Shown here one piece after another: positions 1 to 64,000 of a stretch of 64,000 bases of DNA; position 1 is the stretch's first letter; every line of letters starts with the position of its first letter. The stretch covers positions 1 through 64,000 of the forward strand of contig NZ_JBQHXR010000008.1 of assembly GCF_052063365.1 (NCBI RefSeq). Reading direction: 5' to 3'. The position numbers were made by a program, and so were the translations under genes. The notes beneath the pieces are model-generated. The model did not search any database. It had not been told where the DNA came from and saw only the letters and a list, made by a program, of their open reading frames with translations. This DNA is from Blautia sp. HCP3S3_G3 (GTDB taxonomy: Bacteria > Bacillota > Clostridia > Lachnospirales > Lachnospiraceae).

Positions 1-1
1 C

Positions 2-506
2 ATCCGGGTTGTACTTGACAGTGGGGTTACAGAATATCTGGCCACTAATGTAATGGATTCTGATTTATATCCGGAAATGTTTAAAGAACTGTACTTTCTC
101 AGATGGAAAACCGATTGAATCTAAATACAATGAGCTGAAAAACCAGCTTGAAATGGAAGAATTCTCAGGTGCAACTCCTGTCTCAATAGAACAGGAATTC
201 TATATCAATATGTTCTATTCTAATCTCTGCGCAATCGTTAAGAATGATGCTGATGAGAAAATAGCTGCATCTTCCAGACAGGACAATCAATACAGATATC
301 AGGCAAACCGGTCCTTTATTATCGGCAGGGTGAAATGTCTGACTACACGGTTACTTTGCGGTGAATTCCAACGCAGTGTAATATTCACTCTGTTCCGCTC
401 TGCTGCCAGACACCGGTCTCAGATACAGCCCGGACGCAGTTATGTCCGCAAGAAGAAAAAGGATAATCTGAGAACTCATTTCAATCATAGAAAATCAGCA
501 TTATAA
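2..506 (+). pseudogene. IS4-family (DDE_Tnp_1) transposase, C-terminal fragment, frameshifted and cut by the window edge
   Basis: One frame reads ...LYFLRWK and the +1 frame continues IESKYNELKNQL...EQEF...NLCAIV, which is the IS4 Y-x2-R-x3-E-x6-K C-terminal signature. The frameshift is at an A-run near position 112. The ORF ends at 506. Confidence 0.5.
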
Positions 507-804
507 GGATGTTCCTTTTCTTTCGCATACAAAATCTCATGAAAGGTGGTGATGCCCGGGCCTCCCTGTCAGAATTCCTAATATTTGTATGCACGATCAT
601 TCCTGCAGGTCAAAAGAATGTTCAAAGCTGGCGCATTTTGCATCTTTTAGTACTTGCCGGTATGGCATCATCTATTTTCAGGCTACCACTGCGCCCATAA
701 AACCAAAAGCAGCCAGATGCACTCTGGGGAATTCGAGTGTACACGCTATAAAAAATTTTGAAGCCGTATTTTCTGAATTTATCATTCTGTCAAATTACTT
801 AAGT

Positions 805-838
805 TGACCACATTGGTGCCTGTCACCAATGTGGTCAG
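805..838. repeat. Perfect 13-bp inverted repeat (gaccacattggtg-cctgtc-caccaatgtggtc). Candidate terminator or IS-end hairpin.
   Basis: Palindrome read directly from the sequence. Confidence 0.5.
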
Positions 839-1166
839 TAAATGTACGTGGTTCCTTTGATTTTTTTACGAGTTATCCCAGCTGAATCAGATGGTATTTT
901 TACTTTAAAATCGAGATACATGGCGCTCACCTTTCGAGAGTTAATTACTTCCCCTTTGTTCTACCATATTTACTCAATTTTTCAAGCAAAATCGCAGTAT
1001 TTTCAATGAAATCAAGGGATTTTTACCATCTTCATTGCCTTTTCTGACACAAACGAGAGTTAATTATTATGGAAGTTCACACAGAAGAGGTGCAACCAAT
1101 TGGCTGCACCTCCATGTTCTTGATTGTTTTTGTGGGTACTTGTATCTGCGAAATATTAAATTTCCG

Positions 1167-1203
1167 CTTGACATTAACCTATATTGGTGGTAAATGTATA
1201 GAT
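1167..1203 (+). promoter_or_regulatory. Putative sigma-A promoter (TTGACA, 17 bp, TAAATG) upstream of the 1245 gene. RBS GGAGGCGG at 1226.
   Basis: -35/-10-like hexamers with 17-bp spacing. A GGAGG RBS lies 8 nt before the ATG. Confidence 0.35.
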
Positions 1204-1244
1204 GCAGTTAATCACCAATTTGGATTATTTGGAGGCGGACTCAA

Positions 1245-2087
1245 ATGAGCTTGTATCGCACAATAATTCCCAAGTATACATTTATTCCATATGACTTTCC
1301 TACTTCTAGAGATGGAAAATATCATTGTCTGCTTGATGATGGGCAGATTTTGAGGTCTAGAAGGGAACAACTCGGTCTATCAGTTTATCAGGTTGCTGAA
1401 ATGGCGGGTATACAATTCAGTCAATATCAGCGTCTTGAATCAGGGGAACGTTTCTTTTCCGGATGTTCTATGAAAATTGGACTCTCTGTGTGTGCCGTTC
1501 TTTTGCTTGACCCTTTTGAGTTCTTCGACGTCAATGTTAAACAGCCAAAACCGGATATCATGATGCCACATGAGGTTTTTGACGGACTCCAAGATGAAAT
1601 GCCACGCCCCAAAAAAGTTGGTAGAAAGCCTATTAGGAGGGACATTATGACTGTATACTTTAATCACCCATCTTTTTCAATCATCATCCCCCGCGAAGTA
1701 TTAGTGGCTCTCGGCAAGCCCGCATATATCCAAATGATGTGGAATCTTAACGAAAAACGGCTTCTGCTTCATGTTATAGATTCTGACGCAGAGCAAGCAT
1801 TTGATATTCCACCTCATCTTTACGATAGTTGTACCGCTCTTGCTTTTCCTCGTGCTGCTATATTTTCAGAGCTAAAAGAAGGACTTGGGTGGGATACCGA
1901 GCTTTATGCAGCGGAATGTCGGATTGTCTATGATAAAACCAATGAACTTTTTATTCTCTGCGATTTAAACACCGCACAAAAATCCGAAAAAATAGTGGGA
2001 CCTTTTGCTATTCCGACATGCATTGATGATGGCATGGATGATGACGAAATCTTAGATGAGGATGGTGAAGAAAATGAAGAGCTATAA
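1245..2087 (+). CDS. DNA-binding protein: N-terminal XRE-type HTH, central AbrB/MazE-like swapped-hairpin-like segment, acidic C-terminal tail
   Basis: LRSRREQLGLSVYQVAEMAGIQFSQYQRLESGER is an HTH_3 pattern. SIIIPREVLVALGKPAYIQMMW resembles an AbrB-type hairpin. The C-terminus is DDGMDDDEILDEDGEENEEL. Confidence 0.45.
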   Translation: MSLYRTIIPKYTFIPYDFPTSRDGKYHCLLDDGQILRSRREQLGLSVYQVAEMAGIQFSQYQRLESGERFFSGCSMKIGLSVCAVLLLDPFEFFDVNVKQPKPDIMMPHEVFDGLQDEMPRPKKVGRKPIRRDIMTVYFNHPSFSIIIPREVLVALGKPAYIQMMWNLNEKRLLLHVIDSDAEQAFDIPPHLYDSCTALAFPRAAIFSELKEGLGWDTELYAAECRIVYDKTNELFILCDLNTAQKSEKIVGPFAIPTCIDDGMDDDEILDEDGEENEEL

Positions 2088-3522
2088 AGTGACAGTCCCG
2101 AATCGTCATAATCTCCCGCAGTCATTTGGTGTGAATGAATACGATGATCATATTAAACTGAGTGCCTATCTATCCAATAACATAAATAGTGTAGATATCC
2201 CTACGCAGATATCCGAGAAGCCGGTGACGGTAGTCGGAGCCGACTGTTTCTTCAATCATGGAGAAATCACAGAAATCAGTTTCCCGGATACTCTGACCAA
2301 TATAGAGACACAGGCTTTTGCTATGTGCAAGGGGATCAAGGAATTGATTCTTCCCGGCAGCATCAAAGAGATTGAAAGTTATGCATTTCGTGACTGTACG
2401 GGCCTGAAGAAGATTATTCTTCCTTCCAGTCTTAAAACATTGAAGCAAGGAACATTTGCGTTTACCTATTTACCGGATGATGTAAAGATTACTTTAAACG
2501 AGGGGCTCGAAACTATTCAATCCAAAGTTTTCTCCGGAGGAGGGGTTAATTTAGGCTTCACTGTAAAGCTGCCGTCTACTGTCAAACAGTTGGCTGACGA
2601 CGCCTTTGATCCTGGAATTAGGGTAATCCGCATTAACTATGATAAGCACATTCCTCTACAACATTCTGTAAAAGCCGCACAGGTTATACGAGAAGCTATA
2701 TCTGAGAGTGATCTGAATGACCACATTGATACAAGCATCGATTTGCTCCGTAGAATTAAGCAAGAGCATAACTTAGGTCTTTTGACTGATCACGAATGCG
2801 AAAAGCTTTTCTATGAGGAGTTTTGCAAAGGCTTTTTCGAATATCTAAAAAGCAAAAGACTTAAAGCCAAAATATGCGATAACAATTGGAACCTGTTCAT
2901 AAAAGATTACAACCTTTGGAGAGAAGGAAACACTACTCCATCCAACGCGAATGAGTCGTGGCTATTCTATGTCGATTCTGAGCCAGCCAGCCAGACAGAC
3001 AAAACATGCTTTTTCAAATTGATGGAGTCTTATTCTGTTCCTCTTGCATACTTCAAGCCTATTTCCGATAACTGCGTTTTTCCAAGTCTTCACTACGATG
3101 TGTATGGGACGTATATGGCAGGGACGGTCAAGTTTGAATTAATTGATGATAGTGGCCTGTACACATGTAATAATCCGATAGACAAGCAATTTGTTTTAAC
3201 CGATAAGACCGGCCTGAAAGCGTATATAGCTGTAAATAGACCTGCTAAAAAAGATGAACTACATAATCTTATGACTACTGCGTTTATCGGAACCGGTACG
3301 ATTGATGGATATACAAGTTCTCGAGCCCGTGAGATTTACATCTCCATTAAGGAACAACAAACAGTATGGTTTTGGTTTGTTGTTGGGAGCGATGATCTTG
3401 ATGTCCTCCATCACTTTCCACTTTGGGATTCCTACAACGCTTTTGAAACAGAGCGGCAGGAGAAAATACATGAGCACATTCTTAATCTAATGTATCGAAT
3501 CGATAATGAAAGCCATGAATGA
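2074..3522 (+). CDS. Cytoplasmic leucine-rich-repeat (BspA-type LRR) protein with a ~300-aa C-terminal domain of unknown function
   Basis: Repeated ...I.LP.S...I...AF..C..L..I motifs (ISFPDTLTNIETQAFAMCKGIKELILPGSIKEIESYAFRDCTGLKKIILPSSLKTL). No signal peptide. It overlaps the upstream gene, so the two are probably translationally coupled. Confidence 0.5.
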   Translation: MKSYKVTVPNRHNLPQSFGVNEYDDHIKLSAYLSNNINSVDIPTQISEKPVTVVGADCFFNHGEITEISFPDTLTNIETQAFAMCKGIKELILPGSIKEIESYAFRDCTGLKKIILPSSLKTLKQGTFAFTYLPDDVKITLNEGLETIQSKVFSGGGVNLGFTVKLPSTVKQLADDAFDPGIRVIRINYDKHIPLQHSVKAAQVIREAISESDLNDHIDTSIDLLRRIKQEHNLGLLTDHECEKLFYEEFCKGFFEYLKSKRLKAKICDNNWNLFIKDYNLWREGNTTPSNANESWLFYVDSEPASQTDKTCFFKLMESYSVPLAYFKPISDNCVFPSLHYDVYGTYMAGTVKFELIDDSGLYTCNNPIDKQFVLTDKTGLKAYIAVNRPAKKDELHNLMTTAFIGTGTIDGYTSSRAREIYISIKEQQTVWFWFVVGSDDLDVLHHFPLWDSYNAFETERQEKIHEHILNLMYRIDNESHE

Positions 3523-3537
3523 AACGGAGGACGAAGA

Positions 3538-3855
3538 ATGTACAGATTTGACTACTCTTTGGACGATTATCTCCGTGTAACCGATAATTGCGCCAATCAC
3601 GTTAAAATGCTCCTCCAGACCCGCTATGATGAACTGGAGCATATTCGTGAAGCTATCAATGATCGTTATCCATTCGAAGATCTGTTTCTGAAACAAGCCG
3701 AAGTGGATGATGAAAAATTTCTAATTCACAGACTTTTGGAATATTTGGATTCATGCGTTCTTGAGCGAAGGGAATTCCGAAGGGAAATGTTTTCAGATGC
3801 CGCAGGAAGTGCAACTGGTACAACAGATGATAGCGGATCAAGAGAGTCAGTCTGA
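3538..3855 (+). CDS. Hypothetical 105-aa protein, third gene of the plus-strand operon
   Basis: RBS GGAGGACGAAGAATG. No recognisable motifs. Confidence 0.4.
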   Translation: MYRFDYSLDDYLRVTDNCANHVKMLLQTRYDELEHIREAINDRYPFEDLFLKQAEVDDEKFLIHRLLEYLDSCVLERREFRREMFSDAAGSATGTTDDSGSRESV

Positions 3856-4458
3856 AAGCCACTTTTCTTTGTCCTCATCTGTTAAGTGGCTTGAAAAATT
3901 GCACGTATTTCTCGATTCTCCATAATCATTTATCATGGGCTCTTGATAAATGTTTCGACCAGCAATTACCTCCCACAGAGTAAGCAACACTTCTTTCTTG
4001 CATTTTCCTCCCAGATTTCGAATGCGAGAAAGTGGGCCAAACTCCAATATATCACGAACTGTGTGTATTCCAGCACGTTTCAAGCAATTTGTGCTACGAA
4101 CGCTCATGTCCAGTTCCTCCACAGTCATACTCATTACGTTTTGATCGACCTCAAAAATAACCCCTTCAATGCTATCTCTAAACTCCATAATCTGACACGC
4201 CATTTCCTGCTGCCTTGACTTTACAATATCACGGAAATTCGGGCAATACTTGTTTAGCCAGGCTTCGGACTCTTCCTGCGTTTCACATTGTTCAAAATCA
4301 TCCAGGTCCTCTTGATCAACATTTTTACTGAGGTCCCTACCTACATTCACCTCGAGTTCTTTCCGGACGATGTCCGAGAAGAGTTTTCCCTCTTCAACGG
4401 TCTCAAAACGGATTCCATGCCGCTCAAGTTCCTTTTGGTCGAATTCATATTTGTTCAA
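3847..4458 (-). CDS. Hypothetical protein with a C-terminal RNA polymerase alpha-subunit CTD-like helix-hairpin-helix domain (alphaCTD-like, residues ~108-165)
   Basis: [30 protein letters not shown]...[12 protein letters not shown] is near-identical to bacterial RpoA CTD (e.g. B. subtilis [24 protein letters not shown]...VRNLGRKSLEEV). The N-terminal 105 aa are unrelated to RpoA. Confidence 0.5.
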   Translation of the reverse strand: [203 protein letters not shown]

Positions 4459-4473
4459 TAGATTCTCCTCCTA

Positions 4474-6759
4474 TCAAATTGATTTTTTTAATTCCTGCCT
4501 GCGGACGGACCACTCTTCAAGGAATGCTGGTATCACTAGGTGAGAGCGTTCTTCCATAATCTTTTGAGGATTGTTCAGAAGATTCAGGATTTCTGAAGAG
4601 GTCAGCGCGCGCAAATCCATGTAGGGCTTTACAAGTCGTTCGATGCTGCTCTGTTCAATGTAAGCTGCAACAGCTTCGCCATCTTTCTGCATCTTCGGCT
4701 TATCAATCGTTAAAGTGAACGGAGCTGTTTGTCGCCCATCTACGCTCAATGTAGTTATGGCATTGAAAGCATCAAGTCTCGCCAAATTCACTTTCATATT
4801 TGGATCGTCAAAACGAACTGCTGCCGTATGTGCATCTCTGGGAGAAAGACGAAAAGCGCTGAAGTTCGCAGAATTTGACTCCAGAGCATCACGAATTTCA
4901 GCCGTCAGTTGACCCGTATGCTGATGACATAGCACCATAGCCAACCCGAACTTTCTAGACTCCGCCAGCATTCTTGGCATAGGATTCGTTTGGAACAAAG
5001 CTGCCTCATCTACCACCACAAAGTGCGTTTTGTCCCGTTCATGCCGAGCCATGGCAGCATTCCATAGCTTCATAAGTAGAAGCGTTCCAACAATCCGAGC
5101 TGCGTGAGTACCGATATTGGGAGATGCCAAATCAATCAGCGTTACCGTATCGGTATCGATTGAATTCGTGAAGTCTAAGGCATTTGCCCCAGCCCCTAGA
5201 GTCTTACGTAGCTGCTCTACAGAGATAAGCCTTTGAAACTTGCACAAATACCAATTGAGCGTTGCCTGAAAATCATTGCTTTTGTCTGTGCCATATTCCT
5301 GCTTAATAGTCTCCACAAGCTCAGGGTAGCGGTTGACGATTGCTTTACTTACTTTCAACATATTATCCTGGCTCTGGGAAATAACAGCAATGCTCTCCAA
5401 AGAAGCTCTTCTGCCGAGGAAGGCAATTGACGCCTTAGCAAATGTTGAGAACCACCGTTCCCAGCGTGGTCCGACGAAACATTCTCCCGGAGGGTTGAAA
5501 ATATCTCCGAAGAGCTCGCATAGATCGCTAATATTCCGTTCTTCCTTGGACGGATCATCACTGTCCCAAATATTCAATGGTACCGGATGCTCTGCGTCAC
5601 CGATTCGGACAACGCGCACACGTTCAGCATACTGCTTTGGAATCATTCTGAGAAGCAAGTCAATAGTACTTCCGTGCGGATCAAAAAACGTCAGACCATG
5701 ACCCTTTTCGATTGCACTCAGAATGAGCTTCGTAAGGAGTGTGGATTTGCCCGTTCCGGTTTGCCCAACGATCTGATAATGGCGTTTTATATCTGTTTCA
5801 CCGATGGTAATCCTCCTACAAATACCTGCAGTATCGACTGCTTTGCCAATTTCGACTGCGCCATGGCTCTTAGTGTTCCGATGGCTTGCAGGTATCTTCT
5901 TTACGGGTTCTTCACAGACCTGAAGACCAATAGTTGTTTCATGGATTTCAGGTTCCATCATTAGAATTCTGGCTGCATAGTCGGGTAAGATCTGGGCCTC
6001 AAATAAAGGATTTCTCCAAATTTCTTCAGCTTTCTTGGTTTCAATATCACCGACATATCTACACTTAGCCCCTTGAACTGCCTCCTCCAATACTGTCTTT
6101 AAGCGAATAGAAGGAGAAGTAGGAAGAAGGAGGAGGACTCGCATTTTTACCGGTCTCCCTAGGTAGTCCCTAACTGAAATACCATCCACATCATAACTAT
6201 GCAGCGTGTTCTTGCGGCAGAAAGTCTGTTCCTCGTCTGTAGCCGGACCTACGACAACTCGCATGACGGCTCCAGTATCTCGCAGCACGCTGACGAGCTC
6301 AGCAAATATTTCGGAGTAATGTGTTGGCCATTTAGAAATGCTATCATCTTTAGTGGTAGGGGTTCCACAGTTAAAGCCAATAATCGCTCTTGTCTGTCCT
6401 GTCTCTGTTATAGGAAGATAGACCTCATATAGCTGTGTTAGACTAGAGACAGAGGTTTTCAAGACTCCCTTGACAGTTTTTCCGGTCTTTTCAGCACACC
6501 ATCTTAGTTCTTTCTCCGTAAATTCTTCTGAACCAAAGAGACTAAGAATCGCAAGACCCTTTGTTGGAATCTCAATCTGCCAGCCAACGAAGCTTTCTTC
6601 ATTCATGACAGATGCACACTTCACCATTCGGGAAGACATTCTCTCAGAAAGCAGCTTCTTTCCTTCACTCTTTATAAGGCTCTCCAAACGGACAGCGACT
6701 GCTGTGTTGTTGGGATAGTAATTACTCTTCATCTGTAGCACCTCCTTAGTAGGCTTCAC
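4474..6759 (-). CDS. Soluble HerA/VirB4/FtsK-clade P-loop ATPase (DUF87/AAA_10-like) with ~330-aa N-terminal domain of unknown function
   Basis: Walker A GQTGTGKST followed by FDPHGS (the HerA/T4CP DPxGE motif). Walker B HFVVVDEAALF. ESRKFGLAMVLCHQHTGQL matches the EGRKYG...Q sensor/arginine-finger motif of HerA/VirB4. No TM segments. Confidence 0.6.
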   Translation of the reverse strand: MKPTKEVLQMKSNYYPNNTAVAVRLESLIKSEGKKLLSERMSSRMVKCASVMNEESFVGWQIEIPTKGLAILSLFGSEEFTEKELRWCAEKTGKTVKGVLKTSVSSLTQLYEVYLPITETGQTRAIIGFNCGTPTTKDDSISKWPTHYSEIFAELVSVLRDTGAVMRVVVGPATDEEQTFCRKNTLHSYDVDGISVRDYLGRPVKMRVLLLLPTSPSIRLKTVLEEAVQGAKCRYVGDIETKKAEEIWRNPLFEAQILPDYAARILMMEPEIHETTIGLQVCEEPVKKIPASHRNTKSHGAVEIGKAVDTAGICRRITIGETDIKRHYQIVGQTGTGKSTLLTKLILSAIEKGHGLTFFDPHGSTIDLLLRMIPKQYAERVRVVRIGDAEHPVPLNIWDSDDPSKEERNISDLCELFGDIFNPPGECFVGPRWERWFSTFAKASIAFLGRRASLESIAVISQSQDNMLKVSKAIVNRYPELVETIKQEYGTDKSNDFQATLNWYLCKFQRLISVEQLRKTLGAGANALDFTNSIDTDTVTLIDLASPNIGTHAARIVGTLLLMKLWNAAMARHERDKTHFVVVDEAALFQTNPMPRMLAESRKFGLAMVLCHQHTGQLTAEIRDALESNSANFSAFRLSPRDAHTAAVRFDDPNMKVNLARLDAFNAITTLSVDGRQTAPFTLTIDKPKMQKDGEAVAAYIEQSSIERLVKPYMDLRALTSSEILNLLNNPQKIMEERSHLVIPAFLEEWSVRRQELKKSI

Positions 6760-7042
6760 GTTCTAACATATAATCATTGATAACGGACACGAGATGTTTA
6801 GTCACTTCATAAAGTCCAGAGGATCCCGTTCTACCAACATGGAAGCAGCCAAGGGAGGCCGGGGTCCAGCGACGAACATCATCTATTGCTACTCCGTCTT
6901 TAAGGAGATCATATAGCAACCCGTTATGTCTATGATATATGAGATATTCACGCTGGCCGGAGAAATCGAGATAGATATTGAATCCGTCTCTGTTTCCATT
7001 GTTAACTGCGCACACTCTAATGTTTCTGTTATTTTTCTTCAT
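6746..7042 (-). CDS. Hypothetical 98-aa protein, first gene of the minus-strand 3-gene operon. Its 3-prime end overlaps the ATPase gene start.
   Basis: ORF with a 14-bp overlap to the downstream ATPase gene. No motifs recognised. Confidence 0.4.
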   Translation of the reverse strand: MKKNNRNIRVCAVNNGNRDGFNIYLDFSGQREYLIYHRHNGLLYDLLKDGVAIDDVRRWTPASLGCFHVGRTGSSGLYEVTKHLVSVINDYMLEREAY

Positions 7043-7237
7043 TTACTGATACCTCCACATCACAGGACTTCGTTTTTCTCCTATTCATTAAACGTAGCCT
7101 GCTAATGTTTATCGTATTTGAAATATCATTTTTGCACGTGATGGCGGCGCCCCGACTGTCTTCAGCCGCAATCGGTCGCTGTTGCCGAACTCTACGCCCC
7201 GGCAACCGGGCGATGACCACAATATGAAATTGTCAAG

Positions 7238-7340
7238 GTGCAGGTGGAAAACAAAAAAGCCGATGCTCTGATAAACAACCAAATGGGTAGACTTTCCCTC
7301 CGGGAAATCATTTAGTCACTTATCAGAGCATCGGCTCTAA
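7238..7340 (-). terminator. Long hairpin (17-bp stem agccgatgctctgataa / ttatcagagcatcggct) followed on the minus strand by TTTTTTGTTTTCC. Candidate terminator for transcripts arriving from the CRISPR/IS side.
   Basis: Inverted repeat and T-tract read directly. The ~45-nt loop contains a mini-hairpin tttccc/gggaaa. Confidence 0.4.
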
Positions 7341-7435
7341 ACATTTTTAATTTGTGTTTAGACTATATCATAGGCTGGTGCTTTTGTCAACAGGTGAATT
7401 TAAAATCTGTTTTTCTCCTGTTAATCACGGTGATA

Positions 7436-7626
7436 AAATGTACAAAAATCACGCTCAAAAAATGTACAATCAACCTCCAATAAATTAGTATCAGTTTATT
7501 GGAGGAATAAGAATGATTGGAGATAAATGGTTGAGCATAAGAAACGACAGAAAAAAAAGAATGAGTTATTCCGAAATAGGCAGGAAATATAACATCGATC
7601 GCCGTACCGCAAAGGTAAGGTACAAC
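7436..7626 (+). mobile_element. IS21-like element left end (repeated TGTACAA motifs) plus N-terminal HTH fragment of an IstA-like transposase, truncated at a partial CRISPR repeat
   Basis: tgtacaaaaatcac ... aatgtacaatcaacc direct repeats, then GGAGG RBS and ATG at 7513 encoding MIGDKWLSIRNDRKKRMSYSEIGRKYNIDRRTAK (HTH, IstA-like). The reading frame runs into the half repeat aaaggtaaggtacaac at 7611. Confidence 0.35.
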
Positions 7627-7821
7627 ATGAGCGGTTGATCGGTTCGAAGAATCGTGACTGGGAGTGTCAATTCCTCATAGGTAAGGTACAACTTTCCAGT
7701 CAATCTAAACGCGCCTTCAAGAAAGGTGTGTCAATTCCTCATAGGTAAGGTACAACGAAGCCCATAAGCGCTTCACTTCCGACGACGCAATCGTGTCAAT
7801 TCCTCATAGGTAAGGTACAAC
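7611..7821 (-). CRISPR. CRISPR array 1: one partial (16-bp) repeat plus three full 29-bp repeats GTGTCAATTCCTCATAGGTAAGGTACAAC, written on the plus strand. Spacers are 37, 35 and 36 bp. Transcribed on the minus strand.
   Basis: Exact repeats at 7664-7692, 7728-7756 and 7793-7821. The conserved leader abuts the 7821 end. The reverse complement GTTGTACCTTACCTATGAGGAATTGACAC resembles clostridial type I-B repeats (GTTGAACCTTAAC...). Confidence 0.9.
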
Positions 7822-8215
7822 AACAGTATTTTTGCTGTCTTCCCATTTATATTACCTCTTTTTTCCTCTGCTTACAAGCATTTTCTCCCAAAAAGTCGGT
7901 CAATCTCCTTTTCATCACACCCTACAAATGCCTAAATTTAAAGCTTTCCTATTATTTGCAAATAGAGGTCTGAGGTTGACCGACTTTTTCCTTCTTTCAA
8001 TTCCCTTTTTCTATATATTTTGCTCGATTTTTATAAAAAATCATCCCTTCCAAATAAATCCAATCTTCCCTCAAGCCTTGTTTTTCAAGCATTCGAAGCA
8101 CCTTTTAACTCTATATGAGGTTGACCGACTTTTTCCACACATTGTGTTCAGGAAATCGAAAATAGAAATATGTAATCTGAAAATAATATGAAATAAAGCC
8201 TAATTGTATTGTAAT
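7822..8215 (-). promoter_or_regulatory. CRISPR leader 1 (~390 bp, AT-rich). It contains three copies of a TTGACCGACTTTTT motif.
   Basis: ~95% identical to 9746-10115, which flanks array 2 on the same side. Motif copies at 7890-7903 (inverted), 7971-7990 and 8117-8136. Confidence 0.6.
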
Positions 8216-8221
8216 GGTAAC

Positions 8222-8262
8222 AGGCGGCAATGCTGTAGATTCGCATCGCCGCCTGCATTTTC
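8222..8262 (-). terminator. Hairpin (caggcggcaatgc...gcatcgccgcctg) just downstream of the GNAT gene stop. Candidate terminator.
   Basis: 13-bp stem with one mismatch, flanked by T-rich sequence on both strands. Confidence 0.4.
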
Positions 8263-8267
8263 GTTTA

Positions 8268-8894
8268 TCAGAAAATCTGACCTTCGAGTTTTAGTTTTTC
8301 TTTAGCAGGAAACTCTTTATCGAATTCTTCTGCTTTTTCTTCGTCCACAAAGTAGCATTCGGGTGGAGCGTACTCGCCGGTAATGCCATCAAGATAGCCT
8401 TCCTCCAACTCTTTACAGAGGAAGAACGATGCATCTGCGCCCTCGGGCAGTCCGTGGTACCGAATGCCGAATTTGCTTGCGTAATCAAAGCCGCTTTTAC
8501 CGTAGAAATCGATATTTCCCTCAAAGCAAAGCGCTTTGATGCCAAATTCTTTTGCGCGTTCTAAAGAATAATCCAGCAGTAATTTGCCGTAACCCTGTCG
8601 TTTCCATTCCGGCGCTATGCAAATCGGTCCCATTGCGGCAATGGGGATCTCCCTGCCGTCATCCGCCTTAATAACCGCTCGCACAAACACATTCTGTCCG
8701 ATGATTTTGCCGTCCTTTTCCAAAACGAACTTCAGTTCAGGAATGAAATCGGGGTAATTTCTCATTTGATTCAGAACATAATGCTCCAGACAGCCGGGAC
8801 GATAAACATTCCAAAATGCTTCTCTTACTAAATTCTCAACCTCTCGTTGTTCTTCTTTTCTTTCTAAACGAATTATAATGTCATTTTTATTCAT
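8268..8894 (-). CDS. GNAT family N-acetyltransferase
   Basis: Likely start MNKNDIIIRLERKEE with RBS AGGAGGAAAAACA. The acetyl-CoA-binding-type motif RQGYGKLLLDYSLERAKEFG (Q/RxxGxG/A) is present. The longer ORF-track start is probably spurious. Confidence 0.7.
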   Translation of the reverse strand: MNKNDIIIRLERKEEQREVENLVREAFWNVYRPGCLEHYVLNQMRNYPDFIPELKFVLEKDGKIIGQNVFVRAVIKADDGREIPIAAMGPICIAPEWKRQGYGKLLLDYSLERAKEFGIKALCFEGNIDFYGKSGFDYASKFGIRYHGLPEGADASFFLCKELEEGYLDGITGEYAPPECYFVDEEKAEEFDKEFPAKEKLKLEGQIF

Positions 8895-9115
8895 TGTTTT
8901 TCCTCCTGAAAATTGTTGACCGCAATATGGGAGGTTTGCGTGGAAATTGTATTTACGCCAACCTCCCGTCAGCGCACAATCTCCGGTTGCATGATTGTTT
9001 TCTTCAAAAAGCAATCTCCTTAAAATATTATTATAATCAAGCCTTTCGGCAGATTATCTGTGTATATACAAAATCAATTCGGGATCTGCACCGTTTTCGC
9101 TGTATGTGCAGATAA

Positions 9116-9144
9116 GAGTTTCGTGCCCCTGAACTCAATGTTTG
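9116..9144. repeat. 28-bp direct repeat agtttcgtgcccctgaactcaatgtttg, copy 1 (copy 2 at 10566-10593)
   Basis: Exact 28-bp match between the two loci. The two copies flank array 2, leader 2 and the Rpn fragment. Confidence 0.8.
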
Positions 9145-9305
9145 TTCGTAACATGAATGAACGCTAAATGCTACCTGAACACAATCTCCATGTATGGATC
9201 GGGATTTTAGCACAATATCCACCAAATCACCTAGTGGGATAGTGATTGCTGAATAGTTACAACATTACATACATTTAGAATATTTCCTCTTAATATTTGA
9301 ACTAC

Positions 9306-9745
9306 CTCATAGGTAAAGTATAACGTAATTCCGGCAATTGAAAATGCGTGGATTGTATAGTATCAATTCCTCATAGGTAAGGTACAACAATAGTTTCAAG
9401 AGCAAAAGATCAGCTGATCTCTCGTGTCAATTCCTCATAGGTAAGGTACAACATGCATTTTATCCCAGAAAGGACGGTGAAAAAGTATGACTAGTAAACA
9501 GTGTCAATTCCTCATAGGTAAGGTACAACTGGAACCGAAGGATCCGAATGCTGCTCCGCAGGGACAGGTGTGTCAATTCCTCATAGGTAAGGTACAACGT
9601 TTTTACTTCGAGCGTCGTGCGCTGATGATCGGTGGCGTGTCAATTCCTCATAGGTAAGGTACAACGGTTGAACCGAATTGCATTTATGTTCAAGCTCCAT
9701 ATTGAGTGTCAATTCCTCATAGGTAAGGTACAACAACAGTATTTC
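9306..9745 (-). CRISPR. CRISPR array 2: degenerate terminal repeat (9306-9335), one 1-mismatch repeat (9371-9399) and five exact 29-bp repeats. Spacers are 35, 35, 48, 40, 38 and 40 bp. Same repeat as array 1. Transcribed on the minus strand.
   Basis: Repeats at 9435-9463, 9512-9540, 9581-9609, 9648-9676 and 9717-9745. The degenerate repeats sit at the end opposite the conserved leader. Confidence 0.9.
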
Positions 9746-10115
9746 TGCTGTCTTCTCATTTATATTACCTCTTTTTTCCTCTGCTTACAAGCATTTTCTC
9801 CCAAAAAGTCGGTCAATCTCCTTTTCATCACACCCTACAAATGCCTAAATTTAAAGCTTTTCTATTATTTGCAAATAGAGATTTGAGGTTGACCGACTTT
9901 TTCCTTCTTTCAATTCCTTTTTTCTATATATTCTGCTCGATTTTTATAAAAAATCATCCTTTCCAAATAAATCCAATCTTCCCTCAAACCTTGTTTTTCA
10001 AGCATTCGAAGCACCTTTCTACTTTAAATGAGGTTGACCGACTTTTTCCACACATTGTGTTCAGGGATTGAAAATAAAAATATGCAATCTTAAAATAATG
10101 TGAAACAAGGGAACA
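9746..10115 (-). promoter_or_regulatory. CRISPR leader 2, near-identical to leader 1, with the same three TTGACCGACTTTTT motif copies
   Basis: Motif copies at 9803-9816 (inverted), 9885-9904 and 10031-10050. Similarity to leader 1 is lost after ~10115. Confidence 0.6.
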
Positions 10116-10173
10116 GAAACCTCGACTCAAAGAGTCAATGAGCCAAGTGATCCTGTCCCCTATTTCATATCTT

Positions 10174-10692
10174 TCATTTCTCATCTGTACTTTGAGCAGC
10201 CGCATTTTTAAGATAAAAGCGCAGAACATCAAGATCTTTTTCTTCAAAGATTTTTTCGCGTAGCTTTTCCGGTACTATTCCCAAATCAGATAACAGATCA
10301 ATAATATCTTCCGCTTTACCTTCCGCTTTTTCTTCATCGAGTATTTCTCTAAACTGCATATAGCGTCCCTCCATTTCACTGCTTTTTATGACATCCTCTA
10401 CCGCTTTCTGAAGACGATTAATAAAGTTATCCCGGCAGGCAGTGCCAGTATTACAGTGACCTGACTCAACATATTCCAGAAAATTTACAAGACCCTCGGA
10501 TACCTCTGCTTTATTCTTTCCCCTGGTGTTGAGGAAAATAGTGTGGCTACCGTCATTAAGACAGTAGTTTCGTGCCCCTGAACTCAATGTTTGGGATATT
10601 GTTTCCATTGCCGTCAGGTTCAAAGAATACCGGTGTATTATCAAAATGATTCTTAAGGATGTCCCGCTCTTCCAGTATTTCCAGCGTACCAT
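10174..10692 (-). pseudogene. Rpn-family (YhgA-like, PD-(D/E)XK putative transposase/recombination-promoting nuclease) C-terminal fragment
   Basis: NDGSHTIFLNTRGKNKAEVSEGLVNFLEYVE...RYMQFREILDEEKAEGKAEDIIDLLSDLGIVPEKLREKIFEEKDLDVLRFYL matches the conserved C-terminal region of TIGR01784/Rpn proteins. The N-terminal nuclease core is absent. The 28-bp repeat copy 2 lies at the homology boundary. Confidence 0.5.
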
Positions 10693-10905
10693 TTTCTCTT
10701 TCGGCTTTTGCTGTCTGCGTGCGAAGCGTAATCCTCTGAATCAGGGAATGCCTTCCGTCGCCCATAATTCCAAAAAAGATACAGGCGAATACGAAACCGA
10801 ATAAAAAGAGGGGGTTCCGGATTAAAATGACAGAAGGAACTGGACAGTAATGTGGCAGCTATCGTATAAAGCAGCGGTTCAGCCATCCATGGACGGGATG
10901 TTTTT

Positions 10906-11457
10906 TTACGCTCTTTTGATACAGCAATCCGTCCGGTCTGTTCCTTCCCTTGTCACGGTTCCATAGACGGGCCTGTATACAAGATAATAGGGGAGATAAT
11001 ATCCCTTAAAATTTCCCATGCCGGAAACGATACTTCTTCCTTCCGGTGTATTCTCATGCTGATGTCCCCAGTCCAGCATCCGCTTTCTTGCTTCCTCTTT
11101 TGTAATAAAAAATGGAATGATCAGATCCGGCATCTGTCTTTCATCGGTAAAGCTGTTATGAACCAGTTTGCTTCCGCAAAAATCGCATGTTACAGAAACC
11201 TCTCCTTCCGGAAAGATTACATGCGCTCCACAGGATGGACAGGTACATTCCTCAAATTGTTCGCTTTCTTCCGGTTTCATTGAATTCTGTTTCTGCAGTT
11301 CTCTCCAGTGAAGAACCTCATTTTTCGCTTCCTGAATCCCGGATTCTCTCCCGCAATGCGGACACCGATACGTCTGATGAAGGATATCAAACCCGGCAGG
11401 AGAACCACAATATTTACAGAAGATCCGAACCGGTTCCTTATGTATCATTTCAGACAC
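10906..11457 (-). CDS. Zinc-ribbon protein, C-terminally truncated paralog of the 363-aa gene at 17569-18660. Marks the island boundary.
   Basis: Double CxxC pairs (CKYCGS...CPHCG; CPSCG...CDFCGS) and PDLIIPFFITKEEARKRMLDWG parallel PDYVIPFKLDKKAAKEAYYKHL in the paralog. The homology stops ~180 aa before the paralog C-terminus. Confidence 0.5.
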   Translation of the reverse strand: MSEMIHKEPVRIFCKYCGSPAGFDILHQTYRCPHCGRESGIQEAKNEVLHWRELQKQNSMKPEESEQFEECTCPSCGAHVIFPEGEVSVTCDFCGSKLVHNSFTDERQMPDLIIPFFITKEEARKRMLDWGHQHENTPEGRSIVSGMGNFKGYYLPYYLVYRPVYGTVTREGTDRTDCCIKRA

Positions 11458-11579
11458 TTTTCCACCTCCCCGTTAAATTAATAATTCGGGTCCCAAAGGT
11501 CATGTTTTTTCATGCAAGAATGAAACACATGACCTTTTGACCTTTGTATCATAATAATGCACATAAGACATTACTTTCA

Positions 11580-13268
11580 TCAATACGGAAGGATGTCCAT
11601 CCAGTCGGGAGATCCGTCTTTTCTGTATGCGACAACAAAATGTCCTATTTCTGTTCCGCTGAAATAATTTACAACAATCACATTATCTTCAACGATGATC
11701 TCATATGGCCAGTAAACATCATTATTATCCGGATCTGCCCACCAGAGAATTGTTCCATCCTCAGCGATTGCAACAATTTCTGCTCCATAATAGCCTGCAG
11801 CATACATCGTTCCGTCTTCATCCGAGGCCAGGCACACAGAACCAGTAAGATGCAGCTCCTCGTAGGATCTTAACCATAATACTTCACCGGTTTCCATATC
11901 GATCATATGCAGTCCCTGAAGTGAATTGCCGATGATCACTCCCGGCCTCTCCCCTGTAACTGTAACAAAGGCATCTGTCGCAGTCAGTTCTGTAACCTCA
12001 TTGACCCCTGTTATATAACCCCAGAGCGGTTCATTTTCGCTGTTATAACAGCCGACACAAAGGGTTTCTCCGTTGTCATAGGAACGTACAGCTACGACAT
12101 GATACCGGTCATTACTGTAATTTAAAATTTCATTGCCTGAAGCCATAAGTTCCTCATAGTACAGAATACTATTGTAAAAATATCCGTTGTCACTATACCG
12201 GCTATCACCTTCCCCGGAATAAATTTCATCGCTGAAGTATTCCAGATAATCAGAAAGGACATAACCGTACAGACCATTATATTCTCCAAATACGAATTCA
12301 TCGGAATACCGCACACAATTGTGAACCAGAGCTCCAAGCGGGATTTTTATCAGACGATTGGAATTTACATCAGGATACTCTCTCAGTGACACCCATTCAT
12401 TGCAGTTCACAACCTTCATAATTGTAAGAATATTTTCTTCCCCTTCGTACTCTCCTTCATATTCCGCTTCTGTATCAATGCCATAGCCTTCCACCACGTC
12501 ATAGGTTGCGTCGTATACAAATGGAGCCTCCCATGGAACACTTATCGTTCCGTCATAAAGAGAGATCATCGGTACCCATGTCAATACTTCTCCCTGAGAA
12601 TCTTCAATGGTGACCTGACAGTCTGCGACGCATTCACTTACATTGCAGCGCAGGAGAATCGGTTCGCCGGAATCGCTGTGGTATAAAACCTCTCCTGCTT
12701 CGCCGCTGTAATTGTTGGATTCATCAATCATATATTCATGTACCGTCAAAGAAGCCTTTTCGTCACACGGATAAATACAGTAAAGTTCATTGCCTCCCTC
12801 AATCTCTACAATGTTTGCGTCAGGAATTGTTTTCAGAAACGTGCATTCTTCTGCACAGCCGCTTAAATCCAGCACCTCTTCCAGGTAAGCACTGTCGGAA
12901 GCGATGTTTCCCGCTCCTCCATTTACATATCCGAGAAAAAGTACACCGCAGATGCTGCCTGTATTTAATGCGGTCTGCCTGTGAAGGGACAGATTCCGGT
13001 ATTCTTCTGTTTCAACAGCAACAGTCGCTGTATCGACTGCACTGTCCGGTTCTGTCGTACTGTTCGTAACAGCTGAACCTTTCGTACCATTACTTACCTG
13101 TGCAAAAACGGAACTGATACACAGAATGCAGGAACCGATGAATACCCCTGTAAATATGAATATACTTTTGTGGGTTCTGTACCTGCTATTCCTTAAATCC
13201 ATACATAAACTCAAAAATCTGGTCATTTTACCTTTCCTTTCATGGTAAGCATCAAACATTATTCTCAC
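11580..13268 (-). CDS. Membrane-anchored or secreted protein with C-terminal beta-propeller-like repeats
   Basis: N-terminal hydrophobic segment IFIFTGVFIGSCILCISSVFA. Repeated DGT.LW/GEVLW motifs near the C-terminus. Confidence 0.35.
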   Translation of the reverse strand: MRIMFDAYHERKGKMTRFLSLCMDLRNSRYRTHKSIFIFTGVFIGSCILCISSVFAQVSNGTKGSAVTNSTTEPDSAVDTATVAVETEEYRNLSLHRQTALNTGSICGVLFLGYVNGGAGNIASDSAYLEEVLDLSGCAEECTFLKTIPDANIVEIEGGNELYCIYPCDEKASLTVHEYMIDESNNYSGEAGEVLYHSDSGEPILLRCNVSECVADCQVTIEDSQGEVLTWVPMISLYDGTISVPWEAPFVYDATYDVVEGYGIDTEAEYEGEYEGEENILTIMKVVNCNEWVSLREYPDVNSNRLIKIPLGALVHNCVRYSDEFVFGEYNGLYGYVLSDYLEYFSDEIYSGEGDSRYSDNGYFYNSILYYEELMASGNEILNYSNDRYHVVAVRSYDNGETLCVGCYNSENEPLWGYITGVNEVTELTATDAFVTVTGERPGVIIGNSLQGLHMIDMETGEVLWLRSYEELHLTGSVCLASDEDGTMYAAGYYGAEIVAIAEDGTILWWADPDNNDVYWPYEIIVEDNVIVVNYFSGTEIGHFVVAYRKDGSPDWMDILPY

Positions 13269-13381
13269 ATGTCTGATTTTTTATCATATCCATTATGATA
13301 AATAAATCAGTTCAGCCGGAGAATCAACTCCGGCTGAATCATTCAACTTAAGCATCCTTTTCACTCGAATCGATCTGCTTT

Positions 13382-16300
13382 TCAGGCGTCTCCTATTCGT
13401 TCGAACAATACCTTTTCTCCGTTTTCTTCCACACAGAGCATGCCATCTTCCGTCAATGTAAGAGTCTGGTTATCAATATGACCGATTCCGTTCTCGAATG
13501 TCCATGGGGCCTCCTTAACCTCTCCATTGTCCGTAATCTGTACGGTACCGTCTGCATTCAGTGTCATCTGCATTACCATGCCTAAATCAGCCAGATTTAA
13601 TTCCATATCTTCTGCTACAATTTTTACTGCATTCCATACACCTGTGAAAGAAGCCATATCTCCTCCCGCATCTGCACTTGGAGTCTGTCCCTCAGAAGAC
13701 GTTTCTTTCTCTTCATCCGGTGTTTCCTGAACGGCATCCTGTTTCTCTGTGCCTGCGTCAGGTTTCTCTGCTTTCTTCGCCGGTACCATACTGCTGTCAT
13801 ATGTCACATCATACGGGGACATGAGTTCTATTACATTCGGTTTTTCAGGATCCAAAACCGTGCAGTCTTCTTTTATTACGTGACTTTCATCCGCAACCGG
13901 TCCCAGATTTCCTTTTTCCCAGACACTGTAGAACGCTCCGAAGGCTTCATCTGATGCGGAAGCCGGAAGCTTCATAACAAGATCTGCAGCACAGTCTCCG
14001 GAGCAGCTATCCAGAGTATCAAACACTTCTGCATCGGTAAACTCAAAGCAGATGACAGACAGTGAAGTACAACCATAGAAAGCGCTGGCGGAGAAGCTTT
14101 CCACACCGTCACGAACATGGATTTCCTTCAGGTTTGTACATTCTCTGAAAGCAGTGGCGCCAATTTGTTTTGCATTGACTACCAACGATTCCATACCACA
14201 GCCTCTGAAGCAGTCTTCACCCACATAGTCTGTTTTTCCTTTGTACCATGCCTGAGTAAGTGAGCTGCAGCCATCAAATAAATAGTTGTCAAGCATTTTC
14301 GTTCCGTTTACAAAGACCACCGTTTTCAGTGACCGGTTGTTATAGAAAGTGCCTCTTCCGGTATTTTCAAGCGGTCCGTAACAGATCACCGTTTCAAGCT
14401 GCTGACAGTACTCAAAGGCAGAGTCTTCGATGTCTGTTACTGTTTCCGGAATCACAAGGGAACGAAGATGCAGCCAGTCATCCTGATTTGTATCCATTTC
14501 TGTATCTGTGTAATCACGGGCACATTCAAATGCATTCCTTGCGATCTTCTTTACTTCGACACCGCCGATCGTGCGCGGAATGACAACGTCGATATCTGTT
14601 CCGGTATACCCGGTGACGGTTCCTGTTTCCGCATCAAAGTCGAAATATTCTTCTGATGCAGGAATAAACGGCATTTTTGCAAACGCACTTTCTTCACTTT
14701 CACGTACGAGGGCATCATACCACGGATAATCCAGAACATCATTCCATGCGGCAAGCTGCTCATCTGTCGCATAATCACTCATTCGGATACCTTCAAGCCC
14801 GATTCCGGACAGTGCTTCCACATTTACTTCAAGATCTGCAGGAATCACCAGACTTGTGATCTGGGTTCCTTCAAAAGCACAGGCTCCGATCGAAGTAACA
14901 GATTCCGAAAGCGTTATTGCTTCCAGATTCTGACAATTTTTAAAGGCTCCGGCTCCGATTGTCGTAACAGAATCAGGAATCTTTATCTCTTTTAGATTCT
15001 GACAATTTTCAAAGGCTCCGGCTCCGATTGTAGTGACCGAATCAGGAATCTTTATCTCGTTCAGATTCTGACAATTACGGAATGCTCCATCTCCAATGGT
15101 TGTTACGGAATCAAACAGATCGACAGTTTCCACTACACTGTCTGCAAATGCTTCACTGCCGATATAAGTAAATACATCATTATACGGAACGGAAAAATAT
15201 TTTACCGTCTGATTGCCCTTAAATGCACCATCTGCCAGACCCGTCACCGGTTTATACTCGGAGCCGTCAACACTGTATTCGTCATATGGACGGATATTTG
15301 TCATTTCACCAGTGTAGCCTGTCATATAAAAGGATGCTCCGTCAGGACTTTCAATATAAGTGTCAAGATTATTGTCGCAATACTGAACATCCGGATTCTG
15401 GTTGCGCCATACGCGGCAGCTGAGTCCCAGATTATCTACGATCTGCTGAACATCCAGCATTTCCTGCTTCGTACATTTGGTATTCAGATCAATATTCGCG
15501 AGTAATGTGCATTCTGCAAATGCAGACTCCGCAATATACGGAAGCTCTGCTGCATCGATATAGACATAGCTTATGCTGCAGGATGCAAAAGCATTTTCTC
15601 CGATATACTTTACAGTAGAAGGCATATAAACCCTGTTCATCCACTGACAATTATAAAAAGCATTGTCACCAATATTGGTCAAACCTTCCGGCAGATTGAG
15701 TGAACCCTCAACAGCCGCATAAACAAATGCTTCATCTCCTATATATTCAAGACCTTCCGGAAGTTCCAGTGCAAACCCTCTGTAAGAATGGCAAAAAGCA
15801 CGATCCCCTACACTTTTCAGTGTAGATGGAATTTTTACATACAGCAGTGTCGCTGCGTCCATAAATGCTTCATCTTCAATTGTTGTCAGTCCTTCCGGAA
15901 GTGTTACATAGCAAAGATAACGATTTCCCTGAAAAGCATTGGGTCCGATGGAAGTGACCGGAACCCCGTCAATTGCTTCCGGTACATCCAGTCTTCCGGA
16001 AAAACCACTGTATTGGGTGATTGTGCCGGTTGCTGCGTCAAATGTGATATTTTCAAGGTCAGAGACCGGTTCCTGTCTGACTGCATTCTGGCCGCTTGAC
16101 TGTACACTTAACATGCTGCCGGCCGCTTCAAGAGCTGCAGTATAGGCTTCTACCTGGTCATCCGGAACATAGGCAACCGCATCCTGCGCAAGTTCTGTAA
16201 ATGCACCCGGAGCAATTACCGGACATTCGCCCTCGAACGTTACGGAAGTAATTCCGCTACAGAAACCGAACGCTCCTTTGTCAATATAGCATACTCCGGA

Positions 16301-16672
16301 TGGTATGATAATTTCTGTAAGTGCAGGATCACTGGCAAAACAATTCTGTCCGATAACAAGAAGGCTCTGCGGAAGAGAGACACTTGAAAGTGAACTGCAC
16401 CATCCTCCCGCGCTGTTTTCCAGTTGTTTCACTGTTTCCGGAAATGTAATGGATGTAATACTATCCACCCCGTTAAATGCATCTGATCCGATAATATCAA
16501 CCGTACATCCCTGGATGGTATCGGGTATCACGACGTCTCCGCCTGCACCGCTGTATCCGTCCAGTGTATAATCGACAGTATCAAATGACCATACAGATTC
16601 ATCCTCCGCCTGAACTGATACACTCAGCATTATCACCAGCAGGATCATCGGTATCCATAATTGTTTTTTCAT
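13382..16672 (-). CDS. Large secreted cell-surface protein with BspA-type leucine-rich repeats
   Basis: Signal peptide MKKQLWIPMILLVIMLSVSVQA. Many IPDSVTTIGAGAFENCQNLKEIKIP-type 23-aa repeats. Confidence 0.6.
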   Translation of the reverse strand: MKKQLWIPMILLVIMLSVSVQAEDESVWSFDTVDYTLDGYSGAGGDVVIPDTIQGCTVDIIGSDAFNGVDSITSITFPETVKQLENSAGGWCSSLSSVSLPQSLLVIGQNCFASDPALTEIIIPSGVCYIDKGAFGFCSGITSVTFEGECPVIAPGAFTELAQDAVAYVPDDQVEAYTAALEAAGSMLSVQSSGQNAVRQEPVSDLENITFDAATGTITQYSGFSGRLDVPEAIDGVPVTSIGPNAFQGNRYLCYVTLPEGLTTIEDEAFMDAATLLYVKIPSTLKSVGDRAFCHSYRGFALELPEGLEYIGDEAFVYAAVEGSLNLPEGLTNIGDNAFYNCQWMNRVYMPSTVKYIGENAFASCSISYVYIDAAELPYIAESAFAECTLLANIDLNTKCTKQEMLDVQQIVDNLGLSCRVWRNQNPDVQYCDNNLDTYIESPDGASFYMTGYTGEMTNIRPYDEYSVDGSEYKPVTGLADGAFKGNQTVKYFSVPYNDVFTYIGSEAFADSVVETVDLFDSVTTIGDGAFRNCQNLNEIKIPDSVTTIGAGAFENCQNLKEIKIPDSVTTIGAGAFKNCQNLEAITLSESVTSIGACAFEGTQITSLVIPADLEVNVEALSGIGLEGIRMSDYATDEQLAAWNDVLDYPWYDALVRESEESAFAKMPFIPASEEYFDFDAETGTVTGYTGTDIDVVIPRTIGGVEVKKIARNAFECARDYTDTEMDTNQDDWLHLRSLVIPETVTDIEDSAFEYCQQLETVICYGPLENTGRGTFYNNRSLKTVVFVNGTKMLDNYLFDGCSSLTQAWYKGKTDYVGEDCFRGCGMESLVVNAKQIGATAFRECTNLKEIHVRDGVESFSASAFYGCTSLSVICFEFTDAEVFDTLDSCSGDCAADLVMKLPASASDEAFGAFYSVWEKGNLGPVADESHVIKEDCTVLDPEKPNVIELMSPYDVTYDSSMVPAKKAEKPDAGTEKQDAVQETPDEEKETSSEGQTPSADAGGDMASFTGVWNAVKIVAEDMELNLADLGMVMQMTLNADGTVQITDNGEVKEAPWTFENGIGHIDNQTLTLTEDGMLCVEENGEKVLFERIGDA
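14880..15120. repeat. Near-perfect 69-bp tandem DNA repeats encoding LRR units inside the 1096-aa surface protein gene
   Basis: Consecutive ~69-bp units (ttctgacaattttcaaaggctccggctccgattgt...gaatcaggaatctttatctc) are almost identical. Confidence 0.7.
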
Positions 16673-16731
16673 ACTTTATTCCCTCCTGATCTTTCTTTCG
16701 CTGAAGACGTCCCGGAGGATTTCTGCAGTCA

Positions 16732-17556
16732 TCAGAATTTTCCTCCGCTTCCTCCATGTGTCGTTCCGGAAGAACTGGTGTGTGTGGTGCTTCCACCGGA
16801 ACTACTGTTATTATTAACTTCGATTTTTCGAGAAGTCACAAATTTTCTGATAAAACGGTCAGAATTCATTGTCAGTACAAAACTTCCGGGAACTGAATAA
16901 TCTTCCGCATCCGCTTTGCCTCTTACAGATTTCAATTTTCCCTTTTTTATAAAAGCGATCACGTAACCGAGACCAAGTCCGACTGCCAGATCCACCAGTA
17001 TCAGGAATGGATCAAAGGGCTCTTTCGGCATATTTCCCTCATGATATGGTTCTCCTGTTTTTGCCTGTGTGATGAAATCATCGCAAAGTTCTGCAAATAC
17101 GGAAAAAGCATCCGCATATTTCCCATCACTCAGATCCGGCAGGAATTTTTCGGATATGTAATCAAGTCCCTCATCTGTGAAAGCTGTGATCCCAAATCCG
17201 CAGGTACTGATCCACCAATCTCTCTCCTCCATGCTTACCAGGAGTATGATACCGTCGCGTTCCGTTCCCATCCCGTATCCGTTATAATCATAAAAATCAT
17301 CGGCATATTCCATGGCAGTCTTGCCGTCGAGTCCGTCCACTGCCGCTACAACAACATCACAGCTCTGACGTTCACTGATCTCATTCAGCTGCGCCAGAAT
17401 ACGCTCTTCTTCCTCATCAGTTAAAAGATCCGCTTCATCTGTAAGCCTCGGCAAAAGCCTCTCATCCGGTATCGCTTCCGCTCTGGCCGGTACCGTCCAC
17501 ACTCCCGTTAATGCAAGAAGGGCAGACAAAAGAACCACTTTTATTCTTTTTTTCAT
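16732..17556 (-). CDS. TPM-domain (YgcG/TLP18.3-like) membrane protein with a C-terminal TM helix and Gly/Ser-rich tail
   Basis: Signal peptide. TDEADLLTDEEEERILAQLNEISERQSCDVVVAAV...DGIILLVSMEERDWWISTCGFG is typical TPM. A TM helix lies near residue 200. Confidence 0.65.
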   Translation of the reverse strand: MKKRIKVVLLSALLALTGVWTVPARAEAIPDERLLPRLTDEADLLTDEEEERILAQLNEISERQSCDVVVAAVDGLDGKTAMEYADDFYDYNGYGMGTERDGIILLVSMEERDWWISTCGFGITAFTDEGLDYISEKFLPDLSDGKYADAFSVFAELCDDFITQAKTGEPYHEGNMPKEPFDPFLILVDLAVGLGLGYVIAFIKKGKLKSVRGKADAEDYSVPGSFVLTMNSDRFIRKFVTSRKIEVNNNSSSGGSTTHTSSSGTTHGGSGGKF

Positions 17557-17568
17557 GATCTTCCCCTC

Positions 17569-18660
17569 CTACACCAGTGTCATGATGATCTGGATGATAC
17601 AAAGCAGAGCGCTGATTCCAAGTCCCCACCCTGCAGCAAATCTCCAGAACTGTTTTTTGTCAAGCGGCAGATCTCCCACCATTTTTCCTGTCTGGCCATT
17701 CATAGCAAATATATATTTTTTCCCAGCCCAGGTAGTATTGAGAATCCATACAGGATAAAGTGCATACCAGTACCGTGCATTGCGGGTCTGAATGTTGGTA
17801 TGAGATTCTGATACATTCTGATATCCCTGAACGGTTTCACGAAATGCATTTATGGCACTGCTGCGGATCCTGTTGTCTGCACGCCTGATACATTCCTCCG
17901 CTTTCATATCGTAGCGGTCAGCAGCATATCCCGCAAGGTAAGCCGGATTAAAAGGAACAGCTTCCGAAAAATGATAAGGCTCTATGGACTCCATCAGTGC
18001 ATCGTCCATTTTTTTGGAACAGTCAGTGGGAACATTTTTGAAGCTTACGCTGCCGCTCCTGTGAATTTCATAATAATTGTGCTCCGTGTACTCCATACTG
18101 CGGTCCTGCCATATGCGTATTTTCTCTGCATTATAGGAAATATCTCCGTGAACCTCTGCGTCAAATATCCAGAATGGTACATAGATACCCTTGATTTCAT
18201 CGATGTGATTTTCTGCTTTGAAAACTTTCGGCAGGAAATTTTTGCCTTTTAAGTGTTTGTAATAAGCTTCTTTTGCCGCTTTTTTGTCTAATTTAAACGG
18301 AATCACGTAATCCGGTTTTAAATCTCCGGAAAACTGTCCCTTCATAACAACAGGGTTGCCGCAGAACGGGCAGGCAGAAGCACCTGTTGTTTCATCAGCA
18401 ATGATTTCACCACCGCAGGACTGGCAGGAATATATTCGCATTCCTTCTGTTTCGCCATCCTCCCACTGACCGCTGCCGTTCGCCGTCCAGTCCGGACTGC
18501 CGTTATCTGGATCCCCGCCATCGGCTCCGCCCTGAGCCATCTGATAATCTGCGATACTCATTTCCGTATCGCAGTAAGGGCATTTCATCTTCTGACTGCT
18601 GCTGTCAAATTCCATAGCCCCGCCGCAGGCAGGGCATTTATACTCAATAACCTCAGACAT
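17569..18660 (-). CDS. Zinc-ribbon membrane protein (two CxxC-CxxC ribbons, C-terminal TM helix). YdjG-like.
   Basis: CPACGG...CPYCD and CQSCGG...CPFCGN. C-terminal hydrophobic FWRFAAGWGLGISALLCIIQIIMTLV. Confidence 0.5.
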   Translation of the reverse strand: MSEVIEYKCPACGGAMEFDSSSQKMKCPYCDTEMSIADYQMAQGGADGGDPDNGSPDWTANGSGQWEDGETEGMRIYSCQSCGGEIIADETTGASACPFCGNPVVMKGQFSGDLKPDYVIPFKLDKKAAKEAYYKHLKGKNFLPKVFKAENHIDEIKGIYVPFWIFDAEVHGDISYNAEKIRIWQDRSMEYTEHNYYEIHRSGSVSFKNVPTDCSKKMDDALMESIEPYHFSEAVPFNPAYLAGYAADRYDMKAEECIRRADNRIRSSAINAFRETVQGYQNVSESHTNIQTRNARYWYALYPVWILNTTWAGKKYIFAMNGQTGKMVGDLPLDKKQFWRFAAGWGLGISALLCIIQIIMTLV

Positions 18661-18754
18661 CCGGTATCATCTCCTTCCCGTACACTTCCTGTCATCTTAT
18701 CATCTTCTGCTTTGGTGCAGAAACTTTATATGTACAAGTTTTAAGATATCATTT

Positions 18755-19822
18755 TTATCTCATATCGTTCCCATCGATCGGATCGCCGCACTGCGGACAG
18801 AATCTCGGGATCTGAGTTGGATCTTCCGGAACCCAGCCGCATTTATCACAGCGGATGCCATTTGGCTGCTGAGTGTATATGCTATTTCCGTTCATTCCAT
18901 TAAACTGCTGGTTATAACCTCCCTGCACTGCATTCATCTGCTGACCGTAGCTACCCTGCGCTGCGCCAAACTGCTGATTATAACTACCCTGCATTCCATT
19001 CACCGGCTGGCCATAGCCATTCTGCATCCCATTTACCGGCTGGCCATAGCCGCCCTGCATTCCGTTTACCGGCTGGCCATACATTCCGCCCTGCATTCCG
19101 TTTACCGGCTGACCGTACATTCCGCCCTGCATTCCGTTTACCGGCTGACCGTACATTCCACCCTGCATTCCATTTACCGGCTGACCGTACATTCCGCCTG
19201 CCTGCGGAGCGTAACCCATTCCGGTAAGCGCAGCAACAATCTGGTTTCCGGTATTTTCCATTTCTGACATTTTCATGCGGTCATGCTCATCAACGGAAGA
19301 ACTGTTCAGTCTGAAGTCCATATCATCAAACCAGGGGGAATTGATTCCCAGTTTAATGGAATAATCATAGGAATATTTATACCTTGGAGGATTATAATCC
19401 TTCAGATTTCCTTCATTATCACGGTACTGTTCTTCCCTGCGGTTCTGTTCAATATTCAGACGGCAGCTTACCACCTGTGACAGATCCACAATATCCGGAT
19501 TGTTTTCAGCACTGAAGCGTAATGCTACTGTAAACTGTCCCTTTGTATCATCAATAAATACATGATAGCTGTCTCCCGCAAATTCACGGGTAATCTGAAA
19601 TGCCTGAACTTTCGCTTTATTTGCTTCTCTGTATGCCAGCTGTTTTTTGATGTCCTCTACTGTACTGTGACGGCGCTCCTCAAACCATGGAGAAAGTTTC
19701 TTTGCACAGTCCTTGCAGAGATTGCCGTCGTCAAGCTTGCGGTTTCCAAGAAGACCGATTTCACCGCCGCAGATATCACATACTTTTTTCTCAAATACTT
19801 TTCCAAATAATCCCATAAACAA
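18755..19822 (-). CDS. Zinc-ribbon protein with an internal GGMYGQPVNGMQ tandem-repeat region and a C-terminal CDKCGW...CPQCGD ribbon
   Basis: N-terminal CDICGG...CKDCAKKL. 5-6 copies of the 12-aa repeat. The C-terminal ribbon is shared with the SPFH protein. Confidence 0.5.
   Translation of the reverse strand: MFMGLFGKVFEKKVCDICGGEIGLLGNRKLDDGNLCKDCAKKLSPWFEERRHSTVEDIKKQLAYREANKAKVQAFQITREFAGDSYHVFIDDTKGQFTVALRFSAENNPDIVDLSQVVSCRLNIEQNRREEQYRDNEGNLKDYNPPRYKYSYDYSIKLGINSPWFDDMDFRLNSSSVDEHDRMKMSEMENTGNQIVAALTGMGYAPQAGGMYGQPVNGMQGGMYGQPVNGMQGGMYGQPVNGMQGGMYGQPVNGMQGGYGQPVNGMQNGYGQPVNGMQGSYNQQFGAAQGSYGQQMNAVQGGYNQQFNGMNGNSIYTQQPNGIRCDKCGWVPEDPTQIPRFCPQCGDPIDGNDMR
18985..19200. repeat. 36-bp tandem DNA repeats encoding GGMYGQPVNGMQ
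   Basis: ccctgcattccgtttaccggctg(a/g)cc(g/a)tacattccgc units repeated about six times. Confidence 0.7.
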
Positions 19823-19912
19823 TAGTCCTCCTTTTATAAAATCTCCTTTTATAAGATTTACTTTTATAATATCTCTTTCTAAACAATATATCTTACGAAA
19901 AATTTCCTGCTT

Positions 19913-21367
19913 TTAAATAATGTCTCCATCATCAAACGCATCTCCGCACTGCGGGCAGAATTTCGGCGGATGCTGTTTATCTTCCGGTTCCCATCCGCAT
20001 TTATCACATTTGTACTGAGGAACTCCTGCAGGTTTCGGCCTGCCGCATTCCATACAGAATTTCCCTTTATTCAAGGCACCGCAGCTGCAGGTCCAGCCTT
20101 CCGGGGCTGCAGGTCTTGGTGCACCGCAGTTCATACAGAACTTGCCGCTGTTTTTCGCGCCGCAGGAACAGATCCATTCGTCCGCAGGTTTTGGTACGGG
20201 TTTGGGATTACCGCAGTTCATACAGAATTTTCCGTTGTTCTTTGTTCCGCAGCTGCAGATCCATTCACTGCCAGTCTGTACGGACTGTCCCGCAGAGAAA
20301 TTCTGCTGTCTCTCGCTCATCATCTGCTGACGCTGCATTTCCTGATTTCTCGCCTGCTGTTCCGCTCCCATCTGAAAGAGAGTCTGTGCATTCATGCCGC
20401 CTGCCTGGGAAGCCATATTCATGCCCATAAAGCCCATCATGGCACCGTTTTCATTGGATGCCGCCATTTTCATGGCATCTGCCTGAGCGCCTGTCAGTGT
20501 GGCGGCTGCCATCGTTGGATCCCTCATAATGGCAGTTCTCTGTGCCTGTTTGATCATTTCCGCGTCTTCCGGGGGAAGGGTAACCTGATTCACACCGACG
20601 GAAACAATCTCCAGCCCGCGAAGCTGCGACCATTTTTTGGTAAGTGCTTCATTCATGGCTTCGGAAAGCTCCTGAACATGACCCGGAATCGCGCTGGGCC
20701 GTATTTGAAGTTCTGAAATCCTTGCAAAAGCAGGCTGAAGCGCTGTCAGAAACTCTGCTTTCAGCTGGCTGTCAATTTCAGCTCTTGTATATTCTGATTC
20801 CACATTTCCGCAGACATTCGTATAGAAAAGCACCGGATCTGCGATCCTGTAGGAATAAATTCCATTGCAGCGCACTGATACATCAATATCAAGACCGATA
20901 TTTCTGTCTACGACCCTGAATGGGATCGGACTCGCTGTACCGAATTTATTATCCACCAGTTCTTTGGTGTTGATATAATACACGCGCTGGTCCTTGGGTG
21001 CATCTCCGCCGAAGGAAAAACGCTTTCCGATATTTTCAAATGTCTGAGCAATTCCTTCTTTCAGATCACCGGTAAAAATACTGGGTTCCGTGGACACATC
21101 ATAAATGAACTCGCCCGGCTGCGCACAGAGTTCTGCCACACGTCCCTGATCTACGATCAGCATGCACTGTCCGTCCGCTACTGCGATAACGGAGCCGTTT
21201 GTGATAATATTATCCTCTCCGCGTGTATTGGAAGAACGTTTGCCTGTTCGTTTTCTTCCTTTTTTTACAAGAATGTCCTTATCCATTGCTTCACAGTAAA
21301 AATAGTCTTTCCACTGATCTGCCATCACGCCGCCGACTGCTCCGACAGCTGCTCTTATTAATCCCAT
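19913..21367 (-). CDS. SPFH/Band-7 family protein (PF13421-like, YdjI-like) with three tandem CSCG...CMNCG zinc ribbons and a terminal CDKCGW...CPQCGD ribbon
   Basis: N-terminus MGLIRAAVGAVGGVMADQWKDYFYCEAM is characteristic of this SPFH subfamily. Three ~25-aa repeats EWICSCGAKNSGKFCMNCGAPRP. Confidence 0.6.
   Translation of the reverse strand: MGLIRAAVGAVGGVMADQWKDYFYCEAMDKDILVKKGRKRTGKRSSNTRGEDNIITNGSVIAVADGQCMLIVDQGRVAELCAQPGEFIYDVSTEPSIFTGDLKEGIAQTFENIGKRFSFGGDAPKDQRVYYINTKELVDNKFGTASPIPFRVVDRNIGLDIDVSVRCNGIYSYRIADPVLFYTNVCGNVESEYTRAEIDSQLKAEFLTALQPAFARISELQIRPSAIPGHVQELSEAMNEALTKKWSQLRGLEIVSVGVNQVTLPPEDAEMIKQAQRTAIMRDPTMAAATLTGAQADAMKMAASNENGAMMGFMGMNMASQAGGMNAQTLFQMGAEQQARNQEMQRQQMMSERQQNFSAGQSVQTGSEWICSCGTKNNGKFCMNCGNPKPVPKPADEWICSCGAKNSGKFCMNCGAPRPAAPEGWTCSCGALNKGKFCMECGRPKPAGVPQYKCDKCGWEPEDKQHPPKFCPQCGDAFDDGDII
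20020..20270. repeat. Approximately 75-78-bp tandem DNA repeats encoding the three zinc ribbons of the SPFH protein
   Basis: The repeated gcaccgcagttcatacagaa(c/t)ttgccg... blocks are visible directly. Confidence 0.6.
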
Positions 21368-21384
21368 GGTGATTCCTCCTTCAT

Positions 21385-21735
21385 TTACGGACGTACATCC
21401 GCATTAGTAAATACACTGTCATCTTTCAGATAATGGATCTCAATAACCTCTTCTCCGTCCAGATCAACTAAAGAATACGTAAATTCCGTTGTCTCATCAA
21501 AATCTTCGGTATATGCCGTACCGCTTCCATTCGCTCCTTCTGTCCATTGAAGAACGATCGAATCTCCTTCAAAACCGATGGTTCCTTTCAGTTCATTCTC
21601 AAATGCAGTTCCTTCAAATGTACATGCATCCCTGTTAATTGTTACGTCAGACCATCCCCAGTTGATGTTCATGATCCTGTCAAAGATCTGCTGTCCGTTG
21701 GTACCGTCATAATACCATGGATTCCTGCCTTTCAT
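21385..21735 (-). CDS. Hypothetical 116-aa protein
   Basis: ORF only. Confidence 0.3.
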   Translation of the reverse strand: MKGRNPWYYDGTNGQQIFDRIMNINWGWSDVTINRDACTFEGTAFENELKGTIGFEGDSIVLQWTEGANGSGTAYTEDFDETTEFTYSLVDLDGEEVIEIHYLKDDSVFTNADVRP

Positions 21736-21817
21736 CCTGTAAAAATCGCTGCTGTAATTTTTCCTTTTTTCATCGTTTCCTCCTTTCTTCTAGAGACGGT
21801 TTATTCTTTTTTCGAAG

Positions 21818-22213
21818 TTACATGCTGTCAAGAGCTGCTGCCAGATATTCTCCGGACACAGAGGAATAAAAAAATCCGTCTATGACCCTGTTTTTCTTTG
21901 CATCCTTGATCTGTTCAGCCAGTTCCTGATCCGCATTTTCATCGCACAGCAGTGCAATTTTGCAATCCGGGAGTTCTGATCTTATCCTGACAATTGTCTT
22001 CATACGTTCTTCCAGTGTATAGTGCGGCACTCTTGTCACTTCCATGAGAAGAATGTCCGCGTCTAAAGAACAGCAAGTGCTGAAAGGCTCGTCAGGATCA
22101 CTGGTCAGAATTCTCTGTGCCATTATTTCACCGCGTTCATTCAGGTATTTAATAAGTGCGCCGGACAGAAGTCCGTTCTGTGTACTTATGACGCCAATGC
22201 GCAAGGATATCAC
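21818..22213 (-). CDS. Hypothetical protein, possibly a receiver-like (pseudo-REC) domain
   Basis: Weak resemblance to CheY-like fold (ADILLMEV...). The acidic pocket is not conserved. Confidence 0.3.
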   Translation of the reverse strand: MISLRIGVISTQNGLLSGALIKYLNERGEIMAQRILTSDPDEPFSTCCSLDADILLMEVTRVPHYTLEERMKTIVRIRSELPDCKIALLCDENADQELAEQIKDAKKNRVIDGFFYSSVSGEYLAAALDSM

Positions 22214-22469
22214 CTCCTCTGCATACTGCTGTTTTTTTCTATTTTATGAATTGTTTATATTAATTCATATACTAAAATTAGTATACTTTTCAATGTATTG
22301 GTAATTATGCACAATAATATAATGGATTCAGCAAAAGATTCCGAGAATCTCTATCATATATAATAAAAAAACAGGCATAGTATACCTAATGTCATACGTT
22401 GCCTGTTTTTATAATTCATATCCTTTTACAGCCTTTAATAACCACTAAATCTTTTAATAAATTTATCTT

Positions 22470-23093
22470 TTAATAACCTTTAATAACCAGTCCGCTTTCC
22501 CTGGCTGCAACAGCCAGTTGTGTGCGTGATTTAAAGCCGGTTTTTTCCAGCATGACTTTTACATATTTTCGAACCGTCCATGCAGACAGATGGAGCTCCT
22601 CTGCAATTTCCTCATCTGTATCACCGCTGGTCAGTTCACGGAGAATTTTCAATTCACATTCTGTAAATTCCGTGCTAAGAGCATTCCCGACTTTTAACTT
22701 CGGAACAGAATCCGGGTAAACAGATTCTCCGCTCATTGTGCGGTCCATAATAGAAAGAATGACTTCCTCCGAAGGTTCTTTATACCAGAAACTGTCAACT
22801 CCGGCTTCTCTTGCACGATTGATAAAATCACATTCCGGCTGGCCTGTCACGATAATTATTTTAATCTTCGGATGATTCTTTTTGATCCTGGCTGCCGCGT
22901 CAAGACCACTGGCATTCAGAGCCGTACAGACATCCATAATGATCAGATCCACCTGCTTTTTCAAACAGTAGAGTTCTGCCATGGACGCACTTTCGATCGC
23001 TCCTGCCATCCGGTATCTTTCGCTGTTTTTCATATAGATCTCAAATAGAGTCCTTGCCATCGGATCATCTTCCACAATCAGTACATTTATCAT
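22470..23093 (-). CDS. Two-component response regulator, NarL/LuxR family
   Basis: REC domain VLIVEDDPMARTL...DLIIMDV. C-terminal LuxR HTH (LTECELKILRELTSGDTDEEIAEELHLSAWTVRKYVKVMLEK). Confidence 0.8.
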   Translation of the reverse strand: MINVLIVEDDPMARTLFEIYMKNSERYRMAGAIESASMAELYCLKKQVDLIIMDVCTALNASGLDAAARIKKNHPKIKIIIVTGQPECDFINRAREAGVDSFWYKEPSEEVILSIMDRTMSGESVYPDSVPKLKVGNALSTEFTECELKILRELTSGDTDEEIAEELHLSAWTVRKYVKVMLEKTGFKSRTQLAVAARESGLVIKGY

Positions 23094-24400
23094 GATAACA
23101 CCCTTCCTGTTGTCATTGGCAGTGTAACATTCAGCACAAAATGAGGACGTGCTGAAATTTTCATGGATCCTCCCGCTTCTTCCAGACGGAGTCTTAATGC
23201 CTCGAGGCCGCCGCCCACGGTAATTTCTCCCGCCGGCCTGCGCCCGTTGTTTGTAAAAGTTACTTCAAGTTTATTCTCTGATTCATACAGTTTCATTGAA
23301 AGCTCATCCGCACCTGCATGGCGTACTGCATTTGTAAGAGCTTCCGCTGCTGCCGCTACAATCAGTTTTACTATTTCTTCATTATCAGGAAGCTCTCCCT
23401 CAAGAAGAATCTTCACTCCTGCAGAATTTGCAGCATTGACAAAATAATTCCATGTTCTTCTGAAATCCTGCGGTACCGACTCTTGTTTCAGTAAGGCGAC
23501 TATATAATTCCATCGTTTCAGAATATCCTTTTCCTGCAGCGGAGCTGCCTCATGGAGAAGATAAGATCTTGATGCAAGAAGCGCCTGTCCTATTTCATTA
23601 TGGATGCGCATCTTTGTCTCAAGTACTTCACGGCTTCTTACAAAAGAATCAATATTTTCTCCATACTGTCTCAGCCGGCTGTTCATTTCAGTCAGATCCC
23701 GATTGTTTTCCTTTAATTCCTCAGACAGTTCATACAGATCTGTTGTATCTGCTGCTGTAATCTGTACTACGGTATGATCCTCTACAGTCAGCATCTTTTT
23801 CCCGAACGTCCAGATGGTACTGTCACTGAGACGAATGCTTGGGGTATTTCCCTCTGAGATACGCTCTGCATCGTTGCATACACACCCGCTGCACAGGATA
23901 TTCCAGAATTGTTCCGCATCCTGAAAATCCATTCCTGTAACAGCATGGCATAACACTTCCATTCGGTGGTTTGCCAGAAGGATTCTCCCGTTCGGAGCAG
24001 AAAAACTAAGCCCTGTCGGCAGATTATCAATACTTTCTTTAATTGATGAGACTGTTATGGAGTTCCTGTAATACTTTAATATCCTGTATAATGATAAAAA
24101 GGTAAAAATACCGATAATCAGTACCATCAGCCCTGCAGCTTCTGCCGGAAACTGAAACAGCCAGTTCCATCTCTTTTCGGACGGGAGCTCACCGTATACT
24201 ACTATCTGCTTATTAACATATCTGAGAAAAATAAGTTCCGTAAAGGTCAGCAGAAAAACCGGCAGAATATATTTGACCAGATATTTCGTTTTTCCCTCAA
24301 AGGAAGCGATCAGGCAGCCGATCTGTATCAGAGACAGGAAATACAGCATCATCATCACTATGCCTCTGATATTCTGATGTACGGTATATAATGCTGTCAT
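23090..24400 (-). CDS. Sensor histidine kinase (HisKA_3 + HATPase_c), membrane-bound
   Basis: N-terminal TM helices. H-box IHNEIGQALLASRSYL. ATPase motifs ...AEALTNAVRHAGADEL...GGGLEALRLRLEEAGG. 4-bp overlap with the response-regulator gene. Confidence 0.75.
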   Translation of the reverse strand: MTALYTVHQNIRGIVMMMLYFLSLIQIGCLIASFEGKTKYLVKYILPVFLLTFTELIFLRYVNKQIVVYGELPSEKRWNWLFQFPAEAAGLMVLIIGIFTFLSLYRILKYYRNSITVSSIKESIDNLPTGLSFSAPNGRILLANHRMEVLCHAVTGMDFQDAEQFWNILCSGCVCNDAERISEGNTPSIRLSDSTIWTFGKKMLTVEDHTVVQITAADTTDLYELSEELKENNRDLTEMNSRLRQYGENIDSFVRSREVLETKMRIHNEIGQALLASRSYLLHEAAPLQEKDILKRWNYIVALLKQESVPQDFRRTWNYFVNAANSAGVKILLEGELPDNEEIVKLIVAAAAEALTNAVRHAGADELSMKLYESENKLEVTFTNNGRRPAGEITVGGGLEALRLRLEEAGGSMKISARPHFVLNVTLPMTTGRVLS

Positions 24401-26043
24401 ATCCGGTCCTCTCCTTTCTCCAGATGAAATTCAACCCAGAGAATATCATCAGATCTTCTGGCAGTTACCCTGCCGCCCAAAGCTGTCCATTCTGTTTTTT
24501 CCGGAAAACATACTTCGCAGCTGCAATCCATCTGAAGCCGCATAAAAATGTTTCCATTGGAGATCCTCAGTTTTATGAAAAGGGCATTTAATCCGCATAA
24601 TGTCTGTTCAAATGCCTGCTGTGCCATGTCATAAACAGCAACAAGACGGTTTGCCTTTACTTTTCCTTCGCATTTGCTGTCCAGAGAACATAAAATCCCT
24701 GCCAGACGCAGATTGTCAAGGGATTCCCTCAGGCAGAACTCCATTTCCTTCGCAGGAATATCATCAGTATCTTCCGATATCAGCAAAAGATTGCTTCTTC
24801 GTTTTATGTAGGCACTGATGATACAGATCTTTATCAGATTGTCACGGATATCAGATGAGGAAGATTCTTTGCAGAGAAGATTTTCAATCTCTGTGATCTG
24901 GGTATTCACTTCTCTGGAAATTCGATCATACAGACGGTTTTTTTCAGCTATCCGAAGACTTTTTTCCTGGAGATCCAGTTCCGCTTTAATCAGATCATTT
25001 TTATGAGCAAGCTCTTTTCCTGTTTCTTCCAGTTCTTTCGTGTAGCGATTAAGCTCGGTAATATCATCCCACCAGAATACATAACCGTGGGAAATCGGGG
25101 CACTTCTGAGCCTCTTGTTTTCAAGATTGACAGAGCCTGATAAAGCCAGGCGCATCATCGTTTCGTCCACGGGCTCTGACGTATCGGATGTGTAGCAGGG
25201 ATGAAATTCATCGTCTGTTATACGCGCTTCTATCGTGGAAGCGCCAAAAAGGAGTCCATACTTCGAGTTTGTGCGGATAAGGCCGCTCTGTATACTGCTC
25301 TCCAGCAAAAGAATAATCACAAAGCAGCTTACAGTTGTGAAATCCATATTAAGGATTCCAAGACAATAGAGAAGCCATACGACAAGCGCTCCGCCAAGGA
25401 CAAGAAGCGGTGTTCTTTGAAACCATCGGTTTCCCGGTGCCCGGCATTTCACCAGAAGCATAACGAGAGAATAGATCCCAAGAGATATGGACCAGAGGAT
25501 CACCAAAAAATAACAAATCTTGTATGTATAATTGTTATAATCATTGATTCCCTCCGGAAAGCCAAATACGAGACGGTGTACATCATTGGTAAAAACCAGT
25601 CCAATGAGAAACAGAGCAGGCAGATACAACAGCTGCATTCTCTTTGGTTTTTCATAGGAATCCACTTTGCCGATGTATTCCTGAATATAAAAGCAATATA
25701 GCGGAATCAGTATGATAGGTATATAATAGGCGTACCATAAGTAACGGCATATACTTGTATCATAAAAAAAATAGTATTTCACTGCCCGGATATATTGCCA
25801 CAGGATCAGTTGAAAAGTCACAGAAAGCATATAGAAACGTACAGATTTCTGCATGACCCTACGCCTGATGGAAATCAGCCAGACGATTGCGATCCCCATA
25901 TGGATCATTTCTCTGCTGAATCGCAGAAATGTATCCGGTATGATCCCCGGCAGCGTGATCACATACCTTACAATATAAGCATAAACCAGCAGAACACCAA
26001 GAATGCCGGCAGATAGCAGCTTTTTTTTGTCTAACCTGTTCAT
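24397..26043 (-). CDS. Polytopic membrane protein with a degenerate C-terminal histidine-kinase-like domain. Putative second sensor.
   Basis: ~8 predicted TM helices over residues 1-250, then a coiled-coil and a GHKL-like region with poorly conserved motifs. Translationally coupled to the downstream histidine kinase. Confidence 0.4.
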   Translation of the reverse strand: MNRLDKKKLLSAGILGVLLVYAYIVRYVITLPGIIPDTFLRFSREMIHMGIAIVWLISIRRRVMQKSVRFYMLSVTFQLILWQYIRAVKYYFFYDTSICRYLWYAYYIPIILIPLYCFYIQEYIGKVDSYEKPKRMQLLYLPALFLIGLVFTNDVHRLVFGFPEGINDYNNYTYKICYFLVILWSISLGIYSLVMLLVKCRAPGNRWFQRTPLLVLGGALVVWLLYCLGILNMDFTTVSCFVIILLLESSIQSGLIRTNSKYGLLFGASTIEARITDDEFHPCYTSDTSEPVDETMMRLALSGSVNLENKRLRSAPISHGYVFWWDDITELNRYTKELEETGKELAHKNDLIKAELDLQEKSLRIAEKNRLYDRISREVNTQITEIENLLCKESSSSDIRDNLIKICIISAYIKRRSNLLLISEDTDDIPAKEMEFCLRESLDNLRLAGILCSLDSKCEGKVKANRLVAVYDMAQQAFEQTLCGLNALFIKLRISNGNIFMRLQMDCSCEVCFPEKTEWTALGGRVTARRSDDILWVEFHLEKGEDRI

Positions 26044-26235
26044 GAAAACTCCTCATCTACTGTCTGTCAACAATAGATTCTCCATAGTATTTCGGATATC
26101 TGATTCTATCTTAGCGTATTCATGTTTTCATTACAAGGATATTTTTGAATAACGACCGGATTCTCATCGTCAAACACAAACATTTTTCCATATAACAGAT
26201 TGAATCATGATCCGTGGTATTTTATTTTTTCATGA

Positions 26236-26250
26236 TTTTTGGTATAATGG
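26236..26250 (+). promoter_or_regulatory. Extended -10 promoter element (TGgTATAAT) for the FMN-dependent dehydrogenase gene
   Basis: tttttggtataatgg lies 40 nt upstream of the AGGAGG RBS. Confidence 0.4.
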
Positions 26251-26287
26251 TTCGAAATATATTGGAATCTAAAGGAGGATCTTGTCA

Positions 26288-27310
26288 ATGACATATAAAG
26301 AAGTACTTGCGCAGGCAAAGGAATGCATCGGTTCCTACTGCAAGGCATGTGAGATCTGTAATGGAAAAGCCTGCCGCAATCAGATACCCGGTCCCGGTGC
26401 CAAGGGCAGTGGAGACACTGCGATACGGAATTATGATAAATGGCAGGAAATACGGATCAATATGGATACCATCTGTGAAAACAGAGAACCGGATACGAAG
26501 CTTGAAATATTTGGACAGTCGTTCCGCTATCCGTTTTTTGCAGGTCCTGTAGGAGCAGTCAATCTCCACTACGGCGACAAATACGATGATCTTACCTATA
26601 ACAACATTCTGGTAAAAGCCTGCAAAGACAATGGAATCGCTGCTTTTACCGGAGACGGCACCAACCCCAAAGTCATGGAGGGGGCTGCACAGGCAATCGC
26701 AGCCGCCGGCGGAATCGGTGTTCCAACTATAAAACCCTGGAATCCTGATACAATTAAAGAAAAGCTGGAACTGTGCAGAAAAGCGGGAATCTTTGCAGCT
26801 GCCATGGATATTGATGCTGCAGGTCTTCCGTTTCTGAAAAACATGACACCGCCTGCAGGAAGTAAAACCGTTGAAGAGCTGGGTGAGATTATAAAATCGG
26901 CGGACGTACCGTTTATCGTAAAAGGAATCATGAGCGTTAAAGGTGCGCTAAAAGCAAAAGACGCCGGTGCTTCTGCGATTGTTGTCAGCAACCACGGCGG
27001 ACGTGTTCTTGACCAGTGTCCTGCAACCGCGGAGGTTCTGGAAGAGATCGCTGATGCCCTTAACGGAACCGGAGTGAAAATACTTGTGGACGGAGGTATC
27101 CGAAGCGGAACGGATGTCTTTAAAGCGCTGGCTCTCGGAGCTGATGCGGTATTGATCTGCCGTCCTTTTGTCACCGCGGTTTACGGCGGTGCCGAAGAAG
27201 GTGTGAAAACCTATATCGAAAAAATAGGCTCGGAACTTGCAGATACCATGTCCATGTGCGGCGCACACGATCTGAAATCCATTACAAAAGAAATGATTTT
27301 TTATAAATAA
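26288..27310 (+). CDS. FMN-dependent alpha-hydroxy-acid dehydrogenase/oxidase family protein with an atypical Cys-rich N-terminal extension
   Basis: VVSNHGGRVLDQ catalytic motif and TIM-barrel FMN-binding region. N-terminal C-x4-C-x2-C-x2-C-x4-C cluster (ECIGSYCKACEICNGKAC). Confidence 0.65.
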   Translation: MTYKEVLAQAKECIGSYCKACEICNGKACRNQIPGPGAKGSGDTAIRNYDKWQEIRINMDTICENREPDTKLEIFGQSFRYPFFAGPVGAVNLHYGDKYDDLTYNNILVKACKDNGIAAFTGDGTNPKVMEGAAQAIAAAGGIGVPTIKPWNPDTIKEKLELCRKAGIFAAAMDIDAAGLPFLKNMTPPAGSKTVEELGEIIKSADVPFIVKGIMSVKGALKAKDAGASAIVVSNHGGRVLDQCPATAEVLEEIADALNGTGVKILVDGGIRSGTDVFKALALGADAVLICRPFVTAVYGGAEEGVKTYIEKIGSELADTMSMCGAHDLKSITKEMIFYK

Positions 27311-27481
27311 TACTATGAAAACCAGAACCTCCCTGCCGGACAATGTACTTCATGCAAATTCGCCTGTTCGGCAAGGAGGTCAATCATTCCATTTGATTTG
27401 TAAGAATTCCATTTAATTTCACAAAAAAGCACTGGATTTCTCCAATGCTCTTTCATAATCATGGGTCTATGATATGATGAT

Positions 27482-28204
27482 TTATAATCTCACTGCAACA
27501 TCCGGATAATTCGTAATAATTCCATGAACACCAAGCCTTATGAGCTTTTTCATCAGTTCTTCATCATTGACTGTCCAGGTATTGATTCCAAGACCATATT
27601 CCCTGGCTTTTTCCACATATACTTCTGTCACTGCAGGATGTGACGGGTGAAGGAACTGCATCCCCAGTCTGTCTGCGTATTGTGCTTCATCCACAACAAT
27701 GCTCTCTTCCAAAATCCCGCAGGGAATATCAGCGGCAAGCTCTTTAAACTTGAGAAGAGAATAGTGATTAAACGAAGAAATAAGTACTCTGTCTTCCAGA
27801 TGATATTTCTGAATCATCTTCCACACCTTCTCTTCCATACCCGGATAGGGAAAAATGCTGTTTTTCAGTTCTATATTCGTAACCATGGAAGTTCCGGCAA
27901 TCATGCGGCAATACTCATCCAGTGTGGGGATTTCTGTTTTTCCGAACTGATCGCCCCATTTCCCGGAAGCATTCAGCTCTTTGATCTGATCCAGTGTATA
28001 ATCCCGGATATATCCTTTGGCACCGGTTGTCCGTTCCACACCCTCGTCATGAATAATAACAAGTTCACCATCTTTTGTCAACTGTACGTCAATCTCGATA
28101 CCATAGCAGCCGGTCTCCACTGCCTTTGTAAAAGCAAGCATCGTATTCTCAGGATATCTGCCTGAAAATCCGCGATGTGCAAATATTTTTGTATGTGTAT
28201 TCAT
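27482..28204 (-). CDS. glpQ: Glycerophosphodiester phosphodiesterase
   Basis: FAHRGFSGRYPENTMLAF...GIEIDVQLTKDGELVIIHDE is the GDPD signature. Confidence 0.8.
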   Translation of the reverse strand: MNTHTKIFAHRGFSGRYPENTMLAFTKAVETGCYGIEIDVQLTKDGELVIIHDEGVERTTGAKGYIRDYTLDQIKELNASGKWGDQFGKTEIPTLDEYCRMIAGTSMVTNIELKNSIFPYPGMEEKVWKMIQKYHLEDRVLISSFNHYSLLKFKELAADIPCGILEESIVVDEAQYADRLGMQFLHPSHPAVTEVYVEKAREYGLGINTWTVNDEELMKKLIRLGVHGIITNYPDVAVRL

Positions 28205-28267
28205 ACGAATTCCAATCCACCTTTCTATTTTCCTACGGACACCGGATCCTTAGCAGAAGTCTCTGTC

Positions 28268-28813
28268 TCAGATTTCCTCCGCACACCGGGTATCCTTTGG
28301 ATATTCCACTCCGTCCGGGAGCGGATCCCAGTCATTAAGTCCAAGACTCTGTTTAAATCTGGCCTGTTCCATCGTCAGCTTAGACATGTCTTCCTGAAGA
28401 TACTCCATCAGCTCATCGATTCCTTCTCTTGTAACATTGTTTACCAGAAAAATGCGTTCACATCCCGCATTGATCATCCATTGCTTCACCATTTCCACAT
28501 TGGCATAAGGGGAATCGATCTTTGTTATAATTCCGATCAACGGACGAAGAATAAAGCACCTGCAGCTTGCTCCAAACAGATTAAACGGTTCATCTGCCGC
28601 CTGAACAATCGCCACCACATCCGCTTCAAAAGAAAAGCATGCCAGACCCACACTGAAACGTTTGGATTCTGCATATTCTCCCGGAGAATCAATCGTATCC
28701 TCATCTGTTGTAGTATATTGCGTTTTTACATAATGAAGCTCTTCACCTTTCAGTGCCTGTGTCAGAGAAGTCTTGCCGGCTTCACTTCTGCCCATTAAAA
28801 AAATTTTTTTCAT
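28268..28813 (-). CDS. eutP: EutP/PduV-family small GTPase (microcompartment-associated)
   Basis: MKKIFLMGRSEAGKTSLTQAL P-loop. ~180 aa length and overall EutP-like pattern. Confidence 0.7.
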   Translation of the reverse strand: MKKIFLMGRSEAGKTSLTQALKGEELHYVKTQYTTTDEDTIDSPGEYAESKRFSVGLACFSFEADVVAIVQAADEPFNLFGASCRCFILRPLIGIITKIDSPYANVEMVKQWMINAGCERIFLVNNVTREGIDELMEYLQEDMSKLTMEQARFKQSLGLNDWDPLPDGVEYPKDTRCAEEI

Positions 28814-28867
28814 GTATTCACCTTATCGTGCTGTCTGTATGAACAGACACTTCTGCTCTATCTATTC

Positions 28868-29305
28868 TCAGCTTTTATGAACCGCGCAGGTTTTGAATCC
28901 CAGTTCCTCAGAGAAGAAACGGACAACTTCCTCCACTGCCGTCTGTACCTGGGAAAGTCCTCCGGTAATGATCAGAGAACCACAGAAACGGTCCATAAAT
29001 CCAATCTGAATATCTGCACTTTTCATTGCGACATCTGCCGCTACGACAACTGCCTCCCAGGGGGTAAAGCGAATCAGTCCAATGGATTCTCCCGTATGAT
29101 CTTCTCCCTCATGGACACCGATATGAAGACCGAGATTCTGATAAATACATGCATCGGAAGGACTCAGCACATGTGCAAGGCAAACTTCTTTGCCAGGAAC
29201 ACGTACACGGGTCATCCGCAGTTTTTTGCCTTTCAGATTTTCGTAATCCTCATGGAAGATCTTTTCCAGCAGTTCTTTTTTGGTCATTTGAGCCATAAAC
29301 CGCAC
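28868..29305 (-). CDS. BMC shell protein, PduU/EutS-type (circularly permuted BMC domain)
   Basis: ...GLIRFTPWEAVVVAADVAMKSADIQIGFMDRFCGSLIITGGLSQVQTAVEEVV parallels PduU ...[45 protein letters not shown]. Confidence 0.6.
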   Translation of the reverse strand: MRFMAQMTKKELLEKIFHEDYENLKGKKLRMTRVRVPGKEVCLAHVLSPSDACIYQNLGLHIGVHEGEDHTGESIGLIRFTPWEAVVVAADVAMKSADIQIGFMDRFCGSLIITGGLSQVQTAVEEVVRFFSEELGFKTCAVHKS

Positions 29306-29308
29306 ATC

Positions 29309-29674
29309 CTATCTTTTTGTAATATTGCAGACTACATATCCCAGAGAATCACGGAAATAATCAACAACTTCCGTTAATGCGGAAATGACATCGGAAATTT
29401 CTCCGGTAATGATCAGCGTTCCGGTAAAACGGTCTGCGAATCCAAGATATACATTGCCGCTCTTTACTGCGATATCAGATGCAATGACTGCTGATTCCGG
29501 CGGTGTCATATTCATAATTCCAATGGCTGAGGAACGATAGTCCAATTGCGGGTTTAATCCGAGTTTCTGGTAAATGATCGGAGCAGGGCCGCCCATCACA
29601 TGTGCAAAAGTAATCTCCTTGCCTGCTACGGTCTCCTGTACGATTCTGATCTGTTCTTCATGTTCATTTGCCAT
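29309..29674 (-). CDS. BMC shell protein, PduU/EutS-type (second tandem paralog)
   Basis: ITFAHVMGGPAPIIYQKLGL...MTPPESAVIASDIAVKSGNVYLGFADRFTGTLIITGEISDVISAL, closely similar to PduU/EutS. Confidence 0.7.
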   Translation of the reverse strand: MANEHEEQIRIVQETVAGKEITFAHVMGGPAPIIYQKLGLNPQLDYRSSAIGIMNMTPPESAVIASDIAVKSGNVYLGFADRFTGTLIITGEISDVISALTEVVDYFRDSLGYVVCNITKR

Positions 29675-29835
29675 TTCGTAATTCCTCTCTTTCAGAAATT
29701 TACAAATATTTCTTTAATGATACTATCATAGAAATCTGATGTCAAGTCAAAATCCCACGAAAATCTGGCAATTTTCGATGCGAATCGGGCAAGAAACAAC
29801 ATTTTTTATTTGGTTTTTCCAAAAAGGTTTCTCAT

Positions 29836-29866
29836 ATTGACCAGCAGATTGGTCTGTGCTATATTG
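29836..29866 (+). promoter_or_regulatory. Sigma-A promoter (TTGACC, 17 bp, TATATT) for the MATE transporter gene
   Basis: Hexamers and spacing read directly. Confidence 0.45.
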
Positions 29867-29929
29867 AGATTCGGAGAAGAATTTTTTTGTCGAATTTTGG
29901 CAAAGATAAATGGATGAGGGGATGAAGAG

Positions 29930-31300
29930 TTGAAAAAAAACAAATACGAGATTGATATGTGCAGCGGGTCGATCATGGATAAGCTGATCTCTTTTGCACT
30001 GCCTTTGATGCTTTCCGGTGTTCTGCAGCTGATGTTCAATGCTGTAGACATCGTTGTGGTAGGACGGTTCAGCGGAAGCAAAGCCCTGGCGGCAGTAGGT
30101 TCTACAACAGCGTTGATCAACATGTTTACCAACCTGTTTATCGGCATTTCACTGGGTACCAATGTACTGGCCGCACGTTTTTTTGCAGCAGGCAAATCCA
30201 AGGAAATGTCAGAGACGGTACATACTTCTATTCTGTTTGCTATGATCAGCGGTGTGTTCATGGCTTTTGCGGGACTTATCTTTTCCAGACTGGCACTGGC
30301 ACTGATGGATACACCTGCGGATGTTATTGATCAGTCCACGCTTTATATGCGAATCTACTTTCTGGGAATGCCGTTCTTTATGCTTTATAATTATGGTGCT
30401 GCTGTCCTTCGGGCAGTTGGAGATACGAAGCGGCCATTAGTGTTTCTGATCATTTCCGGAATCATCAATGCGCTGCTTAATATGCTACTGGTGATTGTCT
30501 TTCATCTTTCCGTATCGGGAGTTGCCATTGCTACCGTTGTTTCGCAGATGATTTCCTGTTATCTGGTCCTGCGCTGCCTGTACCGGTCGGAAGGAAGTTA
30601 TCAGCTTCGATTTTCAAAATTAAAAATCAAAAGCTATTACCTGAAACAGATTTTCCAGGTGGGAATCCCTGCAGGACTTCAGAGCACGATCATTAATTTT
30701 TCCAATGTGCTGCTGCAGTCTTCTGTAAATTCTTTTGGTTCCGTTGCCATGGCAGGTTATACGGCTGCAAACAATATTCTGGGATTCCTTTATACTTCGA
30801 TTAATTCGGTCACACAGGCCTGTATGAGTTTTACCAGCCAGAATTACGGAGCAGGTAAATATAAACGAATTGATAAAGTTCTGGTAGAATGTATGTTTCT
30901 GTCAGTGACAGTTGGTCTGGTGCTTGGATGCAGTTTTTATGTTTTCGGTCCGGAAATTTTGAGAGTTTATACCAGCGATCCGGATGTGATCCGGAGCGGT
31001 ATGGAAATTCTTTCCTATACGACGGTTACTTATTTTCTATGCGGTCTGATGGATCTGTTTCCGGGACCGATGCGCGGACTTGGTTATTCTGCAGTGCCTA
31101 TGATTCTTTCCATTATTGGAACGGTAGGAACCAGAGTGGTATGGATTTTCGGTATCTTTCCGCATCATCGTTCCCTGGATATACTGTTCATCTCTTATCC
31201 TGCATCCTGGATTATTTCTATTATTCTGCAGGTAATCTGTTTCTATTTTGTAAGGAAACGGGTATATGGTTATGCAGTCAGGGAAGAAAGACAAAAGTAA
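29930..31300 (+). CDS. MATE family efflux transporter
   Basis: 12-TM pattern. Conserved MATE N-terminal motif ...ALPLMLSGVLQLMFNAVDIVVVGRF. Confidence 0.8.
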   Translation: MKKNKYEIDMCSGSIMDKLISFALPLMLSGVLQLMFNAVDIVVVGRFSGSKALAAVGSTTALINMFTNLFIGISLGTNVLAARFFAAGKSKEMSETVHTSILFAMISGVFMAFAGLIFSRLALALMDTPADVIDQSTLYMRIYFLGMPFFMLYNYGAAVLRAVGDTKRPLVFLIISGIINALLNMLLVIVFHLSVSGVAIATVVSQMISCYLVLRCLYRSEGSYQLRFSKLKIKSYYLKQIFQVGIPAGLQSTIINFSNVLLQSSVNSFGSVAMAGYTAANNILGFLYTSINSVTQACMSFTSQNYGAGKYKRIDKVLVECMFLSVTVGLVLGCSFYVFGPEILRVYTSDPDVIRSGMEILSYTTVTYFLCGLMDLFPGPMRGLGYSAVPMILSIIGTVGTRVVWIFGIFPHHRSLDILFISYPASWIISIILQVICFYFVRKRVYGYAVREERQK

Positions 31301-31367
31301 ATAATCTGATTTTAAAAAGTCTGATTTTTATCTCATATTATCATAGGAAAAATCATTATAGGAAAAT

Positions 31368-31404
31368 GCAAAGTACTTTTTATCAGAAGAAATGCTTCAG
31401 GTTC
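31368..31404 (+). terminator. Rho-independent terminator after the MATE gene (aaatgcttcagg-ttcagt-cctgaagcattt + TTTTCTG)
   Basis: 12-bp perfect stem followed by a T-tract. Confidence 0.6.
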
Positions 31405-32182
31405 AGTCCTGAAGCATTTTTCTGATTGGTTCTGCAATTGTCCGGGTGGTTGCAGCAATATCTGCATTTACAAGATAGGGAAGTTCCTTTCCCTCCCAGT
31501 CGCTGATCATGCCGCCTGCTTCTGTAAGAATCAGGCTTCCCGCTGCATAATCCCATGGTTTCAGATTCTGTTCGATAAAGCCGTGCTGACGCCCGCATGC
31601 AACATAACAGAGATCCAGCTCTGCGGAACCTGTTCTGCGGAAATCTGCGACAGATTTGAAAATTCGATGAAACAGGGGAAAAAGCAGTTCTGCCCTTTCT
31701 TTCTCATAAGGGGAGGAGCCGTAGGATATGACTGCGTCTTTCAGTGCAATCTGATTATTTACCTGAATTCTTTCTCCGTTGAAATAAGCACCATTTCCAA
31801 GGGACGCGAAGAACAGTTCTTCATGGAACGGGTTGTATACTGCCCCGAAGGTAATCTGTCCCTGTTCATATAATGCCAGTGCAACCGCGCTCAGTCCGTA
31901 ATGGTGAATCAGATTGGTGGTTCCGTCAATAGGATCCAGAATCCAGTATCTGGCATCCGGTGACAAATCCCGGTTTTCCTTCTCTTCTGCAATCATACGG
32001 ATATCCGGAAAACGTTCTTCCAGTTCTTTTTTCAGAAATTCCTGTACTGCAAAATCAACATTTGTGACATAGTCAGCGGCACCTTTTACCGTGACTCTGG
32101 CTGCTTCCAGCTCTCTGTAGATTAATTCTTTTGTTTTTCTGACCAGCAAAAGTACTTCGGTCTGTTCCTTTTCATTCAGCAT
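31403..32182 (-). CDS. suhB: Inositol monophosphatase family protein
   Basis: WILDPIDGTTNLIHHY and the overall IMPase pattern. Confidence 0.8.
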   Translation of the reverse strand: MLNEKEQTEVLLLVRKTKELIYRELEAARVTVKGAADYVTNVDFAVQEFLKKELEERFPDIRMIAEEKENRDLSPDARYWILDPIDGTTNLIHHYGLSAVALALYEQGQITFGAVYNPFHEELFFASLGNGAYFNGERIQVNNQIALKDAVISYGSSPYEKERAELLFPLFHRIFKSVADFRRTGSAELDLCYVACGRQHGFIEQNLKPWDYAAGSLILTEAGGMISDWEGKELPYLVNADIAATTRTIAEPIRKMLQD

Positions 32183-32235
32183 CGTAATTTCTGTTTCCTT
32201 CTTTCCTAAAATATGATTTGCATCCAGTACATCGT

Positions 32236-32336
32236 TGTACAGTTTATGGAATTTCGTTGACTTCTATTACCTAGTACATCGAAAAATAAATAACCAGCTA
32301 TATCACTTGCGTGATATAGCTAGTCATTTATTTTTC
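32236..32336. repeat. Long imperfect inverted repeat (~36-bp arms ctagtacatcgaaaaataaat...atttatttttcgatgtactag) between miaB and the IMPase gene
   Basis: Arms read directly, with 4 mismatches and a 4-nt loop. Confidence 0.6.
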
Positions 32337-32353
32337 GATGTACTAGTCAACGA

Positions 32354-33748
32354 TCATACAACATGTCCGAAATAATAAAATCCCTTACAGGTATCAAGGC
32401 TTACATTGACATAGGTTCCGATCATAGACGGATCTCCCTCAAAATGCACCAGAAGATTATGCTCTGTGCGGCCTGTCAGCATGCCTTTTTCTTTGCTTTC
32501 TTCTTCTACCAGAACTTCTTTTACGGTGCCGGTAAAACGGGAAGAGACTTTTCTGCCGTTCTCCTGCACAAGAGACAGAAGACGTCCGAATCGTTCTTTT
32601 ACCACATCTTCCGGTATCTGATCCGGCATTTTGGCTGCAGGTGTTCCGGTTCTTTTGGAATAGATAAAGGTAAATGCCGTATCATAATCTGCTTTTTGTA
32701 CCACATCCAGTGTTTCCAGGAAATCTTCTTCTGTTTCTCCCGGGAAACCGACGATAATATCTGTGGTCAGGGAAATGTCCGGAATTGCCGTGCGGATTTT
32801 CTCCACCAGACCCAGATATTTCTCTTTATCATAACGGCGGTTCATTTTCTGCAGGATTCTGCTGCTTCCGGACTGCAGTGGCAGATGCAGGTGATGACAC
32901 ACTTTTTTGCTTCGTGCCATTACTTCGATCAGTTCGTCAGATAAATCCTTCGGATGAGAAGTCATGAAACGGATTCTCTTTAATCCTTCAATTTCCTCAA
33001 TCTGTGTAAGCAGTTCTGCGAAAGTCACCGGGTGTTCCAGAGTTTTTCCATAGGAGTTTACATTCTGGCCAAGAAGCATGACTTCCGTGACTCCATCATC
33101 AACCAGTGCTCGAATCTCATCGATGATTGCCTGTGGTTCACGGCTCTTCTCTCTGCCTCGTACATAGGGAACAATACAGTAGCTGCAGAAATTGTTGCAG
33201 CCAAACATGACATTCACGCCGGTTTTGAAAGAATATTTCCTGGAAGTCGGAAGTCCCTCCACAATCTCATCGGATTCCTGCCAGATATCAATGATCTGGC
33301 TGTCGGAAGTCAGTGTGCGGAAAAATAATTCCGGGAATTTATGAATGTTATGGGTACCGAATACAAGACTGACAAATGGATAGCTCTTGCGAATTGTTTC
33401 TACCACATGCTGCTCCTGCATCATACATCCAAAGAGAATAATTTTCATATCCGGATGTTTTCTTTTGATACTCTTGAGATGACCAAGGTGTCCGTATATT
33501 TTCTGATTGGCATTTTCACGAACCGTACAGGTATTATAGATCACTGCGTCGGCATCTTCGGTATCCACTTTTGTATATCCGATTTTTTCCATCATGGCAG
33601 CTACGGATTCGGTCTGCAGGGAATTCATCTGACATCCTTCATTCTCGATGTAATAAGTAGGTCTGCGCCCTTCATAAAGGGAAGGAAGCAGATCTGAACA
33701 TTTCTGAACATATGTTAACTGAATTTGGGTTTCATTTGTATTACTCAA
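32354..33748 (-). CDS. miaB: tRNA-i6A37 methylthiotransferase
   Basis: N-terminal EGCQMN. Radical-SAM CNNFCSYCIVPYVRG. TRAM C-terminus. Confidence 0.85.
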   Translation of the reverse strand: MSNTNETQIQLTYVQKCSDLLPSLYEGRRPTYYIENEGCQMNSLQTESVAAMMEKIGYTKVDTEDADAVIYNTCTVRENANQKIYGHLGHLKSIKRKHPDMKIILFGCMMQEQHVVETIRKSYPFVSLVFGTHNIHKFPELFFRTLTSDSQIIDIWQESDEIVEGLPTSRKYSFKTGVNVMFGCNNFCSYCIVPYVRGREKSREPQAIIDEIRALVDDGVTEVMLLGQNVNSYGKTLEHPVTFAELLTQIEEIEGLKRIRFMTSHPKDLSDELIEVMARSKKVCHHLHLPLQSGSSRILQKMNRRYDKEKYLGLVEKIRTAIPDISLTTDIIVGFPGETEEDFLETLDVVQKADYDTAFTFIYSKRTGTPAAKMPDQIPEDVVKERFGRLLSLVQENGRKVSSRFTGTVKEVLVEEESKEKGMLTGRTEHNLLVHFEGDPSMIGTYVNVSLDTCKGFYYFGHVV

Positions 33749-33841
33749 AGATGATCCATCCTTTCCGTTCTTTAGACAATCTCTATCATACAGAATTTAT
33801 CGGGAACTGTCAAAGAGTTTCTGCTGAATTGAACAATTAAA

Positions 33842-34783
33842 TTATCCATGTCTGTTCAATGACATAATATATTCCAGAGGCAGTGTATGGATTTCCTGGT
33901 AATTCTGTCTGCATTCTTCTGCCTGTTCTTTTGGGCTGTCATGTATGATTTCCGGTGTTTCAATCATAAATGCAGGCTGTTTTGTGATTTCTCCATAATA
34001 CTGTTCCGGTGAACCGGTTCCTGTCTGCTCTTCCCGGCGTCTTCCTCTTTCTTCATCCGAAGATTTTTCCAGCCGGTAGCAGGAACATTTTTGAAGATGG
34101 CGCGCCAGCCGGTAGCTTCTCTGGTTATAGGCAAAAGATTGGGGATGCCTCAGATAAACAATTCGTTTGCCAAGATATCGGAATGACAAAAGACCGGCAC
34201 TGCGATATTCCTGGAAAATCCGGATCAGGGCTTTTGTTTCGTTTTCGCTTGCCGGCTCCTGATGAATTCTGTTTCTGGAACAGTAGCAGGTAGGAAAATT
34301 CCGCCGGATATCCATGCCTCTCGCATTATAGGAAAATCCGTCGGAATCACGCTCCATCATTTTCAGCATCTGCCGATAGATGGGATTACGAATTGCAGAA
34401 AAGCCTTTTTCACCTATTTCAAACCCATCCGGATTCACTACGGGAATAAAACAGATCCGTACATCATCCAAAAGTTCTCTTACCTGGTATTCTTCTTCCA
34501 GTGTCCAGTTGGACTCATAAGCTCTGCAGTATTCCTGTATCATCTCCACAAGAAAAGAGGACATCCATCGGTCCGCTCCATCCAGTCCTGCAATACAGAA
34601 AAGCACAGAAATGCCATGTCCGGCTTCCAGCATGGGAATCATTCGTTCATCATGACTGCTTCCGATTACACGAAACTGGGTAAATGAGCGATATCGCTGC
34701 GCAGTTTCCCAAAGTGTATAGTATATTTTTTCATAGGTAAGAGGTTCTGTTGTAATCATTGCGGAATCCTCCCTGATATCCAT
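33842..34783 (-). CDS. M14-family zinc carboxypeptidase (gamma-D-glutamyl-meso-diaminopimelate peptidase-like)
   Basis: ...RVIGSSHDERMIPMLEAG...ICFIPVVNPDGFE pattern. Confidence 0.55.
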   Translation of the reverse strand: MDIREDSAMITTEPLTYEKIYYTLWETAQRYRSFTQFRVIGSSHDERMIPMLEAGHGISVLFCIAGLDGADRWMSSFLVEMIQEYCRAYESNWTLEEEYQVRELLDDVRICFIPVVNPDGFEIGEKGFSAIRNPIYRQMLKMMERDSDGFSYNARGMDIRRNFPTCYCSRNRIHQEPASENETKALIRIFQEYRSAGLLSFRYLGKRIVYLRHPQSFAYNQRSYRLARHLQKCSCYRLEKSSDEERGRRREEQTGTGSPEQYYGEITKQPAFMIETPEIIHDSPKEQAEECRQNYQEIHTLPLEYIMSLNRHG

Positions 34784-35102
34784 AGCGGATCATGGTTGAA
34801 GTACATGCATGAAAAGCAGTTTATTTGTAGCTCTGGAAAAATAGATTATCCATATGCCTATGTACTCAGGCATATGGATGTTGTCCGTGACTTCCATAAT
34901 CACAGGATGATAGGGTCAAAAGGTATGTTTTTTCATGCAAGTATGAAACATAAGGTTATTTATCGCGGGTTATACTAGTATAATATATGAAAAGAGACAG
35001 GTATTAAGACCTGTCTCTTAAAAATCATCCCGATTGAAATCATCGCATGATCTGCTCAACGTATCGTTTCTTTGCCTGAAATTCGCAGGCTCCGGGGATC
35101 CT

Positions 35103-37616
35103 TTATTCAGTTATTCTTTTGCGCTTTCTTACCAGAACGTAACCACCTGCAAGAAGAGATAATACCGCAAGCATGCCCATGGTTCCGACCGGTGACTCAT
35201 CTGCTGTATTGGCACCAGTTGCAGTTGCGCTGCCAGTATCCGTTGTATCATCTGTTCTGGAAATCAGATTGCCGTCGGCATCTCTTGTGACCAGATTACC
35301 ATCTTCATCATAATAGGAATAAGTTCCGTTCGCACCAGGAGTGATCTGTATGTCATCAAATTCAATGGCAGCTGACTGGAACTGGTAAGCGACAGAAGAG
35401 ATATTATCTGTTGCACGCCATTCATTGCCGGTGTATTTTTCCTGTCTGTAGAAAATGTACAGATTGTAGGTGGCTGCTTTCTTAATACCGCCTGCAGCAC
35501 CAATTTTCCATGTGCTGTGTTTCTCGCTGTCGGAAGGATTGGAGGAAGTACTCCAGTACAGAGGATTCCATCTTACATCTCCCTCAATCGGATCTGTATT
35601 GTCCATTCCGGCACCGGATACGGTGAACGGATAGAAGGTATTCGGATAAAATTCCAGAGGTTTCTCAAGACCGGTTACGGTACTTTCTGTAACAGCCGGT
35701 ACCTTCGGATCGCGGGTCGGTGTCTGGGTCGGTGCAGCCGGACGGGATTTGCTCTGAAGTTCTGCAACCAATGGTGCAGAAACCAGTCCGCTGTCACTCT
35801 TTACGTAAATATATACATAAATCGTACCTTCTGTAGTAATACCCTCTACATAAATCGGGGTATTTGCATTTGCAGCAAGTGCAGCACCTTTGGTACATTT
35901 CTCAATAGCCGGAGCAGTGGAGTCTGTTCCATACGTCCAGTAATAAGTACCGGATTTATCTGACTGGAAAATAACGGTTGCGGAATCGTGTCCTGTCCAT
36001 GATGCATCGACACCGGTAAGTTTCGGGGGACGGGCTGCCGGATCCATATCTTTGGATACAACGACTGCTTCACCGGTATTATCTATGAAGCAAAGATAAA
36101 TACTGGCTCCATCTGTTCCTACAGCTGTTTTCTCACTTGTAGAGAAAGTGTAGGTAATAGCAGATGATTTGTTTGCGCTTACGGTTGTTTTATGATTGTC
36201 CTTTTTGATTTCATCTGCAGTAGGTGCTTTTGTACCGGTCTTTACAACTTTAATGTAAACAGTTGCATCTTTGTTGGATGTTACCGTTAATTTTACTTTA
36301 TTTGTGCTGAGCCAGGCTGCATCTTTAATCTCTGCGCTTAATTTCGTTTCTTCCGGTGTTTCCTGGGATTTCAGGAAACCGGTTTCGTCAATGGAAAAAT
36401 CTCCGCTGCCTTCATAGGTAAACTGTGGTAATACATCGGCAAGCGTGATACCTTCAATATCAGAATCCATGCATACAACAGGAACACCTGCTGCCGGATT
36501 TTTCATCTGAATACTAATAGTAGACTTTTCCAGTTTATCGACAATACTTACGACAACTGCTTTTTCATCGTTCGGATCTGTTATGGAACTGTCATTTGCA
36601 AGCACAATATTGCTTACAGCTCCTTCTGCACCGGTGTTTCCCGTAACAGTTACCGTACCTTCTGCGTATACAGTGGAATCACTGAAGATGGCACCGCCTT
36701 CTCCGGTTGTGCTGTTGCCGGTAATGGTACCGCCGCTGAGCAGGACAATTCCCTGTGTACAATGGATTGCTGCACCATTGGCACTTGTCTTATTTCCGGT
36801 CAGTGTACAGTTTGCCATTAACTGGAAAGAACCGCCTTCCAATATGGATACAATAGAACCTTCGGACATTTCCTCGGATGCACCATTAATCGTCAGCGTT
36901 CCATGGATATCATTGCCATCTTCATCATAATCTTCTGTACCGCAAAAATAAACAAAACTGTCTTTGACTTCAAACATATTTCCCTTGAAGCCGCTCTTCC
37001 TGGAAATGGTAATAGTCTTGTCAGCAGGTGTGGCAAACACAATGTTCTTGCCGGTAAGTTTTACTGTTTTGTCAAGAACCAGATCCTGATTCAGAATAAT
37101 GGTGTCCGGCTCATCATTTGCAACAGGTGTTGTACATGCGGCAAGCGCTTCATCCAGGGTATCAAAAGATTTATCCCCTACGGTAAACGGTTTTGCAGCT
37201 GCTTCTGTAGGAGTAGGTGTGGCACCCTCTCCTTCTTTCAGATTTCCTTCTGCAGCAGAGGGAATTTCAACGACAGGCACTTCTCCAGGTGCTGTGGTTG
37301 GAACTTCTGTTGGTGTCTCAGCTGGTGCTTCTGTCGGTGTCTCAACTGGTGTTTCTGTCGGTGTTTCGGTTGGTGCTTCTGTCGGTTCCTCTGCCGGAGC
37401 CTCTGCCGGTGTTTCTGCCGGAGCCTCTGCCGGTTCTTCTTCCGGTGTTTCAGAGGCTGCTGCTATTCCTGCATCTGAAACATCTTCTATCGATAATTCG
37501 CTGGCATCTTCTGCAAATACTGCAGCAGGTGCCATACTGAAAGTCAGGGCTCCTGATAAAAGTAAAGCAAGTACTTGTTTTTTTCGCATAATAAATCCTC
37601 CCCATAAAACGAGCAT
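35103..37616 (-). CDS. Secreted cell-surface protein: signal peptide, Pro/Thr/Glu/Ala-rich linker, pectin-lyase-like beta-helix region, C-terminal TM anchor
   Basis: EAPAETPAEAPAEEPTEAPTETPTETPVETPTEAP linker. GNxTxxxGGAI beta-helix-type repeats. C-terminal MGMLAVLSLLAGGYVLVRKRKRITE. Confidence 0.5.
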   Translation of the reverse strand: MLVLWGGFIMRKKQVLALLLSGALTFSMAPAAVFAEDASELSIEDVSDAGIAAASETPEEEPAEAPAETPAEAPAEEPTEAPTETPTETPVETPTEAPAETPTEVPTTAPGEVPVVEIPSAAEGNLKEGEGATPTPTEAAAKPFTVGDKSFDTLDEALAACTTPVANDEPDTIILNQDLVLDKTVKLTGKNIVFATPADKTITISRKSGFKGNMFEVKDSFVYFCGTEDYDEDGNDIHGTLTINGASEEMSEGSIVSILEGGSFQLMANCTLTGNKTSANGAAIHCTQGIVLLSGGTITGNSTTGEGGAIFSDSTVYAEGTVTVTGNTGAEGAVSNIVLANDSSITDPNDEKAVVVSIVDKLEKSTISIQMKNPAAGVPVVCMDSDIEGITLADVLPQFTYEGSGDFSIDETGFLKSQETPEETKLSAEIKDAAWLSTNKVKLTVTSNKDATVYIKVVKTGTKAPTADEIKKDNHKTTVSANKSSAITYTFSTSEKTAVGTDGASIYLCFIDNTGEAVVVSKDMDPAARPPKLTGVDASWTGHDSATVIFQSDKSGTYYWTYGTDSTAPAIEKCTKGAALAANANTPIYVEGITTEGTIYVYIYVKSDSGLVSAPLVAELQSKSRPAAPTQTPTRDPKVPAVTESTVTGLEKPLEFYPNTFYPFTVSGAGMDNTDPIEGDVRWNPLYWSTSSNPSDSEKHSTWKIGAAGGIKKAATYNLYIFYRQEKYTGNEWRATDNISSVAYQFQSAAIEFDDIQITPGANGTYSYYDEDGNLVTRDADGNLISRTDDTTDTGSATATGANTADESPVGTMGMLAVLSLLAGGYVLVRKRKRITE

Positions 37617-37781
37617 TCATAAAATAAATAAAAAAGTGATATAATGTTTCCTGCCATTCAGAAGGCCGATTTATAAATAAATGAACGGTTGTAAAACATT
37701 ATGATATAGTATAGCACACCTGATACCGGAAAGTCAAATTACAGAAGTGGCAGGTTAGCCTGTATCCTGATAGCTGATCCG

Positions 37782-38369
37782 TTATTTATTTTCCACTGTA
37801 CCGGTTTCTGTGAACGGGATAAACAACAGCTCTTTTTCTGTTACAATGATCTGCGGAAAGATATCGGTAGGTTCTACAGGTACTTCCGGCATGATCTGAA
37901 AATCAAAGGCTACTGCTACACGTTCCAGTGAAGGATGCTTTTCCAGATAACGGTCATAAAAACCTCCGCCATATCCGACTCTGTGATTTTCCCTGTCAAA
38001 TGCCACGCCAGGCATGATCATAAGGGCTTCTTCCCAGTTTACAGCTTCTCCGCTTCCATCCGGCTCCGGGATTCCGTAATACCCGGGCTGCAGCTGTGAG
38101 AAATCTGTAAAACGGTAAAACACCATGTCTTTGCCGACCACTTTCGGAACAGCTACTTCTTTTCCGGCTTTCCATGCTTCCTCTATAAGATAACGTGTGA
38201 TTACCTCGTGGTTGTAATCTGCATATGCCAGGATGCGTTTGGCATTGCGAAATGCAGGAAGAGCAATGACTCTCCGGGTAATATCCAGGCTCCAGTTTTC
38301 GATTTGTTCATCCGTACATGCTTTTCTCGAAGCAAAAATTTTTTTTCTAATGTCTTTTTTTGTTTCCAT
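37782..38369 (-). CDS. 5-formyltetrahydrofolate cyclo-ligase
   Basis: ...ILAYADYNHEVITRYLIEEA...GYGGGFYDRYL is the MTHFS family pattern. Confidence 0.7.
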   Translation of the reverse strand: METKKDIRKKIFASRKACTDEQIENWSLDITRRVIALPAFRNAKRILAYADYNHEVITRYLIEEAWKAGKEVAVPKVVGKDMVFYRFTDFSQLQPGYYGIPEPDGSGEAVNWEEALMIMPGVAFDRENHRVGYGGGFYDRYLEKHPSLERVAVAFDFQIMPEVPVEPTDIFPQIIVTEKELLFIPFTETGTVENK

Positions 38370-38601
38370 ATTTTTCTCCCAGATTGGTGATACTTCCATC
38401 TGCTTCCTGTATACTGATATTATCAAGCTGTGAACGGATATTCATCCGGATTGCTGCGATATACTCTTTGCGCAGCATCGCCTGTTCTTTTTTTTCTTCT
38501 TCTGTAAGTCCCACTGTTTTGGATTTACGGGCAAGTTCGTTAATTCTTTCGATTCTTGATATTTCCATTTTTCCTCTTTCCTGACGCTCTTGCTGCGTCA
38601 A
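38347..38601 (-). CDS. DUF896 (YnzC/UPF0291) family small protein
   Basis: ISRINELARKSKTVGLTEEEKKEQAMLRKEYIAAIRMNIRSQLDNI is typical. Confidence 0.6.
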   Translation of the reverse strand: MTQQERQERGKMEISRIERINELARKSKTVGLTEEEKKEQAMLRKEYIAAIRMNIRSQLDNISIQEADGSITNLGEKYGNKKRH

Positions 38602-38652
38602 TAACGGTAAATTTGGAAGTTCACTTCCAACCCCGAAGTATTTGTGAATGAA

Positions 38653-39498
38653 TCACAGCAGTTTTTCTATGTAATCGATCAGATAAAATTCTTCTTTCGG
38701 ATGACCGACAAATAAGGTTCCCTGATTACGTCCCTCAATGATTTTATGGATTACATGAAAATCTTCTCCATTTGCAATTACCATATCGGTACCTGCTGCT
38801 GTGGCAATTTCAGCTGCAGTGAGTTTCGTGGCCATACCGCCGGTTCCCACTTTGCTTCCCGTGGATGCTTTTCCCATGTCACGAAAATGACTGTCCAGAT
38901 TTTCCACCACATCAATAAATTCTGCATTCGGATTTTTATTCGGGTCATCGGTAAACAATCCGTCAATATCGGAAAGAAGAATCAGAAGATCCGCTCCGAT
39001 CAGTGCTGCAACTACTGCAGACAGCGTATCATTGTCACCAAACTGAATTTCATAGGTGGAAACAGAGTCATTTTCATTTACAATGGGAATTGTGCCCATT
39101 TTCAGAAGTTCTTCAAAAGTATTCTTGGCATTTTTGCGGTTCAGATTGTCTACCATTGTATTTTTGGTCATCAGGATCTGAGCCGCCATCTGATTGTATT
39201 CTGAAAAGAGCTTCTGATAGATCATCATAAGTCTGGCCTGTCCCACTGCAGCACAGGCCTGTTTTTTCTCCAGTTCCGCAGGTTTGCCATTCATACCGAG
39301 AGCCGCTGCACCGACACCGATGGCTCCGGAAGAAACAAGGACAACATCTTTTCCCTGATTATGAAGATCGCCGATCTCACGAACAAGAACTTCCAGTTTG
39401 CGAAGATTCAGCCTTCCGGTTTCCGGATGGGTCAGGGAAGAGGTACCTATTTTGATGACAATCCTCTTTTTATCTTTTAAGTATTCACGATAGTTCAT
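38653..39498 (-). CDS. proB: Glutamate 5-kinase
   Basis: VIKIGTSSLT...VVLVSSGAIGVG. Amino-acid kinase fold. Confidence 0.75.
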   Translation of the reverse strand: MNYREYLKDKKRIVIKIGTSSLTHPETGRLNLRKLEVLVREIGDLHNQGKDVVLVSSGAIGVGAAALGMNGKPAELEKKQACAAVGQARLMMIYQKLFSEYNQMAAQILMTKNTMVDNLNRKNAKNTFEELLKMGTIPIVNENDSVSTYEIQFGDNDTLSAVVAALIGADLLILLSDIDGLFTDDPNKNPNAEFIDVVENLDSHFRDMGKASTGSKVGTGGMATKLTAAEIATAAGTDMVIANGEDFHVIHKIIEGRNQGTLFVGHPKEEFYLIDYIEKLL

Positions 39499-39585
39499 GG
39501 TCTTTTGTCACTCCATTATTTTTTCATCCGGTTTATCTTACAACATTTTGTTTGTTTCGTCCATGGTTTTTCTTGATTTCCCGGA

Positions 39586-39993
39586 TCAACTGGAATAATT
39601 CTCCAGAAAACTGTACAATTCCTGCTGATCCCTGAGATATTTTCCGTTGCTCACTTCATTCCTTAGAGACTCCGGGAGGGATAAGACCGAAATGGAAGTG
39701 GTTTCATAAATGGTTCTCTGATCAGAATGATAAACCGTCACATACCCATCCTGTTCTTTCAGATAGTATGTTCCATATTGCCCGGTTTCTCCATTCGAAT
39801 CTGCCATGACTGCTGTACCGGGGGCTTTTTCGGAAAAAGATGTGTTTTGGTTTTCTGAATTTCCTGAAACATCTGTCTGTGACAAAAGCCATAATCGGTC
39901 CCGGGTGGCTGCAATCTGGTAGGATTGATAATAGGCCAGGGACAGGACGCCAAGAAACAAAAAAATCCCGATACTGTAGAATATTTTTCGCAT
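39586..39993 (-). CDS. Small secreted/membrane-anchored hypothetical protein
   Basis: N-terminal hydrophobic helix IFYSIGIFLFLGVLSLAYY. Confidence 0.3.
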   Translation of the reverse strand: MRKIFYSIGIFLFLGVLSLAYYQSYQIAATRDRLWLLSQTDVSGNSENQNTSFSEKAPGTAVMADSNGETGQYGTYYLKEQDGYVTVYHSDQRTIYETTSISVLSLPESLRNEVSNGKYLRDQQELYSFLENYSS

Positions 39994-40136
39994 TTGTATT
40001 CACGCTCCTTTGTGTACAGGAATGGTTCTATTCTATAGTATCGGATTTTTTTGTTATGATTATGTGCTTTTCTCTGATGGTAAGTTACGGGAGAATGATT
40101 CCATAATTTACTGTATATAGAGCGCATTATCCTTAT

Positions 40137-40631
40137 TTATCTTGTAATACCCAGTGCATCCAGTGCATCTGCCTGCTTTTTTTCCATAACAGCGGCTTCT
40201 TCCGGTGCCATATGGTCATATCCCAGAAGGTGCAGCATGCTGTGTGCGACAAGAAAGCAGAATTCCCGTTTTACACTGTGCCCGAATTCCTTTGCCTGTG
40301 CAGCTGCTTTTTCTGCGGAAATCATGATATCGCCCAGAAGAAGCTCATCGGTATCCAGGTCAAAGTAGGAATCATCCTCTTCGACAACCGAATAATCTGC
40401 CGGTGTTTCAAAAGGAATCATAGGAAAAGAAAGCACATCTGTAGGTGCAAGAATATTTCTGAATTCCGTATTTACACGTTTGATTTCCTCATTATCGGTC
40501 AAAACCAGATTTACGGATGCATCATATGGACAATTTTCCATTTCCAGAACTTTTTCGGCAACTTCTCTTGCCAGTCCGGCACAGTCAATTCCCCAGTCCA
40601 CTTCTACTTCACACTCAAACTGTAATGTCAT
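40137..40631 (-). CDS. ybeY: rRNA maturation RNase YbeY
   Basis: HSMLHLLGYDHM metal-binding motif. Confidence 0.85.
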   Translation of the reverse strand: MTLQFECEVEVDWGIDCAGLAREVAEKVLEMENCPYDASVNLVLTDNEEIKRVNTEFRNILAPTDVLSFPMIPFETPADYSVVEEDDSYFDLDTDELLLGDIMISAEKAAAQAKEFGHSVKREFCFLVAHSMLHLLGYDHMAPEEAAVMEKKQADALDALGITR

Positions 40632-41638
40632 ACATTCTCCTTACTGCGGCGGGTATTCTTTCTTGGTGCCGCCGGCTTCTGTTTCTTCTCATAATCATCG
40701 TATGCCTGTACAATCTGCTGTACCAGCGGGTGGCGTACAACGTCCTTACTGGTAAGCTGACAGAAACCGATATCATCAATTTTTTTCAGCACTTTCAGTG
40801 CTACATCCAGGCCGGATACAGCATCTCTTGGGAGATCTTTCTGTGAGGCATCTCCTGTGATGATTACTTTGGAACCAAATCCGATACGTGTCAGGAACAT
40901 TTTCATCTGGGCCGGTGTTGTATTCTGAGCTTCGTCGAGAATGATAAATGCATTATCCAGTGTACGTCCGCGCATATAAGCAAGCGGGGCCACTTCAATC
41001 AGGCCTTTTTCCATGTTTTTGGCAAAGCTGTCAGCTCCCATAATCTGGTACAGTGCATCGTAGAGAGGCCTCAGATACGGATCAACCTTACTCTGCAGGT
41101 CTCCGGGAAGGAAACCAAGCTTTTCGCCTGCTTCTATGGCAGGTCTGGTCAGAATAATACGGCTGACCTCTTCATTGCGGAAAGCAGTCACTGCCATGGC
41201 CATAGCCAGATAAGTCTTGCCTGTTCCGGCAGGTCCAACACCGAAAACAATCATTTTCTGCCGGATCTGATCCACATATTCTTTCTGGCCAAGTGTCTTT
41301 GGTTTGATCGGTCTTCCCTGAATCGTGTTACAGATCAGGTCTTTATCAATTTCTGTCAGTACCTGTCCCCGCTGCTCCAGAGCAAGGGACAATGCATAAT
41401 TGACATTTTGTCTGGTAATGGTATTGCCGCGGTTTGCCAGCGTGACAAGTTCTTCAATCAGTTTTTTCGCCTGGGATGCGTTCTGCTCATTTCCAAGAAT
41501 CTTTAAAGCTCCGTCCCTGGAGATTAAAGTGACATTCAGTGTCCGTTCAATCAGTTTCAGATGCTCATCAAACTGACCGAAAACATTCCCTTCCTGGCTG
41601 GCAGGCACATCTGCATGTAATTCTATGATGTTAGCCAT
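40628..41638 (-). CDS. phoH: PhoH-like ATPase
   Basis: GPAGTGKTYLAMAMAV Walker A plus the PhoH C-terminal pattern. 4-bp overlap with ybeY. Confidence 0.85.
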   Translation of the reverse strand: MANIIELHADVPASQEGNVFGQFDEHLKLIERTLNVTLISRDGALKILGNEQNASQAKKLIEELVTLANRGNTITRQNVNYALSLALEQRGQVLTEIDKDLICNTIQGRPIKPKTLGQKEYVDQIRQKMIVFGVGPAGTGKTYLAMAMAVTAFRNEEVSRIILTRPAIEAGEKLGFLPGDLQSKVDPYLRPLYDALYQIMGADSFAKNMEKGLIEVAPLAYMRGRTLDNAFIILDEAQNTTPAQMKMFLTRIGFGSKVIITGDASQKDLPRDAVSGLDVALKVLKKIDDIGFCQLTSKDVVRHPLVQQIVQAYDDYEKKQKPAAPRKNTRRSKENV

Positions 41639-41721
41639 TCATTGCTGTCCTTTCGTTTCAAATACCAGTATTTTCTGCGTACCTGTTTATTTTAGCATGA
41701 TTTACAGATATGGAAAGACTT

Positions 41722-42285
41722 TTAGCTTTCATGATGCTGTTTCAGATATGAGGCACGACCTTCTTCATACAGGTTGCGGCCCTCACTGTCAATGATGACA
41801 ACCAGCGGCATTTCCTCCACATACAGTTTTCTGAGTGCTTCCGCACCAAGATCTTCGTATGCGATCAGTTCTGCTTTTTTGATACATTTCGCCAGAAGTG
41901 CACCAGCTCCGCCGATCGCGCCAAAATAAACACCACTGTATTTCTTCATGGCTTCCACAACTTCCGGAAGACGTGCTCCTTTTCCGATCATTCCACGGGC
42001 GCCTACAGACATCATAGTCGGTGCATAGGCATCCATACGGCCACTGGTAGTCGGGCCTGCGGATCCGATTACCTGTCCCGGTTTTGCCGGTGTCGGTCCA
42101 ACATAATAAATCGTAGCATCTGTCGGGTCAAAAGGAAGTTTCTCTCCCCGGGCAAGTGCTTCGCACATTCTTTTGTGACCGGCATCACGGGAGGTGTAGA
42201 TGGTTCCTGTCAGATATACCGTATCTCCTGCATGGAGAGTTTTTGCCAGTTCTTCTGTAAGAGGCAGCGTAATATGTTTTTCCAT
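41722..42285 (-). CDS. Fe-S-type fumarate/tartrate hydro-lyase, beta subunit
   Basis: ...YVGPTPAKPGQVIGSAGPTTSGRMDAYAP... pattern. Adjacent to the alpha subunit. Confidence 0.8.
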   Translation of the reverse strand: MEKHITLPLTEELAKTLHAGDTVYLTGTIYTSRDAGHKRMCEALARGEKLPFDPTDATIYYVGPTPAKPGQVIGSAGPTTSGRMDAYAPTMMSVGARGMIGKGARLPEVVEAMKKYSGVYFGAIGGAGALLAKCIKKAELIAYEDLGAEALRKLYVEEMPLVVIIDSEGRNLYEEGRASYLKQHHES

Positions 42286-43155
42286 TTAAATCACCTCCGT
42301 TTTATGACGGGTCACATGGCAGTTAATATTAATTGCACATGGCATTCCGGCAATGTGTGTAGGCAGAGTTTCAATATTCAGACCGATCGCTGTGGTCTTT
42401 CCGCCAAATCCCTGCGGTCCGATACCAAGTTTATTGATTTTATCAAGCATTTCTACTTCCAGATCTGCATAAAAGGGATCCGGATTGGAAGAATCAATCG
42501 GTCTCATCAGTGCTTTTTTTGCAAGCAGAGCAGCCTTGTCAAAGGTGCCCCCGATTCCCACGCCGACTACCATCGGAGGACATGGATTCGGTCCGGCATT
42601 TTCTACTGTTTCGATAATGAAATCCTTGATTCCCTGAAGGCCGGCGGATGGCTTGAACATACGGATCGCACTCATATTTTCACTTCCAAAGCCCTTTGGT
42701 CCTACGGTTATTTTAATATTTTCACCCGGAACAATTTCTGTATAGATCATCGCCGGTGTATTGTCTCCTGTATTGCCGCGGCGTACCGGATCTTTTACTA
42801 CAGATTTTCTTAAATATCCTCTGTCATATCCACGGCGTACACCTTCGTTGATGGCATCTGTCAGATTGCCGCCTGTCATATGTACATCCTGCCCTATTTC
42901 CAGAAATACACATGCCATTCCTGTATCCTGACAGATCGGAACACATTCTTTATCCGCAATTTCAAAATTTTCAATGATATTGTCCAGAACTCCTTTGGCG
43001 ATTTCGCCATCTTCACATGCACGACAGTTTCTGATCGCACATTTTACATCTTCCGGAAGATGTTCATTGGCTTCGATACAGAGTTTTTCCACTACATCCG
43101 TAATCCGGCTTACTTCAATTTCTCGCATCTGTAACTGTACTCCTTTCTTTTGCAC
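42286..43155 (-). CDS. Fe-S-type fumarate/tartrate hydro-lyase, alpha subunit
   Basis: Cys ligands in ...[10 protein letters not shown]...; class I fumarase alpha pattern. Confidence 0.8.
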
Positions 43156-43247
43156 TCTTCCTATTTTACCACAGATATTTCCAGTCTTCCACTTCTTTCT
43201 TATCTCCCATGACAGATATCATGGTCAGATTGGTGTATTTTTATTCT

Positions 43248-44498
43248 TTAAGTTTCTTCATCCTCTTTTCTTTCCACTGCGACGGGGATTCCTGTTTTTT
43301 CGATTACAGTGAGCGTTCCTCTGGCCGTACATGAGTCGTAATCCGTTTCTATTTTTACATGGTTTGCAGATATCTCCATTCCCTGCTCTATTAATTTTTC
43401 TTCGTATTGCTGAAGCTGTTTTACTGCCAGGGATTTGGCCTCTTCTTTTGAATAGACGGAGGTTACTTCCTGGATTTTTTCGAAGGTTACATTTCCAAGC
43501 CATATGGGAAGATAAAAATTTTCGGTAAGTCTTACCTGTTTTTCCCATGCAGTTCTTCTCCAGCCGGATTTTTGTGTTTTGCCTGTATCCAGATAGAAAT
43601 TTCCCAGCCGGATATAAGAATGATGTTCTGTATCACCGGATAAAAACTCTTCTTCATGGCTTAAGGAGAATTCTCTGTAATAGGGCAATTCATGTTCCAC
43701 ATAGATATCTGCATCTGCATGCACATATTCATAGCGTATGATTTCCTGACTGTCATTTAGAATTTCCAGACGCCCCAGAACCAGAAGCTCTCCTTTCTTA
43801 CAGATATCTCCCGGTAAGACCTGAGGAGTTCCGGCCTTTGTAATGATTTTCACAATAGTTCCTTCCACATCCGCTGCCAGACTGCAGGGAGTTTCCGTTT
43901 CGGTTACAGAATCCTGCGGGATTTCTTCTTCCTGAATAGTAAGGATCAGTCGTGTTCCTTCAATTCTTGCAGACACCCAGGTGATTTCCGGATATTGCCG
44001 TCGCACAGAAGCCGCAAGATCTGCACAGTTGATGGTTCTTTTGGAAATTCCATGAACAATCCCCTGTTCACTGAGAAATCCCAGAATATCCGGTGTTGGA
44101 TTCTGAATATTTCCTTCAATATGAATATTCCAGATTCTGCCGGAAAGGAACAGAATAAGGAAGGCACAGAGAAGAATTCCTGCAAAAAAGGCGATCCTCT
44201 TTTTGCTGCGAACAATAAAAAAAGGCATTCCATATTTTCGGATCACACGAATATGTACCCCTGTTTTGCTGCGGACAGGGCGCAGAGAAAAGAAATCCCG
44301 GATATGCATTTCCAGGATCAGACAGCCGGGATTGGGGCATTTCAGCTTCCGTATGGAGATGTTTTTGGCTCTGCAGAGATTCAGAAATCTTTCACATTGC
44401 TCTCCCTGCACTTCCAGTATTACATACCCGGAGAGGAATTTTAAAAATTTCTCCATAAGCACGCCTCCTACTGCTCCAGAAAAATGCGGGATATACAT
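43248..44498 (-). CDS. yqfD: Sporulation protein YqfD
   Basis: N-terminal MEKFLKFLSGYVILEVQGEQCERFLNLCRAKNISI and ~400 aa with a TM segment. Confidence 0.7.
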   Translation of the reverse strand: MYIPHFSGAVGGVLMEKFLKFLSGYVILEVQGEQCERFLNLCRAKNISIRKLKCPNPGCLILEMHIRDFFSLRPVRSKTGVHIRVIRKYGMPFFIVRSKKRIAFFAGILLCAFLILFLSGRIWNIHIEGNIQNPTPDILGFLSEQGIVHGISKRTINCADLAASVRRQYPEITWVSARIEGTRLILTIQEEEIPQDSVTETETPCSLAADVEGTIVKIITKAGTPQVLPGDICKKGELLVLGRLEILNDSQEIIRYEYVHADADIYVEHELPYYREFSLSHEEEFLSGDTEHHSYIRLGNFYLDTGKTQKSGWRRTAWEKQVRLTENFYLPIWLGNVTFEKIQEVTSVYSKEEAKSLAVKQLQQYEEKLIEQGMEISANHVKIETDYDSCTARGTLTVIEKTGIPVAVERKEDEET

Positions 44499-44743
44499 CC
44501 CCGAATCTGCATTTCTTCACTGGAAAAATAGGGGATTTCCAGATGTTTTCCGCATATGGTAAGTCTCCCGCGAAAAGTCAGGATAATAATTTCGTCACTG
44601 GTATAACGAAGAATGCCGCGGTAATTTTCAATGACAGCCAGATGTTTCCCGGTAATGGTTACGATAGCATCACGATATGCCAGATCTTCCGGAATTTCCA
44701 GCGAAGTTACCAGCTTTTCCTTATATCGGCTATTTTTTTTCAT
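44468..44743 (-). CDS. yqfC: Sporulation protein YqfC
   Basis: ...ITGKHLAVIENYRGILRYTSDEIIILTF...ICGKHLEI pattern. Adjacent to yqfD. Confidence 0.65.
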   Translation of the reverse strand: MKKNSRYKEKLVTSLEIPEDLAYRDAIVTITGKHLAVIENYRGILRYTSDEIIILTFRGRLTICGKHLEIPYFSSEEMQIRGCISRIFLEQ

Positions 44744-44849
44744 AAAAAATCTCCGCGGCTTTTATTTCTAATCTATGCCGCGGAGAAATCGGTTATGTAT
44801 TATTTGTGAAGCGATGTTCTATTGGATCTGGATGAGCGGATGATCGATG

Positions 44850-45455
44850 TTATCGAAACAATACCATTGAAAACCACAGAATGGTATTGCCGCCCAGCTG
44901 AAATTCCATTTGCTGCGCTTCCACGATTTGTGAAACCACAACTCCATGACTCTCCAGACAGGGATGCATCCTGTCTGGATGAACGCAGGGACGCCCCTGT
45001 TTATAGGCGCATTCTATGCAGATATCACAGGATTCTGTGGAAAGGGTAAAAGTTTCATATCCCTGCGAACGGAGATAATCGCTGACAGCTGTTGTCAGTT
45101 CCTCATGAGCAAGTCGTGTTGAAAGGGTTTCCTCCAGGTTCAGAACATCCGAAACCTCTGCAACACTGGAAAAAAACACTGCGTGAGGATAACTGTGAAT
45201 TCTTTCCTCACATTCTTCCAGGGTTCCGACAGCGGGCGGACACGCCCATGTGGAATTGTAACGGACACATTCTTTTTCACAGATGATACGCACCCGTTCT
45301 TCTGTTTCGATCTCATTTGTTTTTATGATTCGATATTCAAAAATTGGATATTGTGAAATAAATTCTTCAAATTTTTCTAAATTTAATGATACTTCCATGT
45401 TACCACTCTTTCTCCAGCAGCTATGACAATAGAATCTCTCTCCGCTGCAGTACAA
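44850..45455 (-). CDS. DUF2284-like predicted metal-binding protein
   Basis: Cys-rich (CEKECVRYNSTWACPP...CDICIEC). Confidence 0.5.
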   Translation of the reverse strand: MYCSGERFYCHSCWRKSGNMEVSLNLEKFEEFISQYPIFEYRIIKTNEIETEERVRIICEKECVRYNSTWACPPAVGTLEECEERIHSYPHAVFFSSVAEVSDVLNLEETLSTRLAHEELTTAVSDYLRSQGYETFTLSTESCDICIECAYKQGRPCVHPDRMHPCLESHGVVVSQIVEAQQMEFQLGGNTILWFSMVLFR

Positions 45456-45523
45456 TCTGCCCGAAAGACTTTTTTATATTACAGGAAAACGCAGAACTCA
45501 TTCCTGTGACATAAAATAGGTGT

Positions 45524-46027
45524 TTAAGCTTTGGCTGTTCTTCTCTTACCAGTGAAATGAGATGCCTCAATACAGTAGATTTTTGTCCTTGTGAGCGCAT
45601 CTTCCGAAAAAAAGATTTCGGAATCCGCATCCAGGTGTTTCATGATCAGAGACAATCCGTAGATTTTTTCTTCGTGATCTTCTACGACACGAATCCTTCC
45701 ATTGCCCATAATACTTTCGTAGGCATAGGAGTAAGAACACGCATAATCCCCGCGAATCAGCGCATGACTTCCGTCCATTTCAAATGCGACTTCGGGACTG
45801 CAGGAAAAAGTATCTGCCTTGCGCCCGGAAACAGCCCCGTGAAAGTATAGTTTCAGATTTTGGGAACCTTCCTGTGTTTCTTCCAGCAGATAGCCGAAAT
45901 TGACTGGAACAATAAACATTCCTTCTTCATCTACAGCTCCGACCCGCACAACCTTACAGGATTCCAGAATATGTCTGAGGTCTTCAGTATCTTTTACCTC
46001 TCTCTTATGAAGACGCATCTCTCTCAT
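45524..46027 (-). CDS. Pyridoxamine 5-phosphate oxidase-like FMN-binding protein
   Basis: Split-barrel pattern ...VVRVGAVDEEGMFIVPVNFGY... The start was chosen at the internal Met after the dus stop. Confidence 0.5.
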   Translation of the reverse strand: MREMRLHKREVKDTEDLRHILESCKVVRVGAVDEEGMFIVPVNFGYLLEETQEGSQNLKLYFHGAVSGRKADTFSCSPEVAFEMDGSHALIRGDYACSYSYAYESIMGNGRIRVVEDHEEKIYGLSLIMKHLDADSEIFFSEDALTRTKIYCIEASHFTGKRRTAKA

Positions 46028-46977
46028 GCTAAAAATTCCTCCTGTTCTGCAAATAACCCGGACACTGCTGCCTGATATTCGCTGTAATGAGTTGCTTTTT
46101 TGATTTTCTTGATATATTTCGCTGAATTGCGGAAACTGACGGAAAAATAACTCCACAGTTCCTTCATTCGAAAAAGCACATTCCGTTCGTCATGAAGAAG
46201 TTCCTGATAATCATGATATATTTTGTCATGAAAATTACGGAACATTTTTTTGTCCGGTTTTTGACCATCCCGAATCTCATTGAGCAACCCTGGATTTGTG
46301 ATCAGTCCTCTGCCATACATAAATCGTTCTGTTTCCGGAAACTGTTCCCCGATATTCTGATAATCCTGAACGGTAAAAAGATCTCCATTATAACACAGAG
46401 GTGCCCGGACTGTACTTACAGCCTGTTCAAAAGCATGTAACCGTATTTCCCCTTTGTAGTAATCTTTTTGGATTCGTGGATGAACAATCAGTTCGGTAAG
46501 AGGGTAGTGGTTGTAAATTTCCATAAGTTCTTCCCAGTCTTCTTCATCGGTTGTCCCGATTCTGGTTTTTATAGAAAGATTCATCTGTTCTCTTTCCAGT
46601 CCTTCACATATACGGTCAAGAAAACGATCCAGTTCCTCGGGATCTTTCAAAAATCCGGAACCTTTGCCCTTGGCCGTAACGGTTCCGGATGGGCATCCGA
46701 GATTCAGATTCACTTCATGATGTCCATATTCTTTGAAAATACGGGCTGTTTCCAGGAAATCTTCAGCATGGTTGGTCAGAATCTGAGGTACAACAACGAG
46801 CCCTGCATTTGTTTCCGGAGAAACTTCCCGGATTTCCTTCACACTGAGATGTTTACCCGGTTTCGCAGAGATAAACGGTGTAAAATATTTATCCATCGGA
46901 TGAAAATATGCATGGTAGGCATTTCGAAAAATAAAATTGGTTATGCCCTCCATGGGCGCCATGTAATCTTTCCTCAT
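46024..46977 (-). CDS. dus: tRNA-dihydrouridine synthase
   Basis: NLGCPSGTVTAKGKGSGFL and the overall Dus TIM-barrel pattern. Confidence 0.8.
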   Translation of the reverse strand: MRKDYMAPMEGITNFIFRNAYHAYFHPMDKYFTPFISAKPGKHLSVKEIREVSPETNAGLVVVPQILTNHAEDFLETARIFKEYGHHEVNLNLGCPSGTVTAKGKGSGFLKDPEELDRFLDRICEGLEREQMNLSIKTRIGTTDEEDWEELMEIYNHYPLTELIVHPRIQKDYYKGEIRLHAFEQAVSTVRAPLCYNGDLFTVQDYQNIGEQFPETERFMYGRGLITNPGLLNEIRDGQKPDKKMFRNFHDKIYHDYQELLHDERNVLFRMKELWSYFSVSFRNSAKYIKKIKKATHYSEYQAAVSGLFAEQEEFLA

Positions 46978-47327
46978 CAGTCCAGAATAATAAGTGCCAT
47001 AAAGACAAGATTTTCATTTCCAGTATTGGAAAGAGCATGTCCCTGACCATCCGGTGTAAATGTTTTTTCTCCGGCCTTTACCATACGGAGAGTTCCGTTA
47101 TCACTGTAAATTCCTTCTCCGGAAAGAATATAATAGGTTTCACTCTCTCCATGATGTTCATGATAGCCGAGGGAACAGCCCGGTTCCAATGTTACCTGTG
47201 CATAAAGCCGGCATTTTCCATTTAATTCTTTTTCTCCGAGAATATGTCTGATCAGCACATGACCATTTCCGCCGCACATATTTTCTACTCTTTGTGTTTC
47301 CATGAAATTTTCCTCCTGTTTTATCAT
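46977..47327 (-). CDS. Cupin-domain protein
   Basis: GYHEHHGESETYYILSGEG cupin motif. Confidence 0.55.
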   Translation of the reverse strand: MIKQEENFMETQRVENMCGGNGHVLIRHILGEKELNGKCRLYAQVTLEPGCSLGYHEHHGESETYYILSGEGIYSDNGTLRMVKAGEKTFTPDGQGHALSNTGNENLVFMALIILD

Positions 47328-47406
47328 ATTAGATTGTATTTGTAATTATCTCGCACATCTGTCGGAAAGCAATTTTTAAATGCACTCTGGAAAGTAATTA
47401 TTTTTG

Positions 47407-47886
47407 TTATTTGTGATATGGTTCATGATTCAGAATACGGTATCCGCGATAAATCTGTTCCAGTAGAATCATCTGCATCAACTGGTGCGGAAATGTCATG
47501 CGGGAAAAACTCAGTTTATAATCAGCCCGCTGTAAGACTTTTTCGCTCAGACCAAGGGAACCGCCGATTACGAATGCAACCGAACTTTTTCCCTCTACGC
47601 CAAGACGGCCGATCATCTGAGAAAGTTCAACAGAATCCAGCATTTTTCCCTCTATGGCAAGCGCAATCACATAATCCTGTTCACGGATATGCTTCATGAG
47701 ACGTTCCCCTTCTGTTTCTCTAATCTGAGTATTTAGCGCATCCGATGCTTTGTCCGGTGTTTTTTCATCAGGGACCTGCAAAAAAGTCAGTTTGCAGTAC
47801 CGGCTCAGACGTTTGGCATATTCCCCGATTCCGTCATTCAGATATTTTTCCTTGATTTTCCCTACAGATAAAATCCGGATCTCCAT
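47407..47886 (-). CDS. rlmH: 23S rRNA (pseudouridine1915-N3)-methyltransferase
   Basis: MEIRILSVGKIKEKYLNDGIGEYAKRL is the SPOUT RlmH N-terminus. ~155 aa. Confidence 0.85.
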   Translation of the reverse strand: MEIRILSVGKIKEKYLNDGIGEYAKRLSRYCKLTFLQVPDEKTPDKASDALNTQIRETEGERLMKHIREQDYVIALAIEGKMLDSVELSQMIGRLGVEGKSSVAFVIGGSLGLSEKVLQRADYKLSFSRMTFPHQLMQMILLEQIYRGYRILNHEPYHK

Positions 47887-47927
47887 AAATAACATGAATC
47901 CTTTCTATTTATACATGTTTCTTGCTT

Positions 47928-50717
47928 TTATACGTGTTCCTCGATATAATTCTGGAATTCTTCCATTGTCATGAGAACTTTTCTTGGCTTGGTTCCTTCT
48001 TCCGATCCTACCACTCCGGCTTCACAAAGCTGATCCATGATACGGGCCGCGCGGTTAAATCCAACTTTAAACATTCGCTGAATCATACCGATGGAAGCTT
48101 TTTCTTTATCAATGATAAACTTTCCTGCTTCCTCAAAATAAACATCGCGGTCATCGCTTCCGGATGCCCCTCCGGGAAGGATGGCGGTATTTACCTGCTG
48201 TTCAATCTGTGTATTATATTCGACAGCAGGATTTCTGTCAGACAGAAAATCAACGATGCTGCTTACTTCCTCATCCGTGATCAGAGCACCCTGCATACGG
48301 GCAGGCTTCTGATAACCCTGGGGATAAAACAGCATATCCCCTTTGCCAAGCAGTTTTTCCGCTCCGTTCATGTCGAGAATGGTTCTGGAATCCACACCGG
48401 AAGAAACCGTAAACGCAATTCGTGACGGCATATTTGCCTTAATAAGACCGGTAATGACATTTACAGACGGACGCTGTGTGGCAATGACCAGATGAATGCC
48501 GGCTGCACGTGCAAGCTGCGCAAGGCGGCAGATCGCATCCTCCACTTCACCGGGAGCTACCATCATAAGGTCTGCAAGCTCGTCAACGATCACAACAATC
48601 TGCGGCAGTGTTTTGGGGCGTTCCTGTCCTTCCGGAACACGCATATTTTCTACCTTTTTGTTGTATTCGCCAAGATTACGAACACCAAATTCCGCAAAGG
48701 TATTGTATCGGACAGTCATTTCTGATACTGCCCAGTTCAAAGCGCCTGCCGCTTTTTTGGGATCTGTGACAACCGGAATGAGAAGATGCGGGATTCCATT
48801 ATAAACACTGAGTTCCACCACCTTCGGATCGATCATGATCAGTTTTACCTCGTCCGGTGTAGCTTTATATAGAATACTGATGATCAGTGTATTGATGCAG
48901 ACAGATTTTCCCGAACCTGTAGCGCCGGCAATCAGAAGATGCGGCATCTTTGCAATGTCTGTCACAACCGGTTTGCCCCCGATATCCTTTCCCACAGCAA
49001 AAGAAAGCTTTGATTTTGCTTCCTGGAATTCCCTGGACTGCAGAAGATCCCGCAGCATGACCGCACTGTTTTCTTTATTCGGAACCTCAATGCCAACAGC
49101 AGCCTTGCCGGGAATCGGAGCTTCGATTCGAATATCCGGAGTGGCCAGATTCAATTTGATATCATCTGCCAGTCCTACAATTCTGCTGACCTTCACGCCC
49201 ATTTCCGGCTGAAGCTCATAACGGGTAACCGTTGGACCGCAGCTGACATTGGTAACGGTGACATTTACCCCAAAGTTATGGAGGGTATCCTGCAGCTTCT
49301 GGGCAGTTTTGCGGAGATGTTCATCAGAGTCCCCCTGAGACTTCCCGTTTCCTTTTTTGAGAAGCTTCAGCGGTGGAAAATGATATACCTTTTTAGCAGG
49401 GAGCTCCTGATTGCTGATCTCATGGGTGATATTTTTGATTCCATTTTCAATTTCTGCCGGAGATGATTTCGGATTTTTGGTAGATTTCTTCGGCTTCTCC
49501 TCCGAAAAAGGTGGCTCTGGCTGCTCGTCCTGTCGGGATATATTTTCTTTTCTGTCCGGAATGTTTTCCTGAACCTCAGGTGTATCGAACAGATCTTCCA
49601 GTGTTTCTTCCTCTTCCTCCGCCTGCGGCTGAGAACGATGTATGCGGAATTCAATCTGTCCCTGTCCGGATTCTCTGGTATCTACGGCAAGATTATCCGG
49701 TTCCCGGTTTTCTTCTTCCATCGGAATATCCACAGATGTCTTATGGACACGTACACCGGAAGGTTTTAGTTCTGTTCCTTCCAGAAATCCGCGGCTTTCT
49801 CCCTGAGTCTGTGCAGAAGCTGTTCTTTTGGCAGATCTGCCTCTTCTGCTTCCGGAAGACATGTCAGAAGCTTTTTCCTGTCCGGAGCCTCTTCTGGTTC
49901 CCGATTTTCCGGATCTTTTTGCTTTTGCAGGAAGAGCCTCTTCATCTGAATCTTCCTCTGCAAGAGCTTCCTCCAGTTCTCTGAGCCGTTCTGTCTGACG
50001 TTCTTCCTTCTGGCGCTGGCGTTCTTTTGCGCGGAGTTCTTTCTTCAGTTCACGCTCAGGCTGTCCTTCTTTATATCGTGCATGTCCTCCTCTGATCATG
50101 GTATAAAAAAACATCCATATCTGTTCTAAAAATTCAAAGAAAGAATGCTGTGTGATCAGAATCAGACATACGAGAAGGACCAGAATCATAATCACATAGC
50201 GGCCCCATACCCCGAACGCAGATGTGGTGGAAATGCAGATAGCACCACCAATCACACCGCCGCCGGTATGATAATCAGAGCTGATGGAATAATAATCCAA
50301 TAATGTTCTGCTCCTGATATAGCCTTCTGTGATTAGCTGCATAACGCCGCACATTACAATAAAAAACACTGCTCCTGCGGCAGATTTTTTGTAGGCAAGC
50401 TTATTATGCTTATTGGACAGAAGAAAAGCAGCACCTACAAACATTACGACAGGAAACGCGTATGCCATCAGCCCCATTGCACCAAAAGAAAAGGTGCTGA
50501 TCGCATCACCGACAATTCCGCCCATACCAAAATTGCTGAACATCAGAATCACTGCTGCTGCCAGTATGATCAGAAGAATAATTTCTGTCTGAAAACTGCT
50601 GGATACGGATTGATTCTGTGCTTTGCCGGATGAAGCTTTTGCAGATGATGTTCTGCCTGATTTTGCCTTGCCGGATGCAGGTTTTCTTTTGCCTTTCTGA
50701 TTTTTTGAAACTGCCAT
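47928..50717 (-). CDS. ftsK: DNA translocase FtsK/SpoIIIE
   Basis: N-terminal TM helices, a long Pro/Glu/Ser-rich linker, motor GATGSGKSVCINTLI, C-terminal gamma domain. Confidence 0.9.
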   Translation of the reverse strand: MAVSKNQKGKRKPASGKAKSGRTSSAKASSGKAQNQSVSSSFQTEIILLIILAAAVILMFSNFGMGGIVGDAISTFSFGAMGLMAYAFPVVMFVGAAFLLSNKHNKLAYKKSAAGAVFFIVMCGVMQLITEGYIRSRTLLDYYSISSDYHTGGGVIGGAICISTTSAFGVWGRYVIMILVLLVCLILITQHSFFEFLEQIWMFFYTMIRGGHARYKEGQPERELKKELRAKERQRQKEERQTERLRELEEALAEEDSDEEALPAKAKRSGKSGTRRGSGQEKASDMSSGSRRGRSAKRTASAQTQGESRGFLEGTELKPSGVRVHKTSVDIPMEEENREPDNLAVDTRESGQGQIEFRIHRSQPQAEEEEETLEDLFDTPEVQENIPDRKENISRQDEQPEPPFSEEKPKKSTKNPKSSPAEIENGIKNITHEISNQELPAKKVYHFPPLKLLKKGNGKSQGDSDEHLRKTAQKLQDTLHNFGVNVTVTNVSCGPTVTRYELQPEMGVKVSRIVGLADDIKLNLATPDIRIEAPIPGKAAVGIEVPNKENSAVMLRDLLQSREFQEAKSKLSFAVGKDIGGKPVVTDIAKMPHLLIAGATGSGKSVCINTLIISILYKATPDEVKLIMIDPKVVELSVYNGIPHLLIPVVTDPKKAAGALNWAVSEMTVRYNTFAEFGVRNLGEYNKKVENMRVPEGQERPKTLPQIVVIVDELADLMMVAPGEVEDAICRLAQLARAAGIHLVIATQRPSVNVITGLIKANMPSRIAFTVSSGVDSRTILDMNGAEKLLGKGDMLFYPQGYQKPARMQGALITDEEVSSIVDFLSDRNPAVEYNTQIEQQVNTAILPGGASGSDDRDVYFEEAGKFIIDKEKASIGMIQRMFKVGFNRAARIMDQLCEAGVVGSEEGTKPRKVLMTMEEFQNYIEEHV

Positions 50718-50757
50718 TCGTTATGTTCTCCTCCTGTTATGAGTTTCTGTCAAACTA

Positions 50758-51639
50758 TTATTTCATTCCATAATGAGTCAACAGTACCAGTCCTCCAATG
50801 AAAAAACAATAATAGGAAAAATAGCGGAATTTTGTTTTATGTACCAGACGCAGCATTGTACGTGCAGCAAAGTATCCGGTTACCGCAGCTGCCAGCATGC
50901 CAAGTACAAAATCGATTCCAAGCCACACGGTCATGTTTGGTGAAGCAAACTCTCCAATTTCCAGAATCAGTGCTCCCAATACAGCCGGAATGGACATTAA
51001 ATAAGAAAATTTTACAGCAAACGTACGGCTGTATCCAAAAAGCAGTGCAATACAGATCGTCAGACCGCTTCTGGAAAATCCCGGAAATACAGAAATTCCC
51101 TGACAGATTCCAAGCCACATTGCCTGATCATAAGAAGCATCTTTCGCTGCTGTGGCACCTCCTGCTTTCCCCATATCCGTAACCAGGAGCAGGATTCCGG
51201 TGATCAGAAAACCAATTCCGGAAATCATCGGATTTACGGCGCTTTTTGCGACAAGACGTCTGCAGACATAGCCAAGTGCCATGGAAGGAATTGCAGAAAC
51301 CACCAGCAGTGCGGCAAATTTGCGATAACTGCCTGTTATAATTCTGGCATAATGCAGATTGTCACCGGTTCTTCTATTGTAAATATACAGATTGGCATTA
51401 CCGATCAGGTCTGCAAGCATTCCGAGAAGTTCTGCAAAAACGTTCCGGATATCTTTCCGGAATACGGTAAAAAGCGCAAAAAGTGTGCCCACATGCAGCA
51501 TGACTTCAAAGAGAACTCCCGTATTTACGCTAATCCCCATAGCATTTTCTATTGTACTGATATGGCCAAAGCTGCTTACAGGCAGAAATTCTGTAATGCC
51601 CTGCAATATTCCCAGTAAAATAGCATTCATAGCGGTCAT
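50758..51639 (-). CDS. uppP: Undecaprenyl-diphosphatase
   Basis: BacA/UppP 8-TM pattern with GISRSG-like motif (GFSRSG). Confidence 0.85.
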   Translation of the reverse strand: MTAMNAILLGILQGITEFLPVSSFGHISTIENAMGISVNTGVLFEVMLHVGTLFALFTVFRKDIRNVFAELLGMLADLIGNANLYIYNRRTGDNLHYARIITGSYRKFAALLVVSAIPSMALGYVCRRLVAKSAVNPMISGIGFLITGILLLVTDMGKAGGATAAKDASYDQAMWLGICQGISVFPGFSRSGLTICIALLFGYSRTFAVKFSYLMSIPAVLGALILEIGEFASPNMTVWLGIDFVLGMLAAAVTGYFAARTMLRLVHKTKFRYFSYYCFFIGGLVLLTHYGMK

Positions 51640-51884
51640 AGTCTGTTTTTTCCTCTCTGACTGTTAGATTTCATGAAATTCTGTCCATTCACAGAAACGT
51701 TGTTCTAGATCGTGTTTGAAAATTGCTCAAGAGTGTGCTTTTCTGAATTGTATTTTCCTATATATAATATCTTTTTGGACAGATTCTTAAAAATTATAAC
51801 ATAAATCAGAGCAAGTTACAATAGATGTTGGCTCGGATACTGAACTTTTGTTCGATATTGCTTCAATAAAAAAATATCCCTGTG

Positions 51885-51912
51885 CAGGCACCTGCACAGG
51901 GATAATGTTATT
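51885..51912 (-). terminator. Rho-independent terminator of the oxidoreductase operon (tccctgtgcag-gcac-ctgcacaggga with an A-run upstream on plus = T-run on minus)
   Basis: 11-bp perfect stem read directly, with T-tract on the minus strand. Confidence 0.6.
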
Positions 51913-51946
51913 ACACCGTTTGGACAAAATTATTATTATTTATTTA

Positions 51947-54900
51947 TTATTTGGATGCTTTCGGAAGTCTTGCATCGATCATGTTTGTAAGATGATCGGT
52001 ACATTTCAGCGGAGCTACCAGTGCTGCATCTTCTACAGCAACCAGTTTAGCACCTTTGCATTCCAGAACACCGCCATAGATCTGACCCATTTCTGCATAA
52101 CGATATACAGGAAGGACATCGTTCATTTCGTCAGAAATATCTTCTACATCATCGTATGGCATTTCTACTTCATATACATGAGCAAGCTCAGCAGCAACTT
52201 CCCAGTTGTTGAATACGACATCTTCTTCGATTGCCTGTTCAACCGGCTGCAGTCTGCGCTCAGTATTTGTGAAGGTTCCATATGTAGATGCGAAACCTGT
52301 TCCAGGAATTACAACATCTGCAAGGCGTGCTGTTTCTGTCATATGAGTATCACATACTGCAAGGAATACAACATCTTTCAGCAGTGCCGGATCCGGATCT
52401 TCGCCGAATACGAGAAGTGCTTTCACGCCTTCCATAGCTTCTGCACCTGCAGTTACACCCAGATCGATCAGACCCTGGCTGTTATTCTTAGCCTTGAGCT
52501 GAAGGATACCGTCACGGGCTTTGCCGATGTGGCCGGATACAACAGCGATATCAGCAAGAAGTGCTGCAGCTTCTGTTGTAACCACATTCTGCTGGAATAC
52601 GATCATTGCTTTCTTTGCATTTGCATAAAGCTCTGCAACTGCCTTGATCTCATCACATACTTCTGCACCTTCTACGGAAGCTTTGAATGCATCAAAGCCT
52701 TCCACACCTGCACCTTTGCCCATATCAACAAGAGCTTTTGCAACACCCTTGAAGAATGCAAGAGAATTGTCGGTGGAAATGGTCTTATATGCAAAGCTCA
52801 TATGATCCTGTTCATATCCTTCCGGATTTACAAGAATCACTTTTGCACCATTCTTAGCTGCCTGTTTCAGTTTCAGACGGATTACCTGATTTTCTTTTGC
52901 AATGAATCCTGCACAGAGGATTACTTCTGCAGAAAGAAGTTCGTCAATAGTGTTCGGGGATGCATTTACGCCGAGAACTTTTTCAAGTCCGCTCTCTCTG
53001 TTATTGAAGCAAAGAGTCTTGGCACCGATTGCATCGGCAAATTTCTTGATTACATATGCTTCTTCGTTGGTGTATCTGTCAGAGATGGATACTGCTACAG
53101 CATCTTTGCCGTATTTTGCAGCAAGTGCTTCTGCTTTTTTGGTTACCAGAACAAATGCTTCATGGTAATCCACTTCTGTCAGTTCCCCATTCTTTCTTGC
53201 CATAGGATCAAGGAGCTTGTCTCCCAGAACTGCACAGTCAAATCCGAATTTACCGCGGCCGCAGAGAAGTCCTTTATTAACAGCACCTTCTTTGTCCGGA
53301 ACAGATTTCACAAGCATATCACCGTAGGTTTCCAGATGAATGGAGCAGCCAACGGAGCAGTGTGCGCATGTGGTGTCAGTTACTTCTGTTGCAAGCGGAA
53401 CAGATTTCTCAAGGGAAAGATTTTCCTGAAGAGCACCTGTCGGGCAGACACTTACACACTGACCGCAGGAAATACATCCTGTTTCTGACAGCGGCTGTTC
53501 AAGTGCCGGTTTTACAACAGTATCAAAACCACGTTTTACAAGACCGAGTGCGCCTACACCCATGACTTCATCACAGGCACGAACACAGAGTCCGCAGAGG
53601 ATACACTTATTCGGGTCTCTCAGGATGAACGGATGCTCATCTTTGTATTCTACTTCATTGATATCACCGGCAAAACGATCCGGATGAACATCATACATAT
53701 TTGCATAGGAAATCAGCTTACATTCGAAGTAATCTTTACATCCGCACTCCAGACAGCGATGAGCTTCTTCTACCGCCTGAGCTTCATCATATCCGAATAC
53801 AACTTCTGTAAAGTTATCTTTTCTTTCTTCTGCATTGAGCTGTTCCATAGTCGGACGGCACATTCTCTCACGGTCTTCGAAAGTAGCCGGAGTTACGTCC
53901 TTCTTGGTTACATAGTAGTTCGGCTCATATTTGATTTCTTCGCCGCGAAGGTATGCATCAACGATGTCGCAGCTCTTCTTAGCGTCACCGATAGATTCTA
54001 CAGCGATGGAAATCTTATCATTACCGCAGTCACCGCCGGCAAATACACCAGGGATTGCAGTCATGAAAGTATCTTTGTCATAAACGATACCGCCCTTGCG
54101 GGTAAGTTCTACACCGTCAATTCCGGCTGCGTTTACTCTCTGTCCGATTGCAAGAATAACTGTATCTACATCGATCGTTTCTGTCTTGCCTTCTACCGGA
54201 ACCGGTGCACGACGTCCGGAAGCATCCGGCTCACCAAGTTCCATTACCTGAAGTACCATCTGACGGCAGTGACCGTTTTCATCGGAAATGATTTCCAGAG
54301 GATTGGTCAGGTTCAGGAAGATAACGCCTTCTTCTTCTGCTTCTTCGATTTCCAGCATATCTGCAGGCATTTCATCTTTGGTTCTTCTGTAGATATTGTA
54401 TACTTTATCAGCACCAAGACGTACAGCTGTACGGCAGGCATCCATTGCAGTATTACCACCGCCGACAATGGCAACATTTTTACCAAGGTCGATTGGCTCG
54501 TTGCGTACAACTTTGCGAAGGAAATCAATACCGCCGATCACGCCTTCTGCGTCTTCGCCTTTGCAGCGAACGCCGGTGGATACCCACGCACCGATACCGA
54601 TGCAGACAGCATCAAAATCTCTCTTGATTGTTTCAAAGGCAATATCTTCGCCAATCTTGGTATTGGTGATCATGGTAACGCCCATTTTCTCAAGAACAGC
54701 GATCTCTTCGTCAAGAACTTCTTTCGGAAGACGATATTCCGGAATACCATAACGGAGCATACCGCCGAGTTTCGGCATTGCTTCATAAATGGTTACATCA
54801 TGTCCCAGCTGGCGAAGGAAATATGCCATGGAAATACCGTAAGGTCCGCCACCGATTACGGCAACGTTCTTACCTGTATCCGGTTCGCATTCCGGTACAA

Positions 54901-55450
54901 ACGGATCTTCACCGAATTCATCGGTATCTGCAGCAAATCTCTTCAGGTTTGCAATAGCGATCGGTTCATCAACAAGACCGCGGCGGCATGCTGTTTCACA
55001 CGGATGAGGACATACACGTCCGATAGCGCCCGGAAGCGGAATGTTGTTTCTGATCAGTTCAATTGCTTCTTCGTACTGTCCGTTGGCGATCAGACCTACA
55101 TAACCCTGGCAGTCTGTACCTGCAGGACATGCAAGCATACATGGCGGACGGCAGTCTCCCTTGTGGTTGGAAAGAAGAAGTTCCAGGTTTGTTTTTCTGG
55201 ATTCAATAACACGCGGAGTGTTGGTACGGATTACCATGTTCGGTGCAATTTCTGTTGCACAGGCTTTCCAAAGCTTCGGGCTGCCTTCCCACTCTACCAT
55301 ACAGAGACCGCATGCACCGTAAATTTCTGTTCTTTCATCATAGCAAAGAGTCGGGATGAAAATATCATTTTCTCTGCAGACTTCAAGAATCGTCTGTCCC
55401 GGAAGACCGTAGACTTCTTTGCCGTCGATATTTAATCTGAATTTGTTCAC
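51947..55450 (-). CDS. Multidomain oxidoreductase: NuoG-like 2Fe-2S N-terminus + GltD-like FAD/NAD(P)H domain + 4Fe-4S + molybdopterin (MopB, formate-dehydrogenase-alpha-like) domain
   Basis: N-terminal 2Fe-2S (CYDERTEIYGACGLC). GGGPYGISMAYFL and GGGNTAMD Rossmann motifs. TCAHCSVGCS...CGRGKFG MopB N-terminal Fe-S. No in-frame stop, so Cys-type. Confidence 0.6.
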   Translation of the reverse strand: MNKFRLNIDGKEVYGLPGQTILEVCRENDIFIPTLCYDERTEIYGACGLCMVEWEGSPKLWKACATEIAPNMVIRTNTPRVIESRKTNLELLLSNHKGDCRPPCMLACPAGTDCQGYVGLIANGQYEEAIELIRNNIPLPGAIGRVCPHPCETACRRGLVDEPIAIANLKRFAADTDEFGEDPFVPECEPDTGKNVAVIGGGPYGISMAYFLRQLGHDVTIYEAMPKLGGMLRYGIPEYRLPKEVLDEEIAVLEKMGVTMITNTKIGEDIAFETIKRDFDAVCIGIGAWVSTGVRCKGEDAEGVIGGIDFLRKVVRNEPIDLGKNVAIVGGGNTAMDACRTAVRLGADKVYNIYRRTKDEMPADMLEIEEAEEEGVIFLNLTNPLEIISDENGHCRQMVLQVMELGEPDASGRRAPVPVEGKTETIDVDTVILAIGQRVNAAGIDGVELTRKGGIVYDKDTFMTAIPGVFAGGDCGNDKISIAVESIGDAKKSCDIVDAYLRGEEIKYEPNYYVTKKDVTPATFEDRERMCRPTMEQLNAEERKDNFTEVVFGYDEAQAVEEAHRCLECGCKDYFECKLISYANMYDVHPDRFAGDINEVEYKDEHPFILRDPNKCILCGLCVRACDEVMGVGALGLVKRGFDTVVKPALEQPLSETGCISCGQCVSVCPTGALQENLSLEKSVPLATEVTDTTCAHCSVGCSIHLETYGDMLVKSVPDKEGAVNKGLLCGRGKFGFDCAVLGDKLLDPMARKNGELTEVDYHEAFVLVTKKAEALAAKYGKDAVAVSISDRYTNEEAYVIKKFADAIGAKTLCFNNRESGLEKVLGVNASPNTIDELLSAEVILCAGFIAKENQVIRLKLKQAAKNGAKVILVNPEGYEQDHMSFAYKTISTDNSLAFFKGVAKALVDMGKGAGVEGFDAFKASVEGAEVCDEIKAVAELYANAKKAMIVFQQNVVTTEAAALLADIAVVSGHIGKARDGILQLKAKNNSQGLIDLGVTAGAEAMEGVKALLVFGEDPDPALLKDVVFLAVCDTHMTETARLADVVIPGTGFASTYGTFTNTERRLQPVEQAIEEDVVFNNWEVAAELAHVYEVEMPYDDVEDISDEMNDVLPVYRYAEMGQIYGGVLECKGAKLVAVEDAALVAPLKCTDHLTNMIDARLPKASK

Positions 55451-55465
55451 AGTCTACACCTCCTA

Positions 55466-57220
55466 TTAAACTCTCTTCACTGCACCGAATGCACAGTTCT
55501 CTTCGCACTTGCCGCACTTGATACATACATTCGGATCAATCTTGTGAACCTGTTTCTTATCACCTTCGATCGCATTGACCGGACAGTTTCTCTTACATTT
55601 GCCGCAGCCCTTGCAGTCGTCTGTGATTTCGTAGTGAATCAGAGCCTTACAGGATCTTGCTGTACATTTATGGTTGTAAATATGATCTTCATATTCATTT
55701 CTGAAGTAACGGATGGTGGTAAGTACCGGGTTCGGAGCTGTCTGTCCAAGACCGCACATCGCACCGTCTTTGATCTTGCCTGCAAGTTCTTCAAGCAGTT
55801 CGATATCACCGTCTTTACCTTCACCTTTGGTGATTCTCTCAAGAATCTCAAGCATTCTCTTGGTACCGATACGGCAGTAATTACATTTACCGCAGGATTC
55901 TTTCTTGGTAAAGTCAAGGAAGAAACGAGCCATATCTACCATACAGGTATCTTCGTCCATAACGATCATACCGCCGGATCCAACGATCGCACCCGTTTTA
56001 TTGATGTCTTCATATGTAACCGGGGTATCAATGAGCTGTGCCGGAATACATCCGCCGGATGGTCCACCCATCTGAACAGCTTTGAATGCTTTGTCATTTT
56101 TGATACCTCCGCCGATATTGTAGATAACTTCGCGAAGAGTCATACCCATTGGTACTTCCACAAGACCGCCCTTCTTGATCTTGCCTGCAAGAGCAAATAC
56201 CTTGGAACCTTTGGATTTCTCAGCACCTCTGTCTGCAAATGCCTGTCCGCCGTTGGAGATGATCCATGCAACGTTGGCATAAGTTTCTACGTTATTGATG
56301 TTGGTCGGGAGTTTCCAGTAACCTTTTGCTGCCGGGAATGGCGGTTTCAGACGAGGCATTCCTCGTTCGCCTTCCAGAGAAGCGATCAGAGCGGTCTCCT
56401 CACCACATACGAATGCGCCTGCACCGGCTTTGATACGGATATCAAAGTTGAAACCTGTTCCAAACAGATTCTTGCCAAGATAGCCTTTTTCTCTTGCCTG
56501 TGCCATAGCGATTTCAAGACGTGCGATTGCGAGAGGATACTCAGCACGGCAGTAAATGATACCTTCGGTAGCACCTGCTGCAAAACCGCCGATGATCATA
56601 CCTTCCAGCAGAGAGTGCGGGTCACCTTCCAGTACGGAACGGTCCATGAATGCACCCGGGTCACCCTCGTCTGCGTTACATACCATATATTTCTGAGCAC
56701 CCTGATTGGATTTGATCGCATTCCATTTGAACCAGGTCGGGAAACCGGCACCACCGCGGCCGCGAAGGCCGGAGATCTTGATTTCGTCAATAACCTGATC
56801 CGGAGTCATGGATGTGATTACTTTTTTTGCTGCTTCATATCCGCCTACAGCGATGTATTCTTCGATTTTTTCCGGGTTGATCTTACCGCAGTTACGAAGA
56901 ACGATTCTCTGCTGCTGGGATAAGAAAGCCTCATCCTCCTGCGGAATCACGTATTTTTCAACAGGTTTGCCGCCGATGAGGTGTTCCTCAACGATTTCAG
57001 CAACCTTGTCTGGTGTACATTTGACATATCTGGCTTCCAGGGCGCCTTCTTCATTATAAACGTCAACGATCGGCTCAAGATAACAGGTACCGATACATCC
57101 TGTCTTGTCGATCACAACGTTTGTCAGATTCTTTTCCGCTACGATTCTTTCGAATTCATTAGAGGTTTTCTTAGCGCCGGTAGCAATACCACAGCTGCCC
57201 TGTCCTACAACAACTTTCAT
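55466..57220 (-). CDS. NuoF/HndC-like NADH-binding flavoprotein subunit with 4Fe-4S ferredoxin domains
   Basis: GRGGAGFPTWFKW (FMN/NADH site). Soluble-ligand-binding and CxxCxxC clusters. C-terminal 2x[4Fe-4S]. Confidence 0.8.
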   Translation of the reverse strand: MKVVVGQGSCGIATGAKKTSNEFERIVAEKNLTNVVIDKTGCIGTCYLEPIVDVYNEEGALEARYVKCTPDKVAEIVEEHLIGGKPVEKYVIPQEDEAFLSQQQRIVLRNCGKINPEKIEEYIAVGGYEAAKKVITSMTPDQVIDEIKISGLRGRGGAGFPTWFKWNAIKSNQGAQKYMVCNADEGDPGAFMDRSVLEGDPHSLLEGMIIGGFAAGATEGIIYCRAEYPLAIARLEIAMAQAREKGYLGKNLFGTGFNFDIRIKAGAGAFVCGEETALIASLEGERGMPRLKPPFPAAKGYWKLPTNINNVETYANVAWIISNGGQAFADRGAEKSKGSKVFALAGKIKKGGLVEVPMGMTLREVIYNIGGGIKNDKAFKAVQMGGPSGGCIPAQLIDTPVTYEDINKTGAIVGSGGMIVMDEDTCMVDMARFFLDFTKKESCGKCNYCRIGTKRMLEILERITKGEGKDGDIELLEELAGKIKDGAMCGLGQTAPNPVLTTIRYFRNEYEDHIYNHKCTARSCKALIHYEITDDCKGCGKCKRNCPVNAIEGDKKQVHKIDPNVCIKCGKCEENCAFGAVKRV

Positions 57221-57232
57221 ATTTTCTACCTC

Positions 57233-57745
57233 CTATGCATTCTGCGCTTTGTAATCATCAAGAATTTTCTTAACGGAAGATTTGGTCAGGTTACCGAAGG
57301 TCTCCTCGCCGTCTGCTGTCTTCACCATCATAACCGGTGCCAGAGAGCAGCAGCCAAGACAGGCAACGTTGTTCAGAGTAAATAATCCGTCCTCTGTTGT
57401 CTCTCCGTCTTTGATTCCAAGATGTTCACAAACTGCTTCTTCAATCATGTCGGAACCGTTTACGTGACAGGCTGTACCTTTGCAGAGCATGATAAGGTAT
57501 TTGCCGATCGGCTGTAAGCGGAACTGCGCATAGAACGTAGCAACACCATAGATCTTTGCAGGCATAATTCCGGTTCTCTCAGAGATGTAGTTGATCGCAT
57601 CCAGAGAAAGATAACCGTAAATGTCCTGTGTCTGCTGAAGAATGGTAATCAGGCTGCCAGGTACTTTTGCATATTTCTCAAGCACCGGAGCCAATTCAGC
57701 GAAATCCGCGTTTCCGCCGTTCTGACATTCGCAAGTATTGCTCAT
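57233..57745 (-). CDS. NuoE/HndA-like 2Fe-2S thioredoxin-like subunit
   Basis: Cys pattern C...C...CLGCC typical of NuoE. Confidence 0.75.
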   Translation of the reverse strand: MSNTCECQNGGNADFAELAPVLEKYAKVPGSLITILQQTQDIYGYLSLDAINYISERTGIMPAKIYGVATFYAQFRLQPIGKYLIMLCKGTACHVNGSDMIEEAVCEHLGIKDGETTEDGLFTLNNVACLGCCSLAPVMMVKTADGEETFGNLTKSSVKKILDDYKAQNA

Positions 57746-57844
57746 ATGATTGTCCCTCCTGTATAGATAATAATAAACATAAATATTCATTCTTGCTTAT
57801 TATAGCACAAAAGTGGAGACAATCAAATAAAAAAGTATATATTT

Positions 57845-58615
57845 TTACAAATTTCTGGCAGGAATTTCAGCAGTTTTATCTGAAAACGTTTTTTTCAGGT
57901 CTTTCATCTGGTGATAATCCTCAATCATTTCGTACAATTTCGTCAGAGCCTCGCGAATTCCTCCTACTTCATCAATGAGTCCTTCCCTCACTGCTTCGCT
58001 TCCTTCCAGCATGGTTCCGACATCTTTGACAAGCTGTGTCGTGTCCAGCATCAGCTCTTCCAGACGTTTCTGGCTTGTTTTGGAATGAGAAGAGATAAAG
58101 GCGGTAATACGGTCCTGTATTTTTTCCATATTCCGGTATGTCTGTGCCACGCCGATAAACATACCGCTGGAGCGTACCGGATGAATCACCATCGTGGCGC
58201 TGGGAACGACGAAGGAATAATCTGCAGAAACAGCCATGGGAACGCCGATGGAATGTCCGCCGCCAAGAACAAGGGAGACGGTTGGAATACTTAAGGAGGC
58301 AATCATTTCCGCAATAGCAAGGCCTGCCTCCACATCGCCGCCCACGGTATTCAGCAGGATCAGAAGGCCGTCAACAGATTCATCATCTTCTATCATCGCA
58401 AGTTTCGGAAGAACATGTTCATATTTTGTTGTTTTACTCTGGGATGGGGCGGATTCATGACCTTCTACTTCCCCTATGATCGTAAGAAGCTCAACCCGGT
58501 GTTTTCTGGGATTTCCGTCAAGAACCACCTGTCCCATTTCCCGGATCTGATCATTCTGCACGTTTTCCCGGTCCAGCTGCTGTTTTTTTTCTTCTTTTTC
58601 ATTGTCATTATACAT
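57845..58615 (-). CDS. ClpP-family protein (TepA-like)
   Basis: LLILLNTVGGDVEAGLAIAEMIA...GGHSIGVPMAVSADYSFVVPSATMVIHPV resembles the ClpP fold/TepA. Confidence 0.6.
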   Translation of the reverse strand: MYNDNEKEEKKQQLDRENVQNDQIREMGQVVLDGNPRKHRVELLTIIGEVEGHESAPSQSKTTKYEHVLPKLAMIEDDESVDGLLILLNTVGGDVEAGLAIAEMIASLSIPTVSLVLGGGHSIGVPMAVSADYSFVVPSATMVIHPVRSSGMFIGVAQTYRNMEKIQDRITAFISSHSKTSQKRLEELMLDTTQLVKDVGTMLEGSEAVREGLIDEVGGIREALTKLYEMIEDYHQMKDLKKTFSDKTAEIPARNL

Positions 58616-58674
58616 AAAAAAACACCTCCAAGATATCATATCCTGGAGGTAGTATTTACAAAATCAGACTCTGT

Positions 58675-59403
58675 TTATTCATCCCAGTTGTGCCACACAT
58701 CTGTGACATCATCATCTTCATCAAGAAGATCCAGTGTTTTCTGGATGTTTTTAATATCTTTTTCGTCGGTCAGTTCCACGTAAGTCTGCGGAACCATTGC
58801 GACCTGTGCTTCCAGCATCGGAACACCGGCTGCTTCCAGTGCTTCTCTTACGGCACTGAAGTCTTCCGGATCAGTAATAACCTCAAAACTGTCCTCTTCT
58901 TCGCTGAAATCTTCCGCACCGGCATCAAGAGCAACCATCATCAGCTCGTCTGCATCCATCTCACATTCTTCTTTGTCAATGATGATCTGACCTTTCTGAT
59001 CAAACATGAAAGAAACGCATCCCTGTGTACCAATGCTTCCATAACCTTTTGTAAAGGCATTTCTTACATTACTTGCAGTACGGTTTTTGTTGTCTGTCAG
59101 AGTCTCTACGATGATCGCAACACCGTTCGGGCCGTATCCTTCGTAAGTAGCTCTCTCATAAGAATCTGCAGAATCAGCACCAGCAGCCTTTTTGATGCCT
59201 CGTTCGATGGTATCGTTCGGCATATTGTTTGCTTTCGCTTTGGCAATAACATCACGAAGTTTGCTGTTATTGTTCGGATCCGGGCCGCCGGCTTTGACAG
59301 CCATTACGATTTCACGTCCAATGACAGTAAAAATCTTACCTTTTTTGGCATCGTTTTTCTCTTTCTTATGCTTTATGTTTGCGAATTTTGAATGTCCTGA
59401 CAT
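58675..59403 (-). CDS. yebC: YebC/PmpR family transcriptional regulator
   Basis: [26 protein letters not shown] is the canonical N-terminus. Confidence 0.85.
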
Positions 59404-60728
59404 TTTTCTTCTCCTTTTGGTTCTTTATCATTTATTTTTTCGGCCCGCACCCTGTCTATGGTTTTATTGCCAAGTGACAGGATCTTAAAGCGGTAACCGT
59501 TTGCAACAATTTCTCTGTCCAGATCTTTTTCTGTGGGAATATGTCCCAGAACAGAAGTCAGATATCCGTTCAGTGTTTCAAATTCCACATCGCCGAAATC
59601 CACCTCAAGCTCCTCTTCCACATCCTCCAGATACGCCAGCCCGTCTATGATCACGCTGTTGTCGATCTGGGTACGGATCGTAATCTCTTCATCATCGTAT
59701 TCGTCCATAATCTCGCCGACAATTTCTTCCACAATATCTTCCATGGAAACAATTCCTTCTGTCTGGCCATATTCATCAACTACGATTGCCATATGAATTT
59801 TTTTGCTCTGCATGGACTGGAGCAAATCTCCGATTCCTCTTGTCTCCGGAATAAATGCTGCCTGGCGGATCAGACCGGGAAGTTCTTTCAGTGGTTTGAA
59901 TTTTGCCCAGGAATTCTTGGTCATAAATTTCATGGCATCTTTATAATGGACAATGCCCAGGATATCATTCAGGTCTTCTCCATATACCGGATATCGGGAA
60001 ATGCCCTCTTCCATCATCTGTTCCACCATTTCTTTCAGAAGAATATCCTGACTGAAGGCGACCACATTTGTCCGGTGTGTCATAACCTCCCTGGCTTCCG
60101 TCTCATTAAAGTAAATGATGTTCTGGATCATTTCCGCTTCACTTTCTTCTATGACGCCCTGTTCGTGAGCTTCGTCCACAATGGAAATGATTTCTTCTTC
60201 CGTAACGGCGTCTTCTTTCTGATTCAGTTCCACACCAAAGGGAACAGCAGTAAGCTTTGCGATCCACGTAATAAACAGTGTCAGCGGATAGAGAATAGAA
60301 ACAATGGCGTTTACCATTCCTACATAACGAAATGCAAATTTTTCCGGACAGTATGTCCCTACTCTTCGGAATGTGAGAATTCCAAAAGATGCAAGCAAAA
60401 GCACGCACACAAACAATACCAGGGCAAAAACCGATGCATGATCTATGTAATGGCGGGAAAATCTTGTGATCCACGGAACCAGAAAAGCTCCGATGGATAT
60501 TCCGGATGCTGTCACGATCAATGGAATCGCATTTACATACTGAACAGGATGCTCCATCAGTTTTTTCAGTAAAATTGCTTTTTTATTTCCGTCCAGTGCC
60601 TGCTTCTGTATTTCACTCTCACTGAGATTCTTCACTGCTGCGGAAAAACCGTAAAATATTCCGTTCAGCCCCAGCAGCGTTAACAGTATCAATACGCCCC
60701 ATAAGGGCAAACTACTGCCATCTTCCAT
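59373..60728 (-). CDS. CNNM/TlyC-family transporter-associated protein (DUF21 TM domain + CBS pair + CorC_HlyC)
   Basis: N-terminal TM helices. CBS-pair motifs. C-terminal transporter-associated domain. Confidence 0.75.
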
Positions 60729-60865
60729 ATGTTCTTAAATTCATCCTCCAATTGTCATTCAGTTCCGGAAATTACTCCGGCTGTATTTCCTGATTGCGGG
60801 ATTCCGCACTTTTTCTGCAGAAAATCTGCATAGTTACTGATAAAATATAGCACTTTCGCAGGCGT

Positions 60866-60937
60866 TCGTCAAGAACTGCCTGAAAAAACAAAACAAACTG
60901 CCTGAAAAACACCCCCCAAAATACTACCTGAAAACAA
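60866..60937. repeat. Three imperfect direct repeats CTGCCTGAAAAA(A)CA in the promoter region of the CNNM-family gene
   Basis: ctgcctgaaaaaacaaaacaaa / ctgcctgaaaaacacccc / ctacctgaaaacaaaaccc. Confidence 0.5.
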
Positions 60938-61000
60938 AACCCAAAACAAAAGCAGAAACTTCACGGAAAGGAAAAACACTATAATCCAGAACAACACAGG

Positions 61001-61348
61001 CTAAAAAGATAATTCCAGACTGATCTCCAGTGCATGATTCACTTTGTCCAGAATGCTCTGATCCAGGTGGCAGACCTTGTCTTTCAGTCGCCGTTTGTCA
61101 ATGGTACGAAGCTGTTCCAGCAGGATTACGGAGTCTTTTTCGATTCCATAGGCGGAAGCATCGATTTCGATATGTGTCGGCAGTTTTGCCTTGTTCATTT
61201 TTGATGTAATTGCTGCACAGATCACTGTCGGACTGTGCTTATTGCCCACATCATTCTGTATGATCAGAACCGGACGGATACCGCCCTGTTCACTTCCTAC
61301 TACCGGTCTTAAATCTGCATAAAAAATATCGCCTCTTCTAATTACCAC
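61001..61348 (-). CDS. mazF: MazF/EndoA-type endoribonuclease toxin
   Basis: [60 protein letters not shown] is near-identical to the EndoA pattern. GTG start with GGAG RBS. Confidence 0.8.
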
Positions 61349-61451
61349 ACAATTCACACTCCGATTCTCATTCCGGCTGCTGCCGTATTCTAGAATTAGT
61401 ATTTCCAGGTTTTTCTTCGGTATACATGTGTCATGTGCAGTGTATCAGGAT

Positions 61452-62618
61452 TTAATCAAAAAAAGTCAGTTCTCCGCATTCCTTCCCGTCTTTTACATAG
61501 ACTCTCGGTACGCGCTTGCTGATCTCACAGGCAAATTCATAGGAAAAACGTCCGGAAAGATCTCCGAATTCTTCCATCGCAATGATTTCCTCTCCATCCC
61601 GTCCGATCAGTGTTACCTCATCTCCGGCTTTTGCCTCCGGAATATCAGTCACATCCACCATAAACTGGTCCATACAGACTCTTCCGAGAATTCCGGCACG
61701 TTTTCCATGGATCAGAACCCATCCTTTATTGGAAAGCTGTCTCGGATAACCATCCGCATATCCGGCAGGAATTGTGGCAATTCTTGTCGTTTTTTCTGTT
61801 ACATAAGTTCCGCCGTAACTGACAGCACTTCCTGCAGCTACCTCTTTGATATAGGTAATATGGCTTTTCAGTTCCATTGCAGGTTCCAGACAGATAATAT
61901 CCCGTTCCACCTCACCGGAAGGATAAATTCCGTAAATCGTGATGCCCGCACGTACAACGTTCAGATTGGCTTCCGGTACACGGATAATTCCGGCACTGTT
62001 GGAGCAATGGCGGATCGGAATTTTTACCCCGTTCTTTTCAAGCATATCTGCGAATTTCAGATAACGTTCCAGCTGAACCATTGCAGGAGTTCTGTCATAT
62101 TCATCTGCTCTTGCAAAATGGGTGAACATTCCCTCAATCTGCAGATTTGGAAGACTGGAAATTTGTTTGATCACATCGATGCTTTCCGGTCTGTCTGCAA
62201 AACCGATTCTGGTCATTCCGGTATCCAGCGCCAGATGTATATGTATGATTTTTCCCTGACGGACAGCTTCAGCGGATAAGCCTTCTGCCATTTCCAGAGT
62301 GCAGACGGCCGGGCGGATCTCTTCTTTTACCAGATCTTCAAAGCATTCTTCAAAAACAATTCCGAGAATCAGGATCGGCTTGCGGATTCCGGCATGACGA
62401 AGCTGCAAAGCCTCCTCACAGGTAGCTGTGGCAAATCCCCAGATATAATCATAGTTTTCTACCAGATGAGCGATTGCCACTGCTCCGTGTCCATAACCGT
62501 CTGCCTTGATCACGGCAATCATCTGTGTTCCTTTGGCAAGGTTGTTTTTCATTTCCTGAAAATTATGTGCAATGGCATCCAGAGAAACCACTGCTTTCAG
62601 TCTGCTGTATTTTTTCAT
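61452..62618 (-). CDS. alr: Alanine racemase
   Basis: PLP site VIKADGYGHG. Length ~390 aa. Confidence 0.85.
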   Translation of the reverse strand: MKKYSRLKAVVSLDAIAHNFQEMKNNLAKGTQMIAVIKADGYGHGAVAIAHLVENYDYIWGFATATCEEALQLRHAGIRKPILILGIVFEECFEDLVKEEIRPAVCTLEMAEGLSAEAVRQGKIIHIHLALDTGMTRIGFADRPESIDVIKQISSLPNLQIEGMFTHFARADEYDRTPAMVQLERYLKFADMLEKNGVKIPIRHCSNSAGIIRVPEANLNVVRAGITIYGIYPSGEVERDIICLEPAMELKSHITYIKEVAAGSAVSYGGTYVTEKTTRIATIPAGYADGYPRQLSNKGWVLIHGKRAGILGRVCMDQFMVDVTDIPEAKAGDEVTLIGRDGEEIIAMEEFGDLSGRFSYEFACEISKRVPRVYVKDGKECGELTFFD

Positions 62619-62711
62619 AATCATCCTCCAACGTATCACTGAAATCGTTTCTGTTTTCATATATCACGCAGATACCATTCCTTCTGTATGAATACACCTT
62701 ATTTTACTCTT

Positions 62712-64000
62712 TTATCTGATTTTTGCAAGAACGGATGGCAGCATACGGATCAAATCCCGTGCTTTCATCCCGCGTGTTCCGGTTTCTTCAGCTGCCTGAT
62801 CGCCGCTTTTTGCATGGAGATAAACTCCAAGCGCAGCGCACAGTCCCGGATCCGGTGCGTTTTCCTTTTTCTGCAGATACATGCATGCGACCGCTGCAAG
62901 GATACCGGAAAGTACATCCCCGCTTCCTGCAGTTGCCATTCCGGGATTTCCTGCAAGATTCAGATACAGGTGACCATTTTTGTCTGCAACAACTGTACAG
63001 GCATCTTTCAGAACGCATACGGCATCTGTCCCGGTTGCATATTCTTCTGCTGTTTCCGCCATGCGGCACTGAATCTGGTCAATGCTTTTTCCGGTCAGCC
63101 GGCTCATTTCCCCAAGGTGAGGGGTCACTGTCACACGTTCCGAAAGCCAGGCATTCCATGCCGGATGCATTGCCAGAAGATTCAGACCGTCCGCATCCAG
63201 AATCACCGGTTTTTGCGCAAGAGAAGCGTTTTTCAGAAACCACTCCGCACGTTCCCGGCTTTTTCCGGAAATACCAAGTCCCGGTCCGATTACAAGAACA
63301 TCACACCAGTCAAGAGATTTCCGGTTGGCTTCTTCGGTAAATGCACAGGTGACCATAGCTTCCGGCAGCAGGATCTGAAGAGGAACCCGATTGGCCTCCT
63401 CTGTCTGGATCTTCACCATGCCGGCTCCTCCCGCCAGTGCTGCCGATGCGCACAGATAAGCTGCGCCGCACATGCCTTCCGTCCCGGCCACCACCAGAAC
63501 CTTTCCAAAGGTTCCTTTATTGCCATATACGACCCGTTCCGGCAAAAGCCCAAGATCCGACTGTTCCAGATGCCAGGTACGGTCCTGCGGCTGATCTGCC
63601 CCGTAGATGCCGATATCTGCCACAACGATACGGCCTGCATACATTCGTCCCGGATAAAAACAGAGTCCTCGTTTGCGGAACGCAAAAGTCACTGTGAGAT
63701 CTGCATGAAATGCAATGCCGAGTTCCTTTCCTGTATCTCCATCCACGCCTGAAGGAATATCCACTGCTACTTTCCATGCATCTGTTTCATTCATCCGCAT
63801 AATCAGTTCTCTGTAAGCACCCTCTACAGGTCTTGCAAGTCCTACTCCGAAAAGGGCATCTACTATAGTAGTATATTCAGCCCATTCCACATTATGCACG
63901 ACAGGCACCCCATAGTTGGATGCAATGCGGTACTGATTCCTGGTTTCCTCTGTCATACGATTCTCAGATCCTGCCACAAAAAACGAGGTGTCGACTCCCT
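62712..64000 (-). CDS. nnr: Bifunctional NAD(P)H-hydrate repair enzyme Nnr (YjeF-N epimerase + carbohydrate-kinase-like dehydratase). The 5-prime end lies beyond the window.
   Basis: C-terminal dehydratase motifs (GPGLG, ...GSGDVLSG). N-terminal YjeF_N-like VDALFGVGL. The ORF is open to the window end. Confidence 0.7.
   Translation of the reverse strand, partial: GVDTSFFVAGSENRMTEETRNQYRIASNYGVPVVHNVEWAEYTTIVDALFGVGLARPVEGAYRELIMRMNETDAWKVAVDIPSGVDGDTGKELGIAFHADLTVTFAFRKRGLCFYPGRMYAGRIVVADIGIYGADQPQDRTWHLEQSDLGLLPERVVYGNKGTFGKVLVVAGTEGMCGAAYLCASAALAGGAGMVKIQTEEANRVPLQILLPEAMVTCAFTEEANRKSLDWCDVLVIGPGLGISGKSRERAEWFLKNASLAQKPVILDADGLNLLAMHPAWNAWLSERVTVTPHLGEMSRLTGKSIDQIQCRMAETAEEYATGTDAVCVLKDACTVVADKNGHLYLNLAGNPGMATAGSGDVLSGILAAVACMYLQKKENAPDPGLCAALGVYLHAKSGDQAAEETGTRGMKARDLIRMLPSVLAKIR

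Follow-up and report, generated by a model that had tools for sequence, protein, structure and literature searches.

Gene content and arrangement

The window analysed here, a stretch of 64,000 nt from Blautia sp. HCP3S3_G3, contains a plus-strand operon of three tightly packed genes (g1, g2 and g3) lying tail to tail with a minus-strand operon (g6, g5 and g4; Table 1). The plus-strand ORFs were located at the positions given in an earlier, sequence-only reading of this DNA. All six ORFs are real genes, as indicated by homologue clusters for g1, g3 and the C-terminal domain of g2 (here the C-domain) and by the annotation of the exact six proteins in this strain (MGN8631703-708).

Table 1. Positions of the genes and other features of the six-gene cassette in the window
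Feature	Position	Strand	Description
g1	1245..2087	+	280 aa; XRE-HTH regulator with beta-rich C-terminal domain and acidic tail
g2	2074..3522 (longest ORF from 2056, 488 aa)	+	Cytoplasmic LRR_5 and C-domain protein, 482 aa
g2 LRR_5 (BspA-type) repeat domain	2230..2610	+	Pfam PF13306
g2 C-domain	2647..3519	+	Unannotated family, ~290 aa
g3	3538..3855	+	105 aa; small acidic protein, pI 4.6
g4	3847..4458	-	DUF5663 and RNA polymerase alpha C-terminal domain (alphaCTD) protein
g5	4474..6759 (likely true start ATG 6732)	-	Soluble HerA/FtsK/TrwB-class P-loop ATPase
g6	6746..7042	-	98 aa; first gene of the minus-strand operon; no detectable family
Conserved portable block, all six genes	1082..7448	.	Nucleotide identity to L019, L018 and L006
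Conserved 5' region of the plus-strand operon	1142..1244	+	Common to all four copies, including L018
Promoter-like site upstream of g6	7362..7390	-	TTGACA-17-TATAGT with TG; 11/12 consensus match only

The g1 ATG is preceded by GGAGG 9 nt upstream and, as previously described, g3 starts 15 nt past the g2 stop codon with a strong ribosome-binding site (GGAGGA, 7 nt upstream). The 32 bp overlap reported for g1 and g2 applies to the longest ORF only. With the g2 start at ATG 2074, preceded by GAGGA (10 nt upstream) and backed by gene calls and by the N-termini of homologues (P0001, P0180 and PGAP, all 482 aa), the overlap is 14 bp. The conserved 5' region of the operon, which includes TTGACA at 1168-1173 and the g1 ribosome-binding site, is probably its promoter region. 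At the g3/g4 junction, the 9 bp stop-to-stop overlap at 3847-3855 is real in the window but is not conserved among the copies described below, in which SNPs turn it into a 3 nt gap (L006 and L019) or an 18 nt overlap (L018); what is conserved is that neither a spacer nor a terminator separates the two operons. An Rfam scan of window positions 1-10500 gave no match, and a hydropathy scan detected no signal peptide or transmembrane segment in any of the six proteins.

Mobility of the six-gene block

The block of about 6.3 kb carrying all six genes recurs at ~99% identity on contigs from Blautia, Coprococcus and a MAG. Nucleotide identity was 98.8-99.3% to a MAG (L019), Coprococcus intestinihominis (L018, where homology spans 1142 to 7406) and L006. 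The sequences on either side of the block are unrelated, with at least three different settings, and the window copy lies ~140 bp from a CRISPR-like array, beside an IS remnant. Neither PLSDB plasmids nor GenBank phages contained cassette DNA. The cassette is horizontally mobile in gut Lachnospiraceae; that Blautia and Coprococcus carry near-identical copies shows recent horizontal spread in the human gut. The three plus-strand genes travel with the ATPase operon in these copies, in which all six genes move together. The earlier proposal that the two operons form one linked cassette is supported by this common block and by the recurrence of its components in diverged relatives.

The g1 regulator

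The XRE-type HTH proposed for g1 was confirmed (Pfam HTH_3, 28.7 bits against a cut-off of 23, residues 36-69). The HTH (residues 32-93) has a five-helix lambda-repressor-like fold and is followed by a beta-rich domain (residues 134-246) and an acidic tail, in which 13 of the last 25 residues are D or E. An AbrB/MazE-like segment had also been proposed. No SpoVT_AbrB or MazE profile matched in Pfam at E<=1, and a profile of the C-terminal half of g1 retrieved no AbrB/MazE chain from the PDB at E<=10; a sequence search of the PDB with g1 was likewise empty or returned noise. The AF2 model has two strands (134-139 and 144-149) followed by a helix (150-155) and two further strands (161-167 and 172-177), and hhalign aligned four AbrB/SpoVT/Abh/MazE sequences in the expected register, but with E=0.017 and a probability of 2.75%. 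An AbrB-like identity for this segment is plausible. The description of the tail as DNA-mimic-like was not upheld: it is modelled with low confidence (pLDDT ~62) and is missing or short in many members of the family, whereas a DNA mimic would be expected to have a structured, conserved acidic surface.

Homologues of g1 fall into more than 110 clusters, and some of its relatives head other, unrelated operons; g1 is a modular XRE regulator that is not specific to the cassette. Compared with the XRE-family immunity regulators of phages and ICEs (P22 C2, 434 cI, ImmR and the N-domain of CapH), g1 lacks an S24 peptidase domain and adds a conserved N-terminal motif, the beta-rich domain of ~115 aa and the acidic tail. 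Candidate palindromes (1087-1112) and CACCAAT motifs are present near g1.

A cytoplasmic LRR protein with an unannotated C-domain

The product of g2 combines an LRR_5 repeat domain (E=9.7e-26, residues 59-185) with the C-domain and, as first read, carries no attached NTPase (Pfam scan). Its cytoplasmic assignment was supported. The signal peptide that might have been overlooked was not detected by hydropathy, the maxima being 0.05 (10 residues, within the first 40 aa) and 0.86 (19 residues), and the same LRR subtype is fused to a TIR domain in one relative.

Residues ~198-488 of g2 had no Pfam match, and scans of Pfam, NCBIfam, PADLOC and PHROGs assigned no family to the C-domain. A C-domain profile searched against PDB sequences gave empty results or noise. 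The earlier view that the domain is unknown to current libraries stands: neither Pfam nor the PDB nor viral structures supplied a relative. The domain is modelled with confidence (pLDDT 93.7) as a helical N-terminal half, a beta part of seven strands and, at the C-terminus, a long helix. Clustering at 50% identity yielded 218 clusters. A sizeable unannotated family with no structural relative is of interest whatever the function of the cassette.

The C-domain has LRR, HD-like or ADP-ribosylglycohydrolase domains as fusion partners, the last in one family member (ADP_ribosyl_GH, E=2e-62). It is fused to an LRR in the window, L022 and P0180, and the two are encoded by adjacent genes in L001 and L005. 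In L024, an HD-like-C-domain protein is encoded beside a TIR-4xLRR_5 protein. A C-domain gene that stands alone precedes, by 13 nt, the gene for a DUF4062-nSTAND1 protein (1187 aa), adjoining an integrase. DUF4062 has been reported to act as the NADase effector, named 'NIR', in Avs and other defence systems (bioRxiv 10.64898/2026.09.04.749371). The recurrence of the C-domain beside or fused to TIR, NIR-STAND, HD and ADP-ribosylglycohydrolase domains makes it a good candidate for a new domain that binds signals or serves as an adaptor in immune pathways. Few polar residues are conserved in it, the near-invariant positions being mostly G, P, W and Y plus one Glu, which does not indicate a role as an enzymatic effector.

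An obligate trio of plus-strand genes was not supported, given the unrelated operons headed by g1 relatives and the occurrence of both C-domain and g3 relatives without g1. Homologues of g3 form 20 clusters with a conserved core at residues 1-75. The g3 protein itself matched nothing in Pfam, NCBIfam, PADLOC or PHROGs.

The minus-strand operon

The g4 protein contains an alphaCTD (PF03118, E=9e-16) and DUF5663 (PF18908, E=1.5e-8). Its alphaCTD is 48-51% identical to that of genuine Firmicute RpoA and has the HhH fold with DNA-contact residues, which by our own alignment map to the 'VRSTNCL' and 'NLGGK' sequences. The corresponding residues of Escherichia coli alphaCTD are R265, N268, G296 and K298.

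The g5 ATPase has an N-terminal domain of ~300 aa of no recognised type. Its Walker-A motif is GQTGTGKS, at about residues 327-334. DUF87 and TrwB_AAD_bind matched above cut-off (34 bits against 20.5 for the latter), phrog_5156 matched in PHROGs (E=7e-36), and a search of g5 against PDB sequences was empty or noise. Matches to PADLOC models were weak and at the level of the ATPase, and g1-g4 and g6 had no PADLOC matches. No match to g6 was found in Pfam, NCBIfam, PADLOC or PHROGs, and it was present only in the near-identical copies.

Components shared with diverged relatives

Context evidence was drawn from ~10 independent neighbourhoods. In L045-L047, genes on one strand encode an ATPase (65.6% identical to g5), a DUF5663-alphaCTD protein (46.5%), an LRR protein (43% over the LRR), a protein of 109 aa and a g3 homologue (63%). 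In L001-L004, a stand-alone LRR gene (58% identical to the g2 LRR) and an HD-like-C-domain gene (57%) are convergent with a gene for an alphaCTD-AAA+ protein (627 aa), and in L043 the same type of alphaCTD-AAA+ protein (1e-154) is followed by a Sel1 protein and then a g3 homologue. Homologues of g3 thus adjoin alphaCTD proteins in both L045 and L043. Rhodococcus plasmid pYYL1.1 retains the pair of DUF87 ATPase and DUF5663 protein, which also supports the link at greater depth. Neither g1 nor g6 is conserved in the diverged relatives. Three elements recur as a core. One is an alphaCTD (HhH) module, which either takes the form DUF5663-alphaCTD and works with a HerA/FtsK-class ATPase or is joined directly to an AAA+ ATPase. 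The second is a repeat protein, of the g2-type LRR_5 subtype or Sel1, with a swappable C-terminal module, and the third is the small g3 protein.

A putative intracellular conflict system

The two convergent operons most likely constitute a single mobile cytoplasmic system of anti-phage or anti-MGE type, a reading held with about even confidence. The cassette looks like an undescribed intracellular immune-type system; its defence function and the role of each part are what we infer. The LRR would provide a protein-recognition surface and the C-domain a ligand-binding or output module, as suggested by the domains to which it is elsewhere attached or adjacent, which process NAD or nucleotides or belong to immune proteins (HD-like, ADP-ribosylglycohydrolase, MBL, TIR and DUF4062/NIR-STAND). 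The alphaCTD may bring the ATPase to DNA or the transcription machinery, g5 may act as an energy-consuming switch or motor, and g1 as an interchangeable XRE-type regulator would control the plus-strand operon. No recognisable effector (nuclease, TIR, SIR2, pore-former or protease) was found in the window cassette, which counts against a defence role.

A literature search on DUF5663, RNA_pol_A_CTD, alpha-CTD with anti-phage and LRR_5 with defence returned no such system. Among the closest parallels are NLR-like and Avs systems, which share with the cassette a cytoplasmic LRR repeat protein, a P-loop NTPase and swappable end domains, and to which the stand-alone C-domain gene is linked through its DUF4062(NIR)-STAND partner. 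However, the cassette has as its NTPase a HerA/FtsK-class (or AAA+) protein encoded on its own rather than a STAND NTPase fused to repeats, adds the alphaCTD module to its core and has no recognised effector domain. Membership of the STAND immune receptors was not supported, as g2 has no NTPase and the nSTAND matches of g5 were sub-threshold (19 bits against 34). Like SIR2-HerA, DUF4297-HerA and MADS mad8, g5 carries DUF87 and has weak HerA and mad8 matches (HerA models <=3e-8), but its partner is DUF5663-alphaCTD. HerA_antiphage scored 15-20 bits against 800-850, with no SIR2 or DUF4297 partner in the block; mad8 (partial, E=8.6e-13) and mad3 (0.011) matched g5 only, the other five proteins giving none, and the cassette has no methyltransferase or other mad gene. 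These systems were rejected. The pairing of TIR-LRR_5 with an HD-like-C-domain protein in relatives resembles the signal maker and reader of Thoeris-like systems, but the window cassette lacks a TIR domain, and ligand binding or signalling by the C-domain is putative. If it is a defence system, the cassette would represent a new split architecture of repeat sensor, non-STAND ATPase and RNAP-alphaCTD module, in a host group, gut Lachnospiraceae, that is abundant and poorly explored for immunity.

Alternative readings

The alphaCTD, the XRE-HTH and the sigma-70 region 4 fused to one g3 relative are transcription-type domains, which would also be consistent with a mobile-element module for regulation or host takeover. 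As counter-defence cargo, the LRR-C-domain protein and its HD- or ADP-ribosylglycohydrolase-fused cousins would bind or disarm host immune proteins or nucleotide signals, while g4, with an alphaCTD ~50% identical to genuine RpoA, would mimic host RpoA and redirect or protect transcription. The fusions to signal-type hydrolases, the MBL neighbours, the mobility of the IS-flanked cassette and the presence of g1 modules and relatives of L001-type neighbours in IMG/VR viral contigs agree with this. However, the C-domain was absent from PLSDB plasmids, GenBank phages and IMG/VR contigs and g5 from phages and IMG/VR, and C-domain genes are co-operonic with, and in the same orientation as, NIR-STAND and TIR-LRR genes rather than on an invading element. 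Several HD-like-C-domain fusions have a degenerate HD dyad (HE/HG), which argues against signal hydrolysis as a common function. Such a counter-defence role is considered unlikely.

T4 Alt/ModA-type ADP-ribosyltransferases modify alphaCTD at R265. In a distinctly improbable version, the cassette would be a new kind of anti-phage system centred on a bait version of the RNAP alphaCTD, with g4 as a decoy hit by phage factors, such as these enzymes, that act on the alphaCTD of the host by targeting or modifying it. The LRR protein and g3 would sense the hit, the HerA/FtsK-class ATPase would carry out a response on DNA, and the C-domain, with its novel fold, would bind a product derived from NAD or a nucleotide, which its ADP-ribosylglycohydrolase and HD-like fusions would suit.

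A slightly poorer prospect is that two unrelated modules are neighbours, g1-g3 being a self-contained regulator-and-cargo operon and g4-g6 an independent ATPase system. Besides the other operons headed by g1 relatives, some C-domain relatives are found with neither an alphaCTD nor a HerA-like gene, and on Rhodococcus plasmid pYYL1.1 a DUF87 ATPase (33% identical to g5) is directly followed by a DUF5663 protein without LRR, g3 or C-domain. This reading is disfavoured by the co-directional L045-L047 operon, which joins the ATPase, alphaCTD, LRR and g3, and by the alphaCTD-AAA+ proteins beside LRR/C-domain genes (L001) and a g3 homologue (L043). As alphaCTD domains are rare outside rpoA, three independent co-occurrences are unlikely to have arisen by chance.

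More doubtful still is an accessory DNA-translocation or conjugation module, in which g5 would be a coupling-protein-like or FtsK-like pump targeted by the alphaCTD protein. The TrwB_AAD_bind match, weak TraD and CedD matches, distant g5 homologues in conjugation gene clusters (Niallia plasmid) and a T4SS coupling protein upstream of a g3 relative (L015) point this way. Against it, the block is just 6.3 kb and occurs in three different flanks, and neither the block nor L045/L037 has a relaxase or T4SS gene; g5 was rejected as a type IV coupling protein, having no N-terminal transmembrane helices and no adjoining relaxase or T4SS.

That g2 is a surface BspA-type adhesin is highly improbable and was rejected as far as sequence analysis reaches: it shares the Pfam repeat family of those proteins and has a weak HupY/LrrG adhesin match (61 bits against a cut-off of 1250), but it has no secretion signal, transmembrane segment or anchor, is short (~six repeats), belongs to the LRR subtype fused to intracellular TIR and is itself fused to an intracellular module whose other partners are cytoplasmic domains.

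Conservation and gene neighbourhoods of the two operons

The segment at window positions 1082–7448, comprising the plus-strand operon g1–g3 and the facing minus-strand operon g6–g5–g4 (see table), was 98.8–99.3 % identical to three other loci, namely L019 (a MAG), L018 (Coprococcus intestinihominis CLA-AA-H190) and L006. Homology to these loci ended at the edges of the block and the flanks differed among copies: an IS remnant and a CRISPR-like array on opposite sides of the block in the window, an S24/IclR LexA-like repressor in L019 and L006, additional IS5- and IS21-type transposases in L019, and GNAT and hydrolase genes and rubrerythrin in L018. This indicates that the six genes move together between genera.

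Deeper relatives were arranged differently. In L045–L047, five genes share one strand: those for an ATPase with 65.6 % identity to g5, a DUF5663-alphaCTD protein with 46.5 % identity to g4 and an LRR protein, then a gene of 109 aa and a homologue of g3 (63 %). The LRR protein shares 43 % identity with g2 in its LRR but has as its C-terminal part a different, duplicated module of ~95 aa. In L001–L004, a stand-alone LRR gene (58 % to the g2 LRR) and then a gene for an HD-like-C-domain protein (57 %) are convergent with that of a 627-aa alphaCTD-AAA+-AAA_lid_6 protein. An alphaCTD-AAA+ protein of this type (1e-154) precedes a Sel1-repeat protein and a g3 homologue in L043, and the best plasmid homologue of g5, on Rhodococcus ruber plasmid pYYL1.1, is immediately followed by a DUF5663 protein. 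At least two independent arrangements thus exist for each component pair (ATPase with DUF5663, alphaCTD with LRR, alphaCTD with g3, LRR with C-domain, and repeat protein with g3), the context evidence amounting to about ten independent neighbourhoods. The sequence-only reading had suggested a functionally linked cassette, and the shared ~99 % block and the recurring pairs support this: the two operons probably form one unit, and their adjacency by chance is disfavoured. The check proposed with that reading, whether the genes travel with the ATPase operon in other genomes, came out positive for g2 and g3 with the ATPase/alphaCTD genes; relatives of g1 sit in other contexts. The L001 contig (ERZ27256806) is rich in conflict genes at locus positions 10294–17828 (GH-E (HNH toxin), Imm33, DO-GTPase1/2, WYL and S24 peptidase).

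Gene boundaries

The ORF positions of the sequence-only reading agreed with the ORF map, as did the g3 start 15 nt past the g2 stop with its strong RBS (GGAGGA, 7 nt upstream); the g1 ATG is preceded by GGAGG at 9 nt. For g2, gene callers, PGAP and homologue N-termini selected the ATG at 2074 (482 aa; GAGGA 10 nt upstream). With this start the g1/g2 overlap is 14 bp, the 32 bp described initially applying to the longest ORF only. The 9-bp stop-to-stop overlap of g3 and g4 is present in the window but is SNP-derived, and near-identical copies differ there, with a gap of 3 nt in L006 and L019 and an overlap of 18 nt in L018; no copy contains a spacer or terminator-like site between the operons. 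Identical proteins are recorded for Blautia sp. HCP3S3_G3 (MGN8631703-708) under generic names (HTH domain-containing, LRR domain-containing, hypothetical, RNAP alpha CTD domain-containing, hypothetical).

Features of the cassette and its flanks (window coordinates)
Feature	Position	Strand	Size	Details	Basis
g1, XRE-HTH regulator	1245-2087	+	280 aa		ORF map
g2, LRR and C-domain protein	2056-3522	+	488 aa	longest ORF	ORF map
g3	3538-3855	+	105 aa		ORF map
g4	3847-4458	-	203 aa		ORF map
g5	4474-6759	-	761 aa		ORF map
g6	6746-7042	-	98 aa		ORF map
IS4-type transposase C-terminal remnant	1-506			'...YFLRWKTD*ESKYNELK...', YREK-like signature	own sequence reading
Perfect hairpin	805-837		14 bp	TGACCACATTGGTG / CACCAATGTGGTCA	
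Near-palindrome	1087-1112		26 bp	GAGGTGCAACCAA/TTGGCTGCACCTC; left edge of conserved block	
CRISPR-like array	7591-7822		4 repeats	core GTGTCAATTCCTCATAGGTAAGGTACAAC, spacing 64-77 nt	
CRISPR-like array	9289-9735		7 repeats	core GTGTCAATTCCTCATAGGTAAGGTACAAC, spacing 64-77 nt	
Duplicate	7793-8092 and 9706-10005		300 nt	97% identity; begins in last repeat of each array	
ORF	8268-9014		248 aa	between the two CRISPR-like arrays	

The LRR protein and its C-domain

Residues 59–185 of g2 matched LRR_5 (Pfam, E=1e-25) and the last ~290 residues, the C-domain, had no Pfam match. Both a hydrophobic N-terminus and a TM segment are absent, in line with the intracellular location first proposed; a surface-adhesin role is disfavoured.

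A word-indexed search gave just six clusters of the C-domain family and an exhaustive profile search gave 218 representatives at 50 % identity, mostly stand-alone proteins of 280–300 aa. In none of the 90 members scanned did the C-domain match a Pfam family, and the profile returned only noise against PDB sequences. The AF2 model (90-sequence alignment) is confident (pLDDT 93.7, pTM 0.85) and consists of four helices, seven beta-strands and a long C-terminal helix, and the family appears to be structurally new. Near-invariant positions are chiefly Gly, Pro, Trp and Tyr with one Glu in a 'G-x-I-E-G-Y-T' loop, a pattern more in keeping with a binding module than with a classical enzyme.

Longer members have three fusion partners: LRR_5 (the window, L022 and P0180), HD_4-like SpoT-type domains, and ADP-ribosylglycohydrolase (P0158, E=2e-62). 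Pfam scores the HD match weakly (E 4e-4 to 0.017), with the H...HD...D motif intact in P0002 and altered to HE or HG in L023/L024. AlphaCTD and HerA-like genes are absent from L024 (MBL, HD-like-C-domain, and TIR_2 with 4xLRR_5), from L020/L031 (integrase, Xis, C-domain and a 1187-aa DUF4062-nSTAND1 protein) and from L032, where the C-domain lies beside MATCAP-like, receiver, Sel1, DnaJ-like and WYL genes. DUF4062 is reported to be 'NIR', an NADase effector found in Avs and further defence systems (bioRxiv 10.64898/2026.09.04.749371). The domains that accompany the C-domain (TIR, HD-like, ADP-ribosylglycohydrolase, MBL and DUF4062) point to immune functions and NAD/nucleotide chemistry. HD and C-domain are paired once more in L028: immediately 5' of a stand-alone C-domain gene, positions 543–1388 encode a protein of 281 aa that combines an XRE HTH with a SpoT-type HD motif in intact form ('ILLHDVCEDCG').

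The g1 regulator

An HTH_3 domain was detected in g1 above threshold (Pfam), followed in the model by a poorly modelled linker, a beta-beta-alpha-beta-beta unit (134–177), an alpha/beta part (198–246) and a low-confidence acidic tail. The beta-beta-alpha-beta-beta unit, which has 'IIIPREVLVALG' on strand 2 and the helix, is the segment initially named AbrB-like. By hhalign against four AbrB/SpoVT/Abh/MazE sequences, the unit aligned in the AbrB register at no better than E=0.017 and 2.75 % probability, and neither Pfam nor a PDB profile search supported this identity, which is plausible but unproven. The proposal of a DNA-mimic tail is unsupported, as the tail is variable or missing across the g1 family.

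This family is large (>110 clusters, 38–68 % full-length identity). Relatives occur by themselves near a serine-recombinase element (L007), in a prophage-like region with an HTH-S24 repressor as neighbour (L013) and directly upstream of an AAA_25 gene (L039–L042, L090). In IMG/VR viral contigs (L076–L088, around locus positions 5480–6260), the two halves are adjacent separate genes, with a ~125–135-aa protein matching the C-half (profile positions 131–208) followed by a ~105–116-aa HTH protein (positions 16–93), which makes g1 a fusion of two phage-borne modules. Because relatives sit in other contexts and the halves are separate in IMG/VR, g1 is judged to be an exchangeable regulator module rather than a component specific to this system.

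The remaining proteins

g4 combines DUF5663 with an RNAP alphaCTD (Pfam) that is 48–51 % identical to genuine Firmicute RpoA and retains 'VRSTNCL' and 'NLGGK', which we take to correspond to the E. coli alphaCTD DNA-contact residues R265/N268 and G296/K298. The copy in the cultured Coprococcus isolate (L018) lacks 154 bp (window 4307–4460) and with them codons 1–51 of g4 (its N-terminal DUF5663 part), so that this g4 may be truncated or may not function. g5 belongs to the HerA/FtsK/TrwB class of P-loop ATPases and is soluble; its N-terminal region of ~300 aa matches no named type. Relatives of g6 were detected only as near-identical copies. The small acidic protein g3 had no family match; one homologue (L015) lies in a conjugative-element context without the partners of the cassette, and P0135, a metagenomic protein of 167 aa, joins a g3-type domain to the HTH of sigma-70 region 4 (PF04545), a hint that g3 may act on or with the transcription machinery.

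Proposed function

With its repeat sensor, NTPase and swappable end modules, its interchangeable regulator and its mobility, the cassette resembles NTP-dependent conflict systems, and we classify it with those centred on an NTPase. As the best explanation, to which we give about an even chance, the six genes would encode a cytoplasmic defence-type system. We infer this role and that of each part: the LRR of g2 would recognise a protein, the C-domain would be a ligand-binding or output module, the alphaCTD of g4 would tether the ATPase g5 to DNA or the transcription machinery, and g1 would control the plus operon. The cassette has no recognisable effector and was not recognised as a system by PADLOC. 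It would work most like split NLR/Avs-type or HerA-type defence systems, but membership tests placed it in neither. Tests for membership of MADS and of the coupling proteins were likewise negative. No description was found in the literature of DUF5663, of non-RpoA alphaCTD proteins in defence or of the LRR/C-domain family.

The main alternative is that the cassette serves a mobile element in counter-defence or host takeover, which would also account for the likeness of the alphaCTD to RpoA and for the fusions to sigma region 4 and to hydrolases. It is unlikely, fitting poorly with the absence of the genes from collections of phages, plasmids and viral contigs and with their placement in operons alongside immune-type proteins. 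A role in conjugation is disfavoured.

Flanking sequence features

In both CRISPR-like arrays the lowest-coordinate repeat copy is degenerate, and neither array had a CRISPR-DR match in Rfam. The 300-nt duplicates are probably duplicated array leaders, in which case the arrays would be transcribed on the minus strand in the direction of the cassette. A stop or frameshift interrupts the transposase remnant near position 115, and blastn gave no match to plasmids. The near-palindrome is kept in L019 and L006 and absent from L018, and a CACCAAT(N)TGG motif occurs at 823 and again at 1212. Judged by sequence, the hairpin, the near-palindrome and this motif are possible operator or recombination sites.

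Follow-up and report, generated by a model that had tools for sequence, protein, structure and literature searches.

Gene Content of the Locus

The window analyzed here, a 64,000-nucleotide stretch of Blautia sp. HCP3S3_G3 DNA, carries an uncharacterized, conserved and island-resident cassette on its minus strand, built around a soluble HerA/VirB4-clade ATPase with a partner that bears a copy of the RNA polymerase alpha C-terminal domain (alphaCTD), as the first-pass annotation had proposed. The three minus-strand open reading frames of that annotation, at 6746-7042, 4474-6759 and 3847-4458 (98, 761 and 203 aa), were borne out. They correspond to: p98 (6746-7042), the optional first gene of the operon, which encodes a small soluble protein of 98 aa with no known domain; the gene of the VirB4-like ATPase (4474-6732; 752 aa); and p203 (3847-4458), which encodes a 203-aa adaptor consisting of DUF5663 and the alphaCTD copy. 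The most likely start of the ATPase is ATG 6732 rather than 6759, the start of the longest open reading frame, as AAGGAGG is found 8 nt upstream of this ATG and the near-identical cluster representative is 752 aa long. Thus, p98 and the ATPase gene are separated by a 13-nt spacer and do not share the 14-bp overlap initially reported. The start codon of p203 is TTG, with AGGAGG 8 nt upstream. None of the 19-residue windows in p98, the ATPase or p203 exceeds a hydrophobicity of 1.24, which indicates that all three proteins are soluble and agrees with the earlier reading of the ATPase as lacking transmembrane segments.

Upstream of the operon are a promoter and a structured leader (see below), followed by two small CRISPR arrays. 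The setting had also been described as AT-rich and bordered by an IS remnant. The flanks are modestly AT-rich (GC 0.40), while the operon itself is not (GC 0.447 vs. 0.438 for the window), and the supposed IS remnant, the open reading frame at 153-506, has no Pfam match.

Architecture of the ATPase

Homologues were compared in a census of 43 non-redundant homologous loci, with fewer groups testable for individual features (34 for the partner and 35 for the leader). The ATPase falls into the Pfam class DUF87/TrwB_AAD_bind. The HerA/FtsK/VirB4-type motifs quoted in the first-pass annotation are legible in its translation. Across 30 ATPase homologues, no variation is seen in Walker A, Walker B or the ESRKFG/CHQH motifs; judged by sequence, the enzyme is probably catalytically intact. 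Its N-domain (residues ~1-300) is followed by a RecA-type motor, into which an all-alpha region is inserted, and by a tail helix at the C-terminus with a PxW/FLxxW motif. The N-domain is not the novel, unrecognizable region it was first taken for, since its fold is VirB4-NTD/EccE-like. At the sequence level, it is confined to 68 clusters (50% identity) among 1.8 billion representative proteins. The ATPase was not found in phage collections. In about one third of the groups, partner and leader both escaped detection, and many of these groups are on short contigs or have ATPases that are among the most divergent.

The Adaptor and its RNA Polymerase Module

In p203, DUF5663 is encoded by nt 4201-4395 and the alphaCTD copy by nt 3976-4146. 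The latter assignment holds firmly, with an RNA_pol_A_CTD match at E 9e-16 (57.8 bits vs. a cutoff of 23.8) and best PDB matches to Firmicute RpoA alphaCTDs (E 1e-11). The DNA-binding determinant (265 determinant) is kept in the form of the R-S-x-N-C-L-K and N-L-G-x-K motifs; among the homologues, the second DNA-contact motif is missing from some of the copies. It should be noted that alphaCTD can bind DNA, sigma or activators, and thus has several possible targets. We considered p203 as RpoA itself and rejected this, given that its N-terminal half is DUF5663 and that rpoA models score 31-51 bits vs. cutoffs of 228-523.

A DUF5663 gene is found immediately downstream of the ATPase gene in 21 of the 34 testable groups (19 of 30 before L064-L068 were added), always on the ATPase strand and at a median distance of 21 nt. 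About half of these partners carry alphaCTD, and the DUF5663+alphaCTD architecture of p203 recurs in L007, L008, L022, L033, L036, L038, L044, L045 and L064. The presence of the partner is associated with the C-terminal tail of the ATPase: 15 of 16 groups with the tail have the partner, vs. 4 of 14 without it (Fisher p = 3.8e-4, phylogeny ignored). In three groups (L049, L048 and L047), alphaCTD is fused directly to the ATPase. In another family member, P0029, the C-terminus of the motor carries a PcrA/UvrD-type Tudor domain instead of alphaCTD; the Tudor domains of PcrA/UvrD bind RNA polymerase (PMC8318588, PMC5397179).

A Structured 5′ Leader RNA

Upstream of the operon there is just one strong promoter-like site, a SigmaA-type promoter at 7362-7390 on the minus strand (TTGACA-17-TATAGT with an extended TG; 11/12 consensus match), and an equivalent is legible at the same position in L049, L047, L023 and L041. 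It is followed, on the same strand, by three leader elements. Element 1 (7252-7338) folds into a long hairpin (~28 bp) that contains an asymmetric loop and an inner hairpin, the latter conserved, and ends in a U-run. It is a candidate intrinsic terminator or attenuator, or alternatively the 3′ end of a ~100-nt sRNA. In a 13-locus alignment, 6 pairs of its 12-bp basal stem show compensatory double changes, one pair being seen as AU, UA, GC and CG. The corresponding model, R2, matches the window with 109 bits, and non-seed loci as well. This is the hairpin terminator of the first-pass annotation, where it was assigned to the insulation of the operon from CRISPR read-through. The hairpin and U-run are indeed present; since the hairpin lies ~20 nt downstream of the operon's own strong promoter and is kept in loci without arrays, it is not a dedicated CRISPR insulator.

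Element 2 (7224-7240) is a near-invariant box, CACCTTGACAATTTCAT. At least 16 non-redundant groups have it ahead of the ATPase operon, on the coding strand. No -10 hexamer follows the box, and hence it is not an evident sigmaA promoter. Element 3 (7143-7211) is a GC-rich structured domain, class A, that forms two hairpins: GUUGCCG...CGGCAAC, and CCGAU...GUCGG with a GGCUGAAGA loop. The class-A alignment (4 independent sequences) contains 18 pairs, 5 of them with double changes, and model R3 matches a non-seed copy at L068:7858-7961, directly upstream of the L068 ATPase. Most other loci have a different domain, class B, at this position. Its alignment has 90% of cells paired, vs. 22-44% when slid, and 13 pairs with double changes, a level that 0 of 500 shuffles reach. 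A search of 736 kb with model R1 gave 27 matches, all on the ATPase strand and at operon heads, including those of non-seed loci.

The leader as a whole (~250 nt: promoter, covarying hairpin-terminator, box and GC-rich domain) is present in 23 of the 35 testable groups, and is the most constant companion of the ATPase. Rfam 15 yielded no gathering-score match in the window, where E-value mode gave spurious miRNA matches only, and no match at E <= 0.01 in six class-B loci. The leader is thus well supported as a new structured RNA that is absent from Rfam and tied to one protein family. The order of its parts, with the terminator before the structured domain, is unlike the usual riboswitch layout.

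Island Context

The CRISPR arrays noted beside the operon were confirmed as two small arrays, one at 7591-7822 (4 repeats, minus strand, transcribed towards the operon) and the other at 9289-9735, which have a duplicated ~300-nt leader in common. Close ATPase homologues have wholly different flanks, rich in defence and mobile genes, and their distribution is patchy and strain-variable. Neighbours include TIR and NACHT in L002 and L003, and MmeI-type RM, Macro, nucleases and IS elements elsewhere; cas genes occur in 3 of 10 annotated homologous neighbourhoods. The setting of the cassette is therefore variable genomic/defence islands of gut Clostridia. Variable islands of this kind also carry non-defence cargo.

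Comparison with Known Systems

As the first-pass annotation had suggested, the operon matches no known defence module: PADLOC called no system. Its best match, mad8 (E 8.6e-13), covers the motor only, and the flanking proteins have no mad matches, so membership in MADS was rejected.

The closest description in the literature is the computationally defined "EccE3-HerA" cassette of Bell et al. 2024 (eLife, PMC11090510), in which an EccE3-like N-domain fused to a VirB4-like ATPase is accompanied by a small helical protein, and which lies between the vWA genes of extended Type III-A CoCoNuT/TerY-P operons. The likeness is one of described architecture. The N-domain-ATPase fusion is present here too, and the DUF5663 protein adjoining the ATPase in 21 of 34 groups could be, by description, the counterpart of the small helical protein. 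The present cassette differs in standing alone, with no vWA, McrBC or CoCoNuT genes beside the ATPase in the window or in 10 annotated neighbourhoods. It also differs in having alphaCTD on the partner (in some loci fused to the ATPase or replaced by Tudor) and a conserved structured leader RNA. No mention of the alphaCTD partner, the fusions, the Tudor domain or the leader RNA occurs in the text of Bell et al. 2024 (PMC11090510) or in its accessible supplements. The basic architecture had already been noted (PMC11090510).

The two-domain architecture is also common to VirB4/TrwK of T4SS: the NTD and CTD folds correspond, and the Walker motifs are intact. Here, however, there are no T4SS partners and no membrane association, and profile scores are far under the family cutoffs (TIGR00929, 11.3 bits vs. 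643; VirB4_plasma, 14 vs. 590; likewise all VirB4/TraD NCBIfam models). With the C-terminal translocase domain of DptH/DndH (phosphorothioate-dependent restriction, DptFGH), only the motor fold is shared. DptH has ~1700 aa and works with DptF and DptG, whereas none of these genes or N-terminal regions is present here, and the PADLOC match of the ATPase to DndH (1.2e-7) spans only 110 residues. In HerA-SIR2 (Nezha) and HerA-DUF4297, a hexameric HerA-clade ATPase is likewise paired with one partner in defence islands, and their motors are structurally similar, but the partner here has no recognizable enzymatic effector domain (SIR2, nuclease). HerA itself has a HAS barrel in place of the VirB4/EccE-like N-domain, and HerA models score far under cutoff. 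No NurA, SIR2 or DUF4297 gene adjoins the ATPase in the neighbourhood census.

FtsK is a hexameric dsDNA pump that is told where to load by a small C-terminal DNA-recognition domain, gamma, on a flexible linker. By analogy, the module here would be alphaCTD, an HhH fold that binds A/T in the minor groove, where FtsK has a winged helix; it is often carried on a separate polypeptide. PcrA/UvrD and Mfd are recruited to RNA polymerase through a Tudor-fold domain (PMC8318588, PMC5397179), the same Tudor as in P0029. These are SF1/SF2 motors, in contrast to the FtsK/HerA-type ring expected here, and most members of the present family use alphaCTD.

A Proposed Role in Defence

Taken together, our preferred reading, which we hold with moderate confidence, is that of a modular island cassette that couples a VirB4-like ATPase to a transcription-machinery module, is regulated by its leader and acts in defence. 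Its core would be the ~250-nt structured 5′ leader RNA and the soluble ATPase, the latter being coupled to the transcription-machinery module in three interchangeable forms. In the window, DUF5663 of the adaptor may dock on the C-terminal tail helix of the ATPase, with the alphaCTD copy as the adaptor's second domain; in the other two forms, alphaCTD or a PcrA/UvrD-type Tudor domain is fused straight to the ATPase. The ATPase is predicted to be a hexameric nucleic-acid translocase, whose six flexibly tethered alphaCTD (or Tudor) modules could bring the motor either to promoter-type DNA rich in A/T or to RNA polymerase and the factors that regulate it. The built-in terminator of the leader may keep expression low until a signal releases it. 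The whole cassette would act in conflict with invading DNA, a role suggested solely by its gene neighbourhood.

A more specific version, which we regard as speculative and rather unlikely, is a new kind of immune or conflict machine in which a ring translocase is coupled to the transcription apparatus. AlphaCTD or Tudor would place the motor on the RNA polymerase or promoter DNA of the invader, or act as decoys for phage factors that hijack host alpha, and the leader would represent a new class of riboregulator, or else serve as an RNA cofactor, by which the machine is gated or guided.

Several defence systems are now turning out to be driven by ring ATPases of the HerA/FtsK/VirB4 type, whose targeting modules are poorly understood. 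In the present cassette, the putative targeting module duplicates a core domain of RNA polymerase. Its three independent attachments, namely the split adaptor, the fusion and the Tudor replacement, suggest that a DNA pump is tied to the transcription machinery, an arrangement for which we found no description in the literature for any defence system. A concrete, testable hypothesis is thereby available for the published cassette of EccE3-HerA and a helical protein known from work on CoCoNuT. In addition, its covariation, lack of an Rfam match and association with one family make the leader RNA an immediate candidate in the search for riboregulators of gut Clostridia.

Alternative Explanations and Accessory Genes

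The cassette could instead be a remnant or minimal conjugative or DNA-transfer apparatus, in which the ATPase energizes transfer or mobilization of the island and p203 is a DNA-recognition accessory. We consider this very unlikely despite the VirB4-like fold: no VirB3/6/8, VirD4, relaxase or cell-wall hydrolase gene is present in the window flanks or in 10 annotated homologous neighbourhoods. The cassette proteins lack TM segments, none of the VirB4/TraD NCBIfam models comes near its cutoff (e.g. 11 bits vs. 643), and plasmids yielded no full-length ATPase homologue, the best match (33% identity) being to the motor only. We assign an equally small likelihood to an accessory module of type III CRISPR-Cas, of which the orphan arrays of the window would be what remains. 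Such an association is seen in L001, where the ATPase homologue is embedded between type III effector genes and RT-Cas1/Cas2, and whose repeat, in the same orientation, shares 24 of 29 positions with that of the window; Cas1/Cas2/Csm6 are near the ATPase in L066 and Cas13a in L065. However, of 39 groups only 2 have arrays in the examined flanks, and cas genes are missing from most of the long contexts. The cassette is served by a promoter and leader of its own, and any gene in a defence island would be expected to lie near CRISPR.

Somewhat less remote, yet still improbable, is a transcription-coupled housekeeping or stress factor which, like Mfd, PcrA/UvrD, HelD or Rho, clears stalled complexes or R-loops, its motor binding to RNA polymerase or promoters, and is not an immune system. 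The recurrence of RNA polymerase-related modules (alphaCTD, Tudor) as fusions or partners is in line with it, Tudor being the known RNA polymerase-binding module of PcrA/UvrD, but the patchy, strain-variable distribution, the differing flanks rich in defence and mobile genes, and the restriction of the N-domain to 68 clusters argue against it. Returning to the defence cassette, the first-pass annotation saw it as an obligate three-gene system in which p98, the ATPase and p203 are all essential. In spite of the tight packing, the strong ribosome-binding sites and the recurrence of the trio in L012 and L022, the only two other groups to have it, there is little likelihood of this. p98 belongs to a real family (72 clusters), but of ~35 testable groups just 5 have it upstream of the ATPase and ~30 lack it. 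It is present without the DUF5663 partner in L010 and L031, and an unrelated small protein, sp2, stands in for it in L008 and L066. Moreover, p98 homologues occur without the ATPase in PP2C/STK (kinase)/vWA clusters, and it is only beside such homologues that PP2C/STK/vWA genes are seen. p98 is thus an optional accessory and no core subunit.

Finally, a convergent plus-strand operon (1245-3855) encodes, by Pfam, an HTH protein, a cytoplasmic BspA-type LRR protein (p488) and p105, and is a possible accessory part of the cassette. The N-module of p488 recurs near the ATPase in ~8 groups, in varying position and strand, and p105 is also conserved in L008.

The conserved core is an ATPase-adaptor pair

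The locus is a modular cassette in which a leader RNA precedes an orphan VirB4-like ATPase, followed by an alphaCTD adaptor. Re-framed in this manner the finding is real and merits pursuit, and its interest lies in the coupling of the ATPase to the transcription machinery and in a new structured RNA. Three consecutive minus-strand ORFs encode p98 (6746-7042), the ATPase (longest ORF 4474-6759) and p203 (3847-4458), exactly as initially delineated. However, the ATPase almost certainly starts at the ATG at 6732, which has a perfect AAGGAGG upstream (the cluster representative is 752 aa). Thus, the p98-ATPase junction is a 13-nt spacer and not the 14-bp overlap described in the first-pass annotation. 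The assignment of the ATPase to the HerA/FtsK/VirB4 type is supported by matches to DUF87 and TrwB_AAD_bind, and 30 homologues of 58-73% identity show no variation in the Walker A and Walker B motifs or in those downstream of them. As had been said of the ATPase, no TM-like segment is found in any of the three proteins. The alphaCTD copy in p203 also holds, scoring 57.8 bits for the RNA polymerase alphaCTD, where the cutoff is 23.8, with Firmicute RpoA alphaCTDs as its closest solved relatives; p203 carries in addition a DUF5663 domain, for which a literature search by name found no publication.

In order to determine which genes travel with the ATPase, we assembled a set of 63 homologous loci, taken from both genomes and metagenomes and falling into 39 non-redundant groups, with 4 further groups added through contig look-ups. 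All ORFs within 5 kb of the ATPase were clustered with no prior assumptions. Only three neighbour families are recurrent, namely: the DUF5663 partner, p98 and a BspA-type LRR module. The DUF5663 partner is dominant: it begins a median of 21 nt after the ATPase stop, in every case on the same strand. Of the 30 groups whose downstream sequence is long enough, 19 have it (21 of 34 counting the added loci). About half of these partners carry an alphaCTD. A word-index query with the DUF5663 half retrieved three near-identical fragments and no more, and was uninformative. p98 is a real protein family, comprising 72 clusters, without a match in profile searches or a PDB sequence search, and it is present in 5 groups only. 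Co-occurrence with the ATPase is common for the DUF5663 partner and rare for p98. Since p98 is rare and separable both from DUF5663 (L010 and L031 have p98 without the partner) and from the ATPase, the obligate three-gene system proposed earlier is unsupported; the conserved core pairs the ATPase with its adaptor, and the other genes are optional.

Over 330 full-length proteins of the ATPase family occur in Lachnospiraceae/Oscillospiraceae-type genomes, and their annotation is 'DUF87 domain-containing' and nothing further. The sequence of the window matches that of Coprococcus intestinihominis at 98% identity. Judged by sequence, the N-domain is restricted to a single narrow family, which accounts for 68 clusters (50% identity) in a set of 1.8 billion representative proteins. 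Its description as novel is not upheld. The closest published description is the EccE3-HerA cassette described computationally by Bell et al. 2024 (PMC11090510), which, compared by description, has the same architecture as the cassette here. That cassette was found inserted between vWA genes of extended Type III-A CoCoNuT/TerY-P operons, with its function given as unknown; in the portions of the text and supplements used here, there is no mention of coupling to an alphaCTD or Tudor domain, of a stand-alone form or of the leader RNA.

Other affiliations were also considered. The protein does not qualify as VirB4 proper, HerA proper, DptH or mad8: all give curated scores far below cutoff, and their partner genes are missing here. 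With all three proteins, PADLOC, NCBIfam and PHROGs returned only distant motor matches to known defence systems, and PADLOC matched no system, as expected from the original reading; PHROG 5156, annotated as unknown function, was matched at 6.8e-36. A phage origin of the ATPase was rejected, as tblastn of 50,697 GenBank phage records was empty and IMG/VR likewise. Plasmid homologues are distant and share the motor only, and no T4SS genes, which would have pointed to a conjugative ATPase, were seen in any of the neighbourhoods.

Association of the ATPase with alphaCTD domains

The C-terminal ~25 residues of the ATPase are predicted to form a helix with a conserved PxW/FLxxW motif. The DUF5663 partner is found in 15 of 16 groups having this tail vs. 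4 of 14 without it (Fisher p = 3.8e-4, ignoring phylogeny). Three seemingly partner-less groups (L049, L048 and L047) have the alphaCTD fused to the ATPase C-terminus, at residues 744-795 of 828 in L049 (E 1.7e-16) and alike in the other two. In the L022 operon, an alphaCTD is fused to a SpoVK-type AAA+ ATPase of 647 aa. Across the alphaCTD copies, the R-S-x-N-C-L-K DNA-contact motif of the first HhH is nearly invariant and the N-L-G-x-K motif is usually kept. Another family member, P0029, has instead a PcrA/UvrD Tudor domain at its C-terminus (E 7.5e-8), the domain with which PcrA/UvrD helicases bind RNA polymerase (PMC8318588, PMC5397179).

We infer that the ATPase tail and DUF5663 would constitute a split linker, and hence that the functional unit would be a ring ATPase with several flexibly tethered modules binding the transcription machinery or A/T-DNA. 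The FtsK gamma domain is an analogue of such modules on a ring ATPase. An apparent second 'ATPase tail + DUF5663' in L007, entertained as a portable docking pair, proved to be merely what is left of a second ATPase gene and was thus not counted as evidence.

A structured leader RNA at the head of the operon

Alignment of the upstream noncoding regions of homologous loci revealed a common leader architecture, parts of which are 70-87% identical between loci whose ATPases share just 52-67%. In the window, all on the minus strand, a SigmaA-type promoter (7390-7362), the only strong one upstream of the operon, is followed ~20 nt 3' by a ~90-nt hairpin with a U-run (7338-7252), a near-invariant box (C/U)ACCUUGACAA(U/C)UUCAU (7240-7224), a GC-rich structured domain (7211-7143), and the ribosome-binding site and ATG (7042) of p98. 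The hairpin, previously taken for a dedicated terminator against CRISPR read-through, thus belongs to an architecture common to the homologous loci.

The basal stem of the hairpin has compensatory double changes at 6 of 12 pairs. The GC-rich domain exists in two alternative classes. Class-B, found in most loci, has 22 pairs with double changes at 13; pairing holds in 90% of cells, as against 22-44% with slid partners, and none of 500 shuffles attains the observed values. Class-A (the window, L007, L041, L003 and L068) has two hairpins with double changes at 5 pairs, resting on few sequences. When 736 kb was searched on both strands, all 27 class-B matches lay on the ATPase strand at the operon head, many of them at loci outside the model-building set, and the hairpin+box model likewise matched operon heads on the ATPase strand, non-seed loci included. 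Of the 35 groups for which upstream sequence is available, 23 have the leader, and no other companion of the ATPase is as constant. A leader placed farther 5' is the sign of a longer operon: RNB nuclease, TPR protein, stand-alone Pol III-alpha-like protein, ATPase and DUF5663 in L018, and alphaCTD-AAA+, p98, ATPase, adaptor and AAA+ in L022.

The leader is unmatched in Rfam 15 in both gathering and E-value modes. As the terminator lies 5' of the structured domain, the layout is not that of a standard riboswitch. The leader would act by attenuation, holding expression low, and a terminated RNA of ~100 nt would arise as by-product or cofactor. A role of the box as a sigmaA -35 element was discarded because a -10 hexamer is absent at 16-18 nt in every locus, and an anti-Shine-Dalgarno role is unsupported, since the C/U variation at the first base is, by eye, independent of the base after the SD. 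The lone viral match to the box is due to chance, as it lies inside a portal gene where the RNA model is silent. A 63-aa GTG ORF (7029-7220, minus strand) overlaps the class-A domain and is probably no gene. In L003, a further class-A leader copy (12600-13305) is found downstream of the ATPase-DUF5663 pair, with three ~90-nt direct repeats 5' and an ORF of tandem GGAQQTTLPGGGFHG repeats 3'.

Genomic context

The flanks differ wholly from homologue to homologue. The ATPase homologue of L001 is within a type III/RT-Cas1 CRISPR-Cas locus, while neighbours elsewhere include Cas13a (L065); Cas1, Cas2, Csm6, integrase and IS66 (L066); TIR and NACHT (L002, L003); MmeI-type RM and Mu/IS21/IS110 transposition genes (L067); an AAA-protease (L068); and Macro and a nuclease (L069). 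The reading with most support, by guilt by association, is that the cassette functions in defence or in conflict between elements.

The AT-rich island of the first-pass annotation is borne out only in its flanks, which are slightly AT-richer; the operon GC (0.447) equals the window mean. Its 'IS remnant' lacks domain support in profile and PDB sequence searches. The nearby CRISPR arrays are real: two small arrays (7591-7822 and 9289-9735) with a GNAT gene in between, each with one of the duplicated ~300-nt CRISPR leaders (7823-8092 and 9736-10005). No cas genes were found out to ~26 kb. The window repeat GTTGTACCTTACCTATGAGGAATTGACAC agrees at 24 of 29 positions with the L001 type III/RT-Cas1 repeat (L001 counterparts at 12551-13505 and 18517-19447).

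Accessory genes

p98 is an optional accessory of the cassette. Its homologues in L070 (6001-6288) and L071 (6001-6357) occur without the ATPase amid PP2C phosphatase/Ser-Thr-kinase/vWA clusters, with PD-T4-6/mad6-like Ser/Thr kinases, which fits the milieu of the EccE3-HerA cassette. The L071 cluster adjoins a CARF-HEPN Csx1-like gene and RT-Cas1. In L008 and L066, the p98 slot is held by the unrelated sp2. The sp2 family (L065:15128-15421, L008:781-1131, L066:7614-7988) comprises proteins of 97-124 aa with the motif ...VCNLxVGE...IYCG..., encoded immediately 3' of a leader copy; in L065, the leader-sp2 unit is 7 kb from the ATPase.

The plus-strand p488 (2056-3522) is a cytoplasmic BspA-type LRR protein with no signal peptide or TM segment, followed by the small p105 (3538-3855, plus strand), conserved also in L008. 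A module resembling p488 is near the ATPase in ~8 groups (among them L003, L008, L012, L036, L045, L065 and L067) in varying position and strand. These genes may be loosely associated accessories or merely common island cargo.

Stand-alone proteins of ~480-615 aa that have the palm domain of DNA polymerase III alpha and no other (except for the finger domain in L018 and L066) adjoin the ATPase at three unrelated loci (L018:8503-9948, L066:5791-7212, L065:10599-12446) and may be another recurring island component. SpoVK-type AAA+ ATPases (AAA + AAA_lid_6) were also found repeatedly in the ATPase operons (L022:7534-9477 and 12657-14009, L012:10507-15930, L064:10913-12034), that of L012 being fused to a trypsin-like protease in a protein of 1807 aa.

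Follow-up and report, generated by a model that had tools for sequence, protein, structure and literature searches.

A DUF5663–alphaCTD protein as a candidate adaptor of a soluble TrwB/HerA-type ATPase in gut Clostridia

A 203-amino-acid protein encoded in the window (the whole stretch of DNA analysed, 64,000 nt of Blautia sp. HCP3S3_G3, contig NZ_JBQHXR010000008.1) joins a DUF5663 domain to the C-terminal domain from the alpha subunit of RNA polymerase (alphaCTD). We propose that this protein is probably a dedicated adaptor of the ATPase encoded directly upstream, its DUF5663 domain docking on the ATPase and its alphaCTD targeting DNA or transcription complexes, within a module that is mobile or belongs to defence islands. 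The alphaCTD domain call is already present in RefSeq and Pfam; the new part is the gene context.

Results

The gene (3847..4458, complementary strand, stop codon included) begins with TTG, and the protein consists of three parts. The DUF5663 domain (residues 1–104; 4147..4458, complementary strand) is acidic and helical, with 28 D/E against 14 K/R and a pI of 4.4 over the N-terminal 105 amino acids, and PF18908 matches residues 22–86 with 35.5 bits (gathering cut-off 23.7 bits). Its predicted structure, from a model of the monomer, is confidently helical; no convincing fold neighbour of this part was found in the PDB, and a literature search returned no published work on DUF5663. The alphaCTD (residues 105–165; 3964..4146, complementary strand) matches PF03118 (RNA_pol_A_CTD) over residues 105–161 with an E of 9.1e-16 and 57.8 bits (gathering cut-off 23.8 bits), covering profile positions 7–65 of 67. 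The model of this domain is compact, has two helix-hairpin-helix motifs and superposes at 0.9 Å on the Bacillus subtilis alphaCTD crystallised with Spx. The remainder is an acidic C-terminal tail (residues 166–203; 3850..3963, complementary strand) with a pLDDT of about 50, variable and unconserved in partner alignment A1.

The initial annotation, which had placed a stand-alone and near-canonical alphaCTD at 3964–4137 and proposed a Pfam search, was accurate: these positions correspond exactly to residues 108–165, and Pfam and the fold superposition both show the domain to be real and complete. Its estimate of about 20 of 24 core residues shared with Firmicutes RpoA also held, 20/24 being identical in a Clostridiales RpoA (P0024), with 30/53 residues identical by BLASTP. 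The N-terminal region is, as had been stated, acidic and unrelated to RpoA; no alpha-NTD (PF01000/PF01193) precedes the CTD in the 203-aa protein, DUF5663 being there instead. Only the C-terminal ~60 positions of the NCBIfam RpoA models align, at scores far under their cut-offs, and this confinement of RpoA homology disposes of the gene being a pseudogenised copy of rpoA. Less singular than first thought is the occurrence of such a protein, given many non-RpoA carriers of the domain and an existing RefSeq entry with the exact sequence (WP_441060111.1, 'DNA-directed RNA polymerase subunit alpha C-terminal domain-containing protein [Blautia ...]').

Residues R121, N124, C125, G150 and K152 are, in the sequence alignment, those we take to be equivalent to the minor-groove contacts R265, N268, C269, G296 and K298 of E. 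coli RpoA; the position of E. coli S299 is presumably occupied by C153, and E114, E115 and D117 would retain the acidic positions of the 261 determinant. The minor-groove DNA-contact residues of RpoA are thus intact by alignment in the 203-aa protein, and DNA binding itself is predicted. The alignment with P0024 opens a gap of 2 residues in the inter-hairpin loop; throughout the clade this loop, which falls in the activator-contact '287 determinant' region, has 2 residues fewer than that of RpoA.

Judging from these comparisons the gene is an old paralogue. A recent capture of the host rpoA, a gene that lies outside the window, was considered and rejected, the best RpoA among 5.8 billion proteins being only 57% identical over 53 amino acids; it is also disfavoured by the clade-specific 2-residue deletion common to distant lineages. 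An exhaustive profile search, far more informative than a word-indexed one with alignment A1, which gave few members, identified dozens of diverged DUF5663–alphaCTD families and lineages. The alphaCTD was found in many non-RpoA proteins, small phage proteins included; it is also repeated in tandem, in up to 11 copies, and combined with Sigma70_r4, Spo0A_C and SNF2/ResIII helicases, architectures that mark it as a reusable, predicted DNA-binding module. Literature searches on PF03118 architectures, 'alphaCTD-like' proteins and DUF87 with type III CRISPR returned nothing relevant. Among 64 non-redundant partner proteins the RpoA DNA-contact positions are moderately conserved (R265 59%, N268 45%, G296 31%, K298 28%), and UP-element-type binding is therefore not a universal function of the alphaCTD in the partner family.

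The upstream gene (4474..6759, complementary strand) encodes a 761-aa soluble P-loop ATPase of the TrwB/VirD4–VirB4–DndH–HerA group, with an N-terminal extra domain of ~290 aa. A TrwB-like nucleotide-binding domain and all-alpha domain are present, and no membrane anchor was predicted (no TM; maximum Kyte–Doolittle 19-residue mean 1.24). The structure of the monomer was predicted with low to medium confidence (pLDDT 66), and its best structural neighbour is the defence protein DptH/DndH; PADLOC models gave partial, weak matches around the P-loop (mad8 8.6e-13, HerA 2.9e-8, DndH 1.2e-7). Upstream of the ATPase, and overlapping its start by 14 nt, lies the first gene of the operon, which encodes a basic 98-aa protein (6746..7042, complementary strand) with no family match. 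Between the ATPase stop codon (4474–4476) and the TTG of the alphaCTD gene is a 15-nt gap holding the AGGAGG ribosome-binding site (4467..4472, complementary strand), which adjoins that stop codon and ends 8 nt before the TTG. From the 14-nt overlap and the AGGAGG-containing gap, the three genes are by their sequence translationally coupled. A predicted sigma-70-type promoter with a TG element (TTGACA-17-TATAGT, 7362..7390, complementary strand; 11/12 match in a consensus scan) precedes a ~320-nt leader with a 28-nt inverted repeat, followed by the three-gene operon.

This operon is part of a 6.27-kb conserved cassette (1142..7406), the other part being a convergent operon for an HTH_3 protein (1245–2087), a cytoplasmic BspA-type LRR protein (2056–3522) and a 105-aa ORF (3538–3855). 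By megablast the cassette recurs at 99% identity, with identical end points and differing flanks, in loci L001, L003, L005–L008 and L014, and the 203-aa protein has index entries in 220 assembly blocks. IS elements often flank this mobile cassette, and one copy adjoins a RepA_N/ParB gene; no near-identical DNA was found in the plasmid collection. The ATPase had no tblastn match in 50,697 phage records and none in IMG/VR, which makes an origin from a phage or prophage unlikely.

Mobility of this kind would also fit a role in mobilisation, in which the ATPase would serve as a type IV coupling protein and the 203-aa protein as a DNA-binding factor resembling a relaxosome accessory, presenting cassette DNA to a helper conjugation system. 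On Bacillaceae plasmids, distant homologues (~25% identity) do belong to Tcp-like conjugation clusters and have the gene for a replication-relaxation protein immediately downstream; this was the only setting in which relaxase or T4SS genes appeared. However, the cassette contains no relaxase, integrase or T4SS gene and none recurs near the ATPase lineages examined, the ATPase lacks a membrane anchor, its closest structure is a defence protein and a cas operon encloses one homologue (below); we consider mobilisation very unlikely.

Loci were gathered with the ATPase as seed, the partner alignments A1 and A2 having no stretch conserved enough, and the ATPases of 25 genome and 47 metagenome loci were clustered at 90% identity into 49 lineages. 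Of the ~38 lineages that were informative, 25 have a separate DUF5663 gene directly downstream of the ATPase, within a few tens of nt of it; about 17 of these 25 carry the alphaCTD and about one third of partners do not, while about 10 ATPase lineages have no partner. The alphaCTD is thus dispensable for the core activity of the ATPase. DUF5663 stays a neighbour of the ATPase even where the alphaCTD is missing. Loci seeded independently from distant partner homologues (22–33% identity) showed the same gene order, and the ATPase–DUF5663 order spans Lachnospiraceae, Oscillospiraceae and a Rhodococcus plasmid: on Rhodococcus ruber pYYL1.1 a DUF87 ATPase (33% identity) is followed by an annotated 'DUF5663 domain-containing protein'. 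The only recurrent neighbours of the ATPase are the partner, the 98-aa gene (a homologue being directly upstream in 6 ATPase lineages) and LRR proteins; in the flanks there are IS elements, a RepA_N/ParB gene and regulators of the WYL and S24 types.

In three lineages (L027/L075, L031 and L076) the ATPase itself carries a C-terminally fused alphaCTD, the L076 fusion matching PF03118 with 60.1 bits at residues 744–795 of 828; these fused domains have the same 2-residue shorter inter-hairpin loop as the DUF5663-linked clade. A tentative ATPase–DUF5663–alphaCTD fusion (P0272, 926 aa) was detected with the family HMM only (E 4.8e-5) and has no Pfam support.

The ATPase of the window ends in the motif F746-L-E-E-W750-S-V-R-R754 (4498..4524, complementary strand; family consensus WLxxWxxRR), in which L747 and W750 are almost invariant among ATPase tails. 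This motif is present in 23 of 25 lineages with a separate DUF5663 partner as against 0 of 10 that are partnerless or fused (Fisher 3.6e-7, computed over lineages without phylogenetic independence; background 0.5% per 60-aa window), and it is a candidate docking peptide for DUF5663.

The linkage to the ATPase bears on the suggestion, made in the initial annotation, that the protein is a free decoy; as such it would be a soluble alphaCTD mimic titrating activators, Spx-like factors or UP elements off the host RNA polymerase. Small alphaCTD-only proteins are known in phages, and the 57% identity to Clostridiales RpoA and the close superposition on the Spx-crystallised domain are consistent with mimicry, but the gene is tightly coupled to that of the ATPase, fusions to the ATPase are present in three lineages and many partners, about a third, have no alphaCTD. 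Further, the activator-contact loop carries the 2-residue deletion, surface residues evolve fast (partners are 25–45% identical where ATPases are 55–67% identical) and no component of the module was present in the phage collections searched. The decoy suggestion has accordingly fared poorly and is improbable. Even less probable, and close to negligible, is that the 203-aa protein merely controls transcription of its own operon through the alphaCTD and takes no part in ATPase function. A small protein with a DNA-binding domain, and a long operon leader with an inverted repeat, would suit an autoregulator; against this the gene is the last of the operon, some lineages fuse the alphaCTD to the ATPase, the tail motif covaries with the partner and DUF5663-only partners have no recognisable DNA-binding domain.

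Two orphan CRISPR arrays adjoin the cassette in the window, although most cassette copies have no adjacent array; the first 18 nt of the repeat are common to the repeat of locus L041. In L041 an ATPase homologue of 67% identity (P0250), encoded between type III effector genes (Cas10, RAMPs and Csx19) and an array with RT-Cas1/Cas2, has PcrA_UvrD_tudor as its C-terminal domain (32.5 bits against a cut-off of 23.9). This is the single Tudor fusion among 120 close ATPase homologues. Elsewhere, an ATPase with DUF5663 lies 3.5 kb from RT, Cas2, Cas1 and Csm6 (L094), and a Cas13a locus is 5 kb from the ATPase in L025. CRISPR proximity was seen in about 4 of the ~30 lineages with long flanks, a count from which the three-repeat 'array' of L020/L061 and the 'array' of L078 were left out. 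Most ATPase lineages have no cas genes, and no CARF/SAVED domain was detected; homologues of the L041 Cas10/RAMP proteins or of Cas13a were absent from the 64-kb window and the other loci.

The Tudor domain is the RNA polymerase-interaction domain of PcrA/UvrD (PMC5397179; PMC8318588) and also has DNA-binding and dimerisation roles in these proteins (PMC11912403). Its same C-terminal position on the ATPase suggests that Tudor and alphaCTD may have an equivalent targeting role. The presence of a Tudor domain on an ATPase homologue counts against DNA as the target and points to RNA polymerase.

Discussion

We favour an adaptor mechanism in which the 203-aa protein and the ATPase would act as a two-gene module, or as a three-gene module together with the 98-aa protein. 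On the evidence of co-occurrence among lineages, the helical DUF5663 would bind the aromatic C-terminal tail of the ATPase (WLxxW..RR), and the alphaCTD would tether the presumably hexameric ATPase to A/T-rich DNA, promoters or transcription complexes. Docking of the partner ATPase to promoters or RNA polymerase had been among the options of the initial annotation, and it is the one that gene order, the three fusions and the Tudor domain in the same position favour. Carried by the 6.3-kb cassette, the module occupies variable islands, several of them beside CRISPR-Cas; conflict between mobile element and host, in the form of defence or of element maintenance, is thus the most likely setting of its biological role.

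Such tethering would be akin to known ways of giving a ring ATPase its DNA address. The C-terminal tail of F-plasmid TraD is bound by the DNA-binding accessory protein TraM, and here too a TrwB/TraD-type ATPase has a short conserved tail and a small partner made of a helical docking domain and a DNA-binding domain. However, DUF5663 has no sequence relationship to TraM, the alphaCTD replaces a ribbon-helix-helix, and unlike TraD the ATPase of the window is soluble and has no relaxase or T4SS nearby, its interaction being suggested by co-occurrence. The gamma domain of FtsK/SpoIIIE and the wHTH of Streptomyces TraB are DNA-address modules on ring translocases; the fusions of L027, L031 and L076 similarly place a small DNA-binding domain C-terminally on an ATPase of the FtsK–HerA superfamily, but with helix-hairpin-helix motifs in place of a winged helix, and in the window the module would be supplied in trans via DUF5663. 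By comparison with the alphaCTD of RpoA, which is tethered by the alpha-NTD, that of the 203-aa protein is linked to DUF5663 and, genetically, to an ATPase, has the shorter inter-hairpin loop and the S299-to-C change, and belongs to a family in which the DNA-contact residues are loosely conserved.

Other systems are less similar. In contrast to HerA-based defence (Sir2-HerA/Nezha, HerA-DUF4297), the cassette has no nuclease, Sir2, NurA, DUF4297 or other effector partner; and unlike in DndFGH/Dpt systems, DptF/DptG (DndF/G) are absent beside the ATPase of the window. The Tudor domain of PcrA/UvrD has a fold unrelated to the alphaCTD, is absent from the window and was seen in one case. Phage proteins annotated as 'RNA polymerase alpha subunit C-terminal domain-containing' are likewise short, with an alphaCTD and a small extra region, but their Foldseek matches are weak (E >= 0.005) and restricted to the alphaCTD part, with no DUF5663 and no link to this type of ATPase.

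An unlikely alternative would have the module recruited by RNA polymerase instead of naked DNA and acting on transcribed, possibly invading DNA. The ATPase would be brought to transcription complexes by the alphaCTD surface that touches region 4 of sigma, activators or UP DNA close to promoters, the Tudor domain of the homologue would serve likewise, and the module might cooperate with RNA-guided, transcription-dependent CRISPR types. The Tudor-bearing homologue inside a type III CRISPR-Cas operon, the polymerase-binding role of Tudor, the likeness between the L041 and window repeats, the Cas1/Cas2/Csm6/RT and Cas13a loci near other ATPases and the acidic positions presumed to be those of the 261 determinant are all consistent with this. 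Against it, binding of core RNA polymerase by an isolated alphaCTD is not known, Tudor also binds DNA and dimerises and is fused to a single homologue, and CRISPR is nearby in few lineages, where it may reflect clustering in defence islands, with no array beside most copies of the cassette.

Diverse and widespread soluble TrwB/DndH/HerA-type ATPases of gut and rumen Clostridia have a fixed partner domain in DUF5663, and the adaptor proposal gives DUF5663 a testable function, that of binding the aromatic tail of the ATPase. It also offers a possible route by which a ring ATPase is steered to promoters or transcription complexes, and a candidate for a new module, accessory or of the defence-island kind, that is occasionally linked to CRISPR loci of types III and VI. 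If the protein instead does no more than tether the ATPase of a mobile element to DNA, the finding would be a modest extension of the theme of FtsK-gamma and TraD–TraM.

A speculative extension, to which we give little credence, is a transcription-coupled conflict machine in which interchangeable C-terminal address modules would guide the ring ATPase, on foreign DNA, to promoters or to RNA polymerase; the machine would act either alone or as an accessory of type III or type VI CRISPR, with the DUF5663–alphaCTD protein as specificity or sensor subunit. The address modules would be the alphaCTD supplied in trans via DUF5663, the fused alphaCTD and the PcrA/UvrD Tudor; the fast-evolving DUF5663–alphaCTD subunit would have been assembled with part of the polymerase of the host itself.

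Domain structure of the alphaCTD protein

The alphaCTD protein is encoded on the reverse strand (3847..4458) by an ORF of 203 amino acids with a TTG start, which by reading of the sequence is preceded at 8 nt by AGGAGG and lies 15 nt from the stop codon of the upstream 761-amino-acid ATPase gene. The initial annotation recognized an RpoA-like alphaCTD at 3964–4137 (residues 108–165), and this domain is real: Pfam assigns RNA_pol_A_CTD (PF03118) to residues 105–161 (E 9.1e-16; 57.8 bits, threshold 23.8), BLASTP aligns the protein with a Clostridiales RpoA at 30 of 53 identities, and an AlphaFold2 model based on a family alignment of 37 sequences is confident to residue ~165 (mean pLDDT 88.7, pTM 0.77). 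The similarity therefore extends beyond a generic HhH motif. The claimed match of 20 residues in the 24-residue core was reproduced exactly in this BLASTP alignment, where a gap of 2 residues falls in the loop joining the hairpins. By alignment to the E. coli sequence, residues R121, N124, C125, G150 and K152 occupy the RpoA DNA-contact positions R265, N268, C269, G296 and K298, and the 2-residue deletion maps to T285–E288, the region of the '287 determinant' that contacts activators.

The first 105 residues are acidic (28 D/E versus 14 K/R) and unrelated to RpoA, as had been proposed; in Pfam, residues 22–86 are DUF5663 (PF18908; 35.5 bits, threshold 23.7). NCBIfam RpoA models match the protein solely through their last ~60 positions, so that there is no alpha-NTD homology upstream of the alphaCTD and the gene is not an rpoA remnant.

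Prevalence of the family and origin of the domain

The exact protein is RefSeq WP_441060111.1 ('DNA-directed RNA polymerase subunit alpha C-terminal domain-containing protein [Blautia ...]'), which heads a 90% cluster of 288 members and occurs in 220 indexed assembly blocks. When 1.84 billion cluster representatives were searched exhaustively with HMMER, 2110 matched at E <= 1e-3; the top matches comprised dozens of DUF5663+alphaCTD proteins of 160–215 amino acids (22–49% identity), DUF5663-only proteins of ~100 amino acids, and many proteins other than RpoA that contain between one and eleven copies of alphaCTD, the multi-copy forms joining alphaCTD to Sigma70_r4, Spo0A_C or SNF2/ResIII helicase domains. 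Phages, too, have small proteins that are annotated as containing an alphaCTD. The domain content of the protein is thus not very unusual, and our literature search found no paper on DUF5663. Seven large non-RpoA proteins (P0058, P0065, P0066, P0070, P0072, P0086 and P0140) carry 2–11 tandem alphaCTD domains, an expansion of alphaCTD as a repeat unit that has drawn little notice.

Among 5.8 billion proteins, the best-matching RpoA was only 57% identical over 53 residues. The inter-hairpin loop shortened by 2 residues (G-[DTP]-L...IRNLG) is common to diverged family members and is shared by the ATPase-fused alphaCTDs of other lineages, but is not found in RpoA. These findings speak against recent capture from rpoA and mark the gene as an ancient paralogue.

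Pairing with the ATPase

The partner ATPase (4474..6759, reverse strand, 761 amino acids) matches Pfam DUF87/HerA-central and TrwB_AAD_bind, has an intact and invariant Walker A motif and no predicted membrane segment, and gave only partial or unnamed matches in PADLOC, PHROGs and NCBIfam. Loci seeded by the ATPase (25 genome and 47 metagenome, with further loci from exact-protein look-ups) were scored with an HMM built for the partner family, and clustering of the ATPases at 90% identity gave 49 lineages. A separate DUF5663 gene lies directly downstream on the same strand in 25 lineages (~17 with alphaCTD, the others DUF5663 only). In three lineages (L027/L075, L031 and L076; Pfam 60.1 bits in L076) an alphaCTD is instead fused to the ATPase C-terminus without DUF5663, and in one (L041) that position is taken by a PcrA/UvrD Tudor domain (32.5 bits, threshold 23.9). 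About 10 lineages have no partner and the remainder are cut by contig ends. The pairing crosses phyla: Rhodococcus ruber plasmid pYYL1.1 encodes a DUF87 ATPase (33% identical) followed by an annotated DUF5663 protein. Unbiased clustering of neighbours recovered as recurrent only the partner, the 98-amino-acid upstream gene (6 lineages) and BspA-type LRR proteins (5 lineages). Evolution of the partner is roughly twice as rapid as that of the ATPase (25–45% versus 55–67% identity).

The cassettes of L014 (Coprococcus intestinihominis CLA-AA-H190) and L046 lack 154 nt corresponding to 4307–4460, which removes the start of the alphaCTD gene with its first ~50 codons; some strains thus have a 5'-truncated partner gene beside an intact ATPase. 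Separately, an ATPase sub-clade ending ...LLNEGAxRW[KR]K (L018/L019, 4727–7975, and the related L059, L062 and L071) has no DUF5663 partner; in L018 a 1082-amino-acid SNF2/DrmD-like helicase follows the ATPase and may be an alternative partner.

A conserved motif in the ATPase tail

A conserved aromatic motif (F746-L-E-E-W750-S-V-R-R) lies in the final ~15 residues of the ATPase, with L747 and W750 nearly invariant in close homologues. A strict pattern ([FWLM][LMIV]xxW in the last 60 residues; background 0.5% per 60-residue window) was present in 23/25 lineages with a separate DUF5663 partner and in 0/10 without a partner or with a fused alphaCTD or Tudor domain (Fisher's exact 3.6e-7, an optimistic value as lineages are not independent). 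The Rhodococcus ATPase carries the motif too (SFLDDWLARRQQ). This distribution is as would be expected if DUF5663 binds the tail and becomes superfluous once an address domain is fused.

Role of the alphaCTD

Both a free decoy and a device docking the ATPase had been suggested initially. The evidence disfavours the independent decoy; the reading preferred here is that alphaCTD helps to target the ATPase and would serve as its address module. This reading is favoured by the alphaCTD–ATPase fusions in three lineages, by the recurrent use of alphaCTD beside other DNA-binding domains and DNA-dependent ATPases, and by retention of the DNA-contact residues in the Blautia protein. Caution is warranted by the fast evolution of the partner and by contact positions conserved at only 28–59% in a set of 64 non-redundant partners, in which L270, T277 and E302, the positions that determine the fold, reach 81–94%. 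Docking to RNA polymerase or promoters is kept alive by P0250, the L041 homologue, since its Tudor domain is the part of PcrA/UvrD that interacts with RNAP (PMC5397179, PMC8318588). We rate the pair as an FtsK-HerA superfamily ring ATPase with a putative separable address subunit for DNA or a transcription complex. Recognizing the domain is routine; what is new here is that alphaCTD is used in this way, together with the DUF5663 adaptor and the tail motif that covaries with it.

Cassette organization and genomic surroundings

The ATPase operon is headed by a promoter-like site (7390–7362, reverse strand), followed by an untranslated leader of ~320 nt (7043–7360, reverse strand), the 98-amino-acid gene, the ATPase and the alphaCTD gene. 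The leader contains a 28-nt inverted repeat (7258–7285/7309–7336, 86% complementary) that could form a regulatory structure or act as a terminator/attenuator. A second, convergent operon encodes an HTH_3 protein, a cytoplasmic LRR_5 protein and a 105-amino-acid ORF. Two BspA-type LRR_5 proteins are encoded at 2056–3522 (forward, 488 amino acids) and 13382–16672 (reverse, 1096 amino acids); the N-terminus of the shorter is not signal peptide-like and its C-terminal half (~300 amino acids) has no family assignment.

This six-gene cassette (1142–7406, 6.27 kb) is found repeatedly at 99% identity, bounded by the same end points and set in differing flanks; among these are IS3 elements (IS3-family transposases in L001 and L003), a RepA_N/ParB gene and an S24 repressor. 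No recombinase gene lies within 1142–7406. In metagenome assemblies it typically forms ~7-kb contigs, suggesting a mobile or multi-copy unit. Just left of it, a 117-amino-acid ORF (153–506, forward) could perhaps be what remains of an IS transposase gene at its 3' side, which would fit contigs breaking just beyond the left end.

Immediately beside the cassette are two CRISPR arrays of 4 (7591–7822) and 7 repeats (9289–9735), with a ~29-nt repeat (GTGTCAATTCCTCATAGGTAAGGTACAAC) spaced at 64–69 nt and a Rfam CRISPR-DR2 match below threshold (30 versus 37 bits). A GNAT acetyltransferase gene (8268..9014, reverse strand) lies between them, and each abuts a duplicated ~300-nt block (7793–8092 versus 9706–10005, 97%). 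No cas genes were found among ORFs scanned at 8–24 kb, nor homologues of the L041 Cas10 or RAMPs anywhere in the 64-kb window. The first 18 nt of the repeat are identical to that of the L041 type III locus, a Lachnospiraceae system (1–17300) with Cas6, Cas10, RAMPs, Csx19, RT-Cas1, Cas2 and two 14-repeat arrays; P0250 is placed between its effector genes and first array. Another ATPase lineage (L094) lies 3.5 kb from RT, Cas2, Cas1 and Csm6, a homologue without partner (L025) lies 5 kb from Cas13a, and in L092 the ATPase adjoins AAA, WYL and S24 genes. Relaxase, integrase and T4SS genes were not recurrent near the ATPase loci, and conjugation clusters occurred only around ~25%-identical homologues on Bacillaceae plasmids. 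Overall the module emerges as self-contained and resident in islands of mobile or defence type. It is widespread among Clostridia of the gut and rumen, and a few cases show a link to RNA-guided immunity.

The Cas13a gene of L025 (337–5130) scores 787 bits with NCBIfam and has a 6–7-repeat array. Truncated DNA_pol3_alpha (PHP/finger)-like proteins of 473–620 amino acids flank the ATPase in two unrelated loci (L025, 12581–14443; L094, 5791–7212).

Follow-up and report, generated by a model that had tools for sequence, protein, structure and literature searches.

The window analysed here, 64 kb from the chromosome of a gut Blautia, contains two small, true CRISPR arrays that share one 29-nt repeat, GTGTCAATTCCTCATAGGTAAGGTACAAC (also written GTTGTACCTTACCTATGAGGAATTGACAC). 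Nine copies with at most one mismatch start at 7664, 7728, 7793, 9360 (the one with a mismatch), 9424, 9501, 9570, 9637 and 9706, against 0 expected from shuffled sequence (n = 100); eight of these nine full copies are perfect. The near-identical direct repeats fall in the 23–50 nt class and are accompanied by unique spacers of similar length, nine over both arrays (35–48 nt, no two alike). A first-pass annotation had proposed two such arrays with an identical repeat, which these counts bear out; its limits, 7611–7821 and 9306–9745, are corrected to 7610–7821 and 9296–9734.

Arrays, leaders and spacers

Array 1 (7610–7821, minus strand) consists of three perfect repeats (7793, 7728 and 7664) and a terminal repeat cut at 7610–7626, of which only the ~17 nt nearest the leader are left. 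Counted from the leader end, its three spacers measure 36, 35 and 37 nt. Array 2 (9296–9734, minus strand) has seven repeats: five perfect ones (9706, 9637, 9570, 9501 and 9424), the copy at 9360 with its single mismatch, and a degenerate terminal repeat at 9296–9324, in which 21 of 29 bases match. Its six spacers, in the same order, are 40, 38, 40, 48, 35 and 35 nt long. In an Rfam scan of 6800–11000, matches to CRISPR-DR2 stay below the gathering score (30 vs 37 bits).

Each array is bordered on one side by an AT-rich, promoter-bearing leader, and the degenerate or truncated repeat lies at its other end. Leader 1 (7822–8193, minus strand) is 372 nt long and AT-rich; leader 2 (9735–10105, minus strand) measures 371 nt, at 32% G+C. 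Both are poor in G+C (32–33%) compared with the window (43.8%), and they share 352 of 372 positions. This identity of 94.6% agrees with the duplicated leaders of ~95% identity described earlier; the length is ~372 nt (~390 in that description).

A promoter-like pair is conserved on the minus strand of both leaders, with a −35 box TTGTAA at 9785–9790 and a −10 box TAATAT at 9762–9767 in leader 2, and the equivalent boxes at 7872–7877 and 7849–7854 in leader 1. It was read from the leader alignment; a simple consensus promoter scan falls below threshold at this site. The leaders also carry a motif, AAAAAGTCGGTCAAyCTC, with two direct copies (10026–10049 and 9881–9904) and an inverted one (9803–9821) in leader 2; in leader 1 the copies lie at 8113–8136, 7968–7991 and 7890–7908.

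Since both arrays have their leader to the same side and the degenerate repeat opposite, they are placed on the minus strand, as had been suggested. Read in this direction, the 3′ end of the repeat is of the Cas6 type (…ATTGACAC), and the orientation agrees with that of arrays relative to cas6, cas2 and RT-cas1 in the related loci described below.

A comparison of the spacers with phage and plasmid databases and a search for self-targets, both proposed with the initial description, gave no match. The nine spacers found none by blastn in 50,697 phage and 72,556 plasmid records, and no self-target in the 64-kb window; six spacer cores used as exact patterns had none in IMG/VR, and none of the nine is in common with 138 spacers from the related loci. 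The lack of a foreign-element match in the databases searched does not exclude membership of a CRISPR array, and missing protospacers are usual for RT-linked arrays (PMC5513706).

Cas genes linked to the repeat

The window itself contains no cas gene by Pfam and NCBIfam scans of ~65 ORFs covering 153–63977, and tblastn with RT-Cas1, Cas2 and Cas6 returns chance-level matches only. The annotated absence of cas genes from the 64 kb therefore holds, and a complete type III-D-like/RT-Cas1 system is not present there, both effector and adaptation genes being missing.

The exact repeat is also present in two further genomes and more than 20 metagenome loci. Where it has cas neighbours in these genomes and metagenomes, they are always the signature genes of a type III-D-like system with Cas6, Cas2 and an RT-Cas1 fusion, and never those of type I-B. 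The 29-mer stands beside Cas6 and beside RT-Cas1 and Cas2 (both by tblastn, E = 1e-51 to 1e-143) in loci L001/L003/L004, L005, L007, L008, L009, L011, L012 and L016. The neighbouring type III genes encode a Csx10-like RAMP, a short Cas10 (palm2 domain), Csx20, a TIGR03986 RAMP (305 bits vs a cut-off of 161) and a Csx7-like RAMP. As the TIGR03986 RAMP, Cas6, Cas2 and Cas1 score above their NCBIfam cut-offs and Csx10, Csx19 and Cas10 below them, we call the subtype III-D-like and not proven III-D.

Intact relatives present the order effector genes, cas6, leader, array, cas2, RT-cas1, leader, array. Two loci, L028 and L033, are complete, with effector genes, cas6, a leader, an array in which the identical repeat occurs 11 times, cas2 and RT-cas1; the arrangement of two leader-array units around cas2 and RT-cas1 is seen in the MAG LOHA06 (L001 and L004) and in L033. 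Over ~310 aligned nucleotides, the window leaders are 68–73% identical to those of arrays linked to cas genes. The GTCGGTC motif lies at equal offsets in both groups (−307, −163 and −80), and TTGwAA-17-TAwTAT is conserved across them.

Upstream of the window leaders, no remnant of cas6 or RT-cas1 is seen. Because the far-end 57 nt of both leaders match neither gene, the two leader-array modules may result from a later local duplication and not represent the original pair.

The arrays had been typed as I-B, and it could be argued that they are orphans serving an I-B Cascade and Cas3 encoded elsewhere. Cas6-processed I-B repeats resemble a 29-nt unstructured repeat ending ATTGACAC, which is what the window repeat is, and cross-use of arrays is conceivable. 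The Cas1 domain of the linked RT-Cas1 also passes the NCBIfam cut-off for the type I-B Cas1b (312.7 vs 304.1 bits), which accounts for the I-B look of the locus. Yet every cas-flanked locus with the exact repeat holds Cas6, Cas2, RT-Cas1 and type III RAMP or Cas10-like genes; none of the loci recovered has cas8b, cas7, cas5 or cas3, and the only type I genes near the repeat are of type I-C, several kilobases off, in L028. We consider the I-B assignment extremely improbable. The spacer lengths, described as unusually heterogeneous for that type, are normal here, since cas-linked arrays with the same repeat have spacers of 34–60 nt.

This CRISPR family frequently shows signs of damage by insertion sequences. 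In L001/L004 RT-cas1 is frameshifted beside an IS, and in L033 and L034 an IS3-type element separates fragments of Cas1; we conclude from these disruptions that IS-driven decay is common in the family. A PQQ-like protein next to the cas genes of L006 was considered as a counterpart of the window's 562-aa protein that would place both at the same chromosomal site, and the two are not homologous.

The cas2 remnant and its surroundings

The terminal repeat of array 2 is immediately followed, at 9260–9292 on the minus strand, by a cas2 remnant of ~33 nt: a ribosome-binding site (AAGAGGA) followed by ATGTATGTAATGTTG, five codons that read MYVML, then a stop. It is homologous to the start of intact cas2 genes and of a truncated cas2 in two strains of the same species (L018 and L019), whose flanks are 97–99% and whose leader is 98% identical to those of the window. 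These strains keep 39 cas2 codons after the array (MYVILTYDVQQLRVAKVHKVCRKYLKHIQRSVFEGNISA, 79% identical to LOHA06 Cas2), up to an e28-like sequence (see below) that abuts an IS4-family end equal to window positions 822–560; in L018 this end is directly beside the truncated gene. The 114 nt that follow the cas2 start in the window (9145–9258) were examined as degraded cas2 and show no significant similarity to it, 203 of 2000 shuffles scoring as high.

The origin of the arrays by local loss of cas genes is thus directly visible, as a cas2 stump cut at different points in two strains. Relics had been one of the two possibilities offered at first, the other being orphans serviced by a distant locus; the cas2 start after array 2, with its 39 codons in the sister strain, speaks against free-standing orphans.

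The breaks on either side of array 2 and its leader share a 27-nt junction element, CAAACATTGAGTTCAGGGGCACGAAAC, which we name e28 and for which the Rfam scan of 6800–11000 has no match. A solo IS end, a Tn3-like inverted repeat or a piece of a gene are candidate identities for it. One copy (9118–9144, minus strand) marks the break between the array 2 trailer and a segment with a GNAT acetyltransferase gene (8268–8894, minus strand). This gene, correctly recognized at first reading, stands between array 2 and leader 1, in the place that cas2 and RT-cas1 take in intact relatives. The other copy (10567–10593, minus strand) separates a truncated membrane-protein gene, intact in L002, from an ORF fragment upstream of leader 2 (10174–10566, minus strand), in the position of cas6 in intact relatives. 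The junction here is common to strains L017–L024. The fragment belongs to a region, 10174–10692, that had been labelled an Rpn-nuclease fragment; Pfam, NCBIfam, PADLOC and plasmid tblastn give this name no support.

At the far end of array 1, a truncated HTH ORF of 41 aa (7513–7609, plus strand), preceded by a 24-nt tandem at 7423–7469, marks the truncation point: its frame runs into the cut repeat. It may be an IS end. The earlier description of this flank as an IS fragment finds a weak HTH_28 match only (E = 0.0036), and an IS21-like label is unsupported by Pfam, NCBIfam, PADLOC or plasmid searches, the region having no match in the plasmid collection by tblastn or blastn. The IS4-family element annotated at 1–822 stands; this 3′ part, on the plus strand, encodes a frameshifted transposase whose homologues carry PF01609.

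A strain-specific segment of ~8.3 kb (~832–9117), absent from L018, contains array 1, leader 1 and the GNAT gene, together with IS ends and genes for an HTH protein and a HerA/TrwB-like ATPase. Such a content would suit mini-arrays carried by a mobile element (a prophage, an ICE or a plasmid remnant) that hijack the host Cas proteins against competitors. No integrase, replication or phage structural gene is found in ~832–9117, however, and the exact repeat has 0 matches in 2.9 million viral contigs. In several strains array 2 occupies a conserved place on the chromosome, with what is left of cas2 behind it, and the leaders are homologous to chromosomal cas-linked ones, so that we judge a mobile origin very unlikely.

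Judged from the 64 kb themselves, a cas operon just past the window edge is unlikely as well, because the left edge is formed by the IS4-family element and housekeeping genes make up the right 50 kb.

Origin and present state of the arrays

The best explanation, to which we assign a probability of roughly 0.8, is that the arrays are what is left of a type III-D-like locus with a Cas2 and RT-Cas1 adaptation module, after deletion of the neighbouring cas genes. The genes upstream of leader 2 would have been replaced by the unrelated ORF fragment. Between array 2 and leader 1, cas2 would have been cut after its fifth codon and RT-cas1 lost, leaving uncharacterised sequence, the 27-nt e28 and the GNAT gene, and the HTH ORF fragment would have cut the far end of array 1 inside a repeat. 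The positions of the junctions suggest insertion sequences and recombination at e28 as the likely agents.

Transcription of each array from its conserved leader promoter would persist after these losses. Only with partner genes elsewhere in the genome, for a Cas6, a type III effector and RT-Cas1/Cas2 all of the same family, could the transcript be cut into crRNAs with an 8-nt 5′ tag, ATTGACAC, and used, or the arrays gain further spacers.

The promoters in the leaders and the repeats have stayed intact and strains differ in their spacers, so that the decay is recent. Eight of the nine full repeats are perfect while the leaders differ at 19 of 372 positions; the window arrays share no spacer with those of L018/L019 or L002, nor do these two share any with each other. 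We lean towards the view that the genome has no cas partner and that the arrays are recently orphaned relics.

A working state is a real possibility, if one we hold with some doubt: a type III-D-like RT-Cas1 locus elsewhere on the chromosome or on a plasmid would serve both arrays in trans, through processing by Cas6, use of the crRNAs by the effector and addition of spacers by RT-Cas1/Cas2 at both leaders. Arrays served in this way could at the same time be what remains of a second locus that has decayed. In its favour, the non-terminal repeats are perfect (eight of nine), both leaders retain the promoter and the motifs, and relatives frequently have more than one RT-cas1 copy or locus. Strains with the same upstream junction (e28, ORF fragment and leader) have wholly different spacer sets, as expected if acquisition outlasted the loss of the upstream cas genes; an independent, recent loss of cas2 and RT-cas1 in each strain explains these differences equally well.

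Several observations weigh against a distant partner. The arrays are short, with three and six spacers, which is typical of arrays devoid of a cas partner (PMC7145637). In the species-representative MAG, Blautia sp. SUG17, the one place with the exact repeat is the mini-array L002, which is syntenic; this is a weak argument, CRISPR loci being often missing from MAGs. None of the RT-Cas1 and Cas2 sequences that the look-ups yielded comes closer than 79% to the Blautia cas2 remnant, and none is from a sample carrying the strain; the look-ups of RT-Cas1 returned only other samples and other species. Likewise, no intact cas2 or RT-cas1 was recovered from the same species, and at the nucleotide level the L018 cas2 fragment reaches 79% with its best match. 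The window strain is otherwise represented by two Logan contigs, of 9 kb and 1.3 kb, from SRR33889071.

We regard as unlikely the more far-reaching proposal that the arrays still acquire spacers and guide interference via a distant RT-Cas1/III-D locus, one module serving several dispersed leader-arrays, and that e28, found at every rearrangement junction, may be the site of an undescribed recombination system swapping cassettes (here GNAT) into and out of CRISPR loci.

RT-Cas1 type III-D-like loci are widespread in gut Lachnospiraceae, and the systems closest to the decayed locus are the type III-D RT-Cas1 loci of Clostridia and Lachnospiraceae (Toro et al. 2019, PMC6753606; Silas et al. 2017, PMC5513706) and that of Vibrio vulnificus (PMC6821258). 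The window repeat is identical to the one beside Cas6, Cas2, RT-Cas1 and Csx10-, Csx7- and TIGR03986-type RAMPs, its leaders are homologous, its spacers are similarly heterogeneous in length and no protospacers are detectable. Unlike these loci, the window keeps only arrays, leaders and a few cas2 codons, with no effector, Cas6 or RT-Cas1 in 64 kb. Clostridial type I-B arrays resemble it in the Cas6-type repeat class (29–30 nt, 3′ end ATTGA.AC) and in a Cas1 domain related to Cas1b, but no I-B effector gene is linked to the window repeat in the loci recovered.

The arrays also share their short length, the absence of cas genes and a typable repeat with orphan or distant arrays (Zhang & Ye 2017, PMC5294841; Bernheim et al. 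2019, PMC7145637; Enterococcus faecalis CRISPR2, PMC5491264), which are known as remnants or as usable in trans. Whereas most orphan arrays are typed by their repeat alone, here the cas2 stump reveals the local loss of cas genes.

The case is one of ordinary CRISPR-Cas locus decay, of low novelty, and leaves current understanding unchallenged. Its main value is for annotation: the arrays should be typed as III-D-like/RT-Cas1, not I-B, and read as a decaying locus and not as a stand-alone puzzle. They offer a snapshot of cas gene loss with arrays, leaders and promoters intact, in which two strains of one gut Blautia species stand at different stages of decay, with 39 and five cas2 codons respectively. 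Should there be a partner locus at a distance, the strain would provide a natural test of RT-Cas1 adaptation in trans.

Arrays, leaders and spacers of the window

The 29-nt repeat GTGTCAATTCCTCATAGGTAAGGTACAAC (plus strand; GTTGTACCTTACCTATGAGGAATTGACAC when read on the minus strand) occurs nine times in the window at one mismatch or fewer, in two clusters, with none expected in shuffled sequence. In array 1 (7610-7821, minus strand), three repeats are perfect and the terminal one is reduced to ~17 nt. Array 2 (9296-9734, minus strand) comprises six full repeats, five of them perfect and one carrying one mismatch, plus a terminal repeat that keeps 21 of 29 bases. Each array is flanked on its higher-coordinate side by a leader of ~372 nt and 32-33% G+C: leader 1 at 7822-8193 and leader 2 at 9735-10105, 94.6% identical and differing at 19 of 372 positions (5.1%). 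Read on the minus strand, each array has its leader upstream and ends in its degenerate repeat; the first-pass annotation had thus described this arrangement correctly, with slightly shifted coordinates. The nine spacers, no two alike, are 35-48 nt long. The comparison with phages and plasmids which that annotation proposed gave no match in phage, plasmid or IMG/VR collections, as is usual for spacers of RT-linked arrays (PMC5513706).

The window is indeed devoid of cas genes: Pfam and NCBIfam scans found none among ~65 ORFs covering 153-63977, and the RT-Cas1, Cas2 and Cas6 of related loci gave only chance-level matches to it in tblastn. Its ORFs encode ordinary Lachnospiraceae chromosome functions, such as FtsK, PhoH, YbeY, fumarase, microcompartment shell proteins, alanine racemase and BspA-type LRR surface proteins. 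A MazF-like toxin gene lies at 61001-61357. In-frame coding tandem repeats are found in the gene of a DUF4428 protein (18987-19198, 36-nt units) and in that of an 837-aa protein (37304-37451, 12- and 24-nt units).

The system to which the repeat belongs

Exact-match scans located the repeat in two species-representative genomes and 12 metagenome contig stretches; further repeat-bearing loci were obtained through protein look-ups. Every cas-flanked repeat is accompanied by the same gene set, namely Cas6, Cas2, RT-Cas1 and type III effector genes. Cas6 exceeds the TIGR01877 cut-off, and in RT-Cas1, of ~632 aa, Cas1 is fused to a reverse transcriptase of the group-II-intron type. Among the effectors, a TIGR03986-family type III RAMP scores 279-305 bits (cut-off 161), next to Csx10-like and Csx7-like RAMPs and a short Cas10 palm2 domain protein; matches to Csx19 and Csx20 are weak. 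Two complete loci, L028 and L033, share the order effector genes, cas6, leader, identical-repeat array, cas2 and RT-cas1. RT-Cas1 fusions of Clostridia occur mostly in type III-D systems (PMC6753606).

The earlier type I-B label does not hold: the genes flanking the repeat are type III effectors and RT-Cas1, and no type I-B effector gene adjoins it among the loci recovered. The resemblance to I-B arises because the Cas1 domain of the fusions exceeds the NCBIfam cut-off for type I-B Cas1b, and because the repeat is of a general Cas6-type class. The arrays are real, and their proper type should be type III-D-like / RT-Cas1. Their spacer lengths, previously called unusually heterogeneous, are typical of the family and no anomaly, since cas-linked arrays with this repeat have spacers of 34-60 nt.

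Two further observations concern the cas-linked loci. In L028, the complete type III-D-like / RT-Cas1 locus is followed, ~4 kb further downstream, by a type I-C cas cluster (Cas3, Cas5d, Csd1, Cas7; 15684-21899). Duplicate spacers occur inside single arrays of this family (L003 1768-2499, L005 3406-4581, L007 5457-5837, L014 42-493), with spacers 7, 9 and 10 of L003 being one identical 44-mer; this suggests either that one abundant source was sampled more than once or that spacers were duplicated locally.

The window leaders are 68-73% identical across ~310 nt to those of cas-linked arrays. Both groups conserve, ~30 nt upstream of the first repeat, a TTGwAA-17-TAwTAT pair, a putative promoter. 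An 18-nt motif, AAAAAGTCGGTCAAyCTC, stands at fixed offsets, direct at -307 and -163 and inverted at -80. Both window leaders retain the pair and all motif copies (7890-7908, 7968-7991 and 8113-8136 in leader 1; 9803-9821, 9881-9904 and 10026-10049 in leader 2). The motif recurs in the leaders of L001-L004, L006, L018, L019, L028 and L032-L034; another family of leaders, next to the identical repeat, does not have it at all. Leader recognition may use the motif as a binding site or structure. In L006, the two arms of the -163/-80 pair show joint changes (GTCGGTCGGTCTC and GAGATCGACCGAC).

The cas2 remnant and the rearrangement junctions

Contigs L017 and L025 (run SRR33889071) match the window at 100% identity; the duplicated leaders are where assemblies of the array region break. 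Another strain of the species, L018/L019, has flanks 97-99% identical to the window, a leader 98% identical to leader 2, and only two spacers, neither among the window's. Its degenerate last repeat is directly followed by the ORF MYVILTYDVQQLRVAKVHKVCRKYLKHIQRSVFEGNISA, the opening 39 codons of a cas2 gene, whose product shares 79% identity with an intact Cas2. This fragment ends at a copy of the 27-nt sequence e28 (CAAACATTGAGTTCAGGGGCACGAAAC, minus strand), which adjoins an IS4-family end identical to window 822-560. After the last repeat of array 2, window 9260-9292 holds the same ribosome-binding site, followed by cas2 up to its fifth codon (ATGTATGTAATGTTG); the next 114 nt contain no recognisable cas2. 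From these sequences, the window arrays appear once to have been cas-linked.

Intact relatives are laid out as leader-array-cas2-RTcas1-leader-array (L001 plus L004, contigs of one MAG; L033). The window order is leader 2, array 2, cas2 stump, e28, the tail of another ORF, the GNAT acetyltransferase gene, leader 1 and array 1. Set against the intact layout, the duplicated leaders would most simply be the two leaders of one such locus. The leaders may instead have arisen by local duplication at a later stage, since they share 57 distal nt that match neither cas6 nor RT-cas1.

e28 is present at every rearrangement junction around the arrays (window 9118-9144 and 10567-10593; L002 5064-5090, 6702-6728 and 6742-6768; L018 ~12104-12125), with flanks unrelated between copies on both sides; candidate identities are a solo transposon end and a recombination site. 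Upstream of leader 2, the cas6 position in relatives, the second window copy joins an ORF fragment to a membrane-protein gene that is truncated here and intact in L002 (a contig from a Blautia sp. MAG); the junction is common to seven or more contigs of the species. In L002, two copies bracket a 1.6-kb segment with the GNAT gene and a 152-aa ORF without family match. A short motif, ATTGWGTTCAGGR, recurs near arrays in both orientations (L018 11385-11480; window 8140-8155, 10053-10068 and 9185-9200). Immediately upstream of the L018 leader, two perfect 14-nt copies, separated by ~62 nt, form an inverted repeat; its outer arm is lost from the window, and a related core lies within e28.

Array 1 stops inside a repeat, at the start of a short HTH ORF fragment. 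Relative to L018, ~8.3 kb of extra DNA (about 832-9117) separates the IS4 end of the window from its cas2 stump; it holds array 1, leader 1, the GNAT and HTH genes, an LRR protein, an RNA polymerase alpha-CTD-like protein and a HerA/TrwB-like ATPase. The strain-specific part at 1245-7042, absent from L018, encodes an XRE-type HTH protein, a BspA-LRR protein, an RNA polymerase alpha C-terminal domain + DUF5663 protein, and the ATPase, of 761 aa (weak PADLOC matches to HerA and mad8), with a 98-aa partner; the part may be a mobile element fragment or a defence island. Window 1-840 is the 3' part of an IS4-family element (homologues carry PF01609) with its transposase frame broken near position 110; read by eye, its end appears to adjoin a second, inverted IS end at 806-838.

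Relics or arrays served in trans

The first-pass annotation left open whether the arrays are relics or are served in trans. We favour recently orphaned relics, at about 60%; service in trans is the less probable reading, yet a substantial one. Recent or continuing activity is indicated by the eight perfect repeats among nine full ones, despite the 19 leader differences: since the divergence of the leaders, the repeats must thus have been either renewed or maintained by selection. The intact putative promoters and leader motifs point the same way, as does the absence of any spacer common to three strain variants, L002 (syntenic with window 8193-13947 at 96-99% identity) having at this site a single mini-array whose one spacer differs from the window's. 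Separate recent loss of adaptation genes in each strain, however, explains the spacer differences as well as adaptation in trans. Against activity stand the very small size of both arrays, the restriction of the exact repeat to the array site in the species-representative MAG, and look-ups that recovered no intact cas2 or RT-cas1 of this Blautia species. In related loci, RT-cas1 copies are broken by frameshifts or by IS3-/IS5-type elements; loci of this type commonly decay.

Arrays often have no cas genes next to them; those in genomes without any cas cluster are on average shorter than cas-adjacent ones, and those far from a cluster usually share its subtype (PMC7145637; PMC5294841). RT-Cas1 type III-D systems have likewise been described in Clostridia (PMC6753606). 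The locus thus adds a new instance of two known phenomena, cas-less arrays and clostridial RT-Cas1 type III-D systems, and differs from known cas-less arrays in that the history of its decay is unusually legible.
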